Source: Escherichia phage vB_EcoM_G2248
Sequence record: MK327932.1
DNA length: 64,000 nucleotides
Reading direction: 5' to 3' (one strand)
Part shown: positions 1-64,000 of the stretch, piece after piece
How the letters are laid out: each line of letters begins with the position of its first letter
How positions within the stretch are numbered: the stretch's first letter is position 1
Notes under the pieces: generated by a model
Database searches by the model: none
What the model saw: the letters and a program-made list of their open reading frames with translations, nothing else
Told to the model about the DNA's origin: nothing
Program-made: the position numbers and the translations under genes

Positions 1-278
1 TCATGACCAGGCAATAAAACTTCTTTGAAGCACGCTCGGTCGCCATCGGAAAACCATATATTATCACCAACATCGATAGAACTAATATAATCCCCTTCGT
101 GATTATAGATTGAACGTACATTACCCCAACGGTCTACCGTAGCGACAGTAAATGGTTTATCTAGATATGTAAACACACCATCAATATTAGGTTTTTGTTC
201 GTAACGCCAACAATCACGCAAAATACGCTTTTCGTCCTCACCAACCAACTTATATGTCTTCCCTTCTTCCCATTTCAT
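1..278 (-). CDS. hypothetical protein, 3' end outside window; paralog of 283..810
   Basis: ATG at 278..276; open frame to window edge; N-terminus MKWEEGKTYK matches MEWEVGKTYK of the next gene. Confidence 0.45.
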   Translation of the reverse strand, partial: MKWEEGKTYKLVGEDEKRILRDCWRYEQKPNIDGVFTYLDKPFTVATVDRWGNVRSIYNHEGDYISSIDVGDNIWFSDGDRACFKEVLLPGH

Positions 279-282
279 AATA

Positions 283-810
283 TCATCTCTCATTTTTGAT
301 ACGTGATTCTAATTGGATCATACGGTCTCGCGTTTGCTTGTATTCGCGGATAGCACCAATCCGGCTAGGCATACCATTTAGAACGCTCTTAATACCTTCT
401 AGGGTAGTGATTTTGGCAATACTATGTTGTAGCCCCGTCTTATCGATCAACTGAATGTCGTAGGCTTCCATAAGCAGACCCAGACGTTCTAAAGTTAGGT
501 CTTCTTCTTTTTCTTCCGATTCTGGAATCTTAGGTTCAATAGTAACTTCGGTAAAGAAACGACGCTCACCCGACCAAAACCACACACCGGAACAGCCAAT
601 AGGGGATTCTTTTAACGTCATAGAGTCGAAATCACTACCAATAATAGTAATTTCTCTAACATCACCATCATCGTCAATGTCTTCTACCCTAAACGGGCGA
701 CCAGCCAACAAGTCAACAATACATCTGTTAATAGACGACGAAAATTTAGTCAGTTCGGCTTTCGACGCTTCGCATTCAATCTTGTAAGTTTTACCAACTT
801 CCCATTCCAT
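283..810 (-). CDS. hypothetical protein
   Basis: Track ORF 283..819 starts with GTG; ATG at 810 has RBS GAGGTGA upstream. Confidence 0.5.
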   Translation of the reverse strand: MEWEVGKTYKIECEASKAELTKFSSSINRCIVDLLAGRPFRVEDIDDDGDVREITIIGSDFDSMTLKESPIGCSGVWFWSGERRFFTEVTIEPKIPESEEKEEDLTLERLGLLMEAYDIQLIDKTGLQHSIAKITTLEGIKSVLNGMPSRIGAIREYKQTRDRMIQLESRIKNER

Positions 811-820
811 AATAATCACC

Positions 821-1324
821 TCAAATAATTTTCACTGGAATACTATTAACAATCTTGTATTGTACTTGATTGTCGGACCCACGCCACGGTTTTTTCGTTG
901 GCATGTCTTTAATATACCGACCATCGATGAACATGTCAACTGATTCTACAATTTTTCTTTGCTCATCATTCAATTGGTCAAGGGTATAACCGGACCATAG
1001 CCAAATATCTTTATTTGGCATCCATGATTTTACTTCATCGATGATCCGCTGTACACCCTTTAAATTGCGTTTATACAGTGGATCGCCACCTAAGAATGTT
1101 AGCCCCTGAATAAAATCAGGTCTAAGCAGATCCAGAATCAATCCCATTGTATCATCGGTGAATGGTTCCCCGTTCTTAGGATTGAGTATGCTAGCATTAA
1201 AGCAACCATCACATGCGTGTGAACATCCGGTAACGTAAAGGGAGACTCTCACTCCCTCACCGTTAACCATATCACAATCTTTAATATCGGCATAGCGTAG
1301 TTTGCCGTATGTATCAGAACTCAT
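821..1324 (-). CDS. nrdG: anaerobic ribonucleotide reductase activating protein (radical SAM)
   Basis: Cys-rich motifs CSHACDGC and overall resemblance to T4 NrdG; sits downstream of nrdD; track start TTG moved to ATG at 1324. Confidence 0.85.
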   Translation of the reverse strand: MSSDTYGKLRYADIKDCDMVNGEGVRVSLYVTGCSHACDGCFNASILNPKNGEPFTDDTMGLILDLLRPDFIQGLTFLGGDPLYKRNLKGVQRIIDEVKSWMPNKDIWLWSGYTLDQLNDEQRKIVESVDMFIDGRYIKDMPTKKPWRGSDNQVQYKIVNSIPVKII

Positions 1325-1466
1325 ATTCAATTACCCCGAACTCGTTTACAATCTGCGCTTTATAGTAACCACCGCGAGATGCCAATAGATAAGCTGGGCT
1401 TAGGTATTCGTATTCACGGATTTCTACTTGTGCGTTTTCAGTTTCCCAAATCAGTAAAGTCCACAT
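1314..1466 (-). CDS. small hypothetical protein (50 aa)
   Basis: Track ORF 1314..1541 trimmed: a promoter/stem-loop cassette lies inside its 5' part; ATG at 1466 follows the conserved RBS GGAGAATCAAAT. Confidence 0.4.
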   Translation of the reverse strand: MWTLLIWETENAQVEIREYEYLSPAYLLASRGGYYKAQIVNEFGVIEYEF

Positions 1467-1508
1467 ATTTGATTCTCCTGTAAGGTTGTATCTCGTCTTG
1501 ATGAATAT

Positions 1509-1540
1509 AGTATAGGGGATCTCGCGATCCCCGTCAAGCA
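1509..1540 (-). promoter_or_regulatory. PeSL-like early promoter (-35 TTGACG, palindromic spacer GGGGATCGCGAGATCCCC, -10 TATACT)
   Basis: Reverse complement shows sigma70-like hexamers with an 18-nt palindromic spacer. Confidence 0.45.
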
Positions 1541-1541
1541 T

Positions 1542-2069
1542 TTATTTTAAATTTTTTCGAATGTATTCAGACCATTCCTTCCCTGTCATTTCGGACCCGT
1601 TCTGGAAACTGAAATATTCATACGGCATCGAGTCAAGATAAAACAGGATCATACATCGCGCCATATAATACCAATCACGATTAAAGTAAACTACGTTATC
1701 ACCAGTACCATCAGCACCTTTATCATAACCATCGCGGGTACGGGCGACCCATTGAATAGTATCATTTTTCTCACGGATAGTAACAGGTTCCCAATATCCA
1801 GCACATCCAGCATGACCACACGAACAAGTAAGGAAATATTGACCTTTTGCTTTGTTGTCATCCCATTCACGATGGATTGGTTCGATCTCGTGAAACAATG
1901 CCAAGCAATCATGATTATGCAACACTGGCTTACCATCAATCAATGCATGGAATGTATACAAACGACCAGTAGACAGATAGCTATCCTCACGCTCAACCAG
2001 TTCAATAGCAATCTTTTTAGCTCGTTCTTTGTGTCGTTGTGCTTTACGCTTACGGTTTAATGATTTCAT
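1542..2069 (-). CDS. hypothetical Cys/His-rich protein
   Basis: ORF with ATG at 2069 and RBS GGGGTGA; motif CSCGHAGCAG. Confidence 0.5.
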   Translation of the reverse strand: MKSLNRKRKAQRHKERAKKIAIELVEREDSYLSTGRLYTFHALIDGKPVLHNHDCLALFHEIEPIHREWDDNKAKGQYFLTCSCGHAGCAGYWEPVTIREKNDTIQWVARTRDGYDKGADGTGDNVVYFNRDWYYMARCMILFYLDSMPYEYFSFQNGSEMTGKEWSEYIRKNLK

Positions 2070-2086
2070 ATTCACCCCACACATTA

Positions 2087-2626
2087 TCAAAGGTCGCGAT
2101 ATAGTACATTATGAAAATGAGAACTTGCATTACCAATATTGTAGATAATAAATTCTTCATCCGGCGCTTGCGCTACAAATTGAGTATGAGCAACCGCCAC
2201 AACCTTAAAAATACGATCCGTGATCTTGTGTTTAATTTCTGCCCCTACTTCCATAGGAACATATTCATTTGTTTCTGTTTCAGTCGCAAAACAGCCATCT
2301 TCTTCATAAGCACGAATAAATCGGTCGCAATCAGTACGCTTAACAAATTCAAGAGTATATAATTCTCGTGAATTGTCGGTATAGACCAATACAGAATTAT
2401 TATGATAGCGAATCACATACAGGTTATTATCATCGTCAATTACGCAAAAGCTACGGATTCCTTCGCCTTGACTCCAGCAGATATTAACCACCGTTCCTCT
2501 AATAAAAAAACTTTCCTTTAAATTAAAACTAGCCAATGTGCTAGCGTGCATTTTAACAACAACACCATCACCAATTTCCAGTTTACGAAGTTTAACTTCT
2601 TTGCTCAGTACACAAAACATCATCAT
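2087..2626 (-). CDS. hypothetical protein
   Basis: ORF with RBS GAGAGGA before ATG at 2626. Confidence 0.5.
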   Translation of the reverse strand: MMMFCVLSKEVKLRKLEIGDGVVVKMHASTLASFNLKESFFIRGTVVNICWSQGEGIRSFCVIDDDNNLYVIRYHNNSVLVYTDNSRELYTLEFVKRTDCDRFIRAYEEDGCFATETETNEYVPMEVGAEIKHKITDRIFKVVAVAHTQFVAQAPDEEFIIYNIGNASSHFHNVLYRDL

Positions 2627-2655
2627 GTTGTCCTCTCGTTGTTTTCGATGTGAGC

Positions 2656-2683
2656 ATTATACATTAGCTAATCATGTTGTCAA
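2656..2683 (-). promoter_or_regulatory. sigma70-like early promoter (TTGACA, 16-nt spacer, TATAAT)
   Basis: Reverse complement reads gTTGACAacatgattagctaatgTATAATg. Confidence 0.55.
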
Positions 2684-2690
2684 CACCCCA

Positions 2691-2720
2691 AAACGAAAAA
2701 GCCGACCCTTTCGGATCGGC
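2691..2720 (-). terminator. rho-independent terminator downstream of nrdD
   Basis: Hairpin GCCGACCCTTTCGGATCGGC followed by a T-run on the minus strand. Confidence 0.6.
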
Positions 2721-2726
2721 TAAAAA

Positions 2727-4589
2727 TTACATGTGCTTAACGCGGTTTACCATCTCGGAGTGTTTCCCGTGGTTGAATGGACGCAGATCAACAGATCCAA
2801 GATATCCACTAACGCGACGGATAACATTCATCTTTTCCAGATTGTCATTGCCGCAATCAGGACAAACAAAACCAGACTCGGTCGCTCTCATTTCCTTAGT
2901 AGATCCGCATACATGACATACATCAGAAGGAGTATTAACACCGAAGTAGTGCAATTTATCCATTGCATAGTCTACTACAGTTTCAAGACCTTTCAGGTTG
3001 TTTTTCATGTCTGGGAACTCAACATAAGAGATCATGCCACCGGACGCCAGCCAGTGATAATCTTTCTCAAAGTCGATTTTCTCAAATGGAGTGACTTTCC
3101 GGTCTACGTCAAGGTGGAATGAGTTGGTGTACCAGTCTTTATCGGTAGCACCCTTAACAATACCAAATTGCTCTCGGTCCAGTCGATTAAATCGATAGCA
3201 AAGGCTCTCGGCTGGCGTACCGTAAAGACTAAACCCAAGTCCGGTTTCATCCTTCCATTTTTCAGTATAATGACGCAAGATCTTAAGAATATGTTTACCG
3301 TATCGCTGCGCATCTTCCGAATCAAACGGATGAACACCAAACAGGACGCTCAATACCTCATGTAAACCAATATATCCAAGAGAGATACTAGCGCGACCAT
3401 CTTTCAGAACTTCCAAAATTTCATCGTTTTGATGAATACGGAAAAATGCACCTTCTGTATACAGTACAGGAGCAACATTGGCTTTAGCCCCTTTTAAAGC
3501 GTCTACGCGACTCATGAGCGCATCAAAGCAAATAGGCATACGATTAGCTAGCTCTTGTTCGAATAGCTCAATTCTGCGCATTACAGACGCTTTACCAGCA
3601 CGACGCGCGGCAATAAGGGCAATACGCGGAAGATTTAGAGTCACAACACCTAAGTTATTACGTCCGTCTAATACTTCTTCGCCTTTCTCATTATGCCACA
3701 CACCCAGGAAGCTACGACAACCCATCGGGCTAACCGGAACACTAGATCCAGTGATACTACGGTTATTCTTCGCAGAGATATAATCAGGGTAAAGACGCTT
3801 ACTAGAACATTCCAATGCAAGTTGCTTAATGTCGTAGTTCGGATCTTCCGGTTTAAGGTTTAATCCTTCTTCTAAGAACATCACCAGCTTAGGAAACACC
3901 GGAGTTATACCGTCTTTACCTAAACCTTTAGTTCGAACTTTCAGGATCGCTTTCTGAATCAGTTTTTCTTCCCAGCTAGTACCCATACCAAAGGTTAAAG
4001 TCACAAAAGGCGTTTGACCGTTGGTGGAGAACAAAGTGTTGATTTCATATTCCAACGCTTGATACCCGTCTAGCGTTTCTTTTTCTGTCTTCTCTTGTGC
4101 ATAGAGAGTATCAGCTTTGATTCCGTAGGTTTCGGCATCAGCAAGGTGTTTATGATATGTTTTCTCAACGTATGGCGCTAAAACCTGATCGATGTTTGCA
4201 ATTGTGGTCCCGCCATATTGATGACTTGCCACCTGTGCGATAATTTGAGCGGTTACAGCACAAGCAACGCCGATCGATTTCGGACTTTCGATTTGTGCGC
4301 TACCCAATTTAAAACCATTCTCTAACATGTCTTTGAGATTAACAAGACAGCAGTTAGTAAACGGCATAGCGGGTGCATAATCCATATCATGATAATGAAT
4401 ATCACCATCTACATGCGCTTTATAGATGTGCTCAGGTAACACGGTTTTAGCAATCTGTTTAGACACAGCACCAGCAATCAGATCTCGACGTGTCGGGAAT
4501 GTTCGCGCGTCTTTGTTCGCGTTCTCTTTGCTTACTTCGTTTTCTTTACCCGTTGCGATCTCTGTAATGTCTTTGATTAGTTTTTCCAT
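2727..4589 (-). CDS. nrdD: anaerobic ribonucleoside-triphosphate reductase (glycyl radical enzyme)
   Basis: 620 aa; C-terminal zinc site CPDCG and glycyl radical motif RVSGYLG; single uninterrupted ORF. Confidence 0.9.
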   Translation of the reverse strand: MEKLIKDITEIATGKENEVSKENANKDARTFPTRRDLIAGAVSKQIAKTVLPEHIYKAHVDGDIHYHDMDYAPAMPFTNCCLVNLKDMLENGFKLGSAQIESPKSIGVACAVTAQIIAQVASHQYGGTTIANIDQVLAPYVEKTYHKHLADAETYGIKADTLYAQEKTEKETLDGYQALEYEINTLFSTNGQTPFVTLTFGMGTSWEEKLIQKAILKVRTKGLGKDGITPVFPKLVMFLEEGLNLKPEDPNYDIKQLALECSSKRLYPDYISAKNNRSITGSSVPVSPMGCRSFLGVWHNEKGEEVLDGRNNLGVVTLNLPRIALIAARRAGKASVMRRIELFEQELANRMPICFDALMSRVDALKGAKANVAPVLYTEGAFFRIHQNDEILEVLKDGRASISLGYIGLHEVLSVLFGVHPFDSEDAQRYGKHILKILRHYTEKWKDETGLGFSLYGTPAESLCYRFNRLDREQFGIVKGATDKDWYTNSFHLDVDRKVTPFEKIDFEKDYHWLASGGMISYVEFPDMKNNLKGLETVVDYAMDKLHYFGVNTPSDVCHVCGSTKEMRATESGFVCPDCGNDNLEKMNVIRRVSGYLGSVDLRPFNHGKHSEMVNRVKHM

Positions 4590-4602
4590 TGTATCACCTA
4601 TG

Positions 4603-4625
4603 AAAAAGCGGGATTTTCTCCCGCT
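4603..4625 (-). terminator. hairpin/terminator between the upstream gene and nrdD
   Basis: AGCGGGAGAAAATCCCGCT on the transcribed strand followed by a T-run. Confidence 0.5.
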
Positions 4626-4634
4626 CGTTGATAG

Positions 4635-5129
4635 TTATTTTACCAGTTCTGCTAATTCTTTTTCTTTAGCTTCTAGTTCAGCTTTAAGCTGTTTAATCTC
4701 TTGTCGCTTCTTATTAGCGGCTTCTTGCTTACTATTTCGGATAACCTGATCTAGATACAACTCCCAATCCTGAATATTTTTGATAATGTAACCGTCAACA
4801 TTAATTGGTCGGAGATTCAGTACAGCTTCCAGTTTAGTTGCAAAAACTTTAATTGCTGGTGTGAAGTATTCATATTCGTTATCTTCAAACCAATAACCTA
4901 GACTTGCATTCTCAATACGAAGATGAAGTTTAAGATCAAGGTCTTTATCATCGGTATATAGGTCTTTTACACACCCAATAGAATTAACAACAACTTTAAA
5001 ACGAATTTTATCTACACCACCAAACACATCTTCAAGAATATCAGCAATTGAGCTATTAGCGCAAGATTGGTCGCTGAATGCGTCAAGGTTTTCTTTAGTT
5101 ACAGTATACCAAACATCTTGTACCCACAT
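4635..5129 (-). CDS. hypothetical protein with C-terminal coiled coil
   Basis: ATG at 5129 preceded by the conserved RBS module GAGGATTATATTATG. Confidence 0.55.
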   Translation of the reverse strand: MWVQDVWYTVTKENLDAFSDQSCANSSIADILEDVFGGVDKIRFKVVVNSIGCVKDLYTDDKDLDLKLHLRIENASLGYWFEDNEYEYFTPAIKVFATKLEAVLNLRPINVDGYIIKNIQDWELYLDQVIRNSKQEAANKKRQEIKQLKAELEAKEKELAELVK

Positions 5130-5152
5130 AATATAATCCTCTCGTTGTTAAG

Positions 5153-5187
5153 TGGGAGTATTATAGCATACTCCCTTCGCATGTCAA
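5153..5187 (-). promoter_or_regulatory. PeSL-like early promoter with palindrome GGGAGTATGCTATAATACTCCC
   Basis: TTGACA at 5187..5182, TATAAT at 5165..5160; the palindrome spans the -10. Confidence 0.55.
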
Positions 5188-6362
5188 GCACTAACTTTTT
5201 TCTTTACTGCTTTCACCTTCTGGCGAATTGCTCGAATCTCTTCGATCTCTTTTTCAGTCTCTTTAACAATTTCTTTGCGATTCTGAATATCTGTATCTAG
5301 ATTATCATCAAGTTTAGGCAGCATGTCAATCAAGAACTTTTTAAAGTCTTTCAGGTTTCGGATAACAGCACCTTCACCCATTACCGCCACGCCTACACCA
5401 TCCGGCAGGTCGCCAAACAGTTTAACCAGTTCAGACAGATGATCATGATCTTCTAGTGCTTCTTCCGGTTCAGATGGCAGTTCCACAAAGTAATAACGTT
5501 CATCATTGCTGATCAGGTGATACCAGCAAAGCCCAAAAGATTTAGGAGTATATTCTACACCACCAACTTCAACTGCGTCAACACTTCCGAAAGAATCTAC
5601 TTTAGTTACCTTAAATCCATGTTCCAGCGTTTTAATAATTTCAATAACATGACTGGATACGGTTTCAGTATTAAACCAATGAGGCAAATTATGTGGATTT
5701 GGCTTGTATCGTTCGCCTACTTTAAATCTCTGACCACGCTCTTGCATACGGACATATTCAACTCGCGTGATTTCCGCGAAGTATTCAAATTCGCCACCGT
5801 CAAACACAGAAGCCCATTGATCACAAAAACGATCTGCCTTAACAGTTTCACCTTTCGCGGTGATCATGGTAGCTGATCCGTGCAATTCTTCTTCAACTAA
5901 AAAGCCATATTCGACAAAATCAACAAGTTTCATAGCTTCTTTGTGATCTGGATCATGCTCTCCCCAGAATCGCTTAAATTCTTGCAAACCTTCTGGGGTA
6001 AACGAATAACATTTACCTTTTTCAAAGTAAGTCGGCATTGCATCCTCTTTCTTGTTCATCGCTTCGTATGCCTCTTTTGAGATGCGTTTAAAGTATTTAC
6101 GCTCATTGTGCATAATCATAGTAGCCCAATAATCAACAATATCATTAGCGGAATAAACTACATCTCCAGCTTCAATAGTAATAACATGACCGTGGTCATC
6201 TTTTTCTAATACTTTAAAGCCCTTTTCTACGATTTCAGCAACACGAATATGACCACGGCGCGAAGCATCGGTCAGAATAATTGAATAGCGAGAAAAGTCT
6301 AGAAACTCATCTTTACCGCCTTCACGGAATGCATAGCAATGACCTTCAAAGAATTTAGCCAT
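5184..6362 (-). CDS. hypothetical protein with repeated ~65-aa domain (member of tandem paralog family)
   Basis: 392 aa; internal repeats share GF(K/L)V and NERKYFKRI motifs with the two following genes. Confidence 0.6.
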   Translation of the reverse strand: MAKFFEGHCYAFREGGKDEFLDFSRYSIILTDASRRGHIRVAEIVEKGFKVLEKDDHGHVITIEAGDVVYSANDIVDYWATMIMHNERKYFKRISKEAYEAMNKKEDAMPTYFEKGKCYSFTPEGLQEFKRFWGEHDPDHKEAMKLVDFVEYGFLVEEELHGSATMITAKGETVKADRFCDQWASVFDGGEFEYFAEITRVEYVRMQERGQRFKVGERYKPNPHNLPHWFNTETVSSHVIEIIKTLEHGFKVTKVDSFGSVDAVEVGGVEYTPKSFGLCWYHLISNDERYYFVELPSEPEEALEDHDHLSELVKLFGDLPDGVGVAVMGEGAVIRNLKDFKKFLIDMLPKLDDNLDTDIQNRKEIVKETEKEIEEIRAIRQKVKAVKKKVSA

Positions 6363-6384
6363 AATATAATCCTCTCGTTGTTTA

Positions 6385-6422
6385 GATGGGAGTATCTTAC
6401 TACTCCCGTTTCATCATGTCAA
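6385..6422 (-). promoter_or_regulatory. PeSL-like early promoter with palindrome GGGAGTAGTAAGATACTCCC
   Basis: TTGACA at 6422..6417 overlaps the stop codon of the upstream gene. Confidence 0.5.
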
Positions 6423-6985
6423 GCGTTAAATGACTTTTGGATCTCTTTCAGTTCAGCTACTTTATCGGCGCTATATTTTGCTTGATGTTCCATGCGCTTA
6501 AGCTCACCTTTGATATAGGTTTCTAGCTTAGGTTTATTCTCAATCAGAAAATCTTTCAGGTCATCGGCATTTTTAAAGTATAGCTGATTATCAAAGCTAA
6601 AATCTTCCAGCGTCAATGATACCAAAGAAGACTTCGCAAACAAGTTAATCAGATCTTCCAGAGATTCTTCTTTCTTAATTGGTTTCATTTCTTCAAACTG
6701 CTTTTTAGTGATGCGTTTAAAGTATTTTCGCTCGTTTGCAGCAATCAGAACAGATGCACCTTCATACTCATGAGTTTCTACCAGATACACACGCCCCATC
6801 GCATCAACAGTGAGAACTTTAAAGCCGTTACAAAGCACGTCATACAAGAACTTATTATGTTGCGGACATCGTTTGATAAATTCTGCGACTGTTTCTGCAC
6901 TACGGAAAGTATAGTAACGACCTCGTTCAAAAACAGCGTCATTGGGTGACTTAACCGAATATACTTTGTATGTTTTCTGTACCAT
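6419..6985 (-). CDS. hypothetical protein, paralog of 5184..6362
   Basis: Shares NERKYFKRITKKQFEEM and GFKVLTVD motifs; start placed at ATG 6985 behind RBS GAGGATTATATT. Confidence 0.55.
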   Translation of the reverse strand: MVQKTYKVYSVKSPNDAVFERGRYYTFRSAETVAEFIKRCPQHNKFLYDVLCNGFKVLTVDAMGRVYLVETHEYEGASVLIAANERKYFKRITKKQFEEMKPIKKEESLEDLINLFAKSSLVSLTLEDFSFDNQLYFKNADDLKDFLIENKPKLETYIKGELKRMEHQAKYSADKVAELKEIQKSFNA

Positions 6986-6999
6986 AATATAATCCTCTA

Positions 7000-7272
7000 T
7001 CATTTCACTAATTGAACAGCACGGAACAGAATGCGGTCACACGGAAGCAGCATAAATTCCCAACGCGGATCAAAGTCTTTAGCGGTATATGTTTTCCCAT
7101 CAACCGAGATTTCACTTACATAACCAATAGGTGACACTTTAAGAACAGTAAATCCATTCTTGATGACTTCGTAGGTATCTTTCAATCCTTCGTAGTCATC
7201 CTCTAGGAAGTCTTTACGTGCTTGCTCAGATTTAAAAACATAGGCCACACCGGATTTAAACATCTTACGCAT
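7000..7272 (-). CDS. hypothetical protein, single copy of the paralog domain
   Basis: 90 aa with GFTVLKVSPIGYV motif; RBS AAGGAGAATCAACA before ATG 7272. Confidence 0.5.
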   Translation of the reverse strand: MRKMFKSGVAYVFKSEQARKDFLEDDYEGLKDTYEVIKNGFTVLKVSPIGYVSEISVDGKTYTAKDFDPRWEFMLLPCDRILFRAVQLVK

Positions 7273-7296
7273 TGTTGATTCTCCTTCTTGATTAGA

Positions 7297-7332
7297 TGGG
7301 AGTATTTTACTACTCCCATTTCATGTTGTCAA
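7297..7332 (-). promoter_or_regulatory. PeSL-like early promoter with palindrome GGGAGTAGTAAAATACTCCC
   Basis: TTGACA at 7332..7327, -10 TAAAAT, palindrome spans the -10. Confidence 0.5.
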
Positions 7333-7335
7333 CCA

Positions 7336-7809
7336 CTATCTTAATCTTTGTATGAATTGTTTCTTATACTTCTTCGTGATCTCTTCTCTTGTATCCGCGT
7401 CACAGTAATCGAAACCTTCTGCGTCCATAATAGCAACCATCTCCGCTCGTGTCAAGCGTGAAAATCGTTTTACTTTATCAACAGCATATTGAGGATGTAA
7501 ATGATTGTTGGTGTAGTCTCCTTTGATGTAATTAACATAGTTTGTAGCCCAAACAACGAAATCAGCACCTAAAGCACCAACACCAAACCGTTTAAAGTCT
7601 CCGGTCAACGATCCTTCTAGGCGGTTGCAACACGAATGAAGCAATCCCCTTACGCGGCCTTGCCCTTTCCCATCTAGATCGTGGTCGTGGTCAAGATGGT
7701 TTTTGCTCATATCCTCAAAAAGTGGCAATTGACAAAGGGGGCAAATGCCCCCCTGTTTTTCGAATAGTTCTTGTTTGTACTCTTTAGCACTCTTAGCAGT
7801 CAGTAACAT
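7336..7809 (-). CDS. 49: endonuclease VII (Holliday junction resolvase)
   Basis: Motifs HLDHDHD, GxVRGLL and CxxC match T4 gp49; track TTG start moved to ATG 7809 (MLLTAK...). Confidence 0.9.
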   Translation of the reverse strand: MLLTAKSAKEYKQELFEKQGGICPLCQLPLFEDMSKNHLDHDHDLDGKGQGRVRGLLHSCCNRLEGSLTGDFKRFGVGALGADFVVWATNYVNYIKGDYTNNHLHPQYAVDKVKRFSRLTRAEMVAIMDAEGFDYCDADTREEITKKYKKQFIQRLR

Positions 7810-7833
7810 AAATTCACCCTCCAAAGAAGGTAT

Positions 7834-8115
7834 TTAACCATTAATCTTGTTTTTGACTACAAAGGATCGGAACTCATCAAAACCACCGATATAATCACCA
7901 TCATAGAAAATCTGCGGCATGGTGGCAATAACTTCTACCCCTGCGCGATCCTGAATATCGGCAATGATAGAATCAATCTTTACCGGACGACCGTTTTCGT
8001 CCACACCATCATTAACCGGAATGTAGATGTAAGGGATCTTACGCGCTTCACAAAGGCGCTTTGCATTCTGGCAATACTTACAGTTGTAACCTTCAAAACC
8101 AAAAATTTCTACCAT
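7834..8115 (-). CDS. nrdC: glutaredoxin/thioredoxin-like protein
   Basis: CKYCQNAKRL active site and MPQIFYDGDYIGGFDE resemble T4 NrdC; ATG at 8115. Confidence 0.8.
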   Translation of the reverse strand: MVEIFGFEGYNCKYCQNAKRLCEARKIPYIYIPVNDGVDENGRPVKIDSIIADIQDRAGVEVIATMPQIFYDGDYIGGFDEFRSFVVKNKING

Positions 8116-8123
8116 GTTATACC

Positions 8124-8936
8124 TCAATCTACGTTAGTTACATAAACTTCTTGCGTATCAGAAGACTTACCACCTGAACGATCTAGGCAATAGGTCTTAT
8201 TCAACAGGACGCAGTTTAAATCATTCCGCTTGATAAAGTCAAGGAGATGATCATTTACCTTTCCCTTATGATGCGTGACATTACTGATACCAAACTGAAA
8301 ACCACGCGCCATAATCGATTCTACCCACTGATAGAATTTAATCTCTTCCTCGTCACTCCAGAACTTATTATATTCCGCAGAAGTGATAAGGTACGGCGGG
8401 TCCAAATAAACGAAATCACCTGGCAAGATCTCGATCTCGTCATAGCGACCAGACGTAAAACTGATTCGACCGTCTTTGTTTTCTTCCTTAAAATTCAGGA
8501 CACGCTCTACCGCGTTTTCGTTAAAAGTCCGGCGACCAAAATTAGCATTAAATTCTCCCTTCCTGTTATGGCGGTTAATGTTGCTAAAACTGTGCTGAAT
8601 CAGAACAAACAGAGATAGCGGATCTGGATTCTCATTATACTTCTTGCGGAATGCCATATAAGAATCTTTATCATCACGAGACAAACCATTCTCGGCAATA
8701 ATCAGCTTGATCGTAGAAACCGGATCAGGACACTCGTCAATCGCTTTGTACGCGTCAATTAAGCGGTGATCATAGTCATTAGCCAGAACACCCCCTTCGA
8801 CGTACAGAGACACGCTCAAGCCACCACAAAAGGCATCAACAAAGCGGTTATAGTGCTTAGGGAAATACTTACTAACACTTGGCAATAACTTTTCCTTATT
8901 GCCAGTATAGGGAATTAAACCTAATGCTTTCTTCAT
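8124..8936 (-). CDS. dam: DNA adenine methyltransferase (Dam family)
   Basis: NRFVDAFCGGLSVSL (motif I), DFVYLDPPY (motif IV), YNKFWSDEEE; close match to T4 Dam. Confidence 0.85.
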   Translation of the reverse strand: MKKALGLIPYTGNKEKLLPSVSKYFPKHYNRFVDAFCGGLSVSLYVEGGVLANDYDHRLIDAYKAIDECPDPVSTIKLIIAENGLSRDDKDSYMAFRKKYNENPDPLSLFVLIQHSFSNINRHNRKGEFNANFGRRTFNENAVERVLNFKEENKDGRISFTSGRYDEIEILPGDFVYLDPPYLITSAEYNKFWSDEEEIKFYQWVESIMARGFQFGISNVTHHKGKVNDHLLDFIKRNDLNCVLLNKTYCLDRSGGKSSDTQEVYVTNVD

Positions 8937-9367
8937 TATCCCTTCCTCAAATAAGTTCGCTCAATCTCTACCAGTTCGAAAAATTCATCCCAATCACACG
9001 GAAAATTGCAGTTTCCAAAATGGTCTTCATTGTAAAGCTCTTTACCGGATGGCAACTTAATATCTGTTACAGTATACCAACCGCAACAATCACAATCACC
9101 CTCAACAACAGAAACTTTCGTCGGAATTTGCATCATTGCCAGATAGGTCGGCACGTCAGACTGTTCAAAGATCATGTAACCTTCATTGTCAAACGAAACA
9201 AAATTATCATCGCCCAAAAAAGGGATATAGTGGTCATAATCGGTTACAGGTTGACCGTGCAATTCCCATTCTACAATTTTAACATTACCACTAAACTTGA
9301 TACCCATCATATCAACCATAAAATGAGTATCGTCAATGTAAATCTTACTAGGAGTTGGATAAACCAT
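8936..9367 (-). CDS. hypothetical protein
   Basis: ATG 9367 behind conserved RBS GAGGATTATATAATG. Confidence 0.5.
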   Translation of the reverse strand: MVYPTPSKIYIDDTHFMVDMMGIKFSGNVKIVEWELHGQPVTDYDHYIPFLGDDNFVSFDNEGYMIFEQSDVPTYLAMMQIPTKVSVVEGDCDCCGWYTVTDIKLPSGKELYNEDHFGNCNFPCDWDEFFELVEIERTYLRKG

Positions 9368-9377
9368 TATATAATCC

Positions 9378-9671
9378 TCATATCTCAGAGAATAGAATCT
9401 CTGTTAGCTTCACTGACTGCTCTCTGAATGTTAGCGTATACTCGAAAGGAAAGTCAACACCTAATTTCAGAAGAGAATAGCCTACCGCCTCTTTATGCTT
9501 ATCTGTTAGGGCAATCCTAACCAATTCCAGTTGAATCTCTTTAGGCGGTGAATGGATAGTAACACGGGTATCATGCAATGTCCAGTCACCATTACGAATC
9601 AAGATTAACGGTTTATCGTCATTGAAGATCACCGACCCCTTTCCGGTCGGTGAGTGTTTTATACTAATCAT
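9378..9671 (-). CDS. hypothetical protein
   Basis: Track ORF; start moved from TTG to ATG 9671. Confidence 0.45.
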   Translation of the reverse strand: MISIKHSPTGKGSVIFNDDKPLILIRNGDWTLHDTRVTIHSPPKEIQLELVRIALTDKHKEAVGYSLLKLGVDFPFEYTLTFREQSVKLTEILFSEI

Positions 9672-9885
9672 CAAATTCTAAGAAATATTCTGGAACGATA
9701 TAACCGTTAAAGTCATTGCACTTATAAAAATGTGGTGCATTTAATGCTGGATGAGCGTTTGTAAAGAGTTTACCCTCTAGAAACAGAATGTAATTAATAG
9801 GTCTAATACCTACAGAATCAGGGTCTAAACCTTTTTCTTTCAGTTCAGCCAGCGTTAAAACTCGTCCAGATCGTAACTTAGCCAT
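9664..9885 (-). CDS. hypothetical protein
   Basis: ATG 9885 with RBS AGGGGT. Confidence 0.45.
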   Translation of the reverse strand: MAKLRSGRVLTLAELKEKGLDPDSVGIRPINYILFLEGKLFTNAHPALNAPHFYKCNDFNGYIVPEYFLEFDD

Positions 9886-10171
9886 GATTTACCCCTAATT
9901 CATCAAGATTATGTCGCAGCATTTCAGAGTATTTTTCTACTTCCTTGATCTTAGTGTGGATCTCCACGATCTCATCTTCACTATCAGATAGTTTAATGGC
10001 AATTGCGAGCGTGCTTTTACCAGCTTTCATAGTCTCTTTCCGTTCAACCAATAGATCCGCGTGTTTCAATAGCAATTCTTCACGTCGAACATAAGCGACG
10101 GTCAAAGCCTCATCAGCAATTTCTAAAGCGTTTTCAGCGACACCAACAACCATTTTACGAGTAGACAGCAT
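9878..10171 (-). CDS. hypothetical protein
   Basis: ATG 10171 with RBS GAGGTGA. Confidence 0.45.
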   Translation of the reverse strand: MLSTRKMVVGVAENALEIADEALTVAYVRREELLLKHADLLVERKETMKAGKSTLAIAIKLSDSEDEIVEIHTKIKEVEKYSEMLRHNLDELGVNHG

Positions 10172-10185
10172 AAATTCACCTCACA

Positions 10186-10494
10186 TTATTTCACGTTAAC
10201 GCCGTCATCAATCCAGCCGACGCTATTTGGTTTAACAGTTTTACCATAGGATGCATACTTAATCAAGCATGGTTTAACATCATTATCAAATCTTCCTAAA
10301 CGTACTCCCAAATCAGGAATATCCATGTATGCGGCTTTATATCCCCATGTGCCATATTCAGAATCAATCTCAACCGGACGGCCTTTAAAAGCATACACTA
10401 CACCGTGACGGTCAACGATAACATAGCAATAGCCAGCCGGAAGATACACAGTTTCGCCGTAAACTTTAACTGGAGTAGCAGAAGAGATAAACAT
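10186..10494 (-). CDS. hypothetical protein
   Basis: ATG 10494 behind conserved RBS module and a PeSL-like promoter. Confidence 0.5.
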   Translation of the reverse strand: MFISSATPVKVYGETVYLPAGYCYVIVDRHGVVYAFKGRPVEIDSEYGTWGYKAAYMDIPDLGVRLGRFDNDVKPCLIKYASYGKTVKPNSVGWIDDGVNVK

Positions 10495-10520
10495 AATATA
10501 ATCCTCACATCGTTCATTTG

Positions 10521-10557
10521 ATGCGGTTATTATAGGATAACCGCATTTTCATGTCAA
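10521..10557 (-). promoter_or_regulatory. PeSL-like early promoter with palindrome GCGGTTATCCTATAATAACCGC
   Basis: TTGACA at 10557..10552; the palindrome contains the -10 TATAAT. Confidence 0.5.
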
Positions 10558-10563
10558 CAGTTT

Positions 10564-10872
10564 TTAAAAATCTTCTTCCGGTTTATATCGACCGTCATCA
10601 ACTGGTTTTGGACTGAATCCGGTATGTTTGCGCGGCTTCGCTTCCGGTTTCCCCGCAATCATCAAACCAAAACATTTCATCCCCTTATAACACATAACAA
10701 TATCAACCACGGTCCACGTTATAGGCCATACGATTGCAGCAATACAAAATGCTCCTGTATCGACCTCTTTGGTGTCCTTATCGAATCTGGCATACAAGCA
10801 GAATACTAGATACGAGATCATTGCACCAGTAAGCCAGATATAAAGCACATTAACAATATCTTGTGTTGTCAC
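10564..10872 (-). CDS. small membrane protein (2 predicted TM helices)
   Basis: Hydrophobic segments; probable GTG start at 10872 five nt after GGAGGA, right after the upstream stop. Confidence 0.4.
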   Translation of the reverse strand: MTTQDIVNVLYIWLTGAMISYLVFCLYARFDKDTKEVDTGAFCIAAIVWPITWTVVDIVMCYKGMKCFGLMIAGKPEAKPRKHTGFSPKPVDDGRYKPEEDF

Positions 10873-10882
10873 GTTATCCTCC

Positions 10883-11161
10883 TTACATGTCTTGCAGTGC
10901 ATAAAAGCATTTTTCTTCATAGTCATAGAAAATGTCAAAGTATGCTTTTTCTACATACTCACCATTGATCCAAGCGGCAGTAACAATCAGAGTGGTCCAG
11001 TTCGATCCACTCTCAACGGTAAAGGTTTTAATACCCAGCTTCGCTGCCAAGTCGAACGCAAACCGGACGCAACCACGGCAGGAAGTGATATTTGAAGTTT
11101 TGATTTTAAAGCCACCGCGAGTTTTGGTAATTTCTACTTTAGCGAAAGACAGGTTGCTCAT
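10883..11161 (-). CDS. hypothetical protein
   Basis: ATG 11161 behind RBS AAGGAGAATCAAA and a PeSL-like promoter. Confidence 0.5.
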   Translation of the reverse strand: MSNLSFAKVEITKTRGGFKIKTSNITSCRGCVRFAFDLAAKLGIKTFTVESGSNWTTLIVTAAWINGEYVEKAYFDIFYDYEEKCFYALQDM

Positions 11162-11180
11162 TTTGATTCTCCTTAAGAAA

Positions 11181-11232
11181 GTGTGTTTCGTTTTGATGTG
11201 TGTAGTATAGGGGATACGTGATCCCCTGTCAA
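11181..11232 (-). promoter_or_regulatory. PeSL-like early promoter (TTGACA, palindromic spacer GGGGATCACGTATCCCC, TATACT) plus conserved leader
   Basis: Reverse complement shows hexamers 17 nt apart with the palindrome in the spacer. Confidence 0.5.
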
Positions 11233-11240
11233 CAACTTTT

Positions 11241-11570
11241 TTATGATTTTAGTGAATTAACCACTACATCAAAATGATGTACAGAGTACACCTTATTAAA
11301 CACATATTCATCGTGTTTAGGAATAGCCCCTAATCGCTCTATTTCGCTCGCTGACACGATAAACCGTTTATCCGGTGCATTTACCTTATATGCTTCAACA
11401 ACGCACGGAAAACGCGTTTTAGCGAGTTCGGGATAGTTTTCTGACTCCATCAGGACAATGAATACCCTGTTACATTGATTGTAGAATCCTGTTTTTGATT
11501 TCATCAAGTTTTCTTCTATGTTCAAGTCGTGCAATCTTCTTTTCATGATTTCGTTGGTTCTTGTCTTCAC
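11241..11570 (-). CDS. hypothetical protein (start uncertain)
   Basis: Track ORF with GTG start; internal ATGs at 11546 and 11504 are alternatives. Confidence 0.35.
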   Translation of the reverse strand: MKTRTNEIMKRRLHDLNIEENLMKSKTGFYNQCNRVFIVLMESENYPELAKTRFPCVVEAYKVNAPDKRFIVSASEIERLGAIPKHDEYVFNKVYSVHHFDVVVNSLKS

Positions 11571-11808
11571 AGTTTACCCACTCAACAAGATCTTTACCTA
11601 ACTCGAAAGCCCATTCTCGGTCTTGCTTTACGTTTTGTAGGTATGGACTTTCTGACACTCTACGAAGTGATGTTGTCGTAACAAGAATGATCCCAGGAAT
11701 GGTCGGATGTTCCTTTCCATATACAATCGGACGGGAATCACTTTCGACACCTTGTAAGAAGGTGTATCCTGAATCATTCAGCAACAAATACATTTTCGGT
11801 TCGTTCAT
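11470..11808 (-). CDS. hypothetical protein
   Basis: ATG 11808 with RBS GAGGAA; TGATG overlap with upstream stop. Confidence 0.45.
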   Translation of the reverse strand: MNEPKMYLLLNDSGYTFLQGVESDSRPIVYGKEHPTIPGIILVTTTSLRRVSESPYLQNVKQDREWAFELGKDLVEWVNCEDKNQRNHEKKIARLEHRRKLDEIKNRILQSM

Positions 11809-12065
11809 CACAGATTCCTCAACCAGTTATTAAAGCGAGCAAAGCATGATTCTTTTCGTGCTTTTTCTGCTTTACGGGCAAATCTATCCAAGAAACACCA
11901 TTCATAATCATCATTGTAAATTCCCTCAAAGGAAGCTCCAGCTTTGCGTAATTCTTTGGTTGTTACCAAGAAACTATCATAGAAGGGAGTTCCTCTAACA
12001 ATGACCGGAAGTTTAACACCTTTCAAGAAAGAATAATCGGCATCATTAATAATTTCAATTTTCAT
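11808..12065 (-). CDS. hypothetical protein
   Basis: Track ORF, ATG start. Confidence 0.45.
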   Translation of the reverse strand: MKIEIINDADYSFLKGVKLPVIVRGTPFYDSFLVTTKELRKAGASFEGIYNDDYEWCFLDRFARKAEKARKESCFARFNNWLRNL

Positions 12066-12310
12066 TTTACATTATCTCCATAGATCTTTCCAGCAATATC
12101 AATTTCACCAGCACGAACATCTAGGATAAGATGCGGTAGGTGTATGCAGTTTTCCCACCCTACGCGCTTCATTTCTTCTACGGTAACGTAAGCCCACCCG
12201 TTAGCTGTAATAAAGTCTACTTCAACCTTGAGAGGAAAGCAAGACTTTTCTATGTCTCCGAATCCGACAATATGTTTTGTTGTTGAATATGGAATATATC
12301 CTGTGATCAT
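12062..12310 (-). CDS. hypothetical protein
   Basis: Track ORF, ATG start overlapping upstream stop. Confidence 0.45.
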   Translation of the reverse strand: MITGYIPYSTTKHIVGFGDIEKSCFPLKVEVDFITANGWAYVTVEEMKRVGWENCIHLPHLILDVRAGEIDIAGKIYGDNVK

Positions 12311-12741
12311 TTTGTGATCTCCTTATACTCAACACACCATAAGCGTGTAGCCCATGATAAACGCTCATAACGCTGGCAGAAATCGGACCATAGATATTGT
12401 GTACCGTCTTGCATAGTTGAAATATGCGTTTTCTCGCCTACTTTCACGAAAGATGTATTTGACTTCGTGATCTCGACCGGAGTATATCCGAAAGCGGGTT
12501 CCAAGTCAACATCTGAACTAAATGCCAATTTAACAGAATTTGTTTTTCTGACCGCTGTCCGGTTTCCTTCTGGGTACAGCACAGCAGGTTTAGAGCCTAA
12601 GCGGATAAACTCAGTATTTTTAATGAACAGAATATCATGATAACCGTCATATTCCGACACTTCCATAGTAACAGGAAAATCGATATGTGCTAAACCTGGT
12701 AGATCTCGCATATCATGAAATGTAGCCATCAACTTTTTCAT
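12307..12741 (-). CDS. hypothetical protein
   Basis: Start placed at ATG 12741 behind RBS GAGGAATAT. Confidence 0.45.
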   Translation of the reverse strand: MKKLMATFHDMRDLPGLAHIDFPVTMEVSEYDGYHDILFIKNTEFIRLGSKPAVLYPEGNRTAVRKTNSVKLAFSSDVDLEPAFGYTPVEITKSNTSFVKVGEKTHISTMQDGTQYLWSDFCQRYERLSWATRLWCVEYKEITK

Positions 12742-12751
12742 TCTATATTCC

Positions 12752-12949
12752 TCACTCTTCTGTTTCATTTCTTTTATATGGTACTATAACAGGATTAATA
12801 CAGCAAGCACCAATTACGTTATGAGCACCACAATTTAAGCATTTATAATCATGGAACTTATTAAGGAATCGCCCGAACTCATAACCGACTAACGCCGCGT
12901 GTACTTGAGTATCGATCTCATCCATATCAGCCAATGTTTTAACCTTCAT
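12752..12949 (-). CDS. small zinc-ribbon-like protein
   Basis: CLNCG...CC motif; ATG 12949 behind conserved RBS GAGGATTATATTATG. Confidence 0.45.
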   Translation of the reverse strand: MKVKTLADMDEIDTQVHAALVGYEFGRFLNKFHDYKCLNCGAHNVIGACCINPVIVPYKRNETEE

Positions 12950-12959
12950 AATATAATCC

Positions 12960-13250
12960 TCAAATACTGGTTTTGCGAAGATGGTCATTACATGCTTTTA
13001 ATGCATCAGTCGAGGTGTCATAGCGAGTATTATCATAGCACCAATAACCATCTGTCAACTGATAAATTAATCCATCCTTTTTAGCGTCGATGAAAGACAA
13101 TTCTTTGAAAGTTTCTACTTTCTTTGCTGATACTCCACGGTCACGGCGTTTATAGAGTTTAGCTAAAACGCGTTCAGCTTGTTCCTCTTTATCGCCAGAC
13201 AGATCCCAGATGACGTTTCTGATATGCTTGATTAATTGTTCAGTGGTCAT
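12960..13250 (-). CDS. hypothetical protein
   Basis: ATG 13250 behind RBS AAGGAGAATCAAAT and a PeSL-like promoter. Confidence 0.5.
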   Translation of the reverse strand: MTTEQLIKHIRNVIWDLSGDKEEQAERVLAKLYKRRDRGVSAKKVETFKELSFIDAKKDGLIYQLTDGYWCYDNTRYDTSTDALKACNDHLRKTSI

Positions 13251-13280
13251 ATTTGATTCTCCTTAGTTGGTATGGTTATC

Positions 13281-13308
13281 ATTATACGGGGATTTCTCCC
13301 CGTGTCAA
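13281..13308 (-). promoter_or_regulatory. PeSL-like early promoter (TTGACA, spacer hairpin CGGGGAGAAATCCCCG, TATAAT)
   Basis: Perfect hexamers 16 nt apart; spacer is the recurrent GGGGAGAAATCCCC hairpin. Confidence 0.6.
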
Positions 13309-13311
13309 CAA

Positions 13312-13533
13312 TTAAATGATCTCTGCTTCACCGTTAAGGAAGAAAGACCATGTTTTGTTAGGATAACGAAGCGCCCATGATTCAGCAGTTTTAACACCAG
13401 CTTCGAACAATTGACGGCTGGTTACTTTAGCCATACCATCTTCGATGGCAACGTTTTCAATAATCATCGGGTACTTAGCGCCACGCATGAAACCGAAGCC
13501 AGTGGAAGATTTGATAATTTTAACAGTTGCCAT
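13312..13533 (-). CDS. small hypothetical protein
   Basis: Start placed at ATG 13533 behind RBS AGGAGAATCAAAA. Confidence 0.45.
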   Translation of the reverse strand: MATVKIIKSSTGFGFMRGAKYPMIIENVAIEDGMAKVTSRQLFEAGVKTAESWALRYPNKTWSFFLNGEAEII

Positions 13534-13550
13534 TTTTGATTCTCCTAGAA

Positions 13551-13602
13551 AGTGTCGTGTTTCGATGGGTGTATTATGCAATAACACCGGATCGCTGTCA
13601 AC
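13551..13602 (-). promoter_or_regulatory. PeSL-like early promoter with conserved leader ATCGAAACACGACACTTTCTAGGAGA
   Basis: TTGACA at 13602..13597, -10 CATAAT; near-identical copies elsewhere. Confidence 0.55.
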
Positions 13603-13619
13603 ACTTTCTAAGAAAAATT

Positions 13620-13904
13620 TTAAATTAATCGAATATAACCAAGAATTTCAGCGCCTTTAGCCAGTCCTAAAACTTCCCATTCAAGGTCGCCGTAGTCATA
13701 ATTTGCAACCATCAACTGACCATTTTTCATGCAGCAATCATGAGAGAAAATTTTCCCCGTATAAACTACGATAGTAATAAACTTTCCTGATTCTGGCGGT
13801 GTGGAAGACAAAGCGACCATATGACCATTCAGCTTAGTCACCAGTGATGGAACAATAAAATTCGGGCTTACCTGAATACCGTTAAATTCGTTTGTGTCTT
13901 TCAT
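13620..13904 (-). CDS. hypothetical protein
   Basis: Track ORF, ATG start. Confidence 0.45.
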   Translation of the reverse strand: MKDTNEFNGIQVSPNFIVPSLVTKLNGHMVALSSTPPESGKFITIVVYTGKIFSHDCCMKNGQLMVANYDYGDLEWEVLGLAKGAEILGYIRLI

Positions 13905-14251
13905 GCCAGACCTCGCAAAACACTAATAGCATAATCATGCTGGTTATTCATAATATCAATTGCATTGTGATAACGAGCTAAACCATCAAGGATAAATTCT
14001 TGTTTATCCTGTTTCAGTTTTGTATCACGCGCAGCCATAAGAGCATCAAGAACAGGTCCAAAGTGATTATCTAATTCATCTTCGGTTGCAATGTTTCCTA
14101 TTGCCTCGTCGATCCGTGATTCTAATGCTTGCTTTTCGTTGATCACTTGCTGGGTATATTCCAACACATCAAGAATATCGCGGGTAACGTCGCCATGATA
14201 AGGTATTCCCGCATGAAAATGATCAATTAATCGCTGAATATCAATGTTCAT
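13901..14251 (-). CDS. hypothetical protein
   Basis: ATG 14251 with RBS GAGGAGGG. Confidence 0.5.
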   Translation of the reverse strand: MNIDIQRLIDHFHAGIPYHGDVTRDILDVLEYTQQVINEKQALESRIDEAIGNIATEDELDNHFGPVLDALMAARDTKLKQDKQEFILDGLARYHNAIDIMNNQHDYAISVLRGLA

Positions 14252-14586
14252 TTGTAACCCTCCTCTGAAAGCACATCCCAGATCGTTGCGTCAAGATGCA
14301 TTAAATTCCACATAATAGAGTCATAACTACCGAAGCCAGAAGTAAAAATTACATCACACTGGCGATATGTCTTATGAAAATCGGTGGCTGTCTCTGCATC
14401 AATCGGCATATCGTCACCGGAAAGCACCAGACATTTAAGAATCATAACTCTGTTAGCCGTTGGCGCTTGCTTAGTCTTTTCAGCATATTTTTCGATGATC
14501 CGTTTTGCCTTTTCTTCTTTGATACGTCCAGACCAAATCCGGTTTCGGTATTGATTCATAATAATTTCAATCACATCATTTTGCAT
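14248..14586 (-). CDS. hypothetical protein
   Basis: Track ORF, ATG start. Confidence 0.45.
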   Translation of the reverse strand: MQNDVIEIIMNQYRNRIWSGRIKEEKAKRIIEKYAEKTKQAPTANRVMILKCLVLSGDDMPIDAETATDFHKTYRQCDVIFTSGFGSYDSIMWNLMHLDATIWDVLSEEGYK

Positions 14587-14785
14587 TCTTCACGGTCTCC
14601 ATAATTGTTTTGTAAGCCAGCTTAAAATGATCACCGAAAAACTTTGCGGTGTTACCATTCGGATCGCGGAGCATGGTTTCTACGATCTCATCGGCAGTAA
14701 CAATTTCTCCTTTCTTTGCTGCATGTTCTACCATATACTTCAAAGTTTCTTCGGAGGCAAGTGCTGCGGCTACTGGATTAATCAT
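14576..14785 (-). CDS. hypothetical protein
   Basis: ATG 14785 downstream of a PeSL-like promoter. Confidence 0.45.
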   Translation of the reverse strand: MINPVAAALASEETLKYMVEHAAKKGEIVTADEIVETMLRDPNGNTAKFFGDHFKLAYKTIMETVKNAK

Positions 14786-14800
14786 TTTGGTTCTCCTTTG

Positions 14801-14843
14801 TTGTCGATGTGTGCATTATGCTATACCCTATTCCGGTTGTCAA
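14801..14843 (-). promoter_or_regulatory. PeSL-like early promoter
   Basis: TTGACA at 14843..14838 with -10 CATAAT. Confidence 0.5.
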
Positions 14844-14850
14844 CACCTAA

Positions 14851-14883
14851 AAACGAAAAAGCCACCCTTTCGGATGGCTTTTT
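14851..14883. terminator. bidirectional rho-independent terminator
   Basis: Hairpin GCCACCCTTTCGGATGGC flanked by an A-run and a T-run; follows the stop of the 714-aa gene. Confidence 0.6.
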
Positions 14884-14892
14884 GATTATATT

Positions 14893-17037
14893 TTATTCAC
14901 GTCCATTTGTATAGTAGTGTTTGAATCGACCGTAACCAGTTTCAATGGTCATTGTTCTTTGGTGAACAATAGCCCAATAACCGTTACAGGAATCTTGCAG
15001 ATACAAATCTTTACCTTTCATAAACTCATTAAAGATTGTTTTCTGCCAGTCATAATAGACAGAATCTTCAATCTTATCCATCCAACCGTGTGGGTCTTCA
15101 AGCAGTTCAACAAGTTCATCGATAACCCAATACGGACACGGACTAAATCGACCTTTACTAAATTCGTTGAACACAGTAACGGTTTTAGCTTCCGGTCTAG
15201 GTTCATCAGGTTCTTCCGGTCGACGATTAACCACAACCTGAACATATTTTGTATAACCGATAATTTCCCCAGAGTCCAACTCATCGTTATTGTTCTGGTC
15301 AGCAAAAGCAACGAATCTATAGACTCCAGAGTCACCTATAGTAGCATTAACTTTTGTGTATATCGGTGTTTTGGGATCGATAATCGGCAACCGAACACCA
15401 TTTTTACTAAACTCATACGTTGGAACGTATGTAGAAGGAGGATTTAATGTCGTTGCTTCTAATGTCAAAGTATCCCCTTCCATAATCTGTACAGGATGAG
15501 GTCCGTCAAATTCCATATTAGGAACAACTTCAACATTATAGGTTGCACGCCCTGCAATATCATAATCATGATGCGCACTATATGGGTCTACACTAGGACT
15601 ATCTCTATATTCATGCGCCCAAATGCCATTATGTTCACGATCCGCAGAGTCAGTAATTTTATACTCTTTAGCCTCAATTGGTAGTTCGGTCACAAAAACA
15701 TCATTTTTTGTTATAACCAAAGAACGAGTTTGAGTAAAATCGCTACTTGCGGGTGGCTCTGGATCGACGATCTTAATAACAATAGGTTCACCAACCTCAA
15801 TATTTCGATAATCGTATTCTTTGTCATAAATGTCAAGCATACGACGGTCGTAAAATAATGGCCTTCCTTTATTGAGGTCATATGCACCATCTTGATTAGA
15901 AGGGGCAACTAGTAATTGTAAAGCAACGCTATTATCATACTGCAAGTCCGATAAAGTAATTCGGTCATAACCTTCATCGCCATATTTTTTGCTTTGTAGA
16001 GTTTTACCACCCAACATCCACGTAAAATAAACATTATTATTAATCAAACTATAATGTCGATTCCACGTATTATCGGATGTTACTAATGGCATATCTAGAT
16101 TGACGGTGGACCCAGAAGGATAACGAAATTCAACGGAATTAAAATCACGATCAAAAAATTCATTGTCTTTGATTGTTACCGTGAATCTATGACGATCACC
16201 ATCAATATATGCTGTCCCTTCTCTGGTTTCACTTGCGGCCTTATATGCACGAACCAAAGCAACATAAACACCCGCATCGGTTTCTTGAGCATGTTTCGTT
16301 ACAAACAGAGTCCTGTCTGTAGATTCATAAATTAAGCTACCATCTTCTCTTTCCAGACGATAACGGACAACGGTATATTCATCATTGGCGGGAGAATCGT
16401 CTGTCACCGTAAAATAGACAGGAGCATATTTCTGTGCGTTAAAAATTTCCGCGCTTTCCTGAATGGTGGCCTCAAACGGATAAACAAATTTCACGTCACC
16501 CGCTTCATCGCTAAGTTCCATTCTATATGTGCCAGAAAATTCAGGCCATGCAAATTTTGCAATTTTAAATTCACGATGGTCTAAACCAAGATCCCCGTCA
16601 ATAGTATCAACAAGACCGTCATTATAATAAAGGTCGATAGAAATGTTTTCTGGGATATGAATACGAAAAACAATTTTAGCCTTTATTTCGTCACCAACCA
16701 CAAAGGAAGTTGGAGGATATACATATTCAACATACTGATTATCAAATAATTCAAATGTGAAATTTTCCGTGCCGATATCAACGGATTCACCAGCAAAATC
16801 ATTATCATCTTGGGCATAGCCACGAACATTAACAGACCATCCTGTTTTATCGCTTTCTTTCACAGATTTTAATTCAAAAGACGGTGTATCGGTTGTAGCA
16901 ACAACCACCCCACCTTTTTTCCAAACATAACCTTTTTTCGGTTTAGTTGGATCATCTGATTCGGCAGCAATTGAGCACGCGAACGTATGAGGAAGCCAAA
17001 TGGTTGTGTTAATGCTAGTATCTTTTACTTCTGGCAT
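14893..17037 (-). CDS. large hypothetical protein (714 aa)
   Basis: Long ORF, ATG 17037 with RBS AGGGGGA; no counterpart recognised among T4 genes. Confidence 0.6.
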   Translation of the reverse strand: MPEVKDTSINTTIWLPHTFACSIAAESDDPTKPKKGYVWKKGGVVVATTDTPSFELKSVKESDKTGWSVNVRGYAQDDNDFAGESVDIGTENFTFELFDNQYVEYVYPPTSFVVGDEIKAKIVFRIHIPENISIDLYYNDGLVDTIDGDLGLDHREFKIAKFAWPEFSGTYRMELSDEAGDVKFVYPFEATIQESAEIFNAQKYAPVYFTVTDDSPANDEYTVVRYRLEREDGSLIYESTDRTLFVTKHAQETDAGVYVALVRAYKAASETREGTAYIDGDRHRFTVTIKDNEFFDRDFNSVEFRYPSGSTVNLDMPLVTSDNTWNRHYSLINNNVYFTWMLGGKTLQSKKYGDEGYDRITLSDLQYDNSVALQLLVAPSNQDGAYDLNKGRPLFYDRRMLDIYDKEYDYRNIEVGEPIVIKIVDPEPPASSDFTQTRSLVITKNDVFVTELPIEAKEYKITDSADREHNGIWAHEYRDSPSVDPYSAHHDYDIAGRATYNVEVVPNMEFDGPHPVQIMEGDTLTLEATTLNPPSTYVPTYEFSKNGVRLPIIDPKTPIYTKVNATIGDSGVYRFVAFADQNNNDELDSGEIIGYTKYVQVVVNRRPEEPDEPRPEAKTVTVFNEFSKGRFSPCPYWVIDELVELLEDPHGWMDKIEDSVYYDWQKTIFNEFMKGKDLYLQDSCNGYWAIVHQRTMTIETGYGRFKHYYTNGRE

Positions 17038-17059
17038 GTATTCCCCCTTGTGACTGGCA

Positions 17060-17458
17060 TTAAGCCAGTCGAGTGAGTTTATAAATGGTTTTAAAGCATA
17101 GAGCTTTGATATCGTCTAAAACGCTCTGTAACGAGCTATCAACATCATTATAAATCTCACTAGCCATTTGCGTTAACTCTTGCAAATAGGCAATTTCGCT
17201 AATCTCCTTGCGGACGACCAACGTTGGTTGATAACGACCAGTGATCCCAATATTGGTTTCAGTGAAATTATCAACCAATTCTTGCATTTCAAGATAGAAC
17301 TCTTCTAGCGCCTTATGTTTTGCATAAGAACCAGGACCAGTCACCCCAAAATGCGCAGAATGCATATAAGTAACACTCATCAGACATTCACCGATAAAGC
17401 GGTCAACTTTATTAGCTTTCCCGTCTTCGGACGTCTTTCGAAAATCACTGAATTTCAT
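17060..17458 (-). CDS. hypothetical protein
   Basis: Start placed at ATG 17458 behind RBS GGAGAATC. Confidence 0.45.
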   Translation of the reverse strand: MKFSDFRKTSEDGKANKVDRFIGECLMSVTYMHSAHFGVTGPGSYAKHKALEEFYLEMQELVDNFTETNIGITGRYQPTLVVRKEISEIAYLQELTQMASEIYNDVDSSLQSVLDDIKALCFKTIYKLTRLA

Positions 17459-17747
17459 GTTCTCGATTCTCCATATTATGCAACATAACAAATTGGTTTG
17501 CGGCATATTCCCCCATAATAAAACACTGCTTAGAGTCCATACATTTACTACGAGCGTACATCTTCATAATGTGGGCATGAAATTTCTGGCTGGTTTCAAT
17601 GGAAGGAGATATTTTGTTTACATATACTATCATCGCACCGTCGAAATAATCAGTAAAGTCACCAGTTAGATCATATTGATCAGCACTGACACTTCCGACC
17701 GCTGTCAAGCATATTGCCGTTGTTAGAGTTTTACGAATAAATGACAT
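17445..17747 (-). CDS. rI-like lysis-inhibition regulator candidate (signal-anchor plus periplasmic domain)
   Basis: N-terminal hydrophobic segment; Y-x3-C-x5-C-x3-G-x2-A-x-Q pattern resembles T4 RI (from memory); lies just downstream of tk. Confidence 0.4.
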   Translation of the reverse strand: MSFIRKTLTTAICLTAVGSVSADQYDLTGDFTDYFDGAMIVYVNKISPSIETSQKFHAHIMKMYARSKCMDSKQCFIMGEYAANQFVMLHNMENREHEIQ

Positions 17748-17780
17748 GAGTCATTCCCCCAGATTGAAAATATTCAGTTA

Positions 17781-17788
17781 TATTTATA
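17781..17788 (-). promoter_or_regulatory. late promoter TATAAATA
   Basis: Exact TATAAATA on the minus strand about 33 nt upstream of ATG 17747. Confidence 0.5.
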
Positions 17789-17815
17789 ATCTGGGGCTTT
17801 ATTTATGATTAACTC

Positions 17816-18412
17816 TTAGTTGGTAGTGCCGTCAATAAAATGTTTACGGCACACAGAAACATATTTATCCTCTGCACCAACTTCTATTTGAGCACCATCG
17901 CGAACAACATTACCCTCTTTATCTACACGAAGGACCATAGTTGCTTTCTTACCGCAATGACAAATACCCTTCATTTCGACCAGTTTATCAGCAAATGCCA
18001 TCAATGCCGCAGATCCTTCAAATAGATTGCCCTGAAAGTCGGTGCGAAGCCCATAACACAAAACAGGGATATTGGCATCATCAACCAGTGCACACAAGCC
18101 TAAAACATGCTCTTTAGTCATAAATTGGGCTTCATCTACAAACACAGCAGCAGGACGCCAGCGATCTGGTCTACGCTTACCTAGTGATTCACGATAAACC
18201 AAATCGAAAAGATCATCTGATTTAGTGAATGTGATCGCTGGAGCACTTAGACCAATTCGGGAAACAACTTCACTCTCTGAATCTCGATTATCAATCGCTG
18301 GCTTAAGAATCAATACTCGCATATCACGTTCGGTATAGTTATAAGCACTTTGTAACAGAGAAGTTGATTTGCCAGCGTTCATAGATGCATAGTAGAAATA
18401 TAATTGCGCCAT
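17816..18412 (-). CDS. tk: thymidine kinase
   Basis: P-loop SMNAGKST, VDEAQF and a C-terminal Cys cluster typical of thymidine kinase. Confidence 0.85.
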   Translation of the reverse strand: MAQLYFYYASMNAGKSTSLLQSAYNYTERDMRVLILKPAIDNRDSESEVVSRIGLSAPAITFTKSDDLFDLVYRESLGKRRPDRWRPAAVFVDEAQFMTKEHVLGLCALVDDANIPVLCYGLRTDFQGNLFEGSAALMAFADKLVEMKGICHCGKKATMVLRVDKEGNVVRDGAQIEVGAEDKYVSVCRKHFIDGTTN

Positions 18413-18705
18413 TAATTAATCTCCAAAAATCCAACAAGACCTAAACCGATATAAGTCCAGATACCAATGAAAAAGATGTTAATGCTCATGGCAAGGATAA
18501 ACCCTTTCAGAGTTTTGGGATACCCGACCCAATATTCCAGACCATCTTCTAACCGGATCAACTTATTGCCTTGCGAGTCCATATCAACTACAACATGTTT
18601 ATTTCGAGATTGCAATAGATATTGTTTTACAATCTCTACACCCGCCATAATAACAATAACGAAAATAAAAGTCCACACAACAAGATTAATGATAGTCTCA
18701 AGCAT
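18412..18705 (-). CDS. small membrane protein
   Basis: Two hydrophobic helices; RBS GGAGGTGA before ATG 18705. Confidence 0.5.
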   Translation of the reverse strand: MLETIINLVVWTFIFVIVIMAGVEIVKQYLLQSRNKHVVVDMDSQGNKLIRLEDGLEYWVGYPKTLKGFILAMSINIFFIGIWTYIGLGLVGFLEIN

Positions 18706-18915
18706 TTTCTATCACCTCCACCCAATCAGGTGTTTCCTGAAAGACTCCTTCACCTTCATGATGGTCGCAACCTTTATTGCTGCAATACATCCACCAATCC
18801 CACATTCCCCACGGTAAACGCTGCATATCGTCGTTACAGCAAGTGAATACAATAGGCCAACCACATCTACCACAACGGCAGTTTTCCTTCATGTGAGCGG
18901 TATTAGGCTTCTTCA
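18698..18915 (-). CDS. small Cys-rich protein
   Basis: CRCGRCG...CC...C...C motifs; ATG 18915. Confidence 0.4.
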
Positions 18916-19107
18916 TAGATGACTCCAATATAATCGACATTTACATTTAGGGCAATGCGGTTCTTTAATATAATACCCGTCTGTCTTTGGAACACTAACA
19001 GGAGCGGTTTTTATATTGTATTCAGTGAAACAACGAAAACAAGTTACGTTTTCTACAGACTGACGTTTCACCCAATCACCGGAATAGAGATCATTTTTAT
19101 TTGTCAT
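18913..19107 (-). CDS. small zinc-ribbon protein
   Basis: CFRC...CPKCKC; ATG 19107 with RBS GGTGG. Confidence 0.4.
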   Translation of the reverse strand: MTNKNDLYSGDWVKRQSVENVTCFRCFTEYNIKTAPVSVPKTDGYYIKEPHCPKCKCRLYWSHL

Positions 19108-19552
19108 ATTCCACCACCACAATGTTAATGTCTGGAGTGGCAATATTAATGATTTCTTCTACACATTCCCACTCAAGGCCACCGATACCGCAACCGATTT
19201 TAGGAATATAGAAAGGCTGTATAGCACCTTCAAAAACATCATTGAGAGCCTCAAATCCTTTCAGGATAGCACCATATTCAGCATTTGGACCCGGTCGGAA
19301 TTGGGTATAGAGATTAACCCCGCACCAATTATAACCATTAACTTGATGCGTCCAGACACTAAACCCACCCAGCTTTTCGACCTTACCGCGAGAAGTTTGC
19401 TTGTCAATCTCTAACGCTTGCGGGAACTCTTTCGCGATCTTCGCAGCAATACCAGCGCCCATAGTATGAAAACAATTACAACCATGAATTAAATGACCTT
19501 TTCCTTGTTTAAACAGGGCGATGAGATCGCCCTTTACAGTATCAATAATCAT
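19097..19552 (-). CDS. macro domain (ADP-ribose binding/processing) protein
   Basis: HGCNCFHTMGAGIAAKIAKEFP resembles the macro-domain N-terminal motif; RBS GAGAGG. Confidence 0.55.
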   Translation of the reverse strand: MIIDTVKGDLIALFKQGKGHLIHGCNCFHTMGAGIAAKIAKEFPQALEIDKQTSRGKVEKLGGFSVWTHQVNGYNWCGVNLYTQFRPGPNAEYGAILKGFEALNDVFEGAIQPFYIPKIGCGIGGLEWECVEEIINIATPDINIVVVEYDK

Positions 19553-19567
19553 AATATAAACCTCTCA

Positions 19568-19927
19568 TTAGTCACGGGAAGACAACCCAGCCATAAAACG
19601 GCTTAACAGTGTGTCGCGATAAGCAAAGCATAATTGCTTATCAGGGGCAGTATCACACAGGTTGCGTTTTGTTTTAGCAAAGCTGGCAATACTCAGATCC
19701 CATGCTCGATTTTTTCGTTTTTCGTCTCGACCTTGTTTGTATGCTTCATCAAGTTCGAGCGCGATAAAATCACTACACATGTTATCATCATCACAGAAAG
19801 TTTTAATGATCTTTTTGTTGATCTCAAATCCTTTGTATTCGAACTTTGGATAATGGCGCTCATTACTAGCAAGCGCACCAGCCGATAACATCATAGCAAT
19901 CATAGCAATTATTGTCAACTTTTTCAT
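19568..19927 (-). CDS. secreted/periplasmic hypothetical protein
   Basis: N-terminal signal peptide MKKLTIIAMIAMMLSAGALA; four Cys; RBS GAGGAA. Confidence 0.5.
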   Translation of the reverse strand: MKKLTIIAMIAMMLSAGALASNERHYPKFEYKGFEINKKIIKTFCDDDNMCSDFIALELDEAYKQGRDEKRKNRAWDLSIASFAKTKRNLCDTAPDKQLCFAYRDTLLSRFMAGLSSRD

Positions 19928-19934
19928 ATATTCC

Positions 19935-20525
19935 TCAATAGCGTTTAGTCTTAAGAATGCCTTTACTCTTTAGATGGTTGGCCTTTTTTAGTACGTCATC
20001 AGCATAACCTAATCCGGCTTTATAGTTCCATCCAGCATTGTAAGAAGCTAGCGCGAGTCGGATATTACCGTTTCGAACATCCAGCCAGTATGCTAACTCA
20101 TCCATCGCGTAGAATGCAGAAACCTCGCGATTCATGATAAAGTTGATAGTCTGGCGATCACTCATTTTAACACCGCGCTTTGCATTTTTCGCTTTCACCG
20201 TTTTAAGGTAATTTTGAAATAATCCATAAGCATGATGATTTTTCTTTGGTGCTAAGTTTGCACCCGCGCTTGATTCTTGCCATGCGATACCCGCCAGGAT
20301 GTGGCCTAAACCCTTTCCGTCATAGCGAATATTCGGATGGTCATTTTTCAACTTACCGCTTTTCTCGAATTGTTCGCCATATTGATAGGCGAAATGTAAA
20401 TTATCTAGTTGGTGTGCTGTAAAGTTGTCTATCGGCGCTTTTTTGATCGGTGCGCTAGTCGATGCGTGTGTAGCACCAACGGCTAGTGACAGACTCAATA
20501 CTATCGCTTTTAGAACTTTTAACAT
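19935..20525 (-). CDS. secreted lytic transglycosylase (SLT domain)
   Basis: Signal peptide; SLT motifs GIAWQESS and AYGLFQ. Confidence 0.65.
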   Translation of the reverse strand: MLKVLKAIVLSLSLAVGATHASTSAPIKKAPIDNFTAHQLDNLHFAYQYGEQFEKSGKLKNDHPNIRYDGKGLGHILAGIAWQESSAGANLAPKKNHHAYGLFQNYLKTVKAKNAKRGVKMSDRQTINFIMNREVSAFYAMDELAYWLDVRNGNIRLALASYNAGWNYKAGLGYADDVLKKANHLKSKGILKTKRY

Positions 20526-20559
20526 TAATTTCTCCTGTTTGGCTTAACTTTCTGATTCC

Positions 20560-20589
20560 ATAATATAGCCCTATCACCAGAAAGTCAAG
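20560..20589 (-). promoter_or_regulatory. possible sigma70-like promoter (TTGACT, 18-nt spacer, TATTAT)
   Basis: Hexamers on the minus strand in the regB to SLT gap. Confidence 0.3.
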
Positions 20590-20612
20590 CATTATTTTTA
20601 ACCAATTTTCCA

Positions 20613-21035
20613 TTATTGGTCTACCTTCAAAACAACCGCCGACATTTTACCCGCCAGTCGTTTTGGATTCTCTATAATCATTCGACAGCATAGACCGTGA
20701 TATGGCTTACCCTCTTCGATTAGATCTACTGTCATCCCGATCCACATGTTGCCGTCAGTAATTTCTAATCGATTAGGTCGGTCTTCCATTTTCAGGAAGT
20801 CGAAGATCTCCGGCAAACGAGTTTCTATCTTATTGAATAATTCCATTGTCTTATGTTCATCGATATGACGATCGGTTAGACGGTCGATCATATGCGGACT
20901 AAAGCGAATGAAAATATACTCACCGTAACCATCATTCAAGCACTTTTCTTTGATCTGCGCATTGGTTTTGCGCATTTCGGTTTCGAAGAATCTACGCAGC
21001 TTACTACGGCGAACATGTACGTTAATTGTTTCCAT
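20613..21035 (-). CDS. regB: RegB-like site-specific endoribonuclease
   Basis: RRSKLRRFFETEMRK, RLEITDGNMWIGMTV and CRMIIENPKRLAGKMSAVVLK match T4 RegB (from memory); ATG 21035. Confidence 0.75.
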   Translation of the reverse strand: METINVHVRRSKLRRFFETEMRKTNAQIKEKCLNDGYGEYIFIRFSPHMIDRLTDRHIDEHKTMELFNKIETRLPEIFDFLKMEDRPNRLEITDGNMWIGMTVDLIEEGKPYHGLCCRMIIENPKRLAGKMSAVVLKVDQ

Positions 21036-21039
21036 TTTA

Positions 21040-21375
21040 TTATCCTTTCTTAAACAAATTGCGAATCCAGTATACAAACGGGATTTCTTTAAACTTGAAT
21101 TTCTCTATAGTTAATTCTTTAGTAGCAAGATGAATACCATAAGCATCATGTGTCACGATATGCCATTTTCTATAGTCCAAATGTGAACAACCGTCTGGAT
21201 CTAGGTTAATAAGAGTTTCTCGCTCACTAGGATTATTTTTCCACAATTTTGTAATAGGATCGCACATAATTCGACCTAGCGTACCATGAATAATCTCACA
21301 ACGGTAAAGTTTTCCAGCAGTGAGATAGGCGCACCCGTCATAGTCGGTATAAACAAACACTTCTTTAATACTCAT
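21040..21375 (-). CDS. hypothetical protein (GCSHL paralog family)
   Basis: Start at ATG 21375 with RBS AAGGAG; motif DGCSHLDYRKWHIV. Confidence 0.45.
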   Translation of the reverse strand: MSIKEVFVYTDYDGCAYLTAGKLYRCEIIHGTLGRIMCDPITKLWKNNPSERETLINLDPDGCSHLDYRKWHIVTHDAYGIHLATKELTIEKFKFKEIPFVYWIRNLFKKG

Positions 21376-21390
21376 TTTAATACTCCTTTG

Positions 21391-21432
21391 TTTCGATGGG
21401 GGTATATTACTACCCCCGTTTTGTTGTGTCAA
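21391..21432 (-). promoter_or_regulatory. PeSL-like early promoter with palindrome GGGGGTAGTAATATACCCCC
   Basis: TTGACA at 21432..21427; the palindrome spans the -10. Confidence 0.5.
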
Positions 21433-21678
21433 CTACTTTTTCAAGATTTTTTTAATTGCGTTCCAAAGACCTTTATTCTCAGGTTGTTTTGGTTCTTCGA
21501 TCAGTGTCCATGTTCGACCGTCTAAGTGTGCACAATTTTTAAGACAAATAAAAATCTGGTGTCCCTTATCATCACGGATATAACCACTATTCGCAAATCT
21601 TTCATGTGGTGTATATTCATACAGTGTATTTGGTGTAATATACTTGCGGTTACTATAAGGTGTCATCACATACATCAT
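21433..21678 (-). CDS. hypothetical protein (GCSHL paralog family)
   Basis: Motif NCAHLDGRTWTLI; start placed at ATG 21678. Confidence 0.4.
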   Translation of the reverse strand: MMYVMTPYSNRKYITPNTLYEYTPHERFANSGYIRDDKGHQIFICLKNCAHLDGRTWTLIEEPKQPENKGLWNAIKKILKK

Positions 21679-21869
21679 GGTACTAACTCCCAACGATCAC
21701 CGCGAAGATGAGAACATCCACCATCAAGAAGTATCGTAATACGATAACCTATATCATCTTTGATGTAACCGATTGTCGGTGGATTTTCGTCGTCTCGTGC
21801 CGGGGTAAAATCATACATCTTTCCGGGCGTAATATCTTGTCCTTTATTACTATTGGTATAAACTTGCAT
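21675..21869 (-). CDS. hypothetical protein (GCSHL paralog family)
   Basis: Motif GGCSHLRGDRWELV; RBS AGGAGA before ATG 21869. Confidence 0.45.
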   Translation of the reverse strand: MQVYTNSNKGQDITPGKMYDFTPARDDENPPTIGYIKDDIGYRITILLDGGCSHLRGDRWELVP

Positions 21870-21890
21870 TTTCTTAATCTCCTATATTAA

Positions 21891-22589
21891 CTAACCACGG
21901 GTATAGTGTTCCAGAACAACGGTCAGATGAATATATTCTAATAGATCTTTCCAAAAGTCAACATCTGGTTCTTCCGGCATACCGTTTTTCTTTGCCTCTT
22001 CACGCGCGAGTTTAACACGCTCGTAGAGATCTTTCAATTCTTCCCGCACATTATCAAAGGTTCTTTCTCCTAACTTACACGCTAAGATAGAAGAACGTCG
22101 CGCGAGCGGGAATTGTAGATCACCAGTTTGATAGATTTCAAGTAGCTGATAACCAACACGCAGAGCATGAGAAAGATCTTTCCAGTTACTGAAATACTTT
22201 TCAGATTTGGCTACCTGTTTCTTGAGATAACCAGACAAACCCCACATACCAACATGATAGAATTTATCGCGATGTGTTCGGATGTATTCCCATTCTCTGG
22301 AGGATTCGATCAACATGTTACTAGGCGCGTGCACCATATCAATAGCGCCGATATCACCTTTACATGCCAGATTGATAAACCGTTTTAGACTGAACATATT
22401 AACGTCAATATCGTCTTTGGTGTTCTTGATACCTTGACCGCTAGTGCTTTGGTCATAGTGTTCTTTCATCGATCCTAAGATAATTTCTTTCGCAGTCGGA
22501 ACAAAGATACCACGATAATCTTTATCGGAATTTTCAGTATCAAGGCCGTATAAGTGAGATCCGAAGACCATTTTAACCATTGTATGCAT
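21891..22589 (-). CDS. Pol-beta-superfamily nucleotidyltransferase
   Basis: N-terminal signature FGSHLYGLDTENSDKDYRG (GS-x9-13-D-x-D); RBS GAGGG. Confidence 0.55.
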   Translation of the reverse strand: MHTMVKMVFGSHLYGLDTENSDKDYRGIFVPTAKEIILGSMKEHYDQSTSGQGIKNTKDDIDVNMFSLKRFINLACKGDIGAIDMVHAPSNMLIESSREWEYIRTHRDKFYHVGMWGLSGYLKKQVAKSEKYFSNWKDLSHALRVGYQLLEIYQTGDLQFPLARRSSILACKLGERTFDNVREELKDLYERVKLAREEAKKNGMPEEPDVDFWKDLLEYIHLTVVLEHYTRG

Positions 22590-22632
22590 AATTAAACCCT
22601 CAGTTGATTAAGAGATTGCATCATATCATCAT

Positions 22633-22665
22633 AAAACGAAAAAGCCAACCCTTTTCGGATTGGCT
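22633..22665 (-). terminator. rho-independent terminator downstream of the GrcA-like gene
   Basis: Hairpin AGCCAATCCGAAAAGGGTTGGCT followed by a T-run on the minus strand. Confidence 0.6.
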
Positions 22666-22675
22666 TGATGAAAAA

Positions 22676-23092
22676 TTAGAGAGATTCGGTAAAGGTACGA
22701 GCGATAACATCACGTTGCTGGTCTGGAGTCAGACTATTGAAGCGCACTGCGTAACCAGAAACGCGAATTGTAAGCTGCGGGTACTTCTCAGGATTAGCAA
22801 CAGCATCCAGAAGAAGGTCGCGACTCATCACATTGATATTCGCGTGCTGACCACCTTCGACAACCGGAGCACCATTATCTACAATCACCGGACGGAAGCT
22901 AGTTGTGTGCAGTGCCAGCGAATCGACGTCTTCTTCGGTGATCACATGGTCTTCTGCGAAAGTTTTACTAACAATTACTTTAGCGCCGATCAGTGCTTTC
23001 GGTTCGGATACCAAAATCATAGGCGCGAAGTGTCCACCGATAATAGTACCTTTATGCTCACCTTTCATGATTTGAATTGCTTTAAATTCCAT
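22676..23092 (-). CDS. autonomous glycyl radical cofactor (GrcA/YfiD-like)
   Basis: C-terminal glycyl radical motif RVSGYAVRF in a 138-aa protein; T4 is known to encode a YfiD-like protein; RBS GAGGTGA. Confidence 0.7.
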
Positions 23093-23226
23093 AATTCACC
23101 TCTTATAGATCAGGACGTTCGTCATTAATTTTACCAACCAAAACACCATAGAGTTTATCAGGTTGGATTTTACGATTCTTTTTAATTGTAGCACGAAATC
23201 GACGAGCTACGCTATCTTTATTTTCA

Positions 23227-23718
23227 TTAGTTGATACCTAAGCCAATGAAAATAGGTTGGTCTTCTACATTACCCATCCCAACACTAAGTCGATTCAATT
23301 CTAAAAACTGCAATACGCTGTCAGTAAATCCGCGCATGGTAGTATCTAGGATAAAAATTGTTTTGTCAAGACTACGACCTCGCCATGTGATCGGATTCAG
23401 GAAAGTTCGGATCGACGTACAATCTACATCTGAAATATTTACATTTTCACCACGACCGCGATCTCGGATCGTTTTGGCATGTTCCCGCGTTGTTGAAACG
23501 ATAAAGACACTATAGCCTTTTCGCGTATAATGGTCATATAACTTGATTGTAGCGTCTGTATGCCCTGTCTGACGGCCTAAATTGATTGAGACAATGGAAT
23601 CTAGGTCATCAGCAAAATTGCGTCGCTTACGGCGTTCCATGATGCCATTTACAGCAGATACACACGCAGCATAAATCAAATCTTTACTTTCTAATTCTAA
23701 ATCAATGTCAATATTCAT
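23227..23718 (-). CDS. hypothetical protein
   Basis: Start placed at ATG 23718 behind RBS GGAGAC; the track ORF extends to 23766. Confidence 0.45.
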   Translation of the reverse strand: MNIDIDLELESKDLIYAACVSAVNGIMERRKRRNFADDLDSIVSINLGRQTGHTDATIKLYDHYTRKGYSVFIVSTTREHAKTIRDRGRGENVNISDVDCTSIRTFLNPITWRGRSLDKTIFILDTTMRGFTDSVLQFLELNRLSVGMGNVEDQPIFIGLGIN

Positions 23719-23780
23719 GGTAAAGTCTCCAGTGAACGGGGAGAGATCCTTAGATTGTCTCCCCATTGATGGTTAATATT

Positions 23781-24356
23781 TTATTTTGGATCTGGGAAAT
23801 TCAATAGAGCATATTCTCCATAAAATTTCCTAGCTGCATTATCATAAGCGATTGCAGCTTCGATTTCTGTGTCATATTGTCCAAGAACATGTCTTTGTAG
23901 GTTGACCATTATACTAGCTCTCCATTTCTTACGCAAATCCTTCCTGTTACACTTACTAACACCCTTATACACACTAGAAAACTTTTTAGACTTCTTCTTT
24001 CTATTATGTTGATTTTGCGCGTCGGTTGCCTCCCTAAGATTTGGAGGATTGTTATTAGCAGGATTACCGTCAATATGATCAATTAATCTAACTTGCGTCC
24101 CATGTTCTAGAAACCAAACAACCCTATGCACGAATAGATGAACTCTAGGAAGACCGTCATCTCTACTATGCCAAAATCTAAGATGACCATCTTTATTTGT
24201 TCTGACTTTAACTAAATCGCCGTGTTTATATCTACTCCCTAATGGTCGTCCTTTGATAGCTTTACTATCGACTCTATAATATAAGATACCCTCTATATGA
24301 GCATATCTAAGTTTTATCTCGTTTTGTAGGGATTCATCCCAATATTTAAAAGCCAT
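23781..24356 (-). CDS. HNH homing endonuclease with C-terminal AP2 DNA-binding domain
   Basis: HNH motif LIDHIDGNPANNNPPNLREATDAQNQHN; AP2-like SSVYKGVS...WRASI...YDTEIEAAIAYDNAARKFYG. Confidence 0.75.
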   Translation of the reverse strand: MAFKYWDESLQNEIKLRYAHIEGILYYRVDSKAIKGRPLGSRYKHGDLVKVRTNKDGHLRFWHSRDDGLPRVHLFVHRVVWFLEHGTQVRLIDHIDGNPANNNPPNLREATDAQNQHNRKKKSKKFSSVYKGVSKCNRKDLRKKWRASIMVNLQRHVLGQYDTEIEAAIAYDNAARKFYGEYALLNFPDPK

Positions 24357-24401
24357 TTTATAATCCTCACAAAGCCAGCGATTAAGCTGGCTTGATTTTA
24401 G

Positions 24402-24791
24402 TTATACCGGGTCTGGATATACCTTTTTATCGAGTTCCATATGCGGTCCGTCTTTAAAAGTAACCCAATCAACACCGCAGATAACAGGAACACCCAATTC
24501 TCGACCAGCTTGTTTAAATGCATCCGCGATCATGCGGTAGTATTTCATGTTCCATGTATCCTTATCTTTCGGATACGCTACAACGTCAACCGCGAAACCG
24601 TGAAGATGACGAGATTTCATAGTCTTAGATTTACCTTCCGCAACATATTTCTTTTGCGTTTCTAGACTACGTACACCTTCCGTAATACCAAAATCGACCG
24701 GAGTCAGTTCTAACGCACGATGAACGACTTTTACCAGGTCAGGATGCACACCAACAAGCCGATCTTTGCTTCTTTGAGATAATTTAAACAT
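24402..24791 (-). CDS. peptidase M15 family peptidoglycan endopeptidase (candidate endolysin)
   Basis: Zn-binding motifs SRHLHGFAVDV and DGPHMELD typical of L-alanyl-D-glutamate peptidases; no signal peptide. Confidence 0.65.
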   Translation of the reverse strand: MFKLSQRSKDRLVGVHPDLVKVVHRALELTPVDFGITEGVRSLETQKKYVAEGKSKTMKSRHLHGFAVDVVAYPKDKDTWNMKYYRMIADAFKQAGRELGVPVICGVDWVTFKDGPHMELDKKVYPDPV

Positions 24792-24819
24792 TATTCACCC
24801 CCTTTGTGAGTGATAATAT

Positions 24820-25011
24820 TTAGATTCCGGCGATCCTGCATAGAGTTCTTGTATTAGCACCAATCAGGATCGCATTAACGACAACCATTCCCCAATCAAC
24901 CCACTGATTATTATAAATGCTAAACCCGTTTGCAAGACCAAATACAAGCATTCCGGTACACATACTCAGAGCAATAATCAACATCACGGTAAAACCAAAT
25001 GCAAATTTCAT
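24820..25011 (-). CDS. small membrane protein
   Basis: 63 aa, hydrophobic, ATG start. Confidence 0.4.
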   Translation of the reverse strand: MKFAFGFTVMLIIALSMCTGMLVFGLANGFSIYNNQWVDWGMVVVNAILIGANTRTLCRIAGI

Positions 25012-25012
25012 A

Positions 25013-25228
25013 TTATTTTCCTTTTCTCTGTTTACGTTTATAAAAGTAATACATTACCTCATCACGTCCGGTGATCCAACATGCTAGGGCGGTAAACAGG
25101 TTTACAATTCCCAACACACCTACTGACGCGGCGCTGTCAACAGACATAGGAACAGTAAAGGCCATAGCTAACATAGCAACGCCACAAATGACATTAAGCA
25201 CCATTATAATAAGACCGAAGAAAACCAT
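25013..25228 (-). CDS. small membrane protein
   Basis: Start placed at ATG 25228 with RBS GGAGGA; two hydrophobic helices. Confidence 0.4.
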   Translation of the reverse strand: MVFFGLIIMVLNVICGVAMLAMAFTVPMSVDSAASVGVLGIVNLFTALACWITGRDEVMYYFYKRKQRKGK

Positions 25229-25230
25229 TG

Positions 25231-25422
25231 TCAATCCTCCGACACAAGAAAACCAACAATCACGCCAGTGATAAGACATGATGCGCCGCTAATCAGACAA
25301 CCCGCACCAAGTGATTCCCACCAGATCAGAGAAGCGACAATAACACAGAATCCCCATACTACCGCAATCACAACATAGGCAAGGGTCGCCCAAAACATAT
25401 ATTTGTTCATAATAAATCCCAT
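25231..25422 (-). CDS. small membrane protein
   Basis: Hydrophobic 63-aa ORF. Confidence 0.4.
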   Translation of the reverse strand: MGFIMNKYMFWATLAYVVIAVVWGFCVIVASLIWWESLGAGCLISGASCLITGVIVGFLVSED

Positions 25423-25595
25423 TCACCAAACAAATAAGAAAAAAGCCATATCAACAGAAACGAGGCAATTGATCCGGCAAGCAAAATGATATTAGAGAAT
25501 CCGCCGTCTATCCAGGCGACAAAACAGAATACGCCAGTATAGAAGCATAAACCCATTACAAAGCATACTATAAGCAACCATAGACAAAACGCCAT
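25407..25595 (-). CDS. small membrane protein
   Basis: RBS GGAGGG before ATG 25595; hydrophobic. Confidence 0.45.
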   Translation of the reverse strand: MAFCLWLLIVCFVMGLCFYTGVFCFVAWIDGGFSNIILLAGSIASFLLIWLFSYLFGEWDLL

Positions 25596-25656
25596 AGAAA
25601 GCCCTCCATCGAGATAAATTAGTGCGGGTAGGGGACTGCACTACCCGCTTTGTTAA

Positions 25657-25815
25657 TCATCGCAGAGCGTGTTCTAGAACGATTCCACACCAACCGCTAA
25701 CCACACCAAAACACACAGCAACAAGCAGATTCATTCGGTCTTTTGGAATCATCGCAAACAGAACAACACCCACACAGAAAGCCATCACCATTGAAGTTAA
25801 CATTTGTTCAACCAT
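25657..25815 (-). CDS. small membrane protein (52 aa, below track cutoff)
   Basis: Own translation MVEQMLTSMVMAFCVGVVLF...; RBS AGGTG before ATG 25815. Confidence 0.35.
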   Translation of the reverse strand: MVEQMLTSMVMAFCVGVVLFAMIPKDRMNLLVAVCFGVVSGWCGIVLEHALR

Positions 25816-25817
25816 TA

Positions 25818-26156
25818 TCACACCTTTAAAGTCATAGACGCATAAACATTAATGCCAGGCCAGTTAGGATCGCAATTATACTCAACATCCCACAAATAAA
25901 GCGGTTTAGATGTATCAGCCAAGTTTTTAAAATCTTCTACCCACATTTCAAGGCTATATGATGGATAAACTAGGCTATCATATCCGCCGTAACGTTGGCC
26001 TACTGGTCGGTCAGTAAAAACTACATCAAGATCCGGTAATTCTTTTTCAAGGATAACCGCCAGCGCATAAATCAGACTGTCTTCCTTGTTACGCTGCCGA
26101 AGGACCGTTGTCAGTTGGTTTTTCTGGTTCACTAGCAAGCACCTCCACATTTTCAC
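25818..26156 (-). CDS. hypothetical protein (start uncertain)
   Basis: Track ORF overlaps the upstream ORF by about 68 nt, so the true start may be internal. Confidence 0.35.
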   Translation of the reverse strand: MKMWRCLLVNQKNQLTTVLRQRNKEDSLIYALAVILEKELPDLDVVFTDRPVGQRYGGYDSLVYPSYSLEMWVEDFKNLADTSKPLYLWDVEYNCDPNWPGINVYASMTLKV

Positions 26157-26409
26157 AGAATGAAATTTTCACAGACACAATTTTACCATAAGTGAAGAAT
26201 GAATATACATTATCGAGATATTCAACGTCACCTACAATCACATCAAACTGAGGATCAGCCACCGCCGCAACATATTCTACCAGTTCATCAAGAGAATGCA
26301 ACTTAATTTCATCAATTCGGCTGTATTTGGTTGCATCTTTGATTTTAAAACCACGTTCTTTCAGCTTATCAATTAGAATTTCACGCGGAGTTTCAAACAG
26401 TTTGCTCAT
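26089..26409 (-). CDS. hypothetical protein
   Basis: ATG 26409 behind conserved RBS GAGGATTATATTATG. Confidence 0.5.
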   Translation of the reverse strand: MSKLFETPREILIDKLKERGFKIKDATKYSRIDEIKLHSLDELVEYVAAVADPQFDVIVGDVEYLDNVYSFFTYGKIVSVKISFCENVEVLASEPEKPTDNGPSAA

Positions 26410-26430
26410 AATATAATCCTCACATTAAAT

Positions 26431-26628
26431 CTAAAATTTGTTAACGACGAATTGCATAATTAGACTAATCACAAACATTGCAAACCAAGTATAAATGCAA
26501 CAGATAAAAGCTACATACAATTCAATCTGGTCAGAGAATACACCGGGTAAAAGCATTAGCAAAATAACAACAGTAAAAACGCTAGCGATACCCGCAACAA
26601 AACCAATATCATTTTTACTAATCGTCAT
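26431..26628 (-). CDS. small membrane protein
   Basis: Hydrophobic; ATG 26628 overlaps the upstream stop. Confidence 0.4.
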   Translation of the reverse strand: MTISKNDIGFVAGIASVFTVVILLMLLPGVFSDQIELYVAFICCIYTWFAMFVISLIMQFVVNKF

Positions 26629-26825
26629 CAAGTCACCGTTTTGTAAAGAAACACAATAAAATCCCAGACAAAAAAGACAGTGAAAATAATCATCGTCAAG
26701 ACAATAAACACTGTCAGATTTTCATCGTTAGTTAATTCATGACCGTCCATCCATATAATCACCAGATAAAACATCGAAATCAAGGAGGCGAATACCAAAT
26801 TATAAAACTCTTCCTTTAATGACAT
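26628..26825 (-). CDS. small membrane protein
   Basis: Hydrophobic 65-aa ORF. Confidence 0.4.
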   Translation of the reverse strand: MSLKEEFYNLVFASLISMFYLVIIWMDGHELTNDENLTVFIVLTMIIFTVFFVWDFIVFLYKTVT

Positions 26826-26826
26826 A

Positions 26827-27009
26827 CTACACCTCGTCGCGGCTTAAGTCAACAGCAATTGCATACAGCATAATGAATATGCTAGCCGATCCGAGAATCA
26901 ATACACCCTCACATTTTGAAACTCGCTCATCAAAATGTAACATTATCCATCCGAGGATGTTAAAGGCGCAGACCGCGCCTATGTTCGCTAACCAATTAAT
27001 CTTTTTCAT
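26827..27009 (-). CDS. small membrane protein
   Basis: Hydrophobic 60-aa ORF. Confidence 0.4.
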   Translation of the reverse strand: MKKINWLANIGAVCAFNILGWIMLHFDERVSKCEGVLILGSASIFIMLYAIAVDLSRDEV

Positions 27010-27017
27010 AATATACC

Positions 27018-27344
27018 TTAGAAAGAAACAGTTTTCAAGAAATCCAGATTTTTAGTACCGAAAACAGAAAAGTAGTGTTTTCCTTTTTCGGTTTTAGAGA
27101 AAGCGATTGTCTTCTCTACATGGTGACGGAAGCCAGACAGACGATCACCCAGGTCAAGGCGGCAAGCGTAAGTAGTGCCGTTTTCGAAAGTAACCTCGAT
27201 TTGAGTTTTGTCATATTCGCTTTCATAGGCTTTTGCTGCCGCGTCCTGTGCTTTACGCTCGAAGTCTTCGAAGTGGAATACTTCGTTTGCGTTAGCGAAT
27301 ACAGAAGATTCAGAGAAGATAACTTTAACAGATACTGGTTTCAT
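27018..27344 (-). CDS. hypothetical protein
   Basis: ATG 27344 behind RBS AAGGAGTATCAAA and a PeSL-like promoter. Confidence 0.5.
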   Translation of the reverse strand: MKPVSVKVIFSESSVFANANEVFHFEDFERKAQDAAAKAYESEYDKTQIEVTFENGTTYACRLDLGDRLSGFRHHVEKTIAFSKTEKGKHYFSVFGTKNLDFLKTVSF

Positions 27345-27360
27345 TTTGATACTCCTTAGT

Positions 27361-27415
27361 AGTTCGTGTTTCGTTTCGATGGGTGTATTATGCTATACAC
27401 CCTCTCTCGTGTCAA
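27361..27415 (-). promoter_or_regulatory. PeSL-like early promoter plus conserved leader
   Basis: TTGACA at 27415..27410, -10 CATAAT, leader ACACCCATCGAAACGAAACACGAACT. Confidence 0.55.
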
Positions 27416-27423
27416 CAACTTTT

Positions 27424-27612
27424 TTAGTCTTTTTTCATAATTTCTAGAGCAGTTTCTACAGCACCTTTCCAACCTTCCCACATAATGGACATAGTAAGGA
27501 AGTTAAAGCACCCGCAGGAATCAACCTTTTTAGAGATAAACCATTCTACAAACGCTTCGCTCATACCATGCTCTTTAGCGGATTCGCGTAATTGTTCAAT
27601 TTGGTCTTCCAT
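27424..27612 (-). CDS. hypothetical protein
   Basis: Track ORF, ATG start. Confidence 0.4.
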   Translation of the reverse strand: MEDQIEQLRESAKEHGMSEAFVEWFISKKVDSCGCFNFLTMSIMWEGWKGAVETALEIMKKD

Positions 27613-27634
27613 AGTATCACCTCAACACTTAACG

Positions 27635-27829
27635 TTATTCAAACTCAAACGGTCTATTCATCCTATTGTAAAAGTACATATAACAAGCATAGTTATGTTT
27701 TGGTTGTACCGTATCAGATAGACACGCTTTTACAGCCTCGCGGTCCGATGGGTCTACACCCTCAGCTTTAAGTAATGCTAAAATCTGGTTATAGCGTACT
27801 CTTAGTTGTACTAATGGTTTATCCCCCAT
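27635..27829 (-). CDS. hypothetical protein
   Basis: RBS AGGGGG before ATG 27829. Confidence 0.45.
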   Translation of the reverse strand: MGDKPLVQLRVRYNQILALLKAEGVDPSDREAVKACLSDTVQPKHNYACYMYFYNRMNRPFEFE

Positions 27830-27838
27830 ATTACCCCC

Positions 27839-28060
27839 TTATAGTTGATCAGCGATGTAAGCGTGACAAGCGCGGAGTTTCATTAATGCACTACCTTTCA
27901 CTTCGCCTACGATGTTCATAACTTCTAAGCGGTCGGATGGATTCATCTTAGAGCACCAGATCTGGTTAGCCAATTCCAGTTTACTCATATTTGGTTCCAT
28001 CTCAAACAGTTCACGCTCAAAGTCGATAATTTCTTTTGCTGCGTCTTTAAAGTTAATCAT
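27839..28060 (-). CDS. hypothetical protein
   Basis: ATG 28060 behind GGAGAATCAAA-type RBS and a PeSL-like promoter. Confidence 0.5.
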   Translation of the reverse strand: MINFKDAAKEIIDFERELFEMEPNMSKLELANQIWCSKMNPSDRLEVMNIVGEVKGSALMKLRACHAYIADQL

Positions 28061-28074
28061 TTTGATTCTCCCGT

Positions 28075-28118
28075 TTCGTTGATGGTTGTATTGTAGGGGA
28101 GTTATCCTCCCCTGTCAA
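28075..28118 (-). promoter_or_regulatory. PeSL-like early promoter with palindrome AGGGGAGGATAACTCCCCT
   Basis: TTGACA at 28118..28113; G-rich palindrome in the spacer. Confidence 0.5.
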
Positions 28119-28126
28119 CACTTTTA

Positions 28127-28312
28127 TCAGAAATATGCAATATAGTTTGCCAGTCCTACAGAGTCATCATTCGGCATTGCTTTTACTGCCAGTTCAAACC
28201 CTACTTCAACTTTCTGTTTAGCGGATTCTTCGTTATAACCCCAGATTACCAGAATAGCTACTACGTTTTCTTTGCTTACTGCTTTCAGTGCTTTAGTGAT
28301 GCGACGTGCCAT
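28127..28312 (-). CDS. hypothetical protein
   Basis: ATG 28312 behind RBS ACGGAGAATCAAATT. Confidence 0.45.
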   Translation of the reverse strand: MARRITKALKAVSKENVVAILVIWGYNEESAKQKVEVGFELAVKAMPNDDSVGLANYIAYF

Positions 28313-28330
28313 AATTTGATTCTCCGTTTA

Positions 28331-28385
28331 AGAAAGTGTGTTTCGTTTCGATGGGTGTATTATGCTATAGGCCGGATCTGGTGTC
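28331..28385 (-). promoter_or_regulatory. PeSL-like early promoter plus conserved leader
   Basis: Near-identical to the copy at 27361..27415. Confidence 0.55.
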
Positions 28386-28412
28386 AACAACTTTTTTAAA
28401 AAAATTTTAGGC

Positions 28413-28437
28413 AATAAAAAAGCCACTCCGAAGAGTG
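28413..28437 (-). terminator. rho-independent terminator
   Basis: Hairpin GCCACTCTTCGGAGTGGC with a UUCG-type loop followed by TTTTTTATT on the minus strand. Confidence 0.65.
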
Positions 28438-28440
28438 GCT

Positions 28441-28588
28441 TATAGGGAAGGTAGCGAATCTTCCTTGTCTCCAACCTGCTAGCGGCCTAGCAAGTGAATG
28501 CTTTAGCGTACCGGATCGCCCATACGCTGCAATAAATGCGGCTAGGTGACGTCCAAATCATTCTAACCGCGCTGTCTTTAGTTCACTA
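28441..28588 (-). ncRNA. candidate structured non-coding region or small RNA just upstream of a terminator
   Basis: About 145 nt without a credible ORF, more GC-rich than its surroundings, several local hairpins (GGAAG...CTTCC, GCGTA...TACGC). Confidence 0.25.
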
Positions 28589-28807
28589 TTATTTATATCG
28601 CTTTCTCTCGCGACGTTTTTGATCTTCTTCCTTGATAGAGTTAAATGCATCAAAAAGACACATGACACTAATAATAAACATAACCGTATTTTCTACGGTA
28701 TCCCACGGCTTCGCATCAGTACAGATCCCCCAAACGGTAAGAAATGCAAATAAGGCAGAAGAGATCACAAGAATGATACTTGCTAAAATATAAAAAGTCA
28801 TTTTCAT
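28589..28807 (-). CDS. small membrane protein
   Basis: Hydrophobic 72-aa ORF. Confidence 0.4.
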   Translation of the reverse strand: MKMTFYILASIILVISSALFAFLTVWGICTDAKPWDTVENTVMFIISVMCLFDAFNSIKEEDQKRRERKRYK

Positions 28808-28998
28808 GGTTTTACCTCAATTCTTCGATATTCATCACACATCCACGCAGTAAGCAAGAATCCCAACACATAAGCAACAAAATACGTTAATGCTTCTTCT
28901 GGTTCGGTGCTATGCGCCATCATCAGACCAGCGAGAAAGGTCTTAACAATTACATTTAAAATAATTAGCCACGCAAATAATTTCATCGTTTGCCCCAT
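28804..28998 (-). CDS. small membrane protein
   Basis: Hydrophobic 64-aa ORF. Confidence 0.4.
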   Translation of the reverse strand: MGQTMKLFAWLIILNVIVKTFLAGLMMAHSTEPEEALTYFVAYVLGFLLTAWMCDEYRRIEVKP

Positions 28999-29207
28999 TT
29001 CGGTCGAGTCTTTTCAAACTTATACATTCCGTAACAATCTCGAATCATCCACGTAACAAGAGCACCAGTCAACACAGACAATACACAGAAGAAGTAAAAC
29101 GGTCCGGTTGCATTATCAACATGAGCAAGCCAGGTAAAGAAAACACATGCAAGGAATGTAAAGAACATCATAAAGCACAAGAAAGCGAAATATTTTATAC
29201 TACTCAT
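28983..29207 (-). CDS. small membrane protein
   Basis: Start placed at ATG 29207 with RBS GGTGG. Confidence 0.4.
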   Translation of the reverse strand: MSSIKYFAFLCFMMFFTFLACVFFTWLAHVDNATGPFYFFCVLSVLTGALVTWMIRDCYGMYKFEKTRPKWGKR

Positions 29208-29310
29208 AGCGCCACCATACAACAGATCATAAGAAACCCCAACGCAATAAGAATTGCATCAAATTTAGTGAACTCAGGTCCACCTATCAACATCATTCGT
29301 TCCTGTTCAT

Positions 29311-29550
29311 TCATAGATCACAGAGCCATCTTACAGCACCACATAAAGCGATCAAAAGACTAGGTATAAACGAGACTAAAACAAGACTACAAAAATCATC
29401 TAAGGTAACGCCGGAATAGCTACCTACTGTAACAACACCGATCATCAGACACAGAAAGAAAACAAATGCAATCAGAAACAAAGTATTGCTAAACAGTTTA
29501 GTGATCATTAGACACCCCACGACGATCAATTTCAAAAACTTTTTTATCAT
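29311..29550 (-). CDS. small membrane protein
   Basis: Hydrophobic; start moved to ATG 29550. Confidence 0.4.
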   Translation of the reverse strand: MIKKFLKLIVVGCLMITKLFSNTLFLIAFVFFLCLMIGVVTVGSYSGVTLDDFCSLVLVSFIPSLLIALCGAVRWLCDL

Positions 29551-29701
29551 CAACGAAGCATGTCACAACTGCATCGTTGACTTCCGCAAATTGTTGTGTT
29601 ACCCACTTAAGGTCAGAGCGAAACAATGTTCTATTAATAACAAATGTTTTACCGCTCTTATCCTTACCCATAAATTTTGCTTTAACCATATCAAATTCCA
29701 T
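29498..29701 (-). CDS. hypothetical protein
   Basis: Track ORF, ATG 29701. Confidence 0.4.
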   Translation of the reverse strand: MEFDMVKAKFMGKDKSGKTFVINRTLFRSDLKWVTQQFAEVNDAVVTCFVDDKKVFEIDRRGVSNDH

Positions 29702-29710
29702 ATTATCACC

Positions 29711-29869
29711 TTATTTGCTAATCGCTAAACCCAATCCGAAGAGAGCACCCGATGCTACAGTATACCCGAAAGTTTCAAATGCAGTAAAGATATCTAAGCC
29801 ACCAGCTAACAGAGTTGCAGTAAACAGAGTACCAGCTACGAACATAAAAGTTTTACCGATAAATTTCAT
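29711..29869 (-). CDS. small membrane protein (52 aa, below track cutoff)
   Basis: Own translation MKFIGKTFMFVAGTLFTATLLAGG...; RBS AGGAGAATCAAA; PeSL-like promoter directly upstream. Confidence 0.45.
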   Translation of the reverse strand: MKFIGKTFMFVAGTLFTATLLAGGLDIFTAFETFGYTVASGALFGLGLAISK

Positions 29870-29880
29870 TTTGATTCTCC

Positions 29881-29929
29881 TTTCGTTTGTTTGTGGGGGT
29901 ATCTTACTACCCCCGTTTCATGTTGTCAA
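29881..29929 (-). promoter_or_regulatory. PeSL-like early promoter with palindrome GGGGGTAGTAAGATACCCCC
   Basis: TTGACA at 29929..29924; the palindrome spans the -10. Confidence 0.5.
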
Positions 29930-29935
29930 CTATTT

Positions 29936-30310
29936 TTAAGAATATTTTACTTCGTCTACAATGTCTTTCATGACATTGATTTCCATTCCGGTCAGAACAC
30001 GTTGGAACATGTGCTGCACATACGCTTTCAGGTATTCATTTGATGGCTTACTATCGAAAGTCTTTTTAGTGTAGTAGTCATCACCGAAAGCTACTGTAAT
30101 TACATTTTCGTCGTCGTTCCAAGCGATATAAGCAAATTTGCCGTTATCCCAGAAGCGAGCACTAATTGCTACTTTTGTTGAATCGAATCCTACTTCGCTG
30201 TGAGATTCAAGAACTACTTGCGTACCAGTTTCTTTATGAATGTAGTAGCGGGATACTAAGTCAAAGTTACGGGTGTAGTGACATTCGAATTTATCTTTAA
30301 ACATCATCAT
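29936..30310 (-). CDS. hypothetical protein
   Basis: Start placed at ATG 30310 behind RBS AGGAGAATCAAA; the track ORF extends further. Confidence 0.45.
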   Translation of the reverse strand: MMMFKDKFECHYTRNFDLVSRYYIHKETGTQVVLESHSEVGFDSTKVAISARFWDNGKFAYIAWNDDENVITVAFGDDYYTKKTFDSKPSNEYLKAYVQHMFQRVLTGMEINVMKDIVDEVKYS

Positions 30311-30322
30311 TTTGATTCTCCT

Positions 30323-30376
30323 AAGTGTGTTTCGTTTCGATATGTGCATTATGCTATAGTCGTTTATGGTTGTCAA
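30323..30376 (-). promoter_or_regulatory. PeSL-like early promoter plus conserved leader
   Basis: TTGACA at 30376..30371, -10 CATAAT, leader ATCGAAACGAAACACACTTAGGAGA. Confidence 0.55.
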
Positions 30377-30381
30377 CACCT

Positions 30382-30412
30382 AAAAACAAAAAACCCCGAA
30401 AAATTTTCGGGG
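30382..30412 (-). terminator. rho-independent terminator downstream of 57B
   Basis: Hairpin CCCCGAAAATTTTTCGGGG followed by a T-run on the minus strand. Confidence 0.6.
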
Positions 30413-30419
30413 TATAAAA

Positions 30420-30884
30420 TTACAGTTTGGTCGTCCACTCCAGGTCTAGATCTTCGACATACTCATGAGATCGGACAATCTCTAAATCGAACTCTAGGTC
30501 AGTGCCAAATTTACGCGCACCAACATCATAAGAAAGCGTGATATGCGGTACATATTCAGGATAATCCCACGTCGCACCTAAAGCAGTGCCGATATCGTGT
30601 CTGAATTGCATGTAGTCGCTTTCAAATGCCAGCACAAGCGCATTAGTACCGGATTGAGTTTCAAACACTTTCAGATGGCATAGAGAGCCTAAGAACTTCT
30701 CCCCTTCTTCTGGGATAAACGGAACATAGACACGAGAATATAAGATAGTGCTATGCAGTTTATCACGAGGAACGGCATTAGGCAGATCGTAGAACTCCTG
30801 CAATTTTTCAATGCGGTCTAGTGTATCCTCAGTGAATTTAACCGCCGCATATGTACCTTTAACGGATTCTCTAAACGGGGTCAT
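30420..30884 (-). CDS. 57B: 2H phosphoesterase (Acb1-like anti-CBASS nuclease, gene 57B position)
   Basis: Two H-x-T/S-x motifs (HSTILY, HITLSY); located immediately downstream of 57A as in T4; track TTG start moved to ATG 30884. Confidence 0.65.
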   Translation of the reverse strand: MTPFRESVKGTYAAVKFTEDTLDRIEKLQEFYDLPNAVPRDKLHSTILYSRVYVPFIPEEGEKFLGSLCHLKVFETQSGTNALVLAFESDYMQFRHDIGTALGATWDYPEYVPHITLSYDVGARKFGTDLEFDLEIVRSHEYVEDLDLEWTTKL

Positions 30885-30886
30885 AA

Positions 30887-31147
30887 TCAAGCCTCCGTGA
30901 TCAGTTCTACTTCCTCTTCTGCGTCTTCCGCTGCTTCGTCTTTAGGGAGAAGTGCTTTCACTTCTTCGACAATAGCATCAAGGGAAACAGTCCCGTTTTC
31001 GTCTGGCTGAATACCCAGAATGCGTACCAGTTCCATCAATACACGCTCACGATCTTTCAGTTGGCCTTCTAAGAATGCGGCCTTTTCTTGAGTGTCAAAC
31101 AGACGTACTTTCAGGACATTAATCATTTGTTCATGCTGATTGGACAT
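30887..31147 (-). CDS. 57A: tail fiber assembly chaperone gp57A
   Basis: Small acidic coiled-coil protein resembling T4 gp57A; start at ATG 31147 with RBS AGGAG. Confidence 0.75.
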   Translation of the reverse strand: MSNQHEQMINVLKVRLFDTQEKAAFLEGQLKDRERVLMELVRILGIQPDENGTVSLDAIVEEVKALLPKDEAAEDAEEEVELITEA

Positions 31148-31179
31148 ATTCACATCTCCTACTTGTTGATAACTTTTTA

Positions 31180-31836
31180 TTAAATGTTCGCGAGAATCGC
31201 GCTTTCAAATTCTTCTAATGTACCATTATTTATGATAATGGTTTCACCGTCAATAGGCAAAATTCCTTTTTCGGTGGAGTGAGTCGATACAATACCAGTA
31301 TCACGCTGAATATGCAACACCTTAGCACCCATAGCACGCATGAGAGCAATTTCAATAGGCTGACGCACATCAACCACTACAAAATACCCTTCTTCATTTT
31401 TGCGCTTCATAAACTCATTCACGAAGAGATTACACCAATAAAGCGGATTGATCAAGTTAACCATTATATCAGTACCGAGAGTGGTTAACATGAGACGAAT
31501 AGACCAGACGTTATTATGTTTTTCGCCGATCTCATTAACGACCTTGTAAATCTCAGCCAGACGATCACAAGTAAAGGAACTACCGCCATACTTCGAATCT
31601 AGCATAAGCAGACACTGAATAAACCACTTATGCGCGGTATAGGTATCAATACCTAGATCGGCTTCTCTGTCACGCCCTAACCCGTCAAAGTCAAGATAAG
31701 TCAGACCTAAGTCTGGTTGACATTCGCATAAGATTTCTTTGATCGGTGCTGCCAGTTGATAACTGTGTCCATCAATGATTAACGCGGCAGTATCTTTTCC
31801 TACTCGCTTTTTACCACAAAGTGCAATCAATTTCAT
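31180..31836 (-). CDS. 1: deoxynucleoside monophosphate kinase
   Basis: P-loop LCGKKRVGKDT and overall resemblance to T4 gp1. Confidence 0.85.
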   Translation of the reverse strand: MKLIALCGKKRVGKDTAALIIDGHSYQLAAPIKEILCECQPDLGLTYLDFDGLGRDREADLGIDTYTAHKWFIQCLLMLDSKYGGSSFTCDRLAEIYKVVNEIGEKHNNVWSIRLMLTTLGTDIMVNLINPLYWCNLFVNEFMKRKNEEGYFVVVDVRQPIEIALMRAMGAKVLHIQRDTGIVSTHSTEKGILPIDGETIIINNGTLEEFESAILANI

Positions 31837-31851
31837 TATATAAGCCTCTTA

Positions 31852-32442
31852 TTACTTTCTAAAAGCAGGGTGCATAGCTTTAATACCTTCCACCCTCTGA
31901 CGATCCGCCGCCTGAATTGCTGGGCGAGGAACGATCAGTTGACCATCACGTTCAATGCTCATTGTTTTAAAGGGAAGAATTGCAGTACACACCAGAGATT
32001 CATGCATATCATCGGTGTATGTTAACTCAAGTTCCCCCAATTGTGAACACCAACAACCATAAAAGTTAAAAGTGCACACAATGTTACGTCGTTCGTTGTC
32101 CATCATGTGAACTTGAACGGCTTCCGGCATTGAATCCTTCCACGCGGTGGAGTTACCGTTATTGTAGTCTACTATAGAAAGCATCCATGTGTAAAGGTTT
32201 AGATAGCTTTCCAAATGCTCATCGACAATAAACCGGACTACCAACGGGTCAAACTCCACATGACTAGACGGATAATCAGCGACCGCCAAACCATATTGAC
32301 CAGCAACTTGCTTAGTCGGTGGAATGGTTATAGCCGGAAGTGTAACACCTTGAGCATTTAAAGTAAAGCCTTTTGTTAGTTGTCCATCTGGAATATTGAT
32401 CTGCCAGTTGCTGGGGTTAGCATAGTTAAAGAGATTAGACAT
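31852..32442 (-). CDS. 3: tail completion/sheath stabilizer protein gp3 (assigned by position)
   Basis: 196-aa ORF upstream of gene 1, the T4 position of gene 3; RBS GAGGAA. Confidence 0.5.
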   Translation of the reverse strand: MSNLFNYANPSNWQINIPDGQLTKGFTLNAQGVTLPAITIPPTKQVAGQYGLAVADYPSSHVEFDPLVVRFIVDEHLESYLNLYTWMLSIVDYNNGNSTAWKDSMPEAVQVHMMDNERRNIVCTFNFYGCWCSQLGELELTYTDDMHESLVCTAILPFKTMSIERDGQLIVPRPAIQAADRQRVEGIKAMHPAFRK

Positions 32443-32463
32443 TACTGATTCCTCAAATGAAAA

Positions 32464-32471
32464 TATTTATT
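32464..32471 (-). promoter_or_regulatory. possible late promoter variant AATAAATA upstream of gene 3
   Basis: One mismatch from TATAAATA, about 25 nt upstream of ATG 32442. Confidence 0.3.
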
Positions 32472-32631
32472 AACAATTGTCGCTTTGCGACGTGCCGGAG
32501 GCACTGACTACTTTTTAACCGAAACAAATTTTTATTATTCTAAAGATCTTTCTTCGTTTTGGTTATGTTTTAACCAATAACTATATTTTTATACAGTAAT
32601 AAATAAAACGGGTACTATACGAGGACTTCTT

Positions 32632-32886
32632 ATGACAGAAGACATTTTGTTAAAACTCTATGATCGTCTGGATAACGAATTAGCAACATTGCGGGGTGAA
32701 GTTCTCTATTTGTCTAAATGCAATACAGATCTGCTTAAGCAGATTGCAGAAAGGGATGACCAAATAAAATCCCTTTCAGGTGCATTACGTGATCGCGACA
32801 AAGCATTAGAGATTTTACAGCGTGTTACCAATAAGGAAGAATTAAAAGACTTCTTACATGGTTATGCTCATGCCATCGATCTATAA
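32632..32886 (+). CDS. small coiled-coil protein, antisense to the flanking genes
   Basis: 84-aa ORF with RBS GAGGA before ATG 32632; ends at a terminator. Confidence 0.45.
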   Translation: MTEDILLKLYDRLDNELATLRGEVLYLSKCNTDLLKQIAERDDQIKSLSGALRDRDKALEILQRVTNKEELKDFLHGYAHAIDL

Positions 32887-32919
32887 TAAAAAAGCCCGTC
32901 AATGACGGGCTTAATTTTT
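32886..32919. terminator. bidirectional rho-independent terminator
   Basis: Hairpin GCCCGTCAATGACGGGC flanked by an A-run and a T-run. Confidence 0.65.
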
Positions 32920-33946
32920 AATATGTATCAGCTAATTTAATTATGTTATCAAGTTCCGTTATTGGTAAAGTTTCTGTGTATCCATCTTTCAACATAGATT
33001 TATCAACAACGCCACATTGATAAGTTCTCTTTATTTCCTTTTCAAGTTCCCACGGAATCCAGCCATCAACACTTTGTTTGACGTAAACAAGTTTATGAAC
33101 AAACTTAGATTTCTGCATATGTTGTTTCATTCTGGTTTCCGGTAATTCATTGGTTACACCAAACTTTATAAATTTATCATCTAACGTCTGGATATAAAAA
33201 TATCCTATCTCAGATGGACGATAGCCAGAAGAACTACATTTCGGACACCCTTTAGCATTTCTGCTGAACGTACAATATCTTACGGAAAATTCGGCGTCAT
33301 GTTTTGTACATTTAAGTTTTATCCATGAATTTGCAGTACCTATCCATTCACCATCGACACCTATATATTCATACCCTAACTTTTTACATTTATCTTCTAT
33401 TCTAGATAGTGCATCTTCTACGGGAACGACATATTCCGTCTTAAATTGTTCAGCCGCACATTTCTTACAACCACATGTACCATGATTTTTAAAATCAAAG
33501 AACTTTGTATTCTTCCAAATATGGTCATGTTTCTTGCATCTAAGAATAATCTTAGTAATTTGTGATTTCCAGCCACCAACAAATCCCAAAAATTCATAAT
33601 CAAGATCTTTACATTTTTCTTCAATGAATTTGGTTGCTTCCTCTTCTGTCATAACTCCCCTACATTGAGGACAACCAACAATAACCTTTTTAGCATAGAA
33701 ACTATTACTGGAAACATCATAGACAGATCCATGCTTATTGCATTGGATAACAGATCTAGTCAATTTTCCTTTCCATTCTCCAGAAAATCCTAAGAATGTA
33801 TGGTCGACAAGTTTACACCTTTCAATAACTTTATCCGCAAATTCTCTAGGAGATTTTGTTACTTTGTTTACTCTGTATTCTATTTCTTCCGGTTGACGAA
33901 GATAATAAACGTGGGGATTGCTCCCCACGGAATTAATATTAAGCAT
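32918..33946 (-). CDS. putative GIY-YIG-like nuclease with three N-terminal zinc-ribbon repeats (candidate homing endonuclease)
   Basis: Three ~45-aa repeats each ending in a CxxC-type motif (CPQCRG, CGCKKC, CPKCSS); C-terminal GYFYIQTL...FIKFGVT...R...H; ATG 33946 with RBS AAGGAAGG. Confidence 0.4.
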   Translation of the reverse strand: MLNINSVGSNPHVYYLRQPEEIEYRVNKVTKSPREFADKVIERCKLVDHTFLGFSGEWKGKLTRSVIQCNKHGSVYDVSSNSFYAKKVIVGCPQCRGVMTEEEATKFIEEKCKDLDYEFLGFVGGWKSQITKIILRCKKHDHIWKNTKFFDFKNHGTCGCKKCAAEQFKTEYVVPVEDALSRIEDKCKKLGYEYIGVDGEWIGTANSWIKLKCTKHDAEFSVRYCTFSRNAKGCPKCSSSGYRPSEIGYFYIQTLDDKFIKFGVTNELPETRMKQHMQKSKFVHKLVYVKQSVDGWIPWELEKEIKRTYQCGVVDKSMLKDGYTETLPITELDNIIKLADTY

Positions 33947-34760
33947 CCTTCCACACCTTCCTTGCATCATAGTTTTTACCTTTAGAAACAAATTTATATG
34001 TGTTAAGGTAGATAATATTGCTCCAGTCTTTCGGGCTAATCTCAACAAGTTTTGTTTTAATGTGTCCCGGTAGATATGCTTTGATCATGTGATCACTTCC
34101 ACGCATACCTTTTACATCGCTCCATTTGATTTTTAAGCGTGTTTTATTGCTCAAGGTAGGAGTAGATGCATATTGCTTTAAAAGTGCCTCTAAAAACTGC
34201 TGACGGGCTTTAGGAGTTACATAGTGTAAGTTAAGACCCAGCATCACAGTATTACCCGCCTTTGTCTTAGAATCACCCAGACAAATGATCAGCGGGAAAA
34301 CATCCCAATATGGCAAAGTGTCTTTATACTTAGCATCATACATAAAGGTATAGATTCGCCCTACTTGCGGTTTTACAATCTGGTGTCCCTTTATTCCAGC
34401 TTTTATTGTTTTAGTAAACCACTCCTGTGATTTTTCTTTAGGACGACTCTTTGATACAGCACGCATAGACGCACGAAAATCATTAATCATCATCATTGCG
34501 CGTTGCTGCTTATTGAGACCCTTTGCGCCTTTCCCTTTTAGTTTTTCAACTTCTATTGCTGTTTTAATTTCGCTGGCATAACGAGACATACTTTTAGTGA
34601 AAGTCGCATAGGCTATTCCCTTAGAATCTGCAAATGCTTTAGCTGTCATGCCTTTGGCTTTTGCTTTCGCAAATTCTACACCCAATTCGACCCACTGTTT
34701 AGACTTTCTTTTTTGGGGAGACGGCTTTTCGTCTTCTGTGATTATTTCAAATACGCTCAT
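33939..34760 (-). CDS. 2: DNA end protector protein gp2
   Basis: 273-aa basic protein at the T4 gene 2 position upstream of gene 4. Confidence 0.65.
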   Translation of the reverse strand: MSVFEIITEDEKPSPQKRKSKQWVELGVEFAKAKAKGMTAKAFADSKGIAYATFTKSMSRYASEIKTAIEVEKLKGKGAKGLNKQQRAMMMINDFRASMRAVSKSRPKEKSQEWFTKTIKAGIKGHQIVKPQVGRIYTFMYDAKYKDTLPYWDVFPLIICLGDSKTKAGNTVMLGLNLHYVTPKARQQFLEALLKQYASTPTLSNKTRLKIKWSDVKGMRGSDHMIKAYLPGHIKTKLVEISPKDWSNIIYLNTYKFVSKGKNYDARKVWKDA

Positions 34761-34771
34761 AATATTATCCT

Positions 34772-35245
34772 CTATTTGTTAAGCCCTTTAAAGCCAAACA
34801 CTTTCTTTAATGCATGTTCGGTGATGATCTTAAACTCCATGTTATGCTTTTGGCATAATTTCACGGCAGCTAACCATTTTTCAGTATTTTTTGTGTATGT
34901 CCATACTTCATGCATATATCGTTGCTTTGTCTTCGCGGTCATTCTTTTTGGCTTTTCCGGTGGCCTTGTCTCTTTAGCTGGTTTAACTTCCCATAAATGC
35001 TCCTTGCCATCATCAAACTTAACGTAAAAATCCATAAAGTATCTGTGTCTTTTTCCGTCTGTTGATGACTCATAAGGAATTACTACGGTCTCAGATCCCC
35101 ATTTTGCAACTCTAGGATTGCGGTCTAGCCACTGCATGATCCATCTTTCCCAGCTTGAACGGTATGTGATCTTACGTATATCCCCTTTATACTTTTCCTT
35201 ATTCTCAGGAACATACTTGCCCTTATAAGTGTTAGATCCTCCCAT
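34772..35245 (-). CDS. 4: head completion protein gp4
   Basis: 157 aa, divergently arranged next to gene 53 as in T4. Confidence 0.7.
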   Translation of the reverse strand: MGGSNTYKGKYVPENKEKYKGDIRKITYRSSWERWIMQWLDRNPRVAKWGSETVVIPYESSTDGKRHRYFMDFYVKFDDGKEHLWEVKPAKETRPPEKPKRMTAKTKQRYMHEVWTYTKNTEKWLAAVKLCQKHNMEFKIITEHALKKVFGFKGLNK

Positions 35246-35260
35246 TTTAGCACCCTTTAT

Positions 35261-35268
35261 TATAAATA
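35261..35268 (+). promoter_or_regulatory. late promoter TATAAATA for gene 53
   Basis: Exact TATAAATA about 33 nt upstream of ATG 35301. Confidence 0.6.
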
Positions 35269-35276
35269 CATAATAC

Positions 35277-35284
35277 TATTTATC
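35277..35284 (-). promoter_or_regulatory. probable late promoter GATAAATA for genes 4 and 2
   Basis: One mismatch from TATAAATA, about 32 nt upstream of ATG 35245. Confidence 0.35.
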
Positions 35285-35300
35285 AATTGAGGGTGCTAAA

Positions 35301-35855
35301 ATGCTCTTTTCTTTCTTCCCTGCCATTGAATACAACGGCAAGATGATTACTGACATTGTGCGCAATTACCGCGCATATTTCAACGCAATAATTTCTGATT
35401 ATAACATACAAACATATTACATTCAAGGTAGTCCACGACCGGAACAAGTTGCATATGAAGTATACGGAAACCAACAACTTTATTGGATCTTGCTGATGCT
35501 TAATGACGTATACGATCCGTTCCATGACTGGATCACCGATCAAGAGACAGCATATGAATCAGCCGAACAACGATATGCAAACGTAGGAGGAAATCAAGTA
35601 TTATACCACGTTGATATTGACGGAAACAAGTATTGGAATCTTACCGAATATCCGAAAGGATCAAGCAATTGGTATGATAAAGGGGATATTCATCACCGTT
35701 ATTTGCAGTTTCAGGGTGCATTATCGGCAGTAGACACACTGGAAGATGCGATCCTCCGTAATGAGGAACGACGCAAGATCAAGATCATAGATCCTACACA
35801 AATTAAACAATTTATTAACGCATTCATTCGAGAAATGGAAAAGGCTGATGTGTAA
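35301..35855 (+). CDS. 53: baseplate wedge protein gp53
   Basis: 184 aa, immediately upstream of gene 5 as in T4. Confidence 0.7.
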   Translation: MLFSFFPAIEYNGKMITDIVRNYRAYFNAIISDYNIQTYYIQGSPRPEQVAYEVYGNQQLYWILLMLNDVYDPFHDWITDQETAYESAEQRYANVGGNQVLYHVDIDGNKYWNLTEYPKGSSNWYDKGDIHHRYLQFQGALSAVDTLEDAILRNEERRKIKIIDPTQIKQFINAFIREMEKADV

Positions 35856-35866
35856 GGTGATTAATT

Positions 35867-37666
35867 ATGCTAATGTTTAATAACTCCGTTAAATGGTTTA
35901 CCGGAATTGTAGAAAACAGGGAAGACCCATTAATGCTGGGGCGTGTTCAGGTTAGGATTCATGGTATACATCCCTCGCTATCCGCGCACGGTGACATTCA
36001 AGGTCTTCCAACCGAAGATCTATTATGGATTACGCCAGTACAAGATATTACAAGCGCGGCGATCTCCGGTATAGGTCAAAGCCCTACTGGTATTGTTGAA
36101 GGTTCAATGGTATTTGGTTTGGCTTTAGATGAACGTTATTTAAACTGCGTTATTCTGGGTACTATTGCCGGACAATATACAGAGAAACCACTCACTACAG
36201 AAGGTTTTTGCGACCCTTCTGGTGCATATCCTCGTTATATTGGTAATGATGTTAATATTCTTGCTCGTGGCGGTATTAACCCAGAAACCGGACAAACAAC
36301 AAAACCTGATAGTGTCTATATTCGAGATGAAAACACTGGAGTTGCAGTAAATCCAGACGACGAGCCATTAGACCAAATTCCGGTTGATGATAATCCTGAT
36401 TTTACAATAGAAAAAATGCTGCGGGGCGATGAGGGGTATCGCGAGAAATGGTATCTTGATTCAGAAGGATATCCGACAATAGGCATCGGGCATTTGATCA
36501 TTTATAAGAAAACCAGTGATCTTGGTATTATCAATAATGAACTTTCTAAGCTGGTAGGGCGTGAAGTTACAAACGGAAGACTTACCGCCGAAGAAGTTAG
36601 TAAAGTATTTGCTGACGATATAGAAAAGACTCGTCGTGATATGCGCAAACATCCACGAATTGCACCTGTCTATAATAAATGTAATGCCTCACGTCGTATG
36701 GCATTAGAAAATATGGCGTTTCAAATGGGTGTTGGTGGATTGGGTAAATTTAAGAATAGTCTTGCTGCGATGTTAGCGGAAGAATGGAAACAAGCCTATG
36801 ATGGATTACGTCAATCGGTATGGGCTAACCAAACTCCAGGACGCTCCAGCCGTGTTTCTAAAATTATTTTAACTGGTAACTTAGAATCATATGGCGTAAT
36901 TGCTCCAAAGAAAGAGGAATCAATTTCTGATGATCCGCGAGCACGTTTGAGAAATGCCCGTATTGCTGCCTATAAGACGCAGAGAGCAGAAGAAGACCCA
37001 GAAGCACCGTTTACCCCACAAGACACACGAATCATGTTTAAAGAGCCTAAGAGTTCGTATTCTGCTAGGTATCCTTATAACCATGTGTACGAGTCAGAGA
37101 GCGGTCATATTATCGAGATTGATGATACTCCTTCTCATGAGCGATATCATCGTAAACATCCTTCGGGTACATTTGAAGAAACCAGACCGGACGGAACGAG
37201 GGTAGAAAAGATTGAAGGCGATGATTATCTGATCGTTAAACAAGGCCGGAAAGTAAACGTTAAGGGTAATTTGCAAGTTGTTGTTGAAGGTGACGCGCAA
37301 GTTTATTATATGGGTAATGTGATGCAAACCGTTGATGGCAACGTCACTGAATTTATTCGTGGCAATGTTAATCAGACCGTTGAAGGTACTGCTAACATGC
37401 ATGTTGTTGGTGATGTTATCGCACAGCTTGACGCTAATTTGACGGCTAACGTCAAGGGTAATGCTGAATTAATGATCGAGGGTAACACTACCGAAACAAT
37501 TAAAGGTAACTATGATTTAACCGTTGAGGGTAATTTTAATATGACCGTCAATGGCACTAAATCAGATCAGGTTAATGGTGACTGGTCCCGTAATTGTGGT
37601 GCAAGCGTTAAAGATATTGCATCTGGTACAGTTCAAATTGATGGTAGCCGTATTGATTTTGGGTGA
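35867..37666 (+). CDS. 5: baseplate hub and tail lysozyme gp5
   Basis: T4-lysozyme-like domain (LRGDEGYREKWYLDSEGYPTIGIGHLI) and C-terminal repeats of the type VxGNxxxxVxG. Confidence 0.9.
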   Translation: MLMFNNSVKWFTGIVENREDPLMLGRVQVRIHGIHPSLSAHGDIQGLPTEDLLWITPVQDITSAAISGIGQSPTGIVEGSMVFGLALDERYLNCVILGTIAGQYTEKPLTTEGFCDPSGAYPRYIGNDVNILARGGINPETGQTTKPDSVYIRDENTGVAVNPDDEPLDQIPVDDNPDFTIEKMLRGDEGYREKWYLDSEGYPTIGIGHLIIYKKTSDLGIINNELSKLVGREVTNGRLTAEEVSKVFADDIEKTRRDMRKHPRIAPVYNKCNASRRMALENMAFQMGVGGLGKFKNSLAAMLAEEWKQAYDGLRQSVWANQTPGRSSRVSKIILTGNLESYGVIAPKKEESISDDPRARLRNARIAAYKTQRAEEDPEAPFTPQDTRIMFKEPKSSYSARYPYNHVYESESGHIIEIDDTPSHERYHRKHPSGTFEETRPDGTRVEKIEGDDYLIVKQGRKVNVKGNLQVVVEGDAQVYYMGNVMQTVDGNVTEFIRGNVNQTVEGTANMHVVGDVIAQLDANLTANVKGNAELMIEGNTTETIKGNYDLTVEGNFNMTVNGTKSDQVNGDWSRNCGASVKDIASGTVQIDGSRIDFG

Positions 37667-37674
37667 GGTAACTA

Positions 37675-38241
37675 ATGGTTGAAATTCTTCCGATGAGTTC
37701 AAAATTGGAGGATATCAGCGAGCGAGAAATCTTTGAGGTGGTGTTCTCTTATAAAGCAACGCCACCGGATGCAAATACCACATACACGATTAAAGAGTTT
37801 AAGATCAGCGAGTATCGCCCTAATAAGGGCGTTACCGTTGAAGAAACTAAAATATCTGGTGAGTATAGGGATAGTTTTTCGCTTGGCGCGGATTCTCTTA
37901 AATATATAACGAAAGATCGAATTAAAAAATCTGCCGGAAGTTTTGATGATTTACCAGATCCAACTACCGCAGATCTATATTATTTTAACGCTCCTACACG
38001 TCTACAGGAGGTTTATACTTATAAAGTAACCCTAACCTATATCCAATCTGTTTCAGAGTCTCCTGGTGGTTCTGGTGAAGGAAATAGTGGTGGTTCCAAT
38101 AGCCGAGAGGGTGCTGGTGAAACTAATCCGCCTCCGGTAGTAACCGAGCACACAATAGAGAAAGTTTATACTCAAACCGTTTTTGGAAATTGGGATGTGT
38201 GGGCGCAGCAACTAAGAGATTATGTACATAGGGGTGTTTAA
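37675..38241 (+). CDS. hypothetical baseplate-region protein (gp5.1 position)
   Basis: 188-aa ORF between genes 5 and 5.4. Confidence 0.5.
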
Positions 38242-38534
38242 TGGCTGGATTATCCTACGATAAAGCTAAAACTACAGGGCACGGAAACTACCCACCTACT
38301 GTAATTAATGCAACTCAATCGAAGGTATTTGTTGAGGGTATCCCTGTATTAGTAGAAGGAGACCCAATTACACCACACACAAAAACAACAAAGCCTTATG
38401 ATACACACGGGGGAACTACGGTCGCCAGTACCCCGAAAGTCTTTGTTACCGGAAAGAAAGCAATTCAAATGGCAGATCGTATTAGCTGTGGCGATACCGT
38501 CGCTATGGCATCACCGAAGGTTTATATCAAATGA
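38241..38534 (+). CDS. 5.4: PAAR-repeat baseplate spike tip protein gp5.4
   Basis: 97 aa, size and position as T4 gp5.4. Confidence 0.7.
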
Positions 38535-40435
38535 CAAAGCAAAAGATTACACAAATTCCTGATATTTTTAATGCTGCTACATTCGATGAAATTAAAAGCG
38601 CATTAACAGACTGGATGAGAAACCAGGAAGAATTTAAAGATTTTGATTTTAATGGTGCTGGTATTAACGTATTGATGGACTTGCTCGCATATAATACCCT
38701 TTATATTCAGCAATTTGCCAACGCCGCGCTATATGAATCTTTTATCAGAACGGCAATTAAGCGTAGTTCAGTTGTTCAAGCCGCGCAAGATTTAGGATAT
38801 TTGCCAGCAAGTAAAACTAGTGCATCAACTACAATTATGTTGCATGTATCACATCCACGAAATCCGGCAAGTATTCGAATCCCACGAGGAACTAAATTTA
38901 TTGCAAGTGTGGATCGCCAGACTTCTTACCCATTTGTGACTACAGAAGACGTTGTGAGCGTTTTAGGTTCAAATGGTTTATATACGCCTATGCTTAAAGT
39001 CGCACAAGGTCGTATTGTTCGTACAGAAATGTTATTTGATCCGAAGAAACAAATTCTGATCCGCGACCCTGATATTGACCGCGCTCAGGTTAAGTTGTGG
39101 GTAGATGGTGCTGAATGGAAAGACTGGACACGAGAAAGCATTGTTAACGCAACTGGCGCTAGTAATATTTTCTATATGCGTGAAACCGTAGACGGTCATA
39201 CAGAAATCTTCTTTGGTGAAGGTGAATCAACTTTATCTGCTGCTGGCGGGGCGCTGGAAGCAAATTATATTGGTGGACTTAAGCCGTCAACTGGTGCTAA
39301 TATTGTTATCGAATATATTAGCACTAAAGGCGCGGAAGCAAACGGTTCAGTTAATTTTACATATGCGGATACCCTTGCATCTATCTCTATTGTTAAAATT
39401 ATTGAGAATCCGACAAATGATCGTGATTATGTCGGTGCAGATGGTGGTGGTGATCCTGAATCAATCGAACGTATCCGTGAACTTGCTCCGGTAATGCGTG
39501 AATCTCAGCGTCGTTGTGTTACTGCTTCTGACTATGAGGCTTTTGTATCTAGCCGTTTTGGTAGTATTGTTCAGGCGGTACAATGTTTCACCGACCGAGA
39601 AAAACCGGGTTATGCTTTTGTTGCGGTTAAGCCTAAATCTGGCTTGCGCTTGACAACTGTTCAAAAAGAAGATATGCGGGATTATCTGGCAAAATATAAT
39701 CTTGCCCCTATCACGCCGAGCATCATTGACCCTAACTATCTGTATATTAAACAGAATATTAAAGTTTCCTATTCAATCAATGACTTGTCAGAATCAGAGC
39801 AGTGGTTGCGAGGTGCGGTTATTGATCAGATAGATGCATATTATACCGACGAAGTGGAAATTTTTAACCAGACCTTTAGTAAGTCTAAAATGCTTGCTCG
39901 TATTGACAAGGCTGACGTGTCTGTGATAGGTTCTAGTGCAGAAATAGAGATGGTACGAGAGATCGACAACTTCTATAAAGCACCTATGGCTGGAATCAAG
40001 TTCTTAAACCAATATAAGAGCGGAATCAAGTCTAGTTCGTTCAACTTCGAAAAGGACGGTAAACAATACCCGATCCATTATGTAAGTACAGAAATGAACA
40101 AAGAATCAGGTTTAGCTAAATTGCTGGTTGGACCTTTCCCTGTTGGTTCTACAATCGCTTTACCGCACTATTCCGGCACTGATTTTGATAAAGAGGTTAT
40201 CGACGGTGCGGACCTATACTTTGAGGTTGGAGAGGTTCAGCATTATGAAGACCTTATTTCATGGGATCTGGGTAAACTGAATATCAATAGCGATCGCTTT
40301 ACTGGTTCATATATTGAGTTGACAGCTAAACCGATTGCTGATAACATTTTTACTAAAGACGGTTCTTTGATCGTGTTTGAAAACGATCTCCGTCCTCAGT
40401 ACACAACTATTAGTCTGGAGGCAATTGCTCAATGA
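38531..40435 (+). CDS. 6: baseplate wedge protein gp6
   Basis: 634 aa, synteny and size. Confidence 0.8.
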
Positions 40436-43400
40436 TTAAAGCGCCTAGTGTAACTAGCTTGACAATAGAAAAATTGTCTGCTAATCAGGCGTATATCACA
40501 TGGGATGACGTAGGCGAAAACTTCTTTTATTTTGTGGAGTTAGCCGAAACCAGAACACGAGACGGGGAGATCATCCCCGTCGATGAGTTAAGCTGGGTAA
40601 ACCTGGGATATACTGCCGACCAAAACTGGTTTGAGGACAAAAACCTTTTTCCAGAATATTATTACAAGTTTCGTGTAGCAGTAGCCGCAGAAGGATTTGA
40701 ACAAAGTAAATGGATTGAAACCGAAGAATTTCAGACATTTAAAACAAACGCATATAATTTTTCTATGATGCGAGAGTTCAACCTTGCAAACGAGTTTGTT
40801 AAGCAAAAGTTTACATATGATAATCGTGATTATATTAAATTCAATACTGATTTAATTCAAGCATCATTGATGCAGGAAGATTTTGTTTTCAGTCCTGAAT
40901 ATGCAAACATCACAAATATTTCTAACAAAATTATTGTTGATGAAAACTTTCATGAAATACAGGATCACATAGAAAAAGTTTGTATTGATATAAACCGCAC
41001 TATGTTAGCGGAAATGAACGGTGTTTTGTACCTTTTCGAACGGTTCCAGCCGATCGTGAAAGTGTCAAATGATAAAGGTCAATCATGGAAAGCATATAAA
41101 GCGTTTAACGACCGTGTAGGCAATCCGGTTTCCCGTACATGCGTTTATCAGTCTAAAACCACTACTTACGTTTTAGGATATGACCGAATCTTTTACGGAC
41201 GACAAGCTAGAGATACTCGATGGAGCGCGGACGATGTTCGATTTAGTGATGATACGATCACTTTTGCAAAGGTTGGTGACGAGAACGATTTAGGCTTTGA
41301 CGTTGAGGTCTTTGGTGTATTTTCCAGATTAACAGGGGACACCACAAAATACGCCGAAGCTATGGCATGTAGTGATGACTATTTGTGGGTTGGTGCTAAG
41401 GATGTTATTCGCCGGATTCGTCTTAAGAATACTCCTGTTGATACCGTACAGGGTTCGCCTACGTTTGGAGAAAAAATATTCGATCCTGATGTTATCCGAG
41501 TAACAGGAAATGATAAAGCTGTCATTCAGAAAATGGATGTGATCGACGGTAAATTGCTTGTATTTGTTACTGGTGAAGTTAAACAGCGTTATCAAGATCC
41601 GACTAAACCTGAAAACGTTGTCCCGTCAGACGATGCGGGTGTATACTTAATTGGGAGTGATGGTCTGTCTTTTCAGAGAGTATTTGGCAACACTCCGCAG
41701 GAAAGGGAATATATTCATCATGGGTTCAGTAATATGTCAACCAATGGTGATGAGGTGTTCATAAGCCATTATAATCATCATTTCGAAAGCATTTTACCTG
41801 ATCCAGAAACTGCCGCGAAATATGAATTAAGCGAAGCTGTAAAATATTCTCAGGAGCCAACTTATCTAACTGATAAGAAAATACATCAAACTACTTTCAG
41901 AGCAAGTTATGATGATTTGCGTATTTGGGAATTAGGACCGCAAGCGTATTATAATGAGGCTGATTATACATGGATGCGTCGAAACGGTGTTCGTGTATGG
42001 ATCACAAATGATAATCGCCCGTTGGTTGTTTATCCAGAAGTTGTCTATACGCAGGAAGTTGATACTTCCGGCATTCTTGATAAAAACAGAATTAACCGTG
42101 AAGTTTATGATAAAGGGACCGTGACCTGTTATCTTAACAATGTTAAATTTGAAGGATTCAAACAATATGCATCCGGTGTAATGTTCCATAAAAACACGGG
42201 GGAGATCATTGGGTTCTATCAATTTAACTATCGCGTTCGTGATCAGGTTGGTGTATATTGGAAACCTACAAATGTAGCATTTGTTGCTGAATTGCAAAAT
42301 CAGGTTCGGGAGGTTCCCTGGGTTCCGGTTCACTACGATCGAGAGCAAGATCCAGATTTGCGACCTTTACTGAATAAGATGACACCGGATAGCTTTTTAC
42401 TTGAGAACGAAAATTTCAGAAAATTCTCTGAATATTATCTGCAATTCTTAAGTGATGGTTCAGGAACATATTATAATAAACTAAAAAATCTGATTAAAAA
42501 CAAATATCCACGCGAGCAAGATGCATATGAGTATCTTTGGTCAGAGATGAACAAACGAAACATCTATGCAGATAAAAACAAGCGAGATGCGGTCGTAAGA
42601 TTCTTTGAATCCCGCAAATCAGATTTTTATTCCACTAAGGGCGTGGAGGCTTCTTACAAGTTCTTGTTTAAGTTACTTTATAATGAAGATGTGGAAATTG
42701 AGGTTGAATCACAAGCCGGACTAGAGTATGATATTGTTGTTAGTTCAACGAACATTGACGAGGATATCGTAGGTCGCACGATTTATACTCCAACCGGACG
42801 GGCTAACGTGACGTATCTTGAAAGGGAATATGAAGGTGGACGTCTACGCTGGCGAGTAACCATTCATAACCTGATCGGGCGGTTTGAAGAAGGTCAAGTG
42901 ATCAAATCAGAGAAAACAGCGTTTGAGGGGATGATCCTTGTTGGTGTACGTGGTAAAGAGTTGTTGAGTAGTTCAATCGACTATATCAACCGCTCACGAA
43001 GCCAATACACCATGAAGATTAAAAGTGCATTGCCAGTTTCGCGCTATGCAAATGATGTAATGCGATTCGTTCATCCTGTCGGCTTTGGGTTTATCGGTGT
43101 TACCCTGCTTACGATGTTCATTAACAGCGGGTTAAGTATGAGACACGTAGAAACTATAATTCAATCTCTGAAAAATTATAAGTTTGACAGCGGATTGCCT
43201 AGCGTGTATCCTGATCGTGTTGCTGATCTTGATGTTGATGGAAATATTAAGATTGACCCACTAACAGGGAAACCATTATACTTAACGTCACCGACAATTG
43301 GCGAAGAGTTCCCTGTTCCTCCTGAATATGATCAGGAGAACAGCGAATTGTTCCACGGACTTAAAGCAAGCGAACGAAGATTTGCAATGAGTCCACTGTT

Positions 43401-43518
43401 TGACCAGTCGGCGGTAACATTCTCTATGTTCCGTGAACTTGTAGATAAACGGTTGAAGGATAATATAGGAAATCCACGAGACCCGAAGAATCCGACACAG
43501 AGGAAAATTAATGGCTAA
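40432..43518 (+). CDS. 7: baseplate wedge initiator gp7
   Basis: 1028 aa, synteny and size (T4 gp7 about 1030 aa). Confidence 0.85.
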   Translation: MIKAPSVTSLTIEKLSANQAYITWDDVGENFFYFVELAETRTRDGEIIPVDELSWVNLGYTADQNWFEDKNLFPEYYYKFRVAVAAEGFEQSKWIETEEFQTFKTNAYNFSMMREFNLANEFVKQKFTYDNRDYIKFNTDLIQASLMQEDFVFSPEYANITNISNKIIVDENFHEIQDHIEKVCIDINRTMLAEMNGVLYLFERFQPIVKVSNDKGQSWKAYKAFNDRVGNPVSRTCVYQSKTTTYVLGYDRIFYGRQARDTRWSADDVRFSDDTITFAKVGDENDLGFDVEVFGVFSRLTGDTTKYAEAMACSDDYLWVGAKDVIRRIRLKNTPVDTVQGSPTFGEKIFDPDVIRVTGNDKAVIQKMDVIDGKLLVFVTGEVKQRYQDPTKPENVVPSDDAGVYLIGSDGLSFQRVFGNTPQEREYIHHGFSNMSTNGDEVFISHYNHHFESILPDPETAAKYELSEAVKYSQEPTYLTDKKIHQTTFRASYDDLRIWELGPQAYYNEADYTWMRRNGVRVWITNDNRPLVVYPEVVYTQEVDTSGILDKNRINREVYDKGTVTCYLNNVKFEGFKQYASGVMFHKNTGEIIGFYQFNYRVRDQVGVYWKPTNVAFVAELQNQVREVPWVPVHYDREQDPDLRPLLNKMTPDSFLLENENFRKFSEYYLQFLSDGSGTYYNKLKNLIKNKYPREQDAYEYLWSEMNKRNIYADKNKRDAVVRFFESRKSDFYSTKGVEASYKFLFKLLYNEDVEIEVESQAGLEYDIVVSSTNIDEDIVGRTIYTPTGRANVTYLEREYEGGRLRWRVTIHNLIGRFEEGQVIKSEKTAFEGMILVGVRGKELLSSSIDYINRSRSQYTMKIKSALPVSRYANDVMRFVHPVGFGFIGVTLLTMFINSGLSMRHVETIIQSLKNYKFDSGLPSVYPDRVADLDVDGNIKIDPLTGKPLYLTSPTIGEEFPVPPEYDQENSELFHGLKASERRFAMSPLFDQSAVTFSMFRELVDKRLKDNIGNPRDPKNPTQRKING

Positions 43519-44506
43519 TGAAAATAGTGTGATCTATCGCTCAATCATTACTAGCAAATTCAGAACAGAAAAACTTCTGAACTTCTATAATTCTGTAGGC
43601 GATGGAGCAAATCAAATTACAATTTATGGAACGTTTGGACGTTCGGAGCCGTGGTCAGAAAACGAAAAAGAGGTGGGCTTTGCCCCACCTTATCCGACCG
43701 ATTCAACGGCTGGTGTTGTTGACGTGTGGACCCATATGATGGGGGCGGTTAAGATTAACAAATCACTTCTTGATGCGGTTATCCCTCGTAAAGATTGGGG
43801 TGATACCGGACAGGATAACCCGCGCACGTTCTTTATCAATGACATTGTTGTCGTAAACTCAGCACCATATAACCGAACTGATGTTGGTAGCGGCTGGATG
43901 GTGTATCGCGTAACCGATGTTCCTGATCGCGGTTACTGCTCGATTTCAAGCATTGACGCTAAAGTAGAGTGTTTGAAGTTGGGCGGAAAGTGGACCCCCA
44001 CTCATGAATCAATTGCGCCACCTGTAGGAAAGGGCGATTCTATTGATATGGGTGATGGGTATCGTTGGGAATATCTGTACACAATTCCACCTGATGCGGC
44101 GATCAACCGTTGCACCAATGAACATATTGTTGTACCGTTCCCCGATGAACTGCGACAAGATCCGGCGCGTTGGGGCTATGACAATGTGATCACCTGGTAT
44201 AATGACTATAATCTGCTTTATCGGCTGAAAGTAGTAACTTTGCGTTTTCAGGCTTATATGGACTCTGCGCAATTCCCAACTACCGCGTTAGTGGGTAATA
44301 CTGGTTTCCGTCAGTTAAGCATTATCCTTAACCCATTGGAAAAGAAAGCACGCCCTAGCGATCCAGACGTTAAAGCGGTCAAAGATAAGTACCGACCGCA
44401 AGACTTAGAGCCACACTCAGGCGAAATGATCTACATGGAAAACCGACAACCTATCGTTCGGTCATTAGATCAAACAGAACTTGTTTCTGTATTGTTTGAG
44501 TTCTAA
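43511..44506 (+). CDS. 8: baseplate wedge protein gp8
   Basis: 331 aa, synteny and size. Confidence 0.8.
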   Translation: MANENSVIYRSIITSKFRTEKLLNFYNSVGDGANQITIYGTFGRSEPWSENEKEVGFAPPYPTDSTAGVVDVWTHMMGAVKINKSLLDAVIPRKDWGDTGQDNPRTFFINDIVVVNSAPYNRTDVGSGWMVYRVTDVPDRGYCSISSIDAKVECLKLGGKWTPTHESIAPPVGKGDSIDMGDGYRWEYLYTIPPDAAINRCTNEHIVVPFPDELRQDPARWGYDNVITWYNDYNLLYRLKVVTLRFQAYMDSAQFPTTALVGNTGFRQLSIILNPLEKKARPSDPDVKAVKDKYRPQDLEPHSGEMIYMENRQPIVRSLDQTELVSVLFEF

Positions 44507-44521
44507 GTGTATGATTTTAAA

Positions 44522-44548
44522 AGCCAATTCGAGAGAGTTGGCTTTTTC
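44522..44548 (+). terminator. rho-independent terminator after gene 8
   Basis: Hairpin AGCCAATTCGAGAGAGTTGGCT followed by TTTTT. Confidence 0.65.
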
Positions 44549-44559
44549 CATTTTTGGTG

Positions 44560-44587
44560 TTGACAATCTTATTTGGTAAGGTATAAT
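44560..44587 (+). promoter_or_regulatory. near-consensus sigma70 early promoter (TTGACA, 16-nt spacer, TATAAT)
   Basis: TTGACA at 44560..44565 and TATAAT at 44582..44587; RBS GGAGGA before ATG 44617. Confidence 0.7.
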
Positions 44588-44616
44588 ACACACATCTAAA
44601 CAACGGAGGATAAATT

Positions 44617-44874
44617 ATGGCACGTCGTAAATTTACAGATAATTGTGAAGCAATTCAGGTATCCCCTTGCGGTTGGGATGTGATCGCGAACGGTGAAAAG
44701 ATTGGAGAGATCATCGATCATACTCATTCATCACTAGCCGATTACACCGATGAACTATGGGAGGGTATCAACTTCATGAATGACACTAAACGATTCAAGA
44801 CTATCGACGAAGCTATCTATTTTGTGTATAATCCAACTTTCGGTATGTGGGGAACTAGAAAATGGCACGCGTAA
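44617..44874 (+). CDS. small hypothetical protein (cassette ORF 1)
   Basis: 85 aa, RBS GGAGGA. Confidence 0.5.
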   Translation: MARRKFTDNCEAIQVSPCGWDVIANGEKIGEIIDHTHSSLADYTDELWEGINFMNDTKRFKTIDEAIYFVYNPTFGMWGTRKWHA

Positions 44875-45188
44875 ATATTAAACTGCATTATACAATGGGT
44901 AAACCAAAACATCCAATGCATAAAGTGTTTTGGGGCTTGCATCTTCAAGAAAAATGGCATGATAACTATTGGTTTTGTGACCATGATAAGAAGTGGCATT
45001 CTCAAGATGAAGTTAATGCGATGATGGAACAGGGTATCAAATTTAATTACTCTAATTATGACCATAGCATTACTTGTATTCGAAAATTGAAACGGTTTAT
45101 TCGAAAGAATCCGCAATTTAAAAACTTTGTGTTCTTTATGTCTCATGTTTATTTGGGGCATAGCGTTACCGTAACAGCAAAAGGTTAA
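44862..45188 (+). CDS. small His/Trp-rich hypothetical protein (cassette ORF 2)
   Basis: 108 aa, start overlaps the upstream ORF. Confidence 0.45.
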   Translation: MARVNIKLHYTMGKPKHPMHKVFWGLHLQEKWHDNYWFCDHDKKWHSQDEVNAMMEQGIKFNYSNYDHSITCIRKLKRFIRKNPQFKNFVFFMSHVYLGHSVTVTAKG

Positions 45189-45191
45189 ATA

Positions 45192-46031
45192 ATGGCACGA
45201 CTTTCTAAACAAGAGCAAAAATTACACGATCGGGCGATGGAGTTGATTAATTCAGATCGTCCATTGACATTTGAAGAAAAAGAATTTTGCTATAACAACT
45301 ATCATGGCGATGGACTAGGTGGTTCCGGTGCATTCTTTACCCCAGAATGGCTTGCCTGGGATTTTACCATTGATGCATATTGCACCGGAAAAGTATTAGA
45401 TCTTTGTGCGGGGATCGGTCGCTTATCTTTTTGTATGTTACATCGTTGTAAGCCAGAAAAGATCGTATGCGTCGAACTCAATCCAGAATTTGCGCGGATC
45501 GGCAAGCGACTATTACCGGAGGCAGAATGGATCACCAGCGATGTATTCGAATTTGAGTCAAACGAGAAATTCGATGTTGTAATTAGCAATCCACCTTTCG
45601 GGAAAATCAATACTACCAACACAAAGGATGTATTTGAATATACTGGCGGTGAGTTTGAATTTAAAGTTATGACGTTAGGCCAGAAGTTTGCCGATGTAGG
45701 TTACTTTATTGTTCCTTCTAGTTCCGCTGGTTTTGCATATTCCGGCAGACCTTATTATGATGAATCAGTGAAGTCTAATAAATATCTAAAATGGAGCAAA
45801 CAAACTGGTTTGGTGACTTATGCCGGATGTGGGATCGATACATCAGTCTATCGCGATGAATGGCATAATACCAACGTTTTAACAGAAGTGGTTGAGGTTC
45901 GGTATTACGAGAAAGAAGCCGTAGAAGCGCCTAAATCGCGTCCTAACGAACAGATAGAAGAAAGTAAGGAGATTACCTTACCGGAACAAGAAACAGCGTC
46001 TGGGACGCTCTCAGACTTGTTTGACATTTAA
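45192..46031 (+). CDS. gamma-class N6-adenine methyltransferase (M.TaqI/HsdM-like motifs)
   Basis: FFTPEWLAWDF (motif X-like), VLDLCAGIGRLS (motif I), VVISNPPFG (motif IV), in that order. Confidence 0.65.
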   Translation: MARLSKQEQKLHDRAMELINSDRPLTFEEKEFCYNNYHGDGLGGSGAFFTPEWLAWDFTIDAYCTGKVLDLCAGIGRLSFCMLHRCKPEKIVCVELNPEFARIGKRLLPEAEWITSDVFEFESNEKFDVVISNPPFGKINTTNTKDVFEYTGGEFEFKVMTLGQKFADVGYFIVPSSSAGFAYSGRPYYDESVKSNKYLKWSKQTGLVTYAGCGIDTSVYRDEWHNTNVLTEVVEVRYYEKEAVEAPKSRPNEQIEESKEITLPEQETASGTLSDLFDI

Positions 46032-46038
46032 TTATAAT

Positions 46039-46061
46039 CCGTCCTCGTGGGCGGCTTTTTT
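46039..46061 (+). terminator. rho-independent terminator after the methyltransferase gene
   Basis: Hairpin CCGTCCTCGTGGGCGG followed by TTTTTT. Confidence 0.6.
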
Positions 46062-46071
46062 GTATGTATTT

Positions 46072-46079
46072 TATAAATA
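46072..46079 (+). promoter_or_regulatory. late promoter TATAAATA for gene 9
   Basis: Exact TATAAATA 28 nt upstream of ATG 46107. Confidence 0.6.
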
Positions 46080-46106
46080 ATACATCATAACACGAGGAAT
46101 TAAACA

Positions 46107-46961
46107 ATGGCACAAGTTCCAAAGAAAAGAATAGACACAGGTACGGTCGGCAATCCATCGACTGGCGATATATTATATGATGGCGGTAATAAAATTAACG
46201 ATAACTTTGATTCAATATATGACGCATTTGCTGATCAACGTCTAAAAGAGATTGATCATGGTGCTGGTCGAATGGTTATTCATGCCACTGGATACTATCA
46301 GAAACACCCACGACAAAGCTATGCAGGATCGGCGGTAGAGATTGGTAGTCTGCATGATATTGACACAACTCAAGGCGCATTAATAGCAATTCTTCCTAAA
46401 GCTAAAGTTGGTGAGGGTGTTGTGTTCATAAATAGTAACGGTAGCTTTTCGGCAACAACACCACTAAACATTAGAACTCAAGCAGGAGATTCTATTAGCG
46501 GGTATTCAGGTGACGCGGTAATAACTCAACCTTTCTCAAAAGTCACCGTCTGGTGTACTGCCGTCGAAGGTAGTAGAGTTACCTGGCGGCTGGGCATCGA
46601 AAGTATGTTTGCCGACACAACCACACCACTAGATAGGACCGTTAATGTAACTGGAGTTGCAACCAACGTTGCTATTGCAGCAAAAACAGAATATGTATCA
46701 ATTAAACTATTAACAACCGCTAGCAATACGACGGGTTCAAAAATGCGCTCAAGCGAAACTCTATTGATGATTGATGCCAGAGCCGGAAAAGTTTACGCGA
46801 CAGAATATGCGGTTTTACAGAAAACAGAAGACGAATTATACACGGTTCGTTATTTCATTGGTTCCGGCGATAAAGTATATGCAGAGTATAAGGCTACTGG
46901 CGAAAATATTCGTTTAGCAGTTAAAGCCACAGACACTATTAAAATCGGGGTTGCTACATGA
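46107..46961 (+). CDS. 9: baseplate wedge / long tail fiber socket protein gp9
   Basis: N-terminus PKKRIDTGTVGNPSTGDILYDGGNKINDNFDSIYDAF closely resembles T4 gp9. Confidence 0.9.
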   Translation: MAQVPKKRIDTGTVGNPSTGDILYDGGNKINDNFDSIYDAFADQRLKEIDHGAGRMVIHATGYYQKHPRQSYAGSAVEIGSLHDIDTTQGALIAILPKAKVGEGVVFINSNGSFSATTPLNIRTQAGDSISGYSGDAVITQPFSKVTVWCTAVEGSRVTWRLGIESMFADTTTPLDRTVNVTGVATNVAIAAKTEYVSIKLLTTASNTTGSKMRSSETLLMIDARAGKVYATEYAVLQKTEDELYTVRYFIGSGDKVYAEYKATGENIRLAVKATDTIKIGVAT

Positions 46962-48760
46962 AACAATTAATTAATATCGGTAACGTTGTAGATGACGGTA
47001 CTGGTGATTATCTAAGAAAAGGCGGTCAAAAGATCAACGACAACTTTTCTGAACTTTATACTAAGCTGGGGGACGGCGATACCCCCCACGCATCCGGCGC
47101 ATGGAAAACGCATACAGCGCCATTATTAAAGCCTAATTTTGGTGATGCGTGGGCCATCAATACAACAAACAACGCGGTGTCGGTAGAGCTTCCTAAAGGT
47201 GGAGTTGGTGATTATAACAAGACAATTAAACTTCGTGATGTTTGGCGCTCGTGGGCGTCTCATAACGTAACACTTAAGCCAGCACAAGGCGATACAATTA
47301 AAGGATCACCAATTGACCGAGAATTGTATAAAGATTTTATGGATGTTGAACTGGTTTATTGTGCGCCTGGACGCTGGGAATATATCGAAAACAAGCGAGT
47401 TGACACGATCACCACGTCTGACCTAAGCACAGTAGCTAAGGAAGTTTATATTGCCACAGAAGGGCAAACAGATTTCCCTAATGTATTTGGTTCTAACACA
47501 TATAACACTCGAAATGTTGAAGTATATTATCGAGGAAACCTTTTATATTATGGCAAGTCTTTTAGTAATGACTCTAACTACGGTTCAATTGGTGAGGATG
47601 GATCACTTGTTGAACTTGATGGCAAAAGCATAAAACTTCGTTTTCCTTGTTCTGCTGGGGACACCGTTCAAATTATTACATATATGGACGGAATTGCGTC
47701 TTTCCGTTCTAGTTATATCACGCACACAATTAGAGTGTATGATACCGGAATGACAGCACTAGAAACTATTCCGGGTGAAGTATGGGTTGGTGATTTGTCT
47801 AAGAAAAAAGAATTTACTAATGCTGATTTGGGCGTTAGTAAACGTGATATAATTAACCCAAATTCATTTGAGTTATTAATAAATGGTACTCAAATGATTA
47901 AAGCTGGTGATGCTGATCTTCCTTCGTTTGTCTGTGAAGGTGCTGACGGAGAAACCGAAGAGAGTTGCGCACTTGCTGGCGGTCAGTGGGTACAGTCTGG
48001 AGAAGATTATTCACTGGTATTTGATGAGAATAGCATTGTAACAGGGATTAAATTAGCTAAAGCGTTGGACAATAGAGATACTATAACAATTCGTTGGTTT
48101 AATAACGATATCGGAACTCTATTAGAATGGGATGGTGTCGGCGGAATTAAAGAAAAAGCAGACAAGATTTATCTCAATAACGAAGACGAAGTTAATTTAA
48201 CAAAACAAATTGAATATACAGACTTCCAGAATCCTAGCCAGAAAAACACTCGTCCGGCGGAAGAGTATTCAGGTCGAATTATGGATATATATTCACTGTT
48301 TGATATTTTCCATCCGGTCGGCACGATATACGAAAACGCACATAACCCAGCTAACCCAGCGACCTATATGGGGTTTGGTATCTGGGTTCGGTATGCGGAA
48401 GGAGAATTTCTTGCTGGTTGGTCTTCCGATGCCAGCGACCAGAATTTTGCATTAAACAATAACGATCTTGATATTCATGGACAACCTACACACACCGCTG
48501 GTGGTACTGGTGGTGAAGTTGCCTATCAAATCAAGAAAGATATGATTCCTGAATTACAATCCAGCGATCGTGTTTTGGTGAAAGACGATACAGGGTCAAT
48601 TATCATTGGTGGCTGTCAAGTTGATCCTGATGCGGCAGGTCCAGCGTTTACGAAATATAGAGAGGATATCGTAAAAGTTAATTCTGGAAATGCTGATCCA
48701 TCAATGATGGGTATTCTTCCTCCATATCGCACCGTTCATCGCTGGTTAAGGGTAGGTTAA
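46958..48760 (+). CDS. 10: baseplate wedge / tail pin protein gp10
   Basis: 600 aa, synteny and size. Confidence 0.85.
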   Translation: MKQLINIGNVVDDGTGDYLRKGGQKINDNFSELYTKLGDGDTPHASGAWKTHTAPLLKPNFGDAWAINTTNNAVSVELPKGGVGDYNKTIKLRDVWRSWASHNVTLKPAQGDTIKGSPIDRELYKDFMDVELVYCAPGRWEYIENKRVDTITTSDLSTVAKEVYIATEGQTDFPNVFGSNTYNTRNVEVYYRGNLLYYGKSFSNDSNYGSIGEDGSLVELDGKSIKLRFPCSAGDTVQIITYMDGIASFRSSYITHTIRVYDTGMTALETIPGEVWVGDLSKKKEFTNADLGVSKRDIINPNSFELLINGTQMIKAGDADLPSFVCEGADGETEESCALAGGQWVQSGEDYSLVFDENSIVTGIKLAKALDNRDTITIRWFNNDIGTLLEWDGVGGIKEKADKIYLNNEDEVNLTKQIEYTDFQNPSQKNTRPAEEYSGRIMDIYSLFDIFHPVGTIYENAHNPANPATYMGFGIWVRYAEGEFLAGWSSDASDQNFALNNNDLDIHGQPTHTAGGTGGEVAYQIKKDMIPELQSSDRVLVKDDTGSIIIGGCQVDPDAAGPAFTKYREDIVKVNSGNADPSMMGILPPYRTVHRWLRVG

Positions 48761-48761
48761 T

Positions 48762-49406
48762 ATGATTTCTAAAACACGTTCTAAAGCAAGCGTATTTTCT
48801 AGTGACGCAGCATTCATTTCATACGATCCGGGGTTGAAAGACCCCGTTATTGGCAACATTCGCCCAATTGGTGGATTAAACGTAGACCAATCTCGCAAAG
48901 GTTCTTTTATTAACAACGTGCAGTCGGCAATTGATGACCTGTATAGCATTTCTATGCTTAATGTTGGTGATGTATTGGTAACTACAAATTCAACTCCACC
49001 GGAAGCGGCAGGACAAATAGAAACTCTTTCTTTCACTGGAACGGTAACAAATAAACACGATCCAGCCGCGCAAAAAGTTGTAATTGAAGTTTTGGGCTAT
49101 CCATTTGTTGTTAATGTTGGAACATCGAATGTTGCATTGTGCGAGACAGTTGCAGAAAAATTTACTGAATTGAAAGACAAAAGCATCCTGTTCTCTAAAG
49201 TTCAGAGGAAAGGCACTGGCAACGATCAAATAGAGATTCAGTATATTGATTCAAACGCACACGAAGCAACGGTCGTAGAAAAATATGGTATTAGCGTTCG
49301 TGGGGAAATAAATTCCCCTGCTCGTTATGGTTATGGTGCATGGTCCAAATTGGGAACGGAAGAAAAATTTGATACAACACTATTTTATTTTAAGCGTATT
49401 GCGTAA
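48762..49406 (+). CDS. 11: baseplate wedge / tail pin protein gp11
   Basis: 214 aa; resembles T4 gp11. Confidence 0.85.
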   Translation: MISKTRSKASVFSSDAAFISYDPGLKDPVIGNIRPIGGLNVDQSRKGSFINNVQSAIDDLYSISMLNVGDVLVTTNSTPPEAAGQIETLSFTGTVTNKHDPAAQKVVIEVLGYPFVVNVGTSNVALCETVAEKFTELKDKSILFSKVQRKGTGNDQIEIQYIDSNAHEATVVEKYGISVRGEINSPARYGYGAWSKLGTEEKFDTTLFYFKRIA

Positions 49407-49416
49407 GGTGTAAATT

Positions 49417-50820
49417 ATGAATAACACTATTAATCACGTAAAAGACGATGCACAGTATGTTAAGTTTGACCCTACCGGAAATTGGCCTAGCAATATAAAA
49501 AACGTACAAGCGGCATTAGCCGCTATTCAGGGGTTTGCTATTGCAGGTCTTCCAACGGCAACCGAAGAAACAGCGGGTATTGCTGAAATTGCTACTCAAA
49601 AAGAAGTAGATGATGGGTTGGATGGAACTAAAATTGTTACCCCAAAAACATTGGCTGTTAAGCTGTCAAGACCGGACGCAACAAAATTTGTTAAAGGGAT
49701 CACTCGCTATGCTAATAACGACGAAGCTATGGGCGATACTCCAAATATTGCAATTGGTCCTGATACATTAACCCATGTATTCGAGAAGAAGAAAGCAACG
49801 GAAACCGTACAGGGTACAATTAAAATTTGTTCTATGGATGCAGCAAAAATAGGTAGCGATGACACTATGGCGGTTACGCCTAAAAAGATGCACGCTGCTA
49901 TTGCTCAGATTGTTCCTGGGTTGATTCCAGAACAAAACACGGCGACCGAGTCCCGTGAGGGTTTAGTTAGACTGGCGACAAGCCAACAAACGCTTGCTGG
50001 TACTATCAGAGAAGGATTTGCCGTTAGTCCATATGCATTTTCCAACGCAAGAGCAAATGAAAATCAGGCGGGTACGGTTAAAATTGCCTCATCCCAACAA
50101 ATGATTGACGGTAATGACAACACAGTAGTAGTATCAGCACAAAAATTTGCGAACACTAAAGCAACCACTGGACAATTCGGTGTTGTTAAGCTAACAGATA
50201 ATCCCGGTTCCGGTGAAGCAAATGCTGCGTTATCTGCAAATGCTCGTGTATTGCCTCTAAGCGGTGGTGTCGTTACTGGTGATGTGTATCGTCATAGCGG
50301 AGGCGACGGAAACCAGTTTACCACTAAAAACGAAATGGATGCATGGTGTATGCCAATTGGTGCAATTATTCTAACTGCATTCAATAGCAATGATCATGGC
50401 GCATTTAAAATTTGTAACGGGCAATGGTTGAATAAACACCAATATCCTACGCTATTTGCTCGCATCGGATTTACATATGGTGGTGACGGTGGAGACCATT
50501 TCGCTGTTCCAGATATGCGCGGTCTTGTTGCTCGTGGGTGCGATTGGGGAAGAGGTTTAGACCCAGGTCGTGGATTTGGTACTTATCAAGACGACACCAT
50601 GCAACATATGACAGGTAACTTCCCTGTAGCTAACCGCTATCGCGGTTGGACTGGTGGTGCATTTACCATCACAGGTGGTCAATGGAGCACGAACTATAAA
50701 AACGGTGGCGGCGATGATTGGGGTAGTATTGTTAACTTTGACAGCGCAAGACAGGTTAGAACGTCTGGCGAAACTCGCGTTAAAAGCCTTGCATTAAACT
50801 ACGTTATAAGGGTACAATAA
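49417..50820 (+). CDS. 12: short tail fiber protein gp12
   Basis: YVKFDPT, ATESREGLVRLAT, PDMRGLVARG and C-terminal LALNYVIRVQ match T4 gp12. Confidence 0.9.
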   Translation: MNNTINHVKDDAQYVKFDPTGNWPSNIKNVQAALAAIQGFAIAGLPTATEETAGIAEIATQKEVDDGLDGTKIVTPKTLAVKLSRPDATKFVKGITRYANNDEAMGDTPNIAIGPDTLTHVFEKKKATETVQGTIKICSMDAAKIGSDDTMAVTPKKMHAAIAQIVPGLIPEQNTATESREGLVRLATSQQTLAGTIREGFAVSPYAFSNARANENQAGTVKIASSQQMIDGNDNTVVVSAQKFANTKATTGQFGVVKLTDNPGSGEANAALSANARVLPLSGGVVTGDVYRHSGGDGNQFTTKNEMDAWCMPIGAIILTAFNSNDHGAFKICNGQWLNKHQYPTLFARIGFTYGGDGGDHFAVPDMRGLVARGCDWGRGLDPGRGFGTYQDDTMQHMTGNFPVANRYRGWTGGAFTITGGQWSTNYKNGGGDDWGSIVNFDSARQVRTSGETRVKSLALNYVIRVQ

Positions 50821-52589
50821 TGATCGAACAATTAAACATTCGAAAGATCCCTAACGTCGATGGTGTCCCCGGAGAGGGACAACATTCTATTAGCTGGATT
50901 AAAAATGGTGAATGTCTAAGCGCAGCAACCACAGAAACAGGACACGAGGGGACGCTTAACCGCGCCCCTTATGCGATTCAAGAAAATATTGTTCGTCTGG
51001 ATGAAAATTCTAAGACAACGGTAACAAAAGTTAACGAAGTTGTTACAGCAGTTAATGATATTAAAACTACTTTAGGCGCGGTTGCTGATGGTAGTATTAT
51101 TGATATTGTCAATCAAACTATTGCAAAGGTTGAGTCTGTAGAAGAAAATTTAGGAGAAACTTCAAGGACATTACAAACCACAGTAGATGAACTGGCGGAG
51201 ACAGGAAAGAAAATTGGTGTTCGTCCGGCAGCAGATCCGAGTACACGAACAATATATGATGATATTTCTTTCATCAAACAAGAATTGGGTGCTTTCCCTA
51301 ACTTCAACATCAACGGTTATCCAGATCCAGGTAGTTCCGGTTCCGGTATCAAATATCGAGTTATCCAGAATACGGAAGCATTAAACAACCACGGTCAGCG
51401 AATCCGCCAACTAGAAAACGACTGGCAAGATTCTGACGTTGGAGAGCTAACAAAACAAGTTAACAAAATGCGAAGCGAGCTAGGCGACCCATCACTAGCA
51501 ACACAGGACAATGTTTATCTTCGTCTTCGTACCAACACTCGCAATATCGCTAGTATATCAAACGAAGTTCAGGAAGTAAAGAAAGCGATTCTATTTGAAT
51601 CAATTCCTGATATCGGTACTAAAGTAACCAAGCTACAATCTGATTATACACAGCTTAATGATGAAGTCAACGGCGTTGACGCTGGTATCCGTCCTCGTTT
51701 AACTCGTCTGGAAAATAAGATTGGCAATCCTCAATCCGCTGGAAGTATTGATTATCGATTGACTAATCAAGAACGGGAATTTGTAGATCTTAAATCTATT
51801 GTCGGTGTCAGTGGTGCTGATGGCCTACGTGGTGAGGTTGCACGAATCACTAACACCGTCGGCACGGATAACGAGCGTCACACAATCGCTGGTCGACTGA
51901 AAATCGTCGAAAACACGCAAGGGCGTTTAGAAGCAAACGTGCAGGATATCGAGCAAATGATCGGCAATCGAGATTCCGGTCTAATCGCTGGGGTTATTAA
52001 GCTGTCAAGCGACATGTACGGCAATCCAGAAGGAAGCACGCAGTTTGAACAAGATGGGATCGTGAAAACTGTTAAGGCATTGAGCACGTCAAATGAAAGC
52101 AAGATAACAGACGTTCCTGATGATGGGTTCCACTATCTCCGCAAACACGGAGAATGGGTCCAAGTTGCGTGGGCTGCTGGTGCATTTAAAAACACCACTC
52201 AGATTGATCTTACGCTAGACGAACAAGACCAATACAAAGGAATCCCGCTTACTGACATGACCGCAGAAGTTCCAGTGCGTGGATTGGTTAAGAGCGAATC
52301 TCTTGTTACGGTTAACGACAAAGGCTTATTCCGTTGTGTTTTCCGTTGTTCTGTACACGCGGCACATAACGCTACTTTCGTAGTCGGTATTGCTAAAAAT
52401 GGTCAGATTGTACATGAGGTACGAAATGGTCATTATGGAACTGATGAATTAATTAGCTATTCTACCAGTGCTTTCCTAAATATTGAAAAGGGCGACCGGA
52501 TCGATATTCGTATTAAGGGTGTATCCGTAGAAGCATTAGCGCAACCGCTACAAATTAAAGAGTTCCTCTTTGGAATTTCTCCGGTATAA
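50820..52589 (+). CDS. wac: fibritin (whisker protein) with an extra C-terminal domain
   Basis: Coiled-coil heptads; foldon-like GFHYLRKHGEWVQV followed by about 140 additional residues. Confidence 0.8.
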   Translation: MIEQLNIRKIPNVDGVPGEGQHSISWIKNGECLSAATTETGHEGTLNRAPYAIQENIVRLDENSKTTVTKVNEVVTAVNDIKTTLGAVADGSIIDIVNQTIAKVESVEENLGETSRTLQTTVDELAETGKKIGVRPAADPSTRTIYDDISFIKQELGAFPNFNINGYPDPGSSGSGIKYRVIQNTEALNNHGQRIRQLENDWQDSDVGELTKQVNKMRSELGDPSLATQDNVYLRLRTNTRNIASISNEVQEVKKAILFESIPDIGTKVTKLQSDYTQLNDEVNGVDAGIRPRLTRLENKIGNPQSAGSIDYRLTNQEREFVDLKSIVGVSGADGLRGEVARITNTVGTDNERHTIAGRLKIVENTQGRLEANVQDIEQMIGNRDSGLIAGVIKLSSDMYGNPEGSTQFEQDGIVKTVKALSTSNESKITDVPDDGFHYLRKHGEWVQVAWAAGAFKNTTQIDLTLDEQDQYKGIPLTDMTAEVPVRGLVKSESLVTVNDKGLFRCVFRCSVHAAHNATFVVGIAKNGQIVHEVRNGHYGTDELISYSTSAFLNIEKGDRIDIRIKGVSVEALAQPLQIKEFLFGISPV

Positions 52590-52597
52590 GAAATTAA

Positions 52598-52621
52598 AGG
52601 GGCGTTAAGCCCCTTTTTCGT
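52598..52621 (+). terminator. rho-independent terminator after wac
   Basis: Hairpin AGGGGCGTTAAGCCCCT followed by TTTTCGTTT. Confidence 0.65.
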
Positions 52622-52635
52622 TTATAGGTGATATT

Positions 52636-53568
52636 ATGTCAGGATATGTAACCAATAACCCAAGAGAATTAAAAGACGCTATTCTGCGTCGTTTAGGCGC
52701 ACCAGTAATTAACGTAGAAGTCACAGAAGACCAGATTTACGATTGTATTCAGAGAGCACTAGAACTCTATGGGGAATATCATTTCGATGGTGTGAATAAA
52801 GGATATAAAGTATTTCGTGTTAGTGCAGAGCAAGCGCAACACGGGGTATTTGATTTAAGCGATTCTGGAGTATTCGCAGTAACTAAAATAATTCGAACAA
52901 ACGTAGGTAGCGCGGCTACGATGGATGGTACTGCCGTTTATCCGTGGTTTACTGACTTTCTGTTGGGTTTAGCGGGTGTAAATGGCGGTTTAGGATCTGG
53001 CTGTAGTAAATTTTATGGTCCAAATGCAATGGGCGGTGATCTGGGATATTTCGAACAGCTTATGAGCTATCGCGCAACTATGCAAAACATGCTTAATCCT
53101 CTTCCCGATTACTGGTATAACAGCGCAAACGGACAACTTAAGATTACAGGAAATTTTCGAGAAGGTGATCTCATTGTTGTTGAATTATATGTTAAAAGCT
53201 ATGTAGATGTTCCTGATATGATCGGCGCGGTTGCTGGCTATGCCCATGCAGGAGGATGTTCTACCGCTGGCGGGATTAGTGCCGTTTATGATAACCCAAC
53301 CGCAGGATTGAGCGGTATTTCGGCAGGAATGGGACCAATTAGAGAAAACAAACAGGGCGCATATAATAACCGTTGGGTGAAAGATATGGCTACCGCTTTC
53401 ACTAAGGAGGTGTGGGGGTCCATCATGGCTAAACATCAAGGTCTGCAATTACCTGGCGGTGTCACTGTTGATGGTATCCGAATCATTGAAGAAGCACGCG
53501 CCGATATTGAGAAATTGCGACAAGAACTAGAATTATTAGATCCTCCGTTCGGCATCCTCATGATTTGA
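52636..53568 (+). CDS. 13: neck protein gp13
   Basis: Strong resemblance to T4 gp13 throughout ([23 protein letters not shown]..., C-terminal LDPPFGIL). Confidence 0.9.
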
Positions 53569-53574
53569 TTTATT

Positions 53575-53590
53575 GGGGGAGTATTCCCCC
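53575..53590 (+). promoter_or_regulatory. intergenic RNA hairpin GGGGGAGTATTCCCCC between genes 13 and 14
   Basis: Perfect palindrome with no T-run; probable mRNA structural element. Confidence 0.4.
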
Positions 53591-53604
53591 ATTTGGAGTA
53601 ACAT

Positions 53605-54345
53605 ATGTTTAACAACACTCTTTTTGCTCGCCTTGAATCGCAAAAGGATTATGAGAATACACGACAAACAGAGATTCTTAATCCTTATGTGAACTTTCAC
53701 AAATATACAAATACTCAGACGTTAGCCGACGTTATGGTCGCCGAAGCTATTCAGATGCGAGGTGTAGAATTATATTACATCCCTCGTGAATTTGTCAAAC
53801 CAGATATGATATTTGGTGAGGATGTTCAAAGCAAATTTACTAAAGCATGGAAATTTGCGGCTTATATTAACTCATTTGATGGGTATGAAGGAGCGGGTAA
53901 CTTCTTCTCTAGTTTCGGTTATCAAGCCAATGATGAACTAACTTTTACGGTTAACCCCAACCTATTCAAGCATCAAGTAGATGATCAAGAGCCAAAATCA
54001 GGTGACTTGATTTATATTCCAATGAGTAATGATTTATTTGAAATCTCATATGTAGAGCCATATCAGCCGTTTTTTCAGGCTGGCAAAAATGCCATGCGTA
54101 AAATTATTGCAGAGAAATTCGTGTATAGCGGCGAGGAATTGCGACCAGAATTACAACGCAATGAGGGAATTAATGTTGATGAGTTTGCGGATCTGGACCT
54201 TGCACCGATCACTAATCTGGACGGATTAACAGATATCAACTTAGAACAGTACAAAGAAGATAAGCAATTCAGAAGCGAAGGACAAGATTTTATTGACCCG
54301 TTTGATCCTATTAATGGCAAGGGTTCACCTTTTGCTAATTTTTGA
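53605..54345 (+). CDS. 14: neck protein gp14
   Basis: 246 aa, synteny and size. Confidence 0.8.
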
Positions 54346-54371
54346 TAAATACTCATAAACAAGGGGGTCAA

Positions 54372-55205
54372 ATGTTCGGTTGGCACTATAATTCGTCAAT
54401 TAGACGGTATATTGTATTGCTGGGTAATTTATTCTCCGGCGTACAAATTAAAAGGGTGCGTAGTGACGGTGAGCGGTTTATTAAAGTTCCTATCACCTAC
54501 GCAAAGAAAGAAAAATTCATGATGACTCTGGACAAATATAACAATATCTCAAGTGAGGAAGACGTAGCAAAGGTAGAAACTATTTTACCGCGCATGTGTC
54601 TTTCTTTGATTGATATGACATACGCCCAGAACTTTAAAACCAATATTGCAAATAAGACAGTACCAAAATATACAGCGGATGGAATCAGGAGCGTAACACA
54701 ATATAATCCTGTACCATATAAGTTTACTTTCGAGTTAGGGATTTATACGCGTAACGAAGATGATATGTTTCAGATAATTGAACAGATTCTTCCTTACTTC
54801 CAGCCTCATTTTAACTGTAAGATTAAAGAACTACACGGTAATGATGTATGGATTGATCGAGATATTCAGGTCACAATTAGTTCTATTACTCCAGATGAAC
54901 AGGTAGGCGAAGATAAGTTTTCTCGTCGTCGTCTTGAGTGGACCATTATGTTTGAGTTCATCGGGTTTATCTATCCTCCAGCTACTGACGTTAAGGGGGA
55001 AATCAGAACGATTTATCTTGATTTTCATGCTAATTCTCGTGAATTAAATCCTAGCGGTAATTTTGAATCTGTGGATCACGAGGTCGTTAAACGTGATGTT
55101 GAGCAAGAAGAATGGGATGGAACAATCAAAGAATCATATTCTAGTGATATTCCAATACCAGTTGCACCGACTCCACCGGGTCCACGTATTGTAAGAGAAT
55201 TTTAA
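54372..55205 (+). CDS. 15: tail sheath stabilizer / tail completion protein gp15
   Basis: Start placed at ATG 54372 behind RBS AGGGGGT (track ORF starts with TTG at 54342). Confidence 0.8.
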   Translation: MFGWHYNSSIRRYIVLLGNLFSGVQIKRVRSDGERFIKVPITYAKKEKFMMTLDKYNNISSEEDVAKVETILPRMCLSLIDMTYAQNFKTNIANKTVPKYTADGIRSVTQYNPVPYKFTFELGIYTRNEDDMFQIIEQILPYFQPHFNCKIKELHGNDVWIDRDIQVTISSITPDEQVGEDKFSRRRLEWTIMFEFIGFIYPPATDVKGEIRTIYLDFHANSRELNPSGNFESVDHEVVKRDVEQEEWDGTIKESYSSDIPIPVAPTPPGPRIVREF

Positions 55206-55218
55206 GAGGTATTTTATT

Positions 55219-57539
<2,321 letters not shown>

Positions 57540-57570
57540 CGATAATGCATAAAAAGATGAGGAAATTCTA

Positions 57571-59568
57571 ATGACTCTATTATCACCGGGTTTCGAAACG
57601 AAAGAAACTACTCTCTCCACTACCATTGTGCAATCTGCGACTGGTCGCGCGGCGCTGGTAGGTAAATTCCAATGGGGTCCAGCTTTCCAGATTGTTCAAG
57701 TAACTAATGAAGTTGAATTAGTTAATAAATTTGGTCAGCCGGATAATAACACCGCAGACTATTTCATGAGCGGGGCTAACTTCCTCCAGTACGGTAATGA
57801 CCTGCGTGTTGTTCGTGTCCTGAATAAAGCAAAAGCGAAAAACGCAACTGCACTGGCGGGTAACGTAGAATTTAATATTACCAACGAAGGTTCTAACTAC
57901 AAAGTAGGCGATACTATTAAAGTAAAATATAAAAACACCGATGTTGAGACTGGCGGTAAAGTTACTAAAATCAGCACAGAAGGTAAAATTAAGGGTATTT
58001 TTATCCCAACCAGGAAAATCATTTCTCTGGCTAAGTCTATTGGTGTTTACCCTAATCTGGATGGATTTACCGTAGAAATCACTTCCAGCACTGGTAACTC
58101 AACTGCGGCGATCACCATTTCCAAAATTGTTACCGATTCCGGTCTTCTCTTAACGGATCTGGAAACTTCCCGCGCCAATATCACCAATCAAGAATTTTTG
58201 ACTAAGCTCAAAAAGTATGATATGCCAGCGGTAAGTGCAATCTATGCGGGTGAGATCGGGGACTCTCTGGAAGTTGAAATTCTGGCACGTAGTGCGTTTA
58301 AGAACACCGCACCGGAACTGACAATGTATCCTTACGGCGGTACTCGCACCGCAGCACGCAACCTGATTCCATATGCACCGCAGAATGATAACCAGTATGC
58401 GTTTATTGTTCGTCGAGATGGTGTTGTGGTAGAATCCTATGTACTGTCTACTCTGAAAGGTGATAAAGACGTTTACGGAAATTCTATCTATATGGACGAC
58501 TTCTTCGCTCGTGGTGCTAGTCAGTACATCTATGCAACCGCTCAGGGTTGGGTAGATGGTTTCAGTGGCATTATCTCTCTTGCTGGTGGTGTTTCTGCGA
58601 ACGAAGCCAGCACGAGCGATCGCGAAAATGACCCGTTCATTGGTGCGATGATGCAAGGTTGGGATCTGTTCGCTGAACGCGAATCTATTCACGTAAACCT
58701 GCTGATTGCTGGTGCATGTGCTGGTGAGAGTGACGCATTCTCTACTGTACAGAAACATGCTGTTTCCATCGGTGATGAGCGTCAGGATTGCTTAGTGATG
58801 GTTTCTCCGCCGCGTAGCACCGTTGTTAATATTCCGGTGACTACCGCAATTGATAACCTGATTGCATGGCGCGAAGGAAAGAGCAATTACTCAGACAACA
58901 ACATGAACATTAATACCACTTACGCGGTTATTGATGGTAACTACAAATATCAGTATGACAAATACAACGACGTAAACCGTTGGGTTCCGTTGGCTGCTGA
59001 TATTGCTGGCTTGTGTGCTCGTACTGATGTTGTATCCCAGCCGTGGATGAGTCCGGCAGGTTATAACCGTGGTCAGATCATGAACGTGGTTAAGTTGGCT
59101 ATTGAGCCTCGCAAGGCGCACCGTGATCGTCTGTATCAGGCCGCAATTAACCCGGTAATCGGTGCTGGTGGTGAAGGGTTTATCCTGATGGGTGATAAAA
59201 CCGCTACGACTGTCCCTAGCCCGTTTGACCGCATTAACGTTCGTCGTCTGTTTAACATGCTGAAAAAGAATATCGGCGATTCAAGCAAATACAAACTGTT
59301 TGAAAACAACGATAACTTTACTCGCGCTTCCTTCCGTATGGAGGTTTCGCAATATCTCAGCACGATTCGCTCTCTGGGTGGCATTTATGACTTCCGAGTA
59401 CAGTGCGACACCACAAACAACACGCCGGATGTAATTGATCGTAACGAATTTGTTGCTAGTATGTTCATCAAACCAGCAAAATCGATCAACTATATCATGC
59501 TCAATTTCACTGCTGTTGCAACTGGTGCTGATTTTGACGAAATTATCGGTCCAGCTAACCAGGCATAA
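57571..59568 (+). CDS. 18: tail sheath protein gp18
   Basis: 665 aa, synteny and size. Confidence 0.9.
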   Translation: MTLLSPGFETKETTLSTTIVQSATGRAALVGKFQWGPAFQIVQVTNEVELVNKFGQPDNNTADYFMSGANFLQYGNDLRVVRVLNKAKAKNATALAGNVEFNITNEGSNYKVGDTIKVKYKNTDVETGGKVTKISTEGKIKGIFIPTRKIISLAKSIGVYPNLDGFTVEITSSTGNSTAAITISKIVTDSGLLLTDLETSRANITNQEFLTKLKKYDMPAVSAIYAGEIGDSLEVEILARSAFKNTAPELTMYPYGGTRTAARNLIPYAPQNDNQYAFIVRRDGVVVESYVLSTLKGDKDVYGNSIYMDDFFARGASQYIYATAQGWVDGFSGIISLAGGVSANEASTSDRENDPFIGAMMQGWDLFAERESIHVNLLIAGACAGESDAFSTVQKHAVSIGDERQDCLVMVSPPRSTVVNIPVTTAIDNLIAWREGKSNYSDNNMNINTTYAVIDGNYKYQYDKYNDVNRWVPLAADIAGLCARTDVVSQPWMSPAGYNRGQIMNVVKLAIEPRKAHRDRLYQAAINPVIGAGGEGFILMGDKTATTVPSPFDRINVRRLFNMLKKNIGDSSKYKLFENNDNFTRASFRMEVSQYLSTIRSLGGIYDFRVQCDTTNNTPDVIDRNEFVASMFIKPAKSINYIMLNFTAVATGADFDEIIGPANQA

Positions 59569-59602
59569 TCAGTAAATTAGCATAGATTAAAGGTTAAAAT
59601 CA

Positions 59603-59622
59603 AGCGGGGAGAAATCCCCGCT
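59603..59622 (+). promoter_or_regulatory. conserved RNA hairpin AGCGGGGAGAAATCCCCGCT upstream of gene 19
   Basis: Perfect 8-bp G-rich stem; same motif recurs at 60149, 13286 and 4607 in transcript-sense orientation. Confidence 0.5.
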
Positions 59623-59641
59623 CTATTAAGGAATATCAATT

Positions 59642-60136
59642 ATGGCACTCGATTTGAATGATATTACACGCGGTTTCGAGTCTGGCGATTTTGCTCGTCC
59701 TAACCTGTTTGAAGTTGAGATCCCGTATCTGGGGCAAAACTTTAAGCTGATGTGTAAAGCGGCAACTGTCCCGGCCGCAACCGTAGAAAAAATCGCTATC
59801 GGTTATCAAAACCGTAAAATTAACATCGCTGGCGACCGTGTATATGACGACTGGACCATCACTGTATTCAACGATGACGCACACAAGATCCGTGACGCTA
59901 TCGTTGCATGGAGCGATCAGACACATGGCACTGGATCGGCGATCACTGGTGCAACTCCTGCACAGTATAAGAAACAAGCTATTGTTCGTCAACTTAACCG
60001 TAACACCGAATCAACTAGCGAAAAAACATTGTACGGTATTTTCCCGACTAATGTCGGTGAAGTAACCCTCGATTGGGAACAAAACAACGAAGTTGAAACG
60101 TTTGAAGTTACTTTTGCTATCGATTGGGTAGAATAA
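59642..60136 (+). CDS. 19: tail tube protein gp19
   Basis: 164 aa, synteny and size. Confidence 0.85.
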   Translation: MALDLNDITRGFESGDFARPNLFEVEIPYLGQNFKLMCKAATVPAATVEKIAIGYQNRKINIAGDRVYDDWTITVFNDDAHKIRDAIVAWSDQTHGTGSAITGATPAQYKKQAIVRQLNRNTESTSEKTLYGIFPTNVGEVTLDWEQNNEVETFEVTFAIDWVE

Positions 60137-60148
60137 ATATATTATCAT

Positions 60149-60167
60149 GCGGGGAGAAGTTCCCCGC
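60149..60167 (+). promoter_or_regulatory. conserved RNA hairpin GCGGGGAGAAGTTCCCCGC downstream of gene 19
   Basis: Second copy of the G-rich hairpin, flanking the tail tube gene. Confidence 0.5.
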
Positions 60168-60194
60168 TTAATTTCTCCCAATTCGAGGTGAATA

Positions 60195-61760
60195 ATGTTT
60201 AGTAGATTAAAAATGCTTGCGCGTTGGGCTGATTTTGACAACGACAAATACGAAGAACAAATTAAAGATAAAGCAGAGTCTATAGCCGCACCTAAAAACA
60301 ATGATGGTGCTACGGAAGTAGAAATTAATGATAATTCACCTGCTAGCGCGTGGAACTCTCTTACCCAGCAATTTTACAGCACCGACCAGAAAATCAGTAC
60401 AACTAAGCAATTAGTTAACACATATCGCGGTTTGATGAATAACCATGAAGTCGAAAACGCTGTACAGAATATCGTTAACGATGCGATTGTATTTGAAGAC
60501 GGTCATGACGTTGTTTCATTAAATCTTGAGGCGACTGGCTTTAGTGAATCTGTAAAAGAGCGCATTCATGAAGAATTTAAAGATCTTTTAAACACTATCC
60601 AGTTTGATAGGCGCGGTCAGGATATGTTCCGTCGCTGGTATGTCGATTCGCGTATTTTCTTCCATAAGATCATCGGTAAAAACCCAAAAGATGGTATCGT
60701 AGAATTACGCCAGCTTGATCCACGTAATCTTGAATATGTTCGCGAGATCATTACAGAAGACACACCGGAAGGTAAAATTTATAAAGCAACGAAAGAATAT
60801 TTCATTTACACTGTAGTCAATAGCTCTTATTGCGCAGGTGGTCAAGTATTCTCTCCTAATAGTCGCGTTAAAATCCCGCGTAGTGCCATTACATACGCTC
60901 ATAGCGGCTTGATGGATTGCGATGATAAATATATCATTGGTTATTTGCATCGGGCTGTTAAGCCAGCAAACCAACTTAAACTGTTGGAAGACGCAATGGT
61001 CGTTTATCGTATCACGCGTGCACCTGAACGCCGAGTGTTCTTTATTGATACCGGAAACATGAACAACCGCAAGGCTGCACAGCACATGAACTCAGTGGCA
61101 CAGTCTTTTAAAAACCGCGTTGTTTATGATGCATCGACTGGTAAACTTAAAAACCAGCAAGCAAACCTATCAATGACAGAGGACTACTGGTTACAGCGTC
61201 GAGATGGTAAAGCAATCACCGATGTTACTACTTTACCCGGTGCATCTGGTATGAGTGATATCGATGATATTCGCTACTTTAACCGTAAATTGTATGAAGC
61301 GTTGCGTGTACCATTGTCCCGTAGTAATCTCTCTGATGCTAATATGGTTATTGGTGGTGATGGTTCAGAAATTACGCGCGATGAGTTGGAATTTTCGAAA
61401 TTCATTAGAACTCTGCAAACACAGTTTTCGGAAGTATTGCGCGATCCACTTAAATATAATCTGATCCTTAAAAATGTAATTACGGAAGACGATTGGGATC
61501 GTGAAATAAATAATATCAAGGTGGTTTTCCATCGGGACTCTTATTATACAGAAGTTAAAGACGCGGAAATTTTAGAACGTCGAATCGGTCTAATCGAACG
61601 TATCGCCCCTTACATTGGTAAGTATTTCTCTAACCAGACAGTGATGCGTGACATTCTGAAATATACCGATGACCAGATGGACACCGAGAAGAAACAGATC
61701 GAAGAAGAAGCGAACGATCCGCGCTTTAAACAAACTCCCGATGAAATAGAGGATTTTTAA
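60195..61760 (+). CDS. 20: portal vertex protein gp20
   Basis: 521 aa, synteny and size. Confidence 0.9.
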   Translation: MFSRLKMLARWADFDNDKYEEQIKDKAESIAAPKNNDGATEVEINDNSPASAWNSLTQQFYSTDQKISTTKQLVNTYRGLMNNHEVENAVQNIVNDAIVFEDGHDVVSLNLEATGFSESVKERIHEEFKDLLNTIQFDRRGQDMFRRWYVDSRIFFHKIIGKNPKDGIVELRQLDPRNLEYVREIITEDTPEGKIYKATKEYFIYTVVNSSYCAGGQVFSPNSRVKIPRSAITYAHSGLMDCDDKYIIGYLHRAVKPANQLKLLEDAMVVYRITRAPERRVFFIDTGNMNNRKAAQHMNSVAQSFKNRVVYDASTGKLKNQQANLSMTEDYWLQRRDGKAITDVTTLPGASGMSDIDDIRYFNRKLYEALRVPLSRSNLSDANMVIGGDGSEITRDELEFSKFIRTLQTQFSEVLRDPLKYNLILKNVITEDDWDREINNIKVVFHRDSYYTEVKDAEILERRIGLIERIAPYIGKYFSNQTVMRDILKYTDDQMDTEKKQIEEEANDPRFKQTPDEIEDF

Positions 61761-61982
61761 ATGAAACAATTTATCGAAGCAATTAAAACTCGCGATCTAA
61801 CGCTGATCGAAAAAGAATTTGATAAGATCATGGAGGCTAAAAAAGCCCAGATCATCGAATCCCAGCGTGTCGAAATCGCATCCAGCGTCATGATCGAAGG
61901 TGAAGAAGAAAAAGACCTCGATGATGAGGACGACGAAGACGAAGATCGCAAAGACGATAAAAAAGACAAAGACGACGAATAA
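61761..61982 (+). CDS. 67: prohead core protein gp67
   Basis: 73 aa with a highly acidic C-terminus, between genes 20 and 68 as in T4. Confidence 0.7.
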   Translation: MKQFIEAIKTRDLTLIEKEFDKIMEAKKAQIIESQRVEIASSVMIEGEEEKDLDDEDDEDEDRKDDKKDKDDE

Positions 61983-61994
61983 TAGGAAGCCAAC

Positions 61995-62402
61995 ATGATT
62001 AAAGATTTTACTCCTAAAGCTGACTTGGAAACTTTTCTGCCGGAAGCACAGGAAAAATTGGACATGTTGGCTATGTTTGAGTCAGAAGAACTATTGAAAA
62101 TCGTTGAAGGTATCGCCGAAGATGAGCCGGAATTGGCTGTAGCAATGCTGTCTATCATCGACGGAATCACTGTAAACGAGGCAATGGTTAAACATGTAAA
62201 CGCACGCGGGGAAGTTGCACGCAAGAAAGATCGCAAAACCCGTGAGCGCAATGCTTACATGACTACTGGCCTAAGCAAAGCTAAACGCCGTCAAATTGCC
62301 CGTCGTGCTGCAAAAACCAAACGTGCAAATCCATCTATCGAACGTCATGCGGAACGTAAGCGCAAAAAAGCAATGCGTAAACGTAAGGCGTTAGGATTAT
62401 AA
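61995..62402 (+). CDS. 68: prohead core protein gp68
   Basis: 135 aa with basic C-terminus; synteny. Confidence 0.7.
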   Translation: MIKDFTPKADLETFLPEAQEKLDMLAMFESEELLKIVEGIAEDEPELAVAMLSIIDGITVNEAMVKHVNARGEVARKKDRKTRERNAYMTTGLSKAKRRQIARRAAKTKRANPSIERHAERKRKKAMRKRKALGL

Positions 62403-62413
62403 CAGGAAACAAC

Positions 62414-63109
62414 ATGGAAAAGAACGAATTACTGATCGAACAATGGGGCGTTCCTTGTGCTCGCGGTAGTTCGTCATTGCTTGAATCATTTGATGATAAG
62501 GCTACAGGAAATCTCTATATTCAAGGGATTTTCCTGCAAGCCGAAACAGTAAACCGTAATAAACGCTGGTATCCTCGCAGTGTTCTAGAAAATGCGGTTA
62601 CTAAATACATACATGAACAAGTTGAGACACATCAAGCTCTAGGCGAACTTAATCACCCAGCAAGAGCAATGCCAGATCCATCTAATGCTTGCATCATAAT
62701 TGAAAAATTGTGGTGGGAAGGTAATAACGTGATGGGTAAAGCCCGTGTCATTGAAGGGGATAAAGGCGCAGGTGATAAACTTGCTGCGCTGATTCGCGCT
62801 GGCTGGATTCCTGGCGTTTCCTCCCGTGGATTGGGTCGGTTGAAAGACTCTGGTCGCGGATACAATATTGTACAGGAAGGTTTTGTGTTGACGGTTGGTG
62901 TTGATGTTGTGTGGGGTCCGAGCGCACCAGATGCGTGGGTAACTCCGGTGGTTGAGTCAACGGATAGCGATTCTAGCGCGTCAGACGCACCAGAAAGCGA
63001 TAAAACCGAAAAAGTGACTAACCCTACAGCCTCACAACAAAACATCGTAGAATCGAATAATAGCGCGTTTATGGCGCTCGCGGAAGCGTTATCTAAACGC
63101 TATAAATAA
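62414..63109 (+). CDS. 21: prohead core scaffold protease gp21
   Basis: 231 aa at the gene 21 position, between genes 68 and 22. Confidence 0.85.
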   Translation: MEKNELLIEQWGVPCARGSSSLLESFDDKATGNLYIQGIFLQAETVNRNKRWYPRSVLENAVTKYIHEQVETHQALGELNHPARAMPDPSNACIIIEKLWWEGNNVMGKARVIEGDKGAGDKLAALIRAGWIPGVSSRGLGRLKDSGRGYNIVQEGFVLTVGVDVVWGPSAPDAWVTPVVESTDSDSSASDAPESDKTEKVTNPTASQQNIVESNNSAFMALAEALSKRYK

Positions 63110-63140
63110 TAACGTCGTTATCAACAAGAAGGTTATAACC

Positions 63141-63935
63141 ATGCTTAAAGAAATGCTGCTCGAAGAAGCAAAACAGATCACCGTAGACGTTGCTCTCGAT
63201 GACCTGTTTGAATCCGTCGAACTGTCGCCGGAAGTAAAAGAAAATTTTGGTACTATCTACGCTCAAGCGGTAAAAGCTAATGCCGTTGCACTGGCAGAAA
63301 GCCACATTGAAAAAATCGCCGCTAAAGCCGATGAACTGGTAGAATCAAAGGTCGAAGAAGCACGCACCGAGATTGAAACCAAACTGTACGAAGATGCAGA
63401 TAAATTCCTGAATCACTTAGGCGCTAAATGGCTGGCAGAAAATAAAGAAGCCGTTACCCGTAATATTAAAGCGGATCTGTGCGAATCCCTGATTGGTTCT
63501 CTGAAAGATGTTTTCGTTACTCACAATGTTGTAGTACCGGAAGAATCTGTGGACGTTGTTGCTGAACTGGACGAAGCACTCAAAGAAGAAAAAGAAAAAA
63601 CCTCTGAACTCTTTGATGCCAAACTGCAACTCGAAAGCGAAATTCGCGGCATGAAGCGTGAACAAGCGATCAATGAAAGCACTCGTGATCTTTCCGATAC
63701 CCAGAAAGAAAAAGTAACCGCGCTGATTGAAGGTCTGGAATATAGCGAAACTTTCGATAAGAAATTAACTGCAATTGTCGAAATGGTTGCTAAGAAAGAA
63801 GACAAACCAGCGAAGATTGAAGAATCACTAAATACTGATGCCGACAAGCTGAATGTTATTGCAGAAAATGTCGAAAAATCAGATAAAAAGGCAACTGTAG
63901 ATTCCGGCGTATCCCGCTACCTGAATTTCATCTAA
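63141..63935 (+). CDS. 22: prohead core scaffold protein gp22
   Basis: 264 aa, Glu/Lys-rich coiled coil; synteny. Confidence 0.85.
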   Translation: MLKEMLLEEAKQITVDVALDDLFESVELSPEVKENFGTIYAQAVKANAVALAESHIEKIAAKADELVESKVEEARTEIETKLYEDADKFLNHLGAKWLAENKEAVTRNIKADLCESLIGSLKDVFVTHNVVVPEESVDVVAELDEALKEEKEKTSELFDAKLQLESEIRGMKREQAINESTRDLSDTQKEKVTALIEGLEYSETFDKKLTAIVEMVAKKEDKPAKIEESLNTDADKLNVIAENVEKSDKKATVDSGVSRYLNFI

Positions 63936-63953
63936 TGTAATTCAAATCTACTT

Positions 63954-63961
63954 TATAAATA
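63954..63961 (+). promoter_or_regulatory. late promoter TATAAATA (probably for gene 23, which starts at 63995)
   Basis: Exact TATAAATA 34 nt upstream of an ATG at 63995 at the window edge. Confidence 0.55.
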
Positions 63962-64000
63962 CTTTAGGTTAACAACAAACAAGGTTTAAAGAACATGAAA

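Follow-up and report, generated by a model that had tools for sequence, protein, structure and literature searches.

Enterobacterial small RNAs derived from 3' UTRs, such as CpxQ and SroC, come from a long mRNA or from an internal promoter at the end of a coding sequence. These RNAs belong to the host, and their Hfq- or ProQ-dependent seeds and targets are defined. In phage T4, the stable RNAs rnaC (species 1, 139 nt) and rnaD (species 2, 119 nt) are non-coding, lie on the early-gene strand of an accessory region and adjoin tRNA genes; rnaC has a canonical tRNA T arm (CCGGGUUCGAAUCCCGG). To our knowledge, the T4 stable RNAs have been without a known function for some fifty years. The roles of rnaC and rnaD were still unknown at the time of a 2010 review, according to which neither T4 nor its relatives had yielded a functionally characterised riboswitch or trans-acting regulatory RNA (PMC3014915). 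A phage non-coding RNA used as decoy against a host defence has been described as pseudo-ToxI in phage PhiTE (PMC3475682). Cassettes of promoter and stem-loop in phages have been termed PeSL (PMC2839356).

The locus considered here lies in a stretch of 64,000 nt from Escherichia phage vB_EcoM_G2248 (MK327932.1), which was analysed as a whole (the window) and to which all coordinates refer unless a contig is named. A 511-nt query round the element matched 58 phage genomes at 95-99% identity, all of them Krischvirus. This genus (RB49, phi1, JSE, GEC-3S and relatives) is the 'pseudo-T-even' branch of the T4-type coliphages. RB49-type phages are recorded without tRNA genes (PMC2993671). The first-pass annotation had compared the region with the stable RNAs of T4. 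The position agrees with this analogy: T4 has the order 1 - 57A - 57B - ... - tRNAs - rnaD - rnaC and the present phage 1 - 57A - 57B/Acb1 - ... - dmd - ... - element, so that the element lies in the analogous accessory region after 1 - 57A - 57B and, like rnaC and rnaD, is non-coding and on the early-gene strand. The analogy does not extend to homology with the T4 RNAs. In contrast to rnaC, the element is without a T arm, and it ends in an intrinsic terminator. With the 3'-UTR-derived sRNAs of enterobacteria it has in common a terminator used also by the upstream mRNA and a U-rich 3' tail; its putative internal promoter, unlike those of CpxQ and SroC, is a phage late motif.

Gene order and extent of the element

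Gene order was assigned from the annotations of GEC-3S and RB49 and from profile searches. The minus strand is the coding strand for the genes of the surroundings. Along this strand, gene 1 (dNMP kinase), 57A, 57B/Acb1, a 124-aa ORF and an early promoter are followed by a 52-aa ORF, dmd, five small membrane proteins, the element, a terminator, a further early promoter and a homologue of RB49 ORF117c. The 57B homologue at 30420-30890 (minus strand) is the anti-CBASS protein Acb1 (Pfam 1.5e-51), and dmd at 29498-29701 (minus strand) was identified from the annotation of relatives and a profile search. Because Acb1 and dmd are located there, the surroundings were regarded as a counter-defence neighbourhood; the dmd-tifA-adfA region of T4 has been termed an anti-toxin island (PMC9391042). 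The last of the five membrane proteins is a 72-aa homologue of RB49 ORF118c (28589-28807, minus strand) with its TAA at 28589-28591. The ORF117c homologue (DUF7421, 61 aa) after the element occupies 28127-28312 on the same strand.

As proposed in the first-pass annotation, a stretch without credible ORF extends from the TAA of ORF118 to an intrinsic terminator; its length is 148 nt (28441-28588). It is also GC-rich (49.3%, against 40.3% in the whole window). GC reaches 0.47 in 150-nt windows at the element, which is a local peak; a similar peak occurs at 27100-27300. Indels were read from an alignment that combined 14 isolates with metagenomic and Logan contigs and comprised 18 distinct sequences. 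The longest ORFs comprise 24-48 aa and are broken in relatives by insertions of 1 nt (hairpins 2 and 4) and 2 nt (hairpin 2) and by deletions of 1 nt (leader) and, in one contig (L027), 14 nt. Since such indels shift the frame between close relatives, ORFs across the element were judged non-coding; the 24-aa and 48-aa ORFs on the minus strand and a 28-aa ORF on the plus strand were rejected on account of the 1-, 2- and 14-nt indels. Sporadic 'hypothetical protein' calls (UPWr_E1, Delraymugoa) extend across the terminator and the next promoter and were rejected as well. In some deposited Krischvirus annotations, short CDS calls over element, terminator and promoter, or a missed ORF118, were seen at L008 486-629, L011 520-666, L009 577-678 and L018 325-435. 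The short CDS annotations over the element differ from genome to genome and are very likely spurious. As an RNA, the element is unannotated in the deposited genome annotations inspected, and no description of it was found in the literature covered, which included the PeSL papers.

The terminator (28413..28441, minus strand) reads AAGCCACUC-UUCG-GAGUGGCUU and then UUUUAUU. It consists of a 9-bp stem, a UUCG loop and a U tract (about U6), at 28441-28420 plus tail. It is annotated in GEC-3S, Makalu and G37-3 too, and in relatives it is unchanged except for the length of the U tract. Outside the RNA element follows the early sigma-70-type promoter of the next gene (TTGACA-17-CATAAT; 28359..28387, minus strand), which belongs to the repeat families D1-D5 of promoter cassettes in the window. 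PeSLs are recognised by a terminator stem-loop and, after it, a sigma-70-type early promoter in repeated copies, and this applies to 28359-28441 only. A PeSL is a stem-loop plus promoter of ~60-80 nt with many copies, whereas the 148-nt structured region is single-copy and lies outside that repeat; none of the other PeSL junctions of the window carries such an element. Repeated cassettes of PeSL type were located at 7283-7343, 11183-11243, 13552-13612, 14794-14854, 21383-21443, 27366-27426, 28338-28398, 30327-30387 and other positions. They are made up of TTGACA, a spacer that often forms a hairpin, a -10 box and a shared leader ending in a ribosome-binding site. The metagenome/Logan contigs L005, L020 and L021 all stop in the cassette that follows the element; this repeat presumably interrupts assembly.

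Predicted fold and conservation

The local stem-loops noted earlier were recovered as four predicted hairpins in the minus-strand RNA. The minimum free energy (MFE) of the 148 nt is -49.0 kcal/mol (z = -2.5), and values of -65.2 kcal/mol (z = -4.0) with the terminator and of -63.6 kcal/mol (z = -4.1) for the predicted late transcript were obtained. The two strands have similar z-scores (-2.5 and -2.2). When every 148-nt window of the 64 kb was folded on both strands, the element was in the top 0.5% by raw MFE and in the top 1.9% after regression on GC. By these predictions, the element is clearly structured, yet other stretches of the window are more so. More stable after GC correction (residuals -17 to -24 kcal/mol) are 916-1137 (-), 17048-17343 (-), 17714-17898 (both strands), 35215-35399 and 44401-44548 (+).

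All parts of the predicted fold are on the minus strand. The 5' leader GAACUAAAGACAGC (28571..28584) is single-stranded, i.e. unpaired in the consensus fold, and nearly invariant, with a G/A exchange or a 1-nt deletion, both at 28576, as the variants. Hairpin 1 (28538..28570) has 8 bp, an AA/C internal loop, 4 bp and the loop UUGGAC. Its diversity is 0.004, and its two variants are an A to G change that keeps a U-G pair (Brandy) and a C to U change in the loop (L019). Hairpin 2 (28499..28531) combines a 7-bp lower stem (28505-28528) with a hypervariable tip (28513-28524). Hairpin 3 (28470..28498) was predicted with 8 bp, a U bulge, 4 weaker bp and the loop GCCG. Here, too, the diversity is 0.004; a C to U exchange occurs in the loop (L024), and a C to A in the weak lower part (kaaroe) breaks one pair there. 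Hairpin 4 (28446..28464) pairs GGAAG with CUUCC around the 9-nt loop AUUCGCUAC in the local fold. As a rival pairing, the consensus fold offers a possible long-range helix of the 5' end UAGUGAACU with AGAUUCGCUA. Hairpin 4 plus linker has a diversity of 0.009, and an A to G change of L019 in the hairpin 4 region keeps its pair as G-U. The linker of hairpins 3 and 4 reads GGAG at 28469..28472, a possible site of the RegB endoribonuclease, where the RNA may be cleaved. GGAG is the RegB cleavage motif, and RB49 has a diverged RegB gene (PMC3014915).

Nucleotide diversity was computed on 15 sequences (14 isolates and the window). Upstream genes have a diversity of 0.036-0.052 overall and of 0.046-0.096 at four-fold degenerate sites. 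Without hairpin 2, the element has 0.007, which is 7-14 times below the four-fold sites of flanking genes. Variable columns outside hairpin 2 number 6 of 116, as opposed to 14 of 65 four-fold sites in three flanking ORFs (Fisher p = 0.0012) and 21 of 100 columns of the adjacent downstream promoter/5' UTR (p = 0.0007). Hairpin 1 and the leader, next to the most variable gene, have 3/51 variable columns, compared with 9/20 four-fold sites (p = 0.0003). Low diversity extends over ORF117 and its 5' UTR, and a comparison with only the 28 four-fold sites of ORF117 gives no significant difference (p = 0.38); some of the conservation may accordingly stem from a block of low diversity common to both. 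The variable promoter zone stands between the element and ORF117, and identity along Krischvirus genomes is mosaic.

The change of rate is located at the ORF118 stop codon and is repeated in the independent diverged lineages L005, L019, L021, L022 and L028. In L005, L019 and L021, ORF118 has 80-82% DNA identity and the element outside hairpin 2 has ~98-100%. The known copies all come from close relatives, with 93% identity or more over the element. Loops, linkers and leader vary as little as the stems do; drift is confined to the tip of hairpin 2. The first-pass annotation had named a lack of conservation or covariation in relatives as the outcome that would speak against an RNA; what was found is a conserved island between more variable flanks, and by these comparisons the element outside hairpin 2 is under purifying selection.

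The diversity of hairpin 2 is 0.105 and that of its tip 0.21, above four-fold sites. The 18 distinct sequences contain 14 hairpin 2 alleles with 1- and 2-nt indels. All 14 adopt one shape with -10.3 to -15.7 kcal/mol: above the 7-bp lower stem come a small internal loop or bulge, 2-3 bp of upper stem and 3-6 nt of loop. Some tips are perfect palindromes, e.g. GGATTAATCC. One pair of the lower stem is G-C in 15 sequences, G-U in one and A-U in two, so that every step of a compensatory change is represented. Further pairs alternate between A-U and G-U or between G-C and G-U, or take all three forms G-U, A-U and G-C. Over the whole element, pairing is kept by 8 of 9 stem substitutions (binomial p = 0.02), the exception being in the base of hairpin 3. 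G-U pairs make up 7 of the 47 consensus pairs. These seven pairs, together with changes that pair only in minus-strand RNA, point to a constraint at the RNA rather than the DNA level. Covariation over the whole structure is weak (one pair changed on both sides; score reached by 7 of 500 shuffles), because nearly everything outside hairpin 2 is invariant. As for the covariation check suggested in the first pass, the outcome named as refuting did not occur, since stem changes mostly keep pairing and one series is compensatory; the covariation depends on a single hairpin, with weak whole-structure statistics.

Late-promoter motif and comparison with known RNAs

The motif TATAAATA, a T4-type late promoter motif, is located at 28590..28597 (minus strand) and shares bases with the final codons and the TAA stop of ORF118. 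The window contains 7 copies, with 6.25 expected by chance. The other six each stand 25-45 nt before an ORF with SD and ATG on the same strand. For a count at genome scale, a composite RB49-type genome of about 164 kb was assembled from the window and the rest of RB49. Here, 12 of 14 motifs stand 20-42 nt before an ORF with SD and ATG (11 by script criteria, plus the one at window position 63954, whose ORF is cut by the window end). Approximately 16 copies would be expected by chance, as extrapolated from the window expectation, and 14 were observed; with 12 of these at promoter positions, TATAAATA is therefore rare (depleted) outside promoter positions. The two exceptions without a gene start are the copy before the element and one after gene 23, outside the window. 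The latter precedes ~370 nt without credible ORF (L047 997-1368; RB49 94,996-95,367), which run up to the 50-aa ORF162w and a terminator. This stretch may represent either a long late leader or another non-coding transcript.

Among the relatives examined, only the metagenomic contig L027 (MAVA01000028.1) is without the motif. There, the 14 nt GATATAAATAATAG, equivalent to 28586-28599, are deleted. This takes away both stop codons as well as the late-promoter motif, and ORF118 runs on to a TGA in the leader of the element. L027 keeps the element without the motif, so the motif is not indispensable. Furthermore, TATAAATA overlaps the codons Tyr-Lys-stop, and coding may help to conserve it. From the geometry of T4 late promoters, a late start would be expected at about 28582-28585 (G at 28584). 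The predicted late transcript would begin with GAACUAAAGACAGC, stop at the terminator and measure ~170 nt. At the level of sequence, the motif provides new evidence for a discrete RNA species.

The element was compared with known RNA families. With Rfam 15, no family reached its gathering threshold in the whole window. At E up to 10, weak matches driven by the terminator were obtained, namely EF3314_EF3315 with 23.9 bits (threshold 100) and RNAI with 22.8 (47); the element alone gave one junk match. ARAGORN detected no tRNA or tmRNA in the window, and the T-loop motif (GTTCRANNC) is absent from the element sequence. A BLAST search of 50,697 phage genomes gave no relative of the element outside Krischvirus. 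In 5,426 E. coli genomes the terminator alone was matched, plasmids gave no match to the element, and 185,579 species genomes did not contain a 26-mer pattern from it. Host mimicry or host origin was rejected, as the searches of E. coli, plasmid and species genomes were without match beyond the terminator. More distant relatives were sought in IMG/VR, by one metagenome pattern scan and in protein clusters, and only Krischvirus-like contigs with the same gene order were found. Covariance model R1, built for the element, detected no second copy in the window and nothing in the tRNA/rnaC/rnaD region of T4. In the sequences searched, the element is single-copy and known only from Krischvirus.

A homologue of rnaC or rnaD was rejected on three grounds: no sequence similarity, no match of model R1 and no T arm. 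Six accessible segments were compared with 99 translation-initiation regions of the window, and all duplex energies were within the shuffled null. For ToxI, the sequence used was confirmed at 100% in pECA1039 and E. coli plasmids. A local match of 12 of 13 nt (GATTCGCTACCTT vs GATTTGCTACCTT) occurs in the loop and 3' strand of hairpin 4; it is equalled by 1.4% of random 189-nt windows of this phage, in a post hoc comparison. Tandem or direct repeats like the 36-nt ToxI unit were not found within the element. Membership in ToxI/pseudo-ToxI was rejected, the match being within chance and neither 36-nt repeats nor an Rfam match being present. The 36-nt ToxI repeat itself was detected with 90-100% identity in 200 phage genomes (163 Klebsiella, few Escherichia and Salmonella), and no Krischvirus was among the ToxI-like phage matches listed. 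A mimic of CRISPR repeats was dropped after comparison by eye with the type I-E and I-F repeats of E. coli, which gave only scattered matches. A CsrA sponge was rejected, since 4 GGA motifs in 171 nt, against ~3 expected by a rough estimate, are no enrichment. Phage sRNAs and 3'-UTR-derived sRNAs are known kinds of RNA; the element is in no described family.

Proposed RNA and rival readings

The element is non-coding, structured and conserved, lies on the minus strand in a single copy and is restricted to the genus. Of the features by which an independent sRNA gene is recognised, it has an intrinsic terminator, a lack of coding capacity, and conserved sequence and structure, and a putative late promoter stands directly before it. 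The first-pass suggestion of a small RNA or a structured 3' UTR is partly supported: structure, conservation and pair-preserving changes agree with it, and the two possibilities differ in probability. The chances are about even, in our estimate, that the element is a stable structured Krischvirus RNA of ~170 nt, made early as the 3' end of an operon mRNA and late from its own promoter, that acts in trans. Early in infection, it would form the 3' end of the mRNA of the operon consisting of promoter, 52-aa ORF, dmd, five membrane proteins, element and terminator. Late in infection, it would be transcribed alone from TATAAATA overlapping the ORF118 stop and end at the same terminator. The RNA would be recognised sequence-specifically by a protein or RNA partner and serve as sponge, decoy or regulator, beyond the capping of an mRNA. 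We infer the late start, the discrete RNA species and the trans action; the last would operate through sequence-specific recognition, because loops, linkers and leader are as invariant as the stems and one hairpin tip is free.

The main rival is a purely cis-acting 3' UTR, in which hairpins and terminator protect the dmd-operon mRNA from 3'-5' exonucleases or guide its processing; we consider it a substantial possibility, with odds clearly below even. It would account for an element placed directly after the last gene of the operon and before the operon terminator, for the stacked stable hairpins and for the retention of the element in L027 without the late-promoter motif. The GGAG in the linker and the RegB encoded by RB49 would fit processing by RegB or RNase E. 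However, protection needs structure and not sequence, and here loops, linkers and leader are as invariant as stems. A cis-acting 3' UTR is also difficult to reconcile with the other PeSL junctions of the window, which are without such an element, and it leaves the late-promoter motif unexplained. Alternatively, the late promoter may read through a structured leader into a terminator that is regulated, riboswitch-like or by a protein, as attenuator of ORF117. The layout of promoter, ~140-nt structured region, terminator and gene would suit such a leader, as would the alternative pairing of the 5' end with the hairpin 4 loop, but ORF117 has a strong early promoter of its own straight after the terminator. 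Moreover, no convincing antiterminator against the 5' arm of the terminator was seen by eye, an Rfam riboswitch match is absent, and ORF117 homologues of other phages are without the element. An attenuator is therefore considered quite improbable. The same homologues bear on a tie of the element to ORF117/DUF7421, which was rejected: model R1 did not find the element at the DUF7421 loci of ~50-kb phages (L030-L045).

Two further explanations dispense with an RNA function. The element could have no function of its own, as a decayed gene or a hitch-hiker in a recently exchanged block of low diversity, with hairpin 2 as a mutational hot spot whose changes arise, e.g., by template switching in a quasi-palindrome. 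The low diversity over ORF117 and its 5' UTR, the test against ORF117 four-fold sites alone, the mosaic identity of the genomes and the perfectly palindromic tips of some hairpin 2 alleles are compatible with this explanation. Against it, a more variable promoter zone (21/100) intervenes before ORF117, the gene bordering on the conserved leader and hairpin 1 is the most variable one (3/51 vs 9/20), and the boundary at the stop codon is sharp in all five diverged lineages, where a pseudogene would drift; in addition, stem changes keep pairing only in minus-strand RNA. We regard lack of function as unlikely. A replication origin, recombination site or protein-binding site at the DNA level would be consistent with the strong sequence conservation and with similar z-scores on both strands (-2.5, -2.2). 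Yet the seven G-U pairs would turn into A-C mismatches in a cruciform or on the opposite strand, and changes of A to G opposite U and of C to U opposite G preserve pairing only in minus-strand RNA. The element is also GC-rich, unlike an AT-rich unwinding element, and iterons or repeats were not found; a DNA-level element is thus very improbable.

Within the reading as a trans-acting RNA, a more specific role in counter-defence is conceivable. The RNA could be a decoy or sponge for an RNA-binding or RNA-cleaving immune protein of the host, e.g. a toxin of a TA system, and be boosted late. The hypervariable tip of hairpin 2 would then co-evolve with the host factor. This role is rather unlikely and was kept open because Acb1 and Dmd are encoded upstream and the dmd region of T4 has been called an anti-toxin island. 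If true, this would give the T4-type phages their first functional trans-acting small RNA. With ~170 nt and a predicted promoter and terminator, it is in any case a well-delimited, readily testable candidate in a model phage group, and a possible experimental entry to RNA-based functions in lytic T4-like phages. RB49-type phages figure in phage therapy collections, and defining the element would improve their annotation.

Homologues of the gene after the element have a wide distribution of their own. DUF7421 proteins with 74-79% identity to ORF117 are encoded in many IMG/VR phage genomes of ~50 kb, which suggests, on sequence grounds, an exchange of this gene between unrelated phage groups.

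Follow-up and report, generated by a model that had tools for sequence, protein, structure and literature searches.

The gene of 154 codons that follows gene 57A in Escherichia phage vB_EcoM_G2248 (sequence record MK327932.1) is very probably the Krischvirus (RB49/JSE/phi1-type coliphage) orthologue of T4 57B/acb1, and is called acb1 here. The assignment draws on homology, residue conservation, synteny, purifying-selection signals, and gene-boundary signals; the gene lies in one stretch of 64,000 nucleotides ("the window"). An earlier reading, made from the letters of the window without database searches (the sequence-only reading), had proposed an Acb1-like 2H phosphoesterase at exactly the coordinates of this coding sequence, with its strand (minus) left unstated. 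That proposal is borne out by matches to Pfam PF23474, to FBB1 Acb1, and to T4 Acb1.

The gene was known and deposited before, its genus is well sampled, and its family has both a curated Pfam model and a crystal structure. Its identification is of little importance beyond correct annotation: the deposited labels of Krischvirus 57B are "hypothetical protein", "gp57B conserved hypothetical protein", and "RNA ligase", not Acb1, and many Krischvirus records carry the first or the last of these. A literature search found no paper naming Acb1 together with RB49 or Krischvirus. (The RB49-like phage vB_EcoM-G2494 was among the 57 phages of a 2022 lysate screen.)

Family assignment and functional residues

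The Acb1 model PF23474 matches the acb1 product with 174.4 bits (cut-off 27; E = 1.5e-51), aligning protein residues 9-152 with profile positions 1-143 of 144. In the PDB, the only relative returned by a sequence search is Acb1 of Erwinia phage FBB1 (7T26/7T27) (E = 1.8e-43, residues 10-153), and BLASTP against T4 57B (NP_049750.1) gave 47% identity over 154 aa, end to end (E = 3e-47). Judged by these homology statistics, the match lies far beyond chance. The NCBIfam scan found no family matching the acb1 product, which indicates that the NCBI naming models do not cover Acb1.

A single-sequence AlphaFold2 prediction was unusable (mean pLDDT 37.5, pTM 0.36), which leaves sequence homology to a protein of solved structure as the basis for the fold. 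Homology to FBB1 Acb1, extending over 144 of the 154 residues, strongly implies a compact 2H fold.

The translation reads MTPFRESVKGTYAAVKF...HSTILY...HITLSY...EYVEDLDLEWTTKL. Both motifs that the sequence-only reading had picked out are present, at residues 44-49 and 114-119 (Table 1). By itself, the H-x-[TS]-x motif pair is moderately specific: a loose version, with the two motifs 50-100 residues apart, occurs in three of the 75 window ORFs of at least 100 aa, and a version with hydrophobic neighbours occurs in the acb1 ORF only.

Hobbs et al. 2022 (PMC9117128) named the residues through which Acb1 works: H44, T46, H113, and T115, which form the catalytic HxT/HxT tetrad; the base-stacking aromatics Y12, W74, F107, and W147; E141, which reads the adenine N6; and a C-terminal lid, residues 145-152. 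The lid is needed for activity (bioRxiv 10.1101/2025.08.21.671373). These positions were located in an alignment (A1) of eight sequences from six Straboviridae lineages: the acb1 product and its counterparts from G2494, T4, FBB1, Mokit, K571, AsFcp_4, and 05F.

In the acb1 product, each of these nine residues is either retained or exchanged conservatively. Six fall in invariant columns of A1: Y12, H44, and T46, numbered as in T4, together with H114 (T4 H113), T116 (T4 T115), and E144 (T4 E141), the last lying just upstream of the lid segment. W150 (T4 W147) occupies a column that is W in seven of the eight sequences. The two replacements are F74 for T4 W74 and Y108 for T4 F107, and in both FBB1 has the same residue as the acb1 product. 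A one-residue insertion after G79 moves the second histidine from H113 of T4 to H114. The lid, DLDLEWTTKL, aligns gap-free with FBB1 ELDLEWSDK and T4 PLKLDWADDLK.

Alignment to T4 Acb1 was the check that the sequence-only reading had proposed for itself, with misaligned catalytic histidines as the result that would count against it. H44/T46 and H114/T116 are in register with T4 H44/T46 and H113/T115, and with the histidines so aligned the Acb1 interpretation stands.

Table 1. Features in and around acb1, in gene order along the minus strand; positions are those of the 64,000-nucleotide window, and the coordinates of the acb1 CDS include its TAA stop codon.
Feature	Position	Strand	Basis
Gene 3, tail completion / sheath stabiliser, first of block	31852..32442	-	PHROG 45, 4.9e-43; JSE annotation
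Gene 1, dNMP kinase	31180..31836	-	Pfam DNMK, E = 3.5e-68; JSE annotation
Gene 57A homologue, tail-fibre assembly chaperone, immediately 5' of acb1	30887..31147	-	Pfam GP57, PHROG 1002, JSE annotation
Shine-Dalgarno GGAGG, 7 nt 5' of the acb1 ATG, within the last codons of 57A	30892..30896	-	Read from sequence
acb1 (gene 57B) CDS, 154 aa	30420..30884	-	ORF; Pfam PF23474; PDB 7T26/7T27; T4 57B identity; JSE identity
First 2H motif HSTILY, residues 44-49 (H44, T46)	30738..30755	-	Translation; = T4 Acb1 H44/T46
Second 2H motif HITLSY, residues 114-119 (H114, T116)	30528..30545	-	Translation; = T4 Acb1 H113/T115
C-terminal lid, residues 145-154 (DLDLEWTTKL), including W150 (T4 W147)	30423..30452	-	Alignment A1
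Intrinsic-terminator-like hairpin (9-bp stem, 5 G-C pairs, 3-nt loop), then TTTTTGTTTT	30393..30413	-	Promoter/terminator scan
Near-consensus sigma-70 promoter TTGACA-17-CATAAT, serving the gene after acb1	30376-30348	-	Promoter/terminator scan
124-aa ORF, immediately downstream of acb1	29936-30310	-	PHROG 15253 (unknown function); own promoter 30376-30348 (-)
Dmd homologue, 0.7 kb downstream of acb1	29498-29701	-	Pfam Dmd PF17587, E = 2e-15
Nucleotidyltransferase (nrdC.11), 7.8 kb from acb1	21891-22589	-	Pfam RlaP; T4 nrdC.11 orthologue
Macro-domain protein, 10.9 kb from acb1	19097-19552	-	Pfam Macro, 29.4 bits
26-nt element, four copies	30327-30352, 28338-28363, 27366-27391, 11183-11208	all -	Sequence recurrence

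Gene order, boundaries, and Krischvirus relatives

The acb1 gene is the last of four co-oriented genes, 3-1-57A-57B. The same order, with the same orientation, is found in T4, JSE, Vibrio phage K571, Acinetobacter phage Mokit, Klebsiella phage 05F, and Aeromonas phage AsFcp_4. The sequence-only reading had placed acb1 directly downstream of 57A, as in T4, and the identity of that neighbour is confirmed: the 57A product scores 27.5 bits against Pfam GP57 (cut-off 27) and matches PHROG 1002, "tail fiber chaperone", at 2e-26. A tblastn search with the acb1 product matched 1475 phage records, and in 1459 of them the match takes in 80% of the query or more. Among the Straboviridae, acb1 is a widely conserved accessory gene.

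Two departures from this common pattern may be recorded. The 57B homologue of the Slopekvirus Klebsiella phage vB_KpnM_05F is 207 aa long, with K replacing the lid W and a C-terminal extension of about 55 residues; it possibly represents a form of Acb1 whose lid differs. In the window, genes of the homing-endonuclease type break up the conserved layout: a 376-aa ORF at 32918-34048 (minus strand), between gene 3 and gene 2, annotated "endonuclease" in JSE; and an HNH_3/AP2-domain ORF at 23781-24356 (minus strand), further downstream, past nrdC.11 and vs.6.

Reading on the minus strand, the ATG of acb1 begins at 30884, 2 nt past the TGA stop of 57A, and its TAA stop occupies 30420-30422. This close spacing, along with a GGAGG inside the end of 57A, suggests that acb1 and 57A are translationally coupled. 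The terminator-like hairpin starts 6 nt past the acb1 stop codon and ends the 3-1-57A-57B block; a terminator is annotated at the equivalent place after acb1 in phage vB_EcoM_G2494. With this hairpin after the stop and the promoter of the next gene just beyond, acb1 forms the end of a transcription unit. A search for the T4 late-promoter consensus (TATAAATA) gave seven matches in the window against 6.25 expected, none of them near the acb1 block, and is uninformative on the timing of acb1 expression.

The surrounding DNA belongs to a genome of Krischvirus, the RB49/JSE/phi1-type T4-like coliphages. A 24-kb stretch of the window is 96.6-97.2% identical to FL38, ECD7, and phi1. A 2.7-kb stretch around acb1 matches 58 deposited phage records at 95-99.7% identity, the best being KFS-EC at 99.7%; the 25 Krischvirus matches listed span 98.6-99.7%, and none of the 58 falls below 95%.

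The proteins of JSE (gp57B, YP_002922201.1) and of at least two further deposited phages, vB_EcoM_Skers and vB_Eco_SAP, are identical to the acb1 product, and that of vB_EcoM_G2494 is one residue apart (D129N). The JSE gene differs at eight synonymous codons and at no non-synonymous ones, which at the sequence level reads as a small but clean signal of purifying selection. Across Krischvirus (JSE, RB49, phi1, KFS-EC, Skers, SAP, and G2494), 57B shows no substantive difference and is the same gene.

Neighbouring counter-defence candidates

The sequence-only reading went on to link acb1 with a macro-domain protein and a nucleotidyltransferase as a "counter-defense toolkit". Both genes exist (Table 1), and a homologue of dmd, which that reading left out, lies closer to acb1 than either. 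T4 Dmd is an antitoxin mimic that neutralises the toxins RnlA and LsoA. T4 Tk.4, which a 2025 preprint names AdfM, an anti-DarTG2 factor, has its orthologue here in the macro-domain protein (45% identity, E = 8e-40), whose domain also resembles that of the antitoxin DarG. The nrdC.11-type nucleotidyltransferase has 232 aa against 336 in T4, leaving about 100 T4 residues with no counterpart, and its tblastn match consists of two separate, slightly overlapping pieces; no evidence was found for an anti-defence role of nrdC.11.

The macro-domain, nrdC.11, and dmd genes are scattered over 11 kb of an early region of the ordinary T4 type, among some 35 small early ORFs, and are inherited from the common T4-type layout. 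The toolkit proposal is partly supported: both named genes exist, one of them the tk.4/AdfM orthologue, and dmd lies 0.7 kb away. The named genes lie at distances of 10.9 and 7.8 kb, and a dedicated assembly around acb1 is unsupported. To call the region "enriched in counter-defence genes" is fair.

Other T4 genes, a second anti-CBASS gene (acb2) among them, were sought in the window by tblastn. Queries with T4 Vs.4/Acb2, ipI, vs.3, vs.5, trna.2, and trna.4 gave no match at E up to 1, and trna.3 gave a chance-level match only (E = 0.77). Acb2 could be missing, could have diverged too far to be matched, or could be encoded in another part of the genome.

Next after acb1 comes a gene for a 124-aa protein, at the place that the anti-restriction gene ipI holds in T4. 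Its product has no Pfam, NCBIfam, or credible PDB match. Within the phage collection its matches are confined to the 58 Krischvirus records, with identities of 95-100%. A near-consensus sigma-70 promoter of its own serves the gene, and terminator-like hairpins stand on both sides. This ORF is a candidate lineage-specific anti-defence or host-takeover gene. Because both dmd and a Krischvirus-only early gene are found there, the neighbourhood of acb1 is a reasonable place to search for more anti-defence genes.

A 26-nt element (ATAATnCACnTATCGAAACGAAACAC) occurs four times in the window, always on the minus strand, against zero occurrences expected by chance. In sigma-70-type promoters the element covers the -10 hexamer together with some 20 of the first transcribed bases, and it looks like a conserved early-promoter-plus-leader cassette. 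(It also gives rise to spurious look-alike peptides, ...YSIIHPSKRNT..., in ORF lists.)

Proposed activity and comparison with known systems

Homology to characterised Acb1 proteins suggests how the acb1 product would act. Its U-shaped pocket would bind 3'-5'-linked cyclic di- or trinucleotides with at least one adenosine: 3'3'-cGAMP, cUA, cAAA, and cAAG are the proposed ligands. Y12, F74, Y108, and W150 would stack on the bases, E144 would read the adenine N6, and the C-terminal lid would shut over the ligand. The tetrad formed by H44-x-T46 and H114-x-T116 would then carry out metal-independent acid-base catalysis: the enzyme would strain the adenosine, so that its 2'-OH could attack the adjacent 3'-5' phosphodiester, and a 2',3'-cyclic phosphate intermediate would be converted to a linear 3'-phosphate product. 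With the CBASS second messenger destroyed, the effectors (Cap4/Cap5 nucleases, CapV phospholipase, and others) would stay inactive, and the infected cell would not commit suicide before phage replication ends. We infer this substrate range, this chemistry, and the anti-CBASS phenotype from that likeness; activity on 3'3'-cGAMP or cA3 in particular is predicted from homology.

For T4 Acb1 the phenotype is documented. T4 lacking acb1 has a replication defect of more than 300-fold on CBASS hosts and pays no cost on hosts lacking CBASS; a HIDEN-SEQ transposon screen found acb1 conditionally essential on a CBASS host; and Acb1 activity appears about 15 min into infection.

Could the acb1 product instead be a generic 2H enzyme of RNA metabolism, a LigT-type 2'-5' RNA ligase or 2',3'-cyclic phosphodiesterase engaged in phage tRNA or RNA repair? 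The legacy label "RNA ligase", carried by the family in both PHROG 755 and RefSeq, points that way, as do sub-threshold Pfam matches to 2_5_RNA_ligase2 (PF13563, 19.4 bits, cut-off 27) and LigT_PEase (PF02834, 14.1 bits, cut-off 23.3). However, neither match reaches its curated cut-off, and both are limited to the surroundings of the second motif, whereas the Acb1 model matches over the full length with 174 bits. The residues for cyclic-oligonucleotide binding are kept, and the T4 member of the family was itself found by activity-guided fractionation as a cGAMP-degrading enzyme, an activity that is lost on deletion of the gene. With both scores under their gathering cut-offs the LigT or "RNA ligase" identity was rejected, and a role in RNA metabolism is highly improbable.

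Somewhat less remote, though still improbable, is that the protein belongs to the Acb1 family and has a substrate range unlike that of T4 Acb1; 2'3'-c-di-AMP or cA3, for instance, might be spared and Panoptes-type guards left untriggered. In another form of altered range, cyclic trinucleotides of type III CRISPR or type II Panoptes might be preferred over cGAMP. Identity to T4 Acb1 is, after all, only 47%, and the two replaced aromatics, F74 and Y108, are base-stacking positions. Close relatives within the same structural group differ in cleavage of 2'3'-c-di-AMP, with specificity set by the core rather than the lid (10.1101/2025.08.21.671373); 2H PDE-9, for one, is T4 Acb1-like in sequence yet discriminates against 2'3'-c-di-AMP. 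Panoptes, moreover, selects phages to lose or retune acb1. Against a retuned range, the equivalents of F74 and Y108 are also present in FBB1 Acb1, one of whose crystal structures holds bound 3'3'-cGAMP (7T27; PMC9117128); E144 and W150 are conserved; and all nine of the additional Acb1 homologues tested cleaved both 3'3'-cGAMP and cAAA (PMC9117128). An orthologue of T4 Acb1 with the family's usual range is therefore the preferred reading.

Substrate breadth has a cost, in that Panoptes-type guard systems can sense phages that carry Acb1; for type I Panoptes the in-phage evidence is mixed. If the gene is relabelled acb1, RB49/JSE-like therapeutic and biocontrol phages are predicted to resist CBASS systems that signal through cGAMP, cUA, or cAAA, and possibly to be sensitive to Panoptes-type guards that sense nucleotide depletion. 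Were the range retuned, RB49-like phages would defeat CBASS without tripping Panoptes-type decoy-nucleotide guards.

Set beside known systems, the acb1 product shares with the LigT/2H superfamily (PF02834, PF13563) the two H-x-T/S-x motifs and probably the 2H fold, as homology to 7T26 implies. It differs in its probably compact build, in a C-terminal lid, and in aromatic residues suited to stacking on the bases of cyclic oligonucleotides.

Within the Acb1 family, the protein of FBB1 (7T26, apo; 7T27, with 3'3'-cGAMP) has 54% identity in A1. The two proteins have in common the HxT/HxT tetrad, F74, Y at the equivalent of F107, the E and W of the C-terminal lid region, and a length class of about 150 aa. 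The acb1 product has a 121-135 loop (GARKFGTDLEFDLEI) that is longer by two residues, the sole gap between them. The host genus is Erwinia for FBB1 and Escherichia here, and FBB1 Acb1 has a solved structure where the acb1 product is known from its sequence.

T4 Acb1, the founding member of the family, is likewise encoded directly after 57A, within a 3-1-57A-57B block. The downstream neighbour differs: ipI (anti-GmrSD) in T4, and the Krischvirus-restricted 124-aa ORF here. Within the proteins, W74 and F107 of T4 give way to F74 and Y108, and the catalytic and adenine-reading residues are identical.

Follow-up and report, generated by a model that had tools for sequence, protein, structure and literature searches.

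In T4 the genes for the tail completion protein or sheath stabiliser (gene 3) and for the DNA end protector (gene 2) are separated by 106 bp, whereas they lie ~1.5 kb apart in the 64-kb stretch of phage DNA analysed here (the window), whose source is a Krischvirus, i.e., an RB49-like T4-type coliphage. A preliminary description had correctly recognized this separation and had read the whole interval as one insertion. What does the interval contain, and does it bring a different kind of element to these phages, as that description also suggested? Compared with sister phages, only 1,022 bp are inserted, while the 84-aa ORF and the intergenic DNA making up the remainder are found in every Krischvirus record. 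The interval is therefore composed of two unrelated things, namely a putative homing endonuclease ORF (hereafter HEG) with its cassette and a resident 84-aa ORF (Table 1). The cassette is probably, judging from sequence comparison, a free-standing HEG of the T5orf172 class, with the gene 2 stop codon on one side of it and a bidirectional terminator on the other.

Table 1. Features of the gene 3/gene 2 region, in window coordinates
Feature	Position	Strand	Basis and remarks
Gene 3 (tail completion/sheath stabiliser)	31852..32442	minus	Pfam Phage_T4_gp19, PHROG 45, annotations in relatives
84-aa heptad-repeat (coiled-coil-like) ORF	32632..32886	plus	= RB49 ORF130; PHROG 17832 (E 2e-57), function unknown
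Bidirectional intrinsic terminator	32892..32912		scan of both strands; common to the 84-aa ORF (plus) and the HEG (minus)
HEG cassette (true insertion)	32916..33937		1,022 bp, present or absent among Krischviruses
Putative homing endonuclease ORF, 342 aa	32918..33946	minus	ORF list; PHROG 681 'endonuclease' (E 1.2e-78); Pfam CapR PF21817 (E 3.1e-15)
T5orf172-like (GIY-YIG superfamily) nuclease domain	32921..33205	minus	aa 248-342
Zinc-finger repeat 3	33227..33412	minus	aa 179-240; C187, C213xxH216, C234xxC237
Zinc-finger repeat 2	33449..33637	minus	aa 104-166; C112, C137xxH140, C160xxC163; best CapR stretch aa 108-161
Zinc-finger repeat 1	33653..33841	minus	aa 36-98; C44, C69xxH72, C92xxC95
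GC-rich hairpin	33910..33929	minus	CGUGGGGA-GCAA-UCCCCACG, then UUUAUUAUCU; within HEG codons 6-12, 10 nt past the gene 2 stop
Tract of HEG-linked substitutions	33938..34008	minus	last ~24 codons of gene 2
Gene 2 (DNA end protector)	33939..34760	minus	PHROG 429 (E 2.7e-71), annotations in relatives; 3' end adjoins the cassette
Shine-Dalgarno-like GGAAGGUG	33954..33961	minus	9 nt upstream of the HEG ATG; read from the sequence, function presumed

The borders of the insertion come from the full alignment of 13 loci (6 with the HEG and 7 without it). The identical 1,022-bp segment is absent in 7/7 of the insert-less phages aligned, and this indel is the difference between genomes that are otherwise 97-99% identical. 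In the RB49 alignment, for instance, window positions 31300-32915 correspond to RB49 1-1616 and positions 33927-35300 to RB49 1606-2979, the junction being ambiguous by ~5-10 bp due to a TTAAT microhomology at each end. The GC content of the cassette is 0.34 (0.40 for the window). Regarding its distribution, the HEG occupies the gene 2 site in 10 of the 58 Krischvirus records, which represent 8 distinct phages (~50 Krischviruses have been sequenced), and in one metagenomic contig. Most Krischviruses lack it, so that it is not a gene conserved in all relatives, and the large ORF can indeed be regarded as a variable, apparently mobile insert, in agreement with the mobile nature first proposed for it. 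Cognac and PHB13 carry a second, unrelated HEG 0.8 kb away.

The 84-aa ORF, on the other hand, is encoded in all 58 Krischvirus records, with 97.6-100% amino acid identity, and in no other phage record, and only seven clusters match it among 5.8 billion proteins. Moreover, a 67%-identical homologue is found between gene 3 and gene 2 in the HEG-less contigs L021 and L022. A conserved lineage-specific gene, kept at the same position even in such distant HEG-less relatives, does not belong to the insertion to which it had been ascribed; by its sequence distribution it is a resident gene of the Krischvirus lineage, unrelated to the mobile cassette. Neither is it antisense to the large ORF, since the two are convergent and do not overlap. 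Its coiled-coil character, by contrast, was borne out by an unbroken heptad pattern over residues 6-66 (matched by 9 of 5000 shuffles), and so was its ending at a bidirectional terminator, the hairpin at 32892-32912 being scored as a terminator on both strands. This hairpin is annotated on both strands in GEC-3S and Makalu_001, and in HEG-less phages it is the one that ends gene 2.

The HEG itself encodes 342 residues plus a stop codon (from 33946 to 32918), one fewer than initially counted, with an 8-nt overlap between its ATG and the gene 2 stop codon (ATGCTTAA). A longer ORF starting with TTG (34048, 376 aa) was rejected: its overlap with gene 2 would amount to 110 nt, the start annotated in relatives is an ATG at or near 33946, and the N-termini of the homologues align downstream of the TTG. 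Equivalents of the HEG are Phi1 ORF130.1 and ECD7 gp128, both annotated as 'endonuclease', and the near-identical genes in ECD7, Phi1 and Skers bear either that annotation or "putative GIY-YIG nuclease family protein"; the accessible part of Arbiol 2010 (PMC2839356) makes no mention of Phi1 ORF130.1. Relatives of the protein are encoded in 441 phage records, including those of T5 and a paralogue in RB49, while tblastn found no paralogue within the 64-kb window. NCBIfam holds no family for either the HEG or the 84-aa ORF.

Zinc-finger repeats precede the C-terminal domain of the protein. The Pfam CapR family (PF21817) matches it with 56.5 bits (cutoff 24.2), three stretches having E <= 1 and two of them E <= 0.01, and the match recurs in 23/23 of the aligned family members. 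All three repeats follow the pattern C-x24/25-CxxH-x17-19-CxxC, which provides two pairs of metal-ligand residues in each of them, and in the family alignment (23 sequences) C69, C92, C95 and C137 are invariant, whereas C160, C163, C234 and C237 are conserved in at least 90% of the members. In the AF2 model the repeats appear as alpha-beta-beta-beta-alpha units. Three tandem repeats ending in CxxC had been noticed from the start, and they stand (with C92xxC95, C160xxC163 and C234xxC237), although their length is ~68-75 aa instead of ~45 aa. When the model of the whole protein was compared with the PDB using Foldseek, all matches fell short of significance, including weak ones between the repeats and dsRBD-like structures (E 4.5e-3, probability 0.2). 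For CapR, zinc-dependent and sequence-specific DNA binding has been demonstrated by EMSA and Cys-to-Ser mutants (PMC8096241).

The C-terminal domain carries the GIY-YIG-like motif that had been pointed out, in the form Y251...K261-F-G263...R272...H276, the second Tyr of the canonical motif being replaced by K-F-G. Invariant in the family (23 sequences) are Y251, K261, G263, R272, E302, D321, G322, T324 and E325, among which Y251 (in strand 1), R272 (in helix 1) and E302 (in helix 2) would be the candidate catalytic residues, an equivalence drawn from sequence. E302 also falls opposite E180 of the ICP1 nuclease Odn in a weak profile alignment, and the E180A mutant of Odn loses cleavage in vitro (PMC8263062). 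As for the profile comparison, it gave a divided result: the window protein itself has no match at E <= 1 to Pfam T5orf172 (PF10544), MUG113 (PF13455) or GIY-YIG, but within the C-terminal domain 11 of the 23 family members match MUG113 (best 4.8e-7) and 7 of the 23 match T5orf172 (best 7.7e-7). The full-length homologues match the window protein with E 1e-36 to 1e-40, so its link to T5orf172/MUG113 runs through homologues that are ~30% identical. The AF2 model of the domain reaches a pLDDT of 96, and its predicted fold is GIY-YIG (a beta-beta-alpha-beta-alpha core). Searches beyond the family were negative: Foldseek against the PDB returned nothing significant for the nuclease domain (best GIY-YIG match, E 0.95), hhalign detected no similarity between the C-terminal profile and residues 1-97 of I-TevI, its catalytic domain (probability <1%), and the family profile found no relative with a solved structure among the PDB sequences. 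Altogether, the large ORF appears to be what had been supposed, a zinc-finger-repeat protein with a nuclease-like domain of the GIY-YIG superfamily at its C-terminus.

The comparison with the Phi1 allele reveals a mosaic. The window type and the Phi1/L020 type hardly differ in the leader, in repeat 1 and in the nuclease domain, and in the nuclease domain the low dN (0.009) relative to dS (0.098) indicates purifying selection. Repeat 2, in turn, shares only 62% amino acid identity with its Phi1 counterpart (dS ~3.1) and repeat 3 only 58% (dS ~1.1). Positive selection was considered as the cause of this divergence and rejected, given the saturated dS (1.1-3.1) and a dN/dS of ~0.1-0.3; these values imply that repeats 2 and 3 were replaced by a diverged module, that is, by their sequence, swapped as a module in the Phi1 allele.

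The other trace associated with the HEG lies outside the cassette, at the 3' end of gene 2. All 12 fixed differences between 6 phages with the HEG and 7 without it fall within positions 33938-34008 (20 differences when Phi1 is left out), and outside this tract there are 0-6 differences per 100 bp. At the protein level, gp2 has YMPTYQFMSKGKKYD in HEG-less phages, YLNTYKFVSKGKNYD in those carrying the HEG and FMPTFRFLSKGKNYD in Phi1 and L020. In addition, the HEG-less MIZ4/MIZ5 and kvi contain nested partial tracts of the HEG-associated type, as expected from gene-conversion tracts that would have ended before the HEG. The presence of the HEG does not follow the relatedness of the flanks: over 3 kb, the left flank of the window shows 7 differences to that of the HEG-less KFS-EC and 26-55 to those of other HEG-carrying phages (13 loci, a small sample). 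The tract may thus represent a co-conversion tract and/or a target allele resistant to cleavage, although the flank divergence could also have come about if a diverged allele of gene 2, linked by chance to the insert, had been acquired through ordinary recombination.

The same tract would contribute to the expression of the HEG. The Shine-Dalgarno-like GGAAGGUG arises from two HEG-linked codon changes in gene 2, both of them synonymous (AAA to AAG and GTT to GTG), the HEG-less version being GGAAAGUU, and positions 33954 and 33957 belong to the fixed differences. Just inside the HEG, the hairpin at 33910-33929 has a terminator-like score and a dG of -15.6 kcal/mol (-15.1 for the resident bidirectional terminator). 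Its stem is kept in all phages carrying the HEG, including Phi1, and in the metagenomic L020, whose loop differs, and its position relative to the gene 2 stop is that of the terminator in HEG-less phages. The hairpin may consequently act as a replacement terminator of gene 2 and/or as a brake on HEG expression. An Rfam scan of 32300-34100 gave no hit above the gathering score, the weak matches coming from the terminator hairpin.

How would such a cassette work? The protein is laid out as "beads on a string", with a short leader, three CapR-type CxxH...CxxC repeats that would read the DNA target and a C-terminal T5orf172/GIY-YIG-superfamily domain that would cut it, with R272 and E302 as putative catalytic residues. 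During a mixed infection, the enzyme would cut the genome lacking the HEG, either within the 3' end of gene 2 or close to it, and recombinational repair from the HEG-carrying genome would bring in the cassette along with more or less of the neighbouring gene 2 sequence. The HEG-carrying genome would itself be protected, both by the splitting of the site by the insertion and by the ~20 substitutions that gene 2 has in its final 70 bp. The cassette would also bring its own expression signals, in the form of a start codon overlapping the gene 2 stop and a Shine-Dalgarno-like sequence in the last gene 2 codons, while the hairpin in the first HEG codons would take over the position of the gene 2 terminator and hold HEG expression low. 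Such behaviour has precedents in SegF, SegG and I-TevI, where homing co-converts flanking markers and cleavage often takes place at some distance from the point of insertion. A further step, which we consider rather unlikely, would be to see here a self-contained plug-in with parts co-adapted to the landing site, the finger array being retargeted with its own flank and the hairpin being a substitute gene 2 terminator. Covariation is indeed seen between repeats 2-3 and the final 70 bp of gene 2, with one haplotype in the window and another in Phi1/L020. Were they co-adapted, the fingers would be retargeted through target tracking, self-avoidance or autoregulation, and if the hairpin does substitute the displaced terminator, a selfish gene would be repairing the transcription unit of its host and throttling its own expression.

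Do other functions fit the same protein? A retargeting of the fingers towards a competitor (a co-infecting phage, a satellite or a plasmid) would turn the protein into an interference or defence nuclease that spreads by this benefit, as in the case of Odn, whose T5orf172 domain has been retargeted to anti-satellite defence (PMC8263062), and the feasibility of retargeting is shown by the exchange of repeats 2-3 that distinguishes the Phi1 allele from that of the window. Nevertheless, the only HEG-linked sequence signal is the flank of its own insertion site, which is the signature of homing and not of an external target, and this makes the defensive role very unlikely; the two are also not mutually exclusive, since homing-type cleavage of HEG-less relatives is in itself interference. 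The protein might otherwise have been domesticated into a CapR-like, sequence-specific DNA-binding regulator (e.g., one acting on late transcription in the gene 2/gene 3 region) that neither cuts nor homes. CapR is itself a zinc-finger repressor that derives from a HEG (PMC8096241), I-TevI doubles as an autorepressor, as cited in PMC8096241, and the HEG sits at a junction rich in promoters and terminators. However, the full nuclease domain is kept under strong purifying selection, with R272 and E302 invariant, the absence of the HEG from most Krischviruses implies that it has no lineage-wide role, and its presence/absence, the flank tract and the incongruence of the flanks fit an active or recently active mobile gene, so that a regulator devoid of cleavage is very unlikely indeed.

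The mobility could also be independent of the protein, if the cassette were moved or lost by recombination between flanking stem-loops and short repeats, in a way similar to the shuffling by PeSL mini-circles put forward for the ORFans of RB49/Phi1. Two GC-rich hairpins, each of them followed by TTAAT, do bracket the insert (32892-32917 and 33910-33937), and stem-loop-flanked ORFan cassettes form mini-circles in RB49/Phi1, as described in the accessible part of Arbiol et al. 2010 (PMC2839356). The common repeat is, however, only ~5-9 bp long, and the two hairpins have different sequences, neither of them with the early-promoter part of a PeSL. There is also a double hairpin upstream of gene 3 (32479-32504), but it has no further copies in the window, which leaves a PeSL-like repeated cassette border unsupported here. 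Furthermore, the MIZ4 junction has the HEG-less bases at 33938 and 33942, unlike a simple TTAAT-to-TTAAT deletion, and the 70-bp tract of linked substitutions would be left unexplained, for all of which this route is very improbable.

The homing endonuclease reading also places the protein among known systems, and no new kind of element is revealed. Instead of the different kind of element first suspected, it is an ordinary representative of those T5orf172 homing endonucleases in which zinc fingers of the CapR/DUF723/DUF4379 type are repeated, a family already known from ICP1, from T5-like phages and from others (PMC8096241, PMC10448857); by sequence it has the architecture known from ICP1 and T5-like phages, its cleavage activity being putative. 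The ICP1 HEGs Gp121, Gp165 and Gp174 (Netter 2021, PMC8096241; Barth 2023, PMC10448857) similarly combine N-terminal repeated fingers of the CapR/DUF723/DUF4379 type with a C-terminal T5orf172 domain, are free-standing genes adjoining essential or structural genes and exchange DNA-binding modules between alleles (domain swapping, PMC10448857). The HEG of the window differs from those of ICP1, T5-like and Aeromonas phages in residing in a T4-type coliphage (Krischvirus), and from those of ICP1 in having a natural presence/absence polymorphism with a flank tract, and its direct sequence match to the ICP1 proteins is weak. Odn (Gp88, origin-directed nuclease; Barth 2021, PMC8263062), with Mg-dependent DNA endonuclease activity demonstrated in that study, likewise has a C-terminal T5orf172 domain and takes its specificity from a separate N-terminal DNA-binding module, but this module is a RepA_N domain without zinc-finger repeats, its target is the satellite origin and its role is defence and not homing. 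The capsid operon repressor CapR of PLE shares the zinc-finger family PF21817, although it is a 15.5-kDa single-domain repressor without nuclease, compared with three repeats plus a nuclease-like domain here, and its reported ligands are CxxC...CxC instead of CxxH...CxxC.

With T4 SegA-G and I-TevI, the HEG has in common the GIY-YIG fold superfamily, the free-standing location between conserved phage genes and the modular beads-on-a-string design. The domain order is reversed, as had been remarked, with the catalytic domain at the N-terminus in Seg/I-TevI and the nuclease-like domain at the C-terminus here, and Seg/I-TevI have the canonical GIY...YIG tyrosines (Y...KFG in the window HEG) and different DNA-binding modules. 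Membership of the canonical Seg/I-TevI group was rejected in view of the C-terminal position of the domain, the K-F-G, the lack of a Pfam GIY-YIG match and the hhalign result; T4 has no T5orf172 genes (PMC10448857). Closer relatives are an RB49 'endonuclease' (139420-140370) and the 'RB49ORF238c-like' protein of T5 (95798-96586), annotated as an endonuclease, with 29-35% identity over >90% of the length; they are found at other genomic sites, and their targets are presumably different.

This extends the T5orf172/CapR-finger HEG class, previously known mainly from ICP1, T5-like and Aeromonas phages, to a T4-type coliphage genus. To our knowledge, there has been little biochemistry on the T5orf172 family so far. 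The Krischviruses offer a natural test system in E. coli phages, with HEG-carrying, HEG-less and partial-tract recombinant genomes, all of them 97-99% identical, and two alleles with swapped finger modules. The predicted cleavage site would lie within gene 2, ~30-70 bp from its 3' end. Such a system could help to show how arrays of CapR-type fingers specify their targets.

The window locus is syntenic with those of RB49-like Krischvirus coliphages (Straboviridae) at 97-99% identity, the closest matches being FL37 and FL38 (98.9%), ELT3 (98.8%), ECD7 (98.3%) and Phi1 (92.8%). The preliminary description was correct in recognizing extra DNA between genes 3 and 2 relative to T4, in which only 106 bp separate them, and in regarding a large ORF as inserted there, but it extended the insertion to some 1.5 kb including a small 84-aa ORF. 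Of this stretch only the large ORF (the HEG) is an insertion, and the two ORFs are unrelated things: the DNA absent from RB49 and six other phages is, by alignment, exactly 1,022 bp (about 32916-33937, with a TTAAT microhomology at both junctions that blurs the limits slightly, by a few nucleotides), and these same phages keep both the 84-aa ORF and the intergenic DNA on the gene 3 side. Because it is kept in all Krischvirus records (58 of 58, 97.6-100% amino acid identity) and, as a 67%-identical homologue likewise placed between genes 3 and 2 and opposite to them in orientation, in more distant metagenomic relatives devoid of the large ORF, the 84-aa ORF is a resident lineage-specific gene, the equivalent of RB49 ORF130. 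It belongs to the function-unknown family PHROG 17832, with no match in phage records outside Krischvirus and only 7 matching clusters among 5.8 billion database proteins. The coiled-coil-type pattern ascribed to it stands, with a heptad register running uninterrupted from residue 6 to residue 66, hydrophobic residues at 14 of 18 a/d positions and a heptad score equalled in only 9 of 5000 shuffles, and so does the bidirectional terminator, a hairpin (32892-32912) 6 nt past its end that scores as intrinsic terminator on both strands. Both ORFs converge on this terminator with zero overlap, and the label "antisense" is therefore dropped. Further into the intergenic DNA, upstream of both gene 3 and the 84-aa ORF, two neighbouring short GC-rich hairpins (32479-32504; GTCGC-TTT-GCGAC and GTGCC-GGA-GGCAC) occur as a single copy in the window, one arm scoring as a weak minus-strand terminator; the FL37 annotation has a 31-aa ORF nearby.

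Features of the locus, of the large ORF product and of the second insert in related phages
Feature	Genome	Coordinates or residues	Strand	Family
Gene 1, dNMP kinase	window	31180-31836	minus	
Gene 3	window	31852-32442	minus	
84-aa ORF	window	32632-32886	plus	
Large ORF (HEG)	window	32918-33946	minus	
Repeat 1 of large ORF	window	C44/C69/H72/C92/C95		
Repeat 2 of large ORF	window	C112/C137/H140/C160/C163		
Repeat 3 of large ORF	window	C187/C213/H216/C234/C237		
Gene 2	window	33939-34760	minus	
Gene 4, head completion	window	34772-35245	minus	
Second HEG	Cognac (L007)	5087-6109	plus	PHROG 655
Second HEG	PHB13 (L018)	2449->3102		PHROG 655

The product of the large ORF, 342 aa long instead of 343, contains three clear internal repeats ending in CxxC as described, each of 68-75 aa rather than about 45 aa, with the pattern C-x24/25-CxxH-x17-19-CxxC. 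The Pfam CapR homology domain (PF21817) is matched over three stretches (56.5 bits vs a cutoff of 24.2) and DUF723 weakly, and the ORF falls into PHROG family 681, "endonuclease" (E 1e-78). CapR, from the Vibrio satellite PLE, is a zinc-finger repressor recognized as derived from the DNA-binding part of ICP1 homing endonucleases with a C-terminal T5orf172 domain (PMC8096241). In typical T5orf172 HEGs, repeated CapR/DUF723/DUF4379 zinc fingers precede the T5orf172 domain like beads on a string, modules are swapped among alleles, and T4 itself lacks T5orf172 genes (PMC10448857, Barth et al. 2023). The large ORF has exactly this architecture; Krischvirus is not mentioned in that study. ECD7, Phi1 and Skers have near-identical genes whose existing annotation is endonuclease. 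The supposed "different kind of mobile or DNA-targeting element" is a mobile endonuclease gene, albeit of an already described family. The original annotation of ICP1 (NC_015157) ORF130 (record 74753-75943) notes an "endonuclease" gene similar to RB49p240, and GenBank has therefore long held, implicitly, a connection between ICP1 and Krischvirus for this HEG family.

The assignment of the C-terminal domain to the T5orf172 branch of the GIY-YIG superfamily has good but not complete support. The window protein itself matches none of the Pfam T5orf172, MUG113 and GIY-YIG profiles even at E <= 1, but full-length homologues do match nuclease profiles, including Salmonella proteins named "GIY-YIG nuclease family protein" (E about 1e-36); among 23 aligned family members, 11 match MUG113 and 7 T5orf172. 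The C-terminal motif initially pointed out is present and holds residues invariant across the family (Y251, K261, G263, R272, E302, D321, G322, T324 and E325). For residues 240-342, AlphaFold gives a confident model (pLDDT 96.2, pTM 0.88) with a beta-beta-alpha-beta-alpha core. The domain profile aligns weakly, in consistent register, with ICP1 Odn, placing E302 opposite E180, whose mutation abolishes in vitro cleavage (PMC8263062). Two comparisons gave the assignment no support: Foldseek returned no significant match for the domain, and hhalign found no similarity to the I-TevI catalytic domain. The protein is not a Seg/I-TevI-type enzyme. Structurally, the preliminary description was largely right, apart from repeat length, the "antisense" label and the insertion extent.

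The HEG occupies its site in 10 of 58 Krischvirus records, representing 8 distinct phages (ELT3, FL37, FL38, Cognac, pEJ01, ECD7, Skers and Phi1), and a single metagenomic contig has it as well, a sporadic distribution. In a 13-genome alignment of phages with and without it (HEG+ and HEG-), the fixed differences (12 sites; 20 without Phi1) all lie within 33938-34008, a tract covering the final ~24 codons of gene 2, against a background of 0-6 differences per 100 bp and with zero fixed differences on the terminator side. These changes are mostly synonymous; at its C-terminus, gp2 has YMPTYQFMSKGKKYD in phages without the HEG, YLNTYKFVSKGKNYD in those with it and FMPTFRFLSKGKNYD in Phi1 and the metagenomic contig (L020). 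HEG-less MIZ4/MIZ5 and kvi carry nested portions of the HEG-linked tract (from 33954 and 33966 on, respectively), with HEG- bases at junction-proximal sites. A break inside the 3' end of gene 2 would lead to gene conversion, with the tract sometimes stopping short of the HEG, which would give this pattern; these partial tracts point to a probable cut site some 30-70 bp into gene 2. Nested HEG+ tracts with HEG- junction bases are not expected from a simple TTAAT-to-TTAAT deletion. PeSL-type stem-loop recombination (PMC2839356) could contribute to loss, but leaves both the flank tract and the MIZ4 junction unexplained. The cassette has a GC content of 0.34 vs 0.40 for the window, and the 3-kb left flank of the window differs at 7 sites from HEG-less KFS-EC and at 26-55 from other HEG+ phages. 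This pattern argues for a HEG that is mobile, now or formerly. That the gene is a domesticated CapR-like regulator is unlikely, given its intact nuclease domain under purifying selection and its sporadic distribution; an Odn-like defence nuclease is conceivable, but the sole linked sequence signal sits at the HEG's own insertion site.

A second, unrelated HEG, inserted between genes 2 and 4 in Cognac and PHB13 (1,126 bp, ~window 34775) and absent from the window, makes the region of genes 3, 2 and 4 a HEG hotspot; its 340-aa protein has no Pfam match and falls into PHROG 655, "homing endonuclease" (E 1.7e-15). In the right flank (~34050-35600; genes 2, 4 and 53, the 1.5 kb adjoining the tract on that side), ELT3 and Cognac show about 130 and 96 differences from all others, and the remaining phages 9-22; this may mark a further block of mosaicism or, in Cognac, reflect how the sequences align near its extra insert. 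The window gp4 (PHROG 218, head closure) matches the Pfam Tn7_TnsA-like_N endonuclease domain (E 4e-21), apparently a general property of T4-type gp4. In ECD7, a 6-bp ATTAAT duplication directly behind the HEG start codon (~window 33931; two additional residues) coincides with the TTAAT junction microhomology.

The alleles themselves are mosaic. Between the window and Phi1, leader, repeat 1 and nuclease domain are 91-98% identical (dS 0.05-0.32), whereas identity falls to 62% in repeat 2 (dS 3.1) and to 58% in repeat 3 (dS 1.1), dS being saturated and dN/dS about 0.1-0.3, which speaks against in-place positive selection. The divergence reflects a module swap, in agreement with the allele swapping in T5orf172 HEGs (Barth et al. 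2023). Since metagenomic allele P0002 (L020), at the same insertion site, pairs Phi1-like repeats with a Phi1-type gene 2 end, repeats 2-3 and the gene 2 flank appear to co-vary as two haplotypes, anecdotally, given the few independent genomes.

As for expression, the HEG start codon (ATG, 33946) and the stop codon of gene 2 overlap (ATGCTTAA), and two synonymous HEG-linked gene 2 changes turn GGAAAGUU into GGAAGGUG, 9 nt 5' of the ATG, a plausible candidate Shine-Dalgarno sequence. HEG codons 6-12 form a GC-rich hairpin (33910-33929; GCAA loop, U-rich tail), which scores as a terminator and is as stable as the resident one (-15.6 vs -15.1 kcal/mol), whose stem is kept in all HEG+ phages, whose position relative to the gene 2 stop is that of the resident terminator in HEG-less phages, and whose coding segment is missing from the N-terminus of non-Krischvirus homologues in the family alignment. 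We read the hairpin as a putative substitute terminator for gene 2 and a brake on HEG expression, which would fit the tight control known for T4 HEGs. The T4 late-promoter consensus is TATAAATA; on the minus strand, at CACATATAAATTTG (33995-34007, gene 2 codons T-Y-K-F-V), the HEG-linked allele creates TATAAATT, a 7/8 match some 50 nt 5' of the HEG start codon, missing in the HEG- allele (ACATATCAGTTTATG) and the Phi1 allele; the match could be chance in AT-rich DNA. The interest of the locus is modest, and lies mainly in offering a clean natural system in E. coli phages for T5orf172 homing and zinc-finger-array specificity.

Follow-up and report, generated by a model that had tools for sequence, protein, structure and literature searches.

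A 14-bp perfect inverted repeat brackets two opposed late promoter boxes in the 55-nt spacer that separates the divergent genes 4 and 53 of this phage. We explain the locus as the RB49-lineage version of a T4-type divergent late promoter module, in which the two arms were copied from one another and the hairpin that they form would act as a gate on translation; to this explanation as a whole we assign a probability of about one half. The 14-bp repeat is real and non-random, and we found no description of it in the literature consulted.

Results

Genetic context and anatomy of the gene 4/gene 53 spacer

The window (the whole 64-kb stretch of DNA that was analysed) belongs to an RB49-like phage (Krischvirus, Straboviridae). 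In a 1.2-kb stretch around the spacer, identity to RB49, Phi1, JSE, ECD7 and Skers ranges from 98.9 to 99.8%. Judged by their sequences, the two genes flanking the spacer are orthologues of T4 genes 4 and 53, and the divergent arrangement, the gene identities and the 55-nt gap are all as the original prediction had described them. Gene 53 is the first gene of a plus-strand late unit. On the other side, gene 2 is the second gene of the minus-strand late unit, after gene 4; directly downstream of its stop at 33939 lies a terminator-like hairpin that is the probable end of this unit. The features of the region are collected in Table 1.

Table 1. Features of the gene 4/gene 53 region (positions in the 64-kb window).
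Feature	Position	Strand	Basis or remark
Gene 4 (head completion protein)	34772-35245	minus	ORF; RB49 annotation; Pfam TnsA-like N-terminal domain, 4e-21
Gene 53 (baseplate wedge subunit)	35301-35855	plus	ORF; RB49 annotation; Pfam Phage_gp53, 1e-58
Gene 2 (DNA end protector)	33939-34760	minus	ORF; orthologous RB49 annotation
Gene 5 (baseplate hub and tail lysozyme)	35867-37666	plus	ORF; RB49 annotation; follows gene 53 in one unit
Terminator-like hairpin and T-run	33910-33929	minus	8-pair stem (6 GC), 4-nt loop, tail TTTATTATCT
Gene 4 start codon (CAT)	35243-35245	minus	Direct reading
Left 11-bp arm, TTTAGCACCCT	35246-35256		Direct reading
Right 11-bp arm, AGGGTGCTAAA	35290-35300		Direct reading; ATG follows at 35301
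T4-type late promoter box for gene 53, TATAAATA	35261-35268	plus	Exact match
Probable gene 4 late promoter box, GATAAATA	35284-35277	minus	Plus strand reads TATTTATC
Left arm with start codon, CATTTTAGCACCCT	35243-35256		Minus strand reads AGGGTGCTAAAATG, the gene 4 translation-initiation region (SD, spacer, AUG)
Right arm with start codon, AGGGTGCTAAAATG	35290-35303		Gene 53 translation-initiation region; SD GAGGG at 35289-35293
Predicted late start sites	~35274; ~35271	plus; minus	Between the arms; from the T4 box-to-start distance
Whole quasi-palindrome	35243-35303		Outer stem of 14-15 pairs; inner stem of paired late boxes; 8-nt loop

Read directly from gene 4 towards gene 53, the spacer has the order CAT-TTTAGCACCCT-TTAT-TATAAATA-CATAATAC-TATTTATC-AATTG-AGGGTGCTAAA-ATG. 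It had been described as carrying an 11-bp perfect inverted repeat; the repeat is present and, because the CAT and ATG start codons lengthen its arms, measures 14 bp (35243-35256/35290-35303). A repeat search returned a longer, imperfect form with arms of 19 nt (35243-35261/35285-35303), 89% complementarity and two mismatches. The accompanying statement that the two genes share an identical ribosome-binding context was correct as well: the Shine-Dalgarno (SD) sequence, the 7-nt spacer and the start codon all match. Both boxes were likewise found where they had been placed. Only their description as "back to back" does not stand in the usual sense of the term, the boxes being interleaved, with the plus-strand box nearer gene 4, the minus-strand box nearer gene 53 and 8 bp between them. 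Since the boxes face each other across these 8 bp, the predicted start sites lie only about 3 bp apart. The predicted promoters overlap by a few base pairs, and each of the predicted leaders (27 and 26 nt, mutually non-overlapping) contains the complement of the other promoter's box.

The frequency expected for such a repeat was derived from 100 first-order Markov simulations of the window. For perfect inverted repeats with arms of 14 bp or more and a loop of no more than 60 nt, the expectation was 0.02 per window, and one was observed. The arms are identical on the coding strand of each gene, so that the repeat amounts to an 11-nt in-register identity of two initiation regions. Identity of at least 11 nt in register upstream of two starts is seen in 14 of the 3828 gene pairs in the window, the other 13 of which all stem from a few shared early-gene cassettes. 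A search of the window for a second site of the 14-mer found none, the best other matches having three mismatches. Two unrelated ribosome-binding regions might in principle be identical by coincidence, the more so as opposed SDs always give an inverted repeat of 4-6 bp; set against 0.02 expected repeats, and against identical pairs that otherwise are all derived from cassettes, this explanation is effectively refuted.

A probable T4-type divergent late promoter module

By sequence and location the spacer very probably holds a T4-type (gp55-dependent) late promoter module. To place it among its relatives, the spacers of T4, RB69 and about 26 distinct Straboviridae spacer types (from phage records, IMG/VR and metagenomes) were compared. 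In T4, RB69 and most of the spacer types, the elements follow a common order: the gene 4 start (or the start of an inserted homing endonuclease gene), an SD complement, a plus-strand TATAAATA, 7-15 nt, a minus-strand TATAAATA (read on the plus strand as TATTTATA), an SD and the gene 53 start. The T4 spacer, for instance, reads CAT-TGGATTCTCC-TTATAAATA-GATAATA-TATTTATA-AAC-AGGAGGGCCC-ATG. About 20 spacer types besides T4 and RB69 have boxes at the equivalent positions. Promoters had also been predicted here before. Nolan et al. 2006 (PMC1524935, Additional file 5) listed a plus-strand late promoter of RB49 at 64518-64560 (Pl:64518), a segment that equals 35235-35277 of the window and contains the TATAAATA box. 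The same study (PMC1524935) predicted both divergent promoters of RB69, Pl:80613 (+) and Pl:80684 (-), and both fall inside the RB69 4/53 spacer. The orthologous layout and these published predictions support the earlier view of the spacer as a compact divergent late promoter region for two late operons. The divergent promoter module is thus ordinary, ancestral and largely predicted already in the literature.

The minus-strand box GATAAATA is not among the promoters predicted by Nolan et al. 2006. It matches TATAAATA at 7 of 8 positions, with the sole difference at -13, and is positionally equivalent to the TATAAATA of T4, RB69 and other relatives. The T4 late promoter box spans -13 to -6 relative to the start, and T4-like phages, RB49 among them, show poor conservation of the T at -13 (PMC1524935); the sequence of RB49 gp55 is listed in a review (PMC2988020). 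A metagenomic relative, L049, carries AATAAATA at the position of the minus-strand box. The poor conservation of -13, together with the AATAAATA of L049, makes GATAAATA acceptable as a late box, and we consider it a credible candidate for the gene 4 late promoter. At least one other well-placed GATAAATA occurs in the window, at 54344-54351, upstream of an SD and an ATG.

Motif counts were dropped as an argument for promoters, as they do not rise above shuffles: TATAAATA is not enriched in the window (7 observed versus 6.25 expected), nor is ATAAATA (19 observed versus 24.8 expected from shuffles). Only orientation was informative. All 19 copies of ATAAATA in the window are oriented with the local genes, which argues that the motif is used, and otherwise avoided. 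Two other promoter-like readings of the spacer were rejected. A sigma-70-like minus-strand promoter, TTGATA-16-TATAAT (11/12), would start transcription inside the gene 4 SD, and its -35 element is not kept in L049; we treat this match as a by-product of the A/T-rich late boxes. The arms can also be read as symmetric -35-like hexamers (TTAGCA, 9/12 matches, on both strands), at a level expected by chance. Literature searches on anti-late RNA and on mapped starts of T4 late transcripts yielded nothing usable.

We infer both the position of the start sites and the activity of GATAAATA. On these terms, the two late transcripts would begin within about 3 bp of each other near the midpoint of the spacer and diverge from there, the minus-strand transcript reaching through genes 4 and 2 to the terminator at 33929-33910 and the plus-strand transcript covering genes 53, 5 and onwards. 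Because the promoters overlap, presumably only one polymerase could be on the site at a time.

Predicted folding and a possible translational gate

RNA that runs across both arms is predicted to fold with -27.6 kcal/mol on the plus strand and -27.7 kcal/mol on the minus strand (z -8.9 and -6.4), and none of 200 shuffles was as stable. On either strand this fold leaves the SD and AUG of the downstream gene fully paired, with the late boxes forming the inner stem. By contrast, RNAs that begin at 35274 (plus) or 35271 (minus) fold no better than shuffles (z -0.75 and +0.75). Since the predicted starts lie between the arms, late transcripts would carry a single arm and an open ribosome-binding site. 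As single-stranded DNA the spacer folds with -16.6 kcal/mol (z -7.3). In modelled structure and in predicted start placement, the spacer thus has the features of a hairpin that sequesters a ribosome-binding site around an internal late promoter.

We propose that RNA arriving from outside and crossing the spacer would include both arms and close into a hairpin, about 25 bp long, in which the downstream gene's SD and AUG are buried. For gene 4 and gene 53 alike, translation would then depend on a transcript begun at the gene's own late promoter, with one palindrome serving both directions. The existence of read-through RNA and the selective value of the hairpin are what we infer here. Gating is the most likely functional meaning of the repeat; that it is a function for which the hairpin was selected we hold only tentatively, at somewhat less than even odds. 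The fuller version of the idea is more doubtful. It would make the spacer a gate on translation in both directions, and perhaps an insulator of transcription, such that RNA entering from either side, for example early antisense RNA passing through the late genes, is silenced for the downstream late operon and only RNAs born at the late promoters are translated, with arms kept matched by concerted evolution through templated copying and with independent origins in several T4-type lineages.

A late promoter set within a hairpin does appear, from predicted folds, to be a design used by this phage elsewhere in its genome. The minus strand downstream of tk is predicted to form, at 17745-17800, a hairpin (CCCCAGAT...ATCTGGGG) with TATAAATA in its loop; the SD covered by this hairpin belongs to an rI-like late gene for a 100-aa secreted protein. 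With -25.5 kcal/mol (z -6.2), this hairpin would be a textbook example.

Sources of RNA that might enter the spacer were sought on both sides. Sigma-70-like matches occur at chance frequency (38 versus 31 +/- 6), and among them there was no convincing outside promoter; an example is a 10/12 match on the minus strand, from 35426 to 35398. The left (plus-strand) side is shielded by a bidirectional terminator at 32892-32912 and by the terminator at 33929-33910. On the right side lie 28 kb of antisense late genes without a minus-strand ATAAATA. The early genes of this phage are encoded on the same strand as the late genes 4 and 2. Gene 5 of T4 harbours two early genes, repEA and repEB, in antisense orientation, immediately upstream on the gene 4 strand, which makes sense read-through into gene 4 conceivable. 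Early synthesis of gp4 or gp53 would not obviously be harmful, and this counts against a gate.

Variation of the arms within and between lineages

Predicted stability of the spacer differs widely between lineages. RB49-like spacers reach -25.9 kcal/mol, the L018 spacer -25.5 kcal/mol and SP1-like spacers -17 to -20.5 kcal/mol. Values of about -15 kcal/mol were obtained for T4 and two other spacers (L012 and L043), and values of -4 to -9 kcal/mol for RB43-like, Rgz1-like and CC31-like spacers and others, among them L009 and L039, in which the complementarity does not exceed that of two opposed SDs. With so many lineages devoid of long arms, these are not a conserved requirement. Where long arms do occur outside the RB49-like group, they measure 12 bp in L018 (CATAGTGCCTCC/GGAGGCACTATG) and 11 bp in SP1-like phages (TGCCTCCTATT/AATAGGAGGCA); the perfect repeat is lost in L060, a close relative of L018. 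Complementarity of the arms is higher within than between lineages (permutation p = 0.0014), a weak co-variation at the level of the family that fits copying as well as selection.

Within Krischvirus, 58 records were sampled and every variant was fetched. Perfect arms are the majority allele (39 of 58). A change of C to A at 35296 is found in about 14 of the 58, including RB49, JSE, ECD7 and Skers, and an extra T in the left arm in 4; each of them breaks pairing. These are the only two polymorphisms, both in the arms, and the loop with both boxes is invariant throughout. No compensatory change or covariation was seen in the 58 records, and in this sense the stem is not conserved. Phages that share only about 90% identity over a 1.2-kb query have the same spacer sequence; this was considered as a sign of purifying selection, a reading that was rejected, the divergence being confined to gene 4. 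In those phages gene 4 differs by 20-25%, the difference ending at about 35212-35225, and gene 53 by 1-2%; at the latter rate 0-1 change is expected in 55 nt, so that no constraint is implied.

Origin of the arms and alternative explanations

Copying of one arm onto the other is the probable reason for their identity. RB43-like phages have, at gene 4, an initiation region (AGGATCTAAAATG) similar to the gene 4 arm, and their gene 53 region is unrelated; that only the gene 4 side shows this resemblance suggests that the gene 53 side was overwritten. We envisage, then, that the initiation region of gene 53 was replaced with a copy of the gene 4 side. The spacer was already a quasi-palindrome because it contains two opposed SDs and two opposed late boxes, and a quasi-palindromic spacer is a classic substrate for template-switch correction. 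Such correction of imperfect palindromes is reportedly an established mutational process, first described in T4 by Ripley and colleagues. An origin by copying is compatible with a later function.

It is also conceivable that the copy is all there is to explain. The arms would then have no regulatory role, being the near-neutral and slowly decaying by-product of template switching or gene conversion, and only the promoters and ribosome-binding sites would be functional. An identity that is exact, contiguous and in register with both starts looks like a copy and unlike complementarity built up by gradual selection, and the one-sided resemblance to RB43-like relatives agrees with this. Unrelated genes of this genome, moreover, often have identical initiation regions, as with GAGGATTATATTATG at five early genes and GGAGAATCAAA(T)ATG at four; shared regions of this kind belong to the PeSL cassettes that recombine in RB49 and phi1 (PMC2839356). 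The only polymorphisms in the 58 genomes are uncompensated changes in the arms, and perfect arms occur sporadically and are lost among near relatives (L018 versus L060). What a mere by-product leaves unexplained is the independent presence of long arms in at least three lineages, and the perfect form is still that of the majority (39 of 58 records). Nor is this account at odds with a function gained after the copy, as the hairpin forms whatever its origin. We regard arms without a role as a real possibility, nearly as likely as a two-way gate and itself well short of an even chance.

Two further explanations fared much worse. The palindrome could serve mainly as a transcription barrier or insulator, stopping antisense RNA from genes 2 and 4 ahead of the baseplate operon, with the late promoter restarting transcription inside the hairpin, an arrangement that would be the late counterpart of the PeSL cassettes with their promoter and stem-loop. 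A stable hairpin is indeed predicted, it is followed on the plus strand by the U-rich start of gene 53 (CUCUUUUCUUUCUU; five of the eight bases after the stem are T), and RB49 and phi1 are known to have cassettes that combine promoter and terminator (PMC2839356). Against this, a terminator scan made no call at the spacer, the stem is rich in A-U pairs at its base, the inner stem is interrupted, no U-tract exists on the minus-strand side, and the U-rich run is accounted for by the conserved N-terminus of gene 53, MLFSFF. In intrinsic terminators of T4 and E. coli the stem is GC-rich and the loop 4 nt long (PMC2988022), and the spacer does not have the features of a rho-independent terminator. 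A barrier, conceivable for the plus strand only, is therefore improbable as the main role. A signal at the level of DNA is more improbable still, whether an operator for a dimeric protein acting on both promoters, a cruciform or hairpin site, or part of the target of an HNH homing endonuclease. The symmetry is exact in DNA, the single strand folds with -16.6 kcal/mol, MIZ6, Rgz1, L020 and L049 have an HNH/NUMOD3 endonuclease gene precisely between the gene 4 ATG and the left arm, and two late promoters of T4 reportedly overlap A/T-rich sites to which DsbA binds (PMC2988020). Yet neither a candidate protein nor a second site was found (three mismatches in the best 14-mer matches), the half-site centres are 44 bp apart (a long way for a simple dimer operator), lineages with long arms have completely different arm sequences, and an endonuclease is found at the equivalent position also in genera without long arms. 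A homing-endonuclease origin of the arms was rejected as well, since the endonuclease uses the gene 4 initiation region of the local genus, with long arms or without.

Discussion

Should the hairpin be functional, the licensing principle of T4 late promoters would extend to core structural genes and would gain a symmetric form, with one element for two divergent operons. Closely spaced divergent genes would then insulate each other merely by having similar ribosome-binding regions, a design rule for mutual insulation that could be useful in compact synthetic modules for bidirectional expression. Should it not be functional, the spacer would provide a clean natural case of two initiation regions evolving in concert across a quasi-palindrome.

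Among known elements, the PeSL cassettes of RB49, phi1 and JSE are alike in combining a promoter, a stem-loop and an SD/ATG in compact form and in sharing initiation regions between genes. They differ in that PeSLs hold sigma-70-type early promoters and are direct repeats in hyperplastic early regions, where they mediate deletions and the formation of mini-circles (PMC2839356), whereas the 4/53 element, with its late boxes, occurs once, as an inverted pair within the conserved structural core, and has no sequence in common with the early cassettes. Membership of the spacer in this class was rejected on the late-type boxes, the lack of a 14-mer copy with fewer than three mismatches and the different early cassettes. 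A search of Rfam gave nothing above threshold, the matches being generic hairpins (plant miRNA precursors, a CRISPR repeat) with 19-20 bits versus 35-100.

The closest counterparts of the promoter module are the 4/53 spacers of T4 and RB69, which have the same genes, orientation and order of elements, with a gap of 7-8 nt between the boxes. The minus-strand box is GATAAATA here and TATAAATA in T4 and RB69. The flanking complementarity is perfect over 14 bp here, as opposed to about 5 bp (CTCCT/AGGAG) in T4, and the whole spacer folds with -25.9 kcal/mol here versus -15.3 kcal/mol in T4 and -13.5 kcal/mol in RB69.

For the proposed gate, the precedents are hairpins that mask a ribosome-binding site and enclose a late promoter, as known for T4 e, soc, 49, I-TevI, I-TevII, I-TevIII and segB and for mobE of Aeh1 (PMC3014915, PMC2988022). 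In these cases the long early transcripts are untranslatable and the late transcripts that start inside the hairpin are translated (PMC3014915, PMC2988022). The 4/53 spacer is like the e/soc/I-TevI type in having the SD and AUG in the 3' arm and a late box placed so that the late transcript would omit the 5' arm. The T4 and Aeh1 genes lie inside an early or middle unit and their read-through RNA is documented, whereas no such unit is evident here. The symmetric hairpin of genes 4 and 53 also differs from the T4 and Aeh1 cases in the nature of its 5' arm, which is the complement of the other gene's ribosome-binding region.

A homing endonuclease at the start of gene 4

Some Krischvirus phages (MIZ2, MIZ3, MIZ6, Brandy, PTE-Eco09, ELT4 and the metagenomic relative L049) carry an HNH/NUMOD3 homing endonuclease gene (phrog_655) whose insertion point falls precisely between the left arm of the inverted repeat and gene 4. 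Outside Krischvirus, the Gualtarvirus Rgz1 and relatives of Enterobacter phage CC31 have the insertion too, and identity between the MIZ6 and Rgz1 proteins is 44%. The endonuclease ATG stands in place of that of gene 4, whose own start ATG, in the carriers, overlaps the endonuclease stop codon. The gene 4 initiation region now serves the endonuclease, which in the Krischvirus carriers is thus the gene behind the hairpin arm.

Gene 4 is a hot spot for mosaicism. Its divergence is 20-25% in phiS, KMB43, JK32 and Cognac, against only 0-2% for gene 53 and the spacer, and the divergent patch stops 20-30 nt inside the gene 4 5' end. This mosaicism may reflect allele exchange or co-conversion tied to the adjoining endonuclease insertion site. 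A separate segment of about 1 kb, missing in RB49, lies between the ORF130w-like gene and gene 2. It codes for a protein of about 350 aa with a phrog_681 (endonuclease) match and CapR homology domains, is edged by a bidirectional terminator and the gene 2 terminator, and is probably another mobile endonuclease gene.

Positions of the features discussed (window coordinates unless a locus is named)
Feature	Position	Strand	Remarks
HNH/NUMOD3 insertion point	35245/35246
HNH/NUMOD3 endonuclease gene	L002 2046-2741		MIZ6
HNH/NUMOD3 endonuclease gene	L004 274-945		Rgz1
HNH/NUMOD3 endonuclease gene	L020, L021, L049
Mosaic stretch of gene 4	34799-35225	minus
ORF130w-like gene	32632-32886
Segment missing in RB49	32918-33930	minus
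Bidirectional terminator	32892-32912
Gene 2 terminator	33929-33910
Second divergent late pair	32443-32631
Late box AATAAATA	32471-32464	minus	gene 3
Late box AATAAATA	32598-32605	plus	ORF130w-like gene
Late promoter within hairpin	17445-17800	minus
Late box TATAAATA	17788-17781	minus	flanked by hairpin arms CCCCAGAT and ATCTGGGG
100-aa ORF	17445-17747	minus	signal peptide; 3' of thymidine kinase gene
Sigma-70-like match	35259-35286	minus	toward gene 4
Margaery gene 4 start and spacer	L005 922-958
T-run, gene 53 codons 2-3	35306-35309		one T shorter in L086

Promoter motifs in the spacer and elsewhere

The top sigma-70-like match within 10 kb (TTGATA-16-TATAAT, 11/12) overlaps both late boxes of the spacer between genes 4 and 53, and its start would fall in the gene 4 SD. 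The match probably arises incidentally from the A/T-rich late boxes; its -35 hexamer is absent from L049.

The window holds a second divergent late pair, whose boxes follow the usual back-to-back order with 127 bp between them. This interval contains small hairpins, and no long repeat flanks the pair. Elsewhere, a late promoter enclosed by an RBS-masking hairpin is a canonical case of that arrangement. One hairpin arm (ATCTGGGG) spans the SD of a 100-aa ORF that looks rI-like. On folding, the long RNA across the hairpin gave -25.5 kcal/mol (z -6.2), and the RNA from the late start was unstructured.

Upstream of gene 53, four Aeromonas-phage-like loci (L029, L031, L032, L062) carry two TTAAATA-like late-type boxes separated by a GC-rich palindrome, CTCCCGGGAG; their back-to-back layout is unlike the interleaved one of the window spacer. 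TATAAATA is missing from both strands of the RB43-like spacers (Citrobacter phage Margaery, L005, and loci L011, L013-L017 and L044), where only strings resembling CTAAATA occur. The gene 4 annotation of Margaery is probably 11 codons too short at its start: translation from an upstream ATG yields MAGRQTYKGSFMPQ, alignable with RB49 MGGSNTYKGKYVPE. In L086 (vB_Eco_TB34), a missing T would cause a frameshift of gene 53, which lacks annotation there; this is probably an assembly error.

Common initiation regions of early genes

Unrelated early genes of the window (4600-13000 and 27800-30400, minus) have identical translation-initiation regions: GAGGATTATATTATG precedes five genes and GGAGAATCAAA(T)ATG four, often with TTGACA-stem-loop-TATAAT upstream. 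These modules match the published promoter-early stem-loop (PeSL) cassettes of RB49 and phi1 (PMC2839356).
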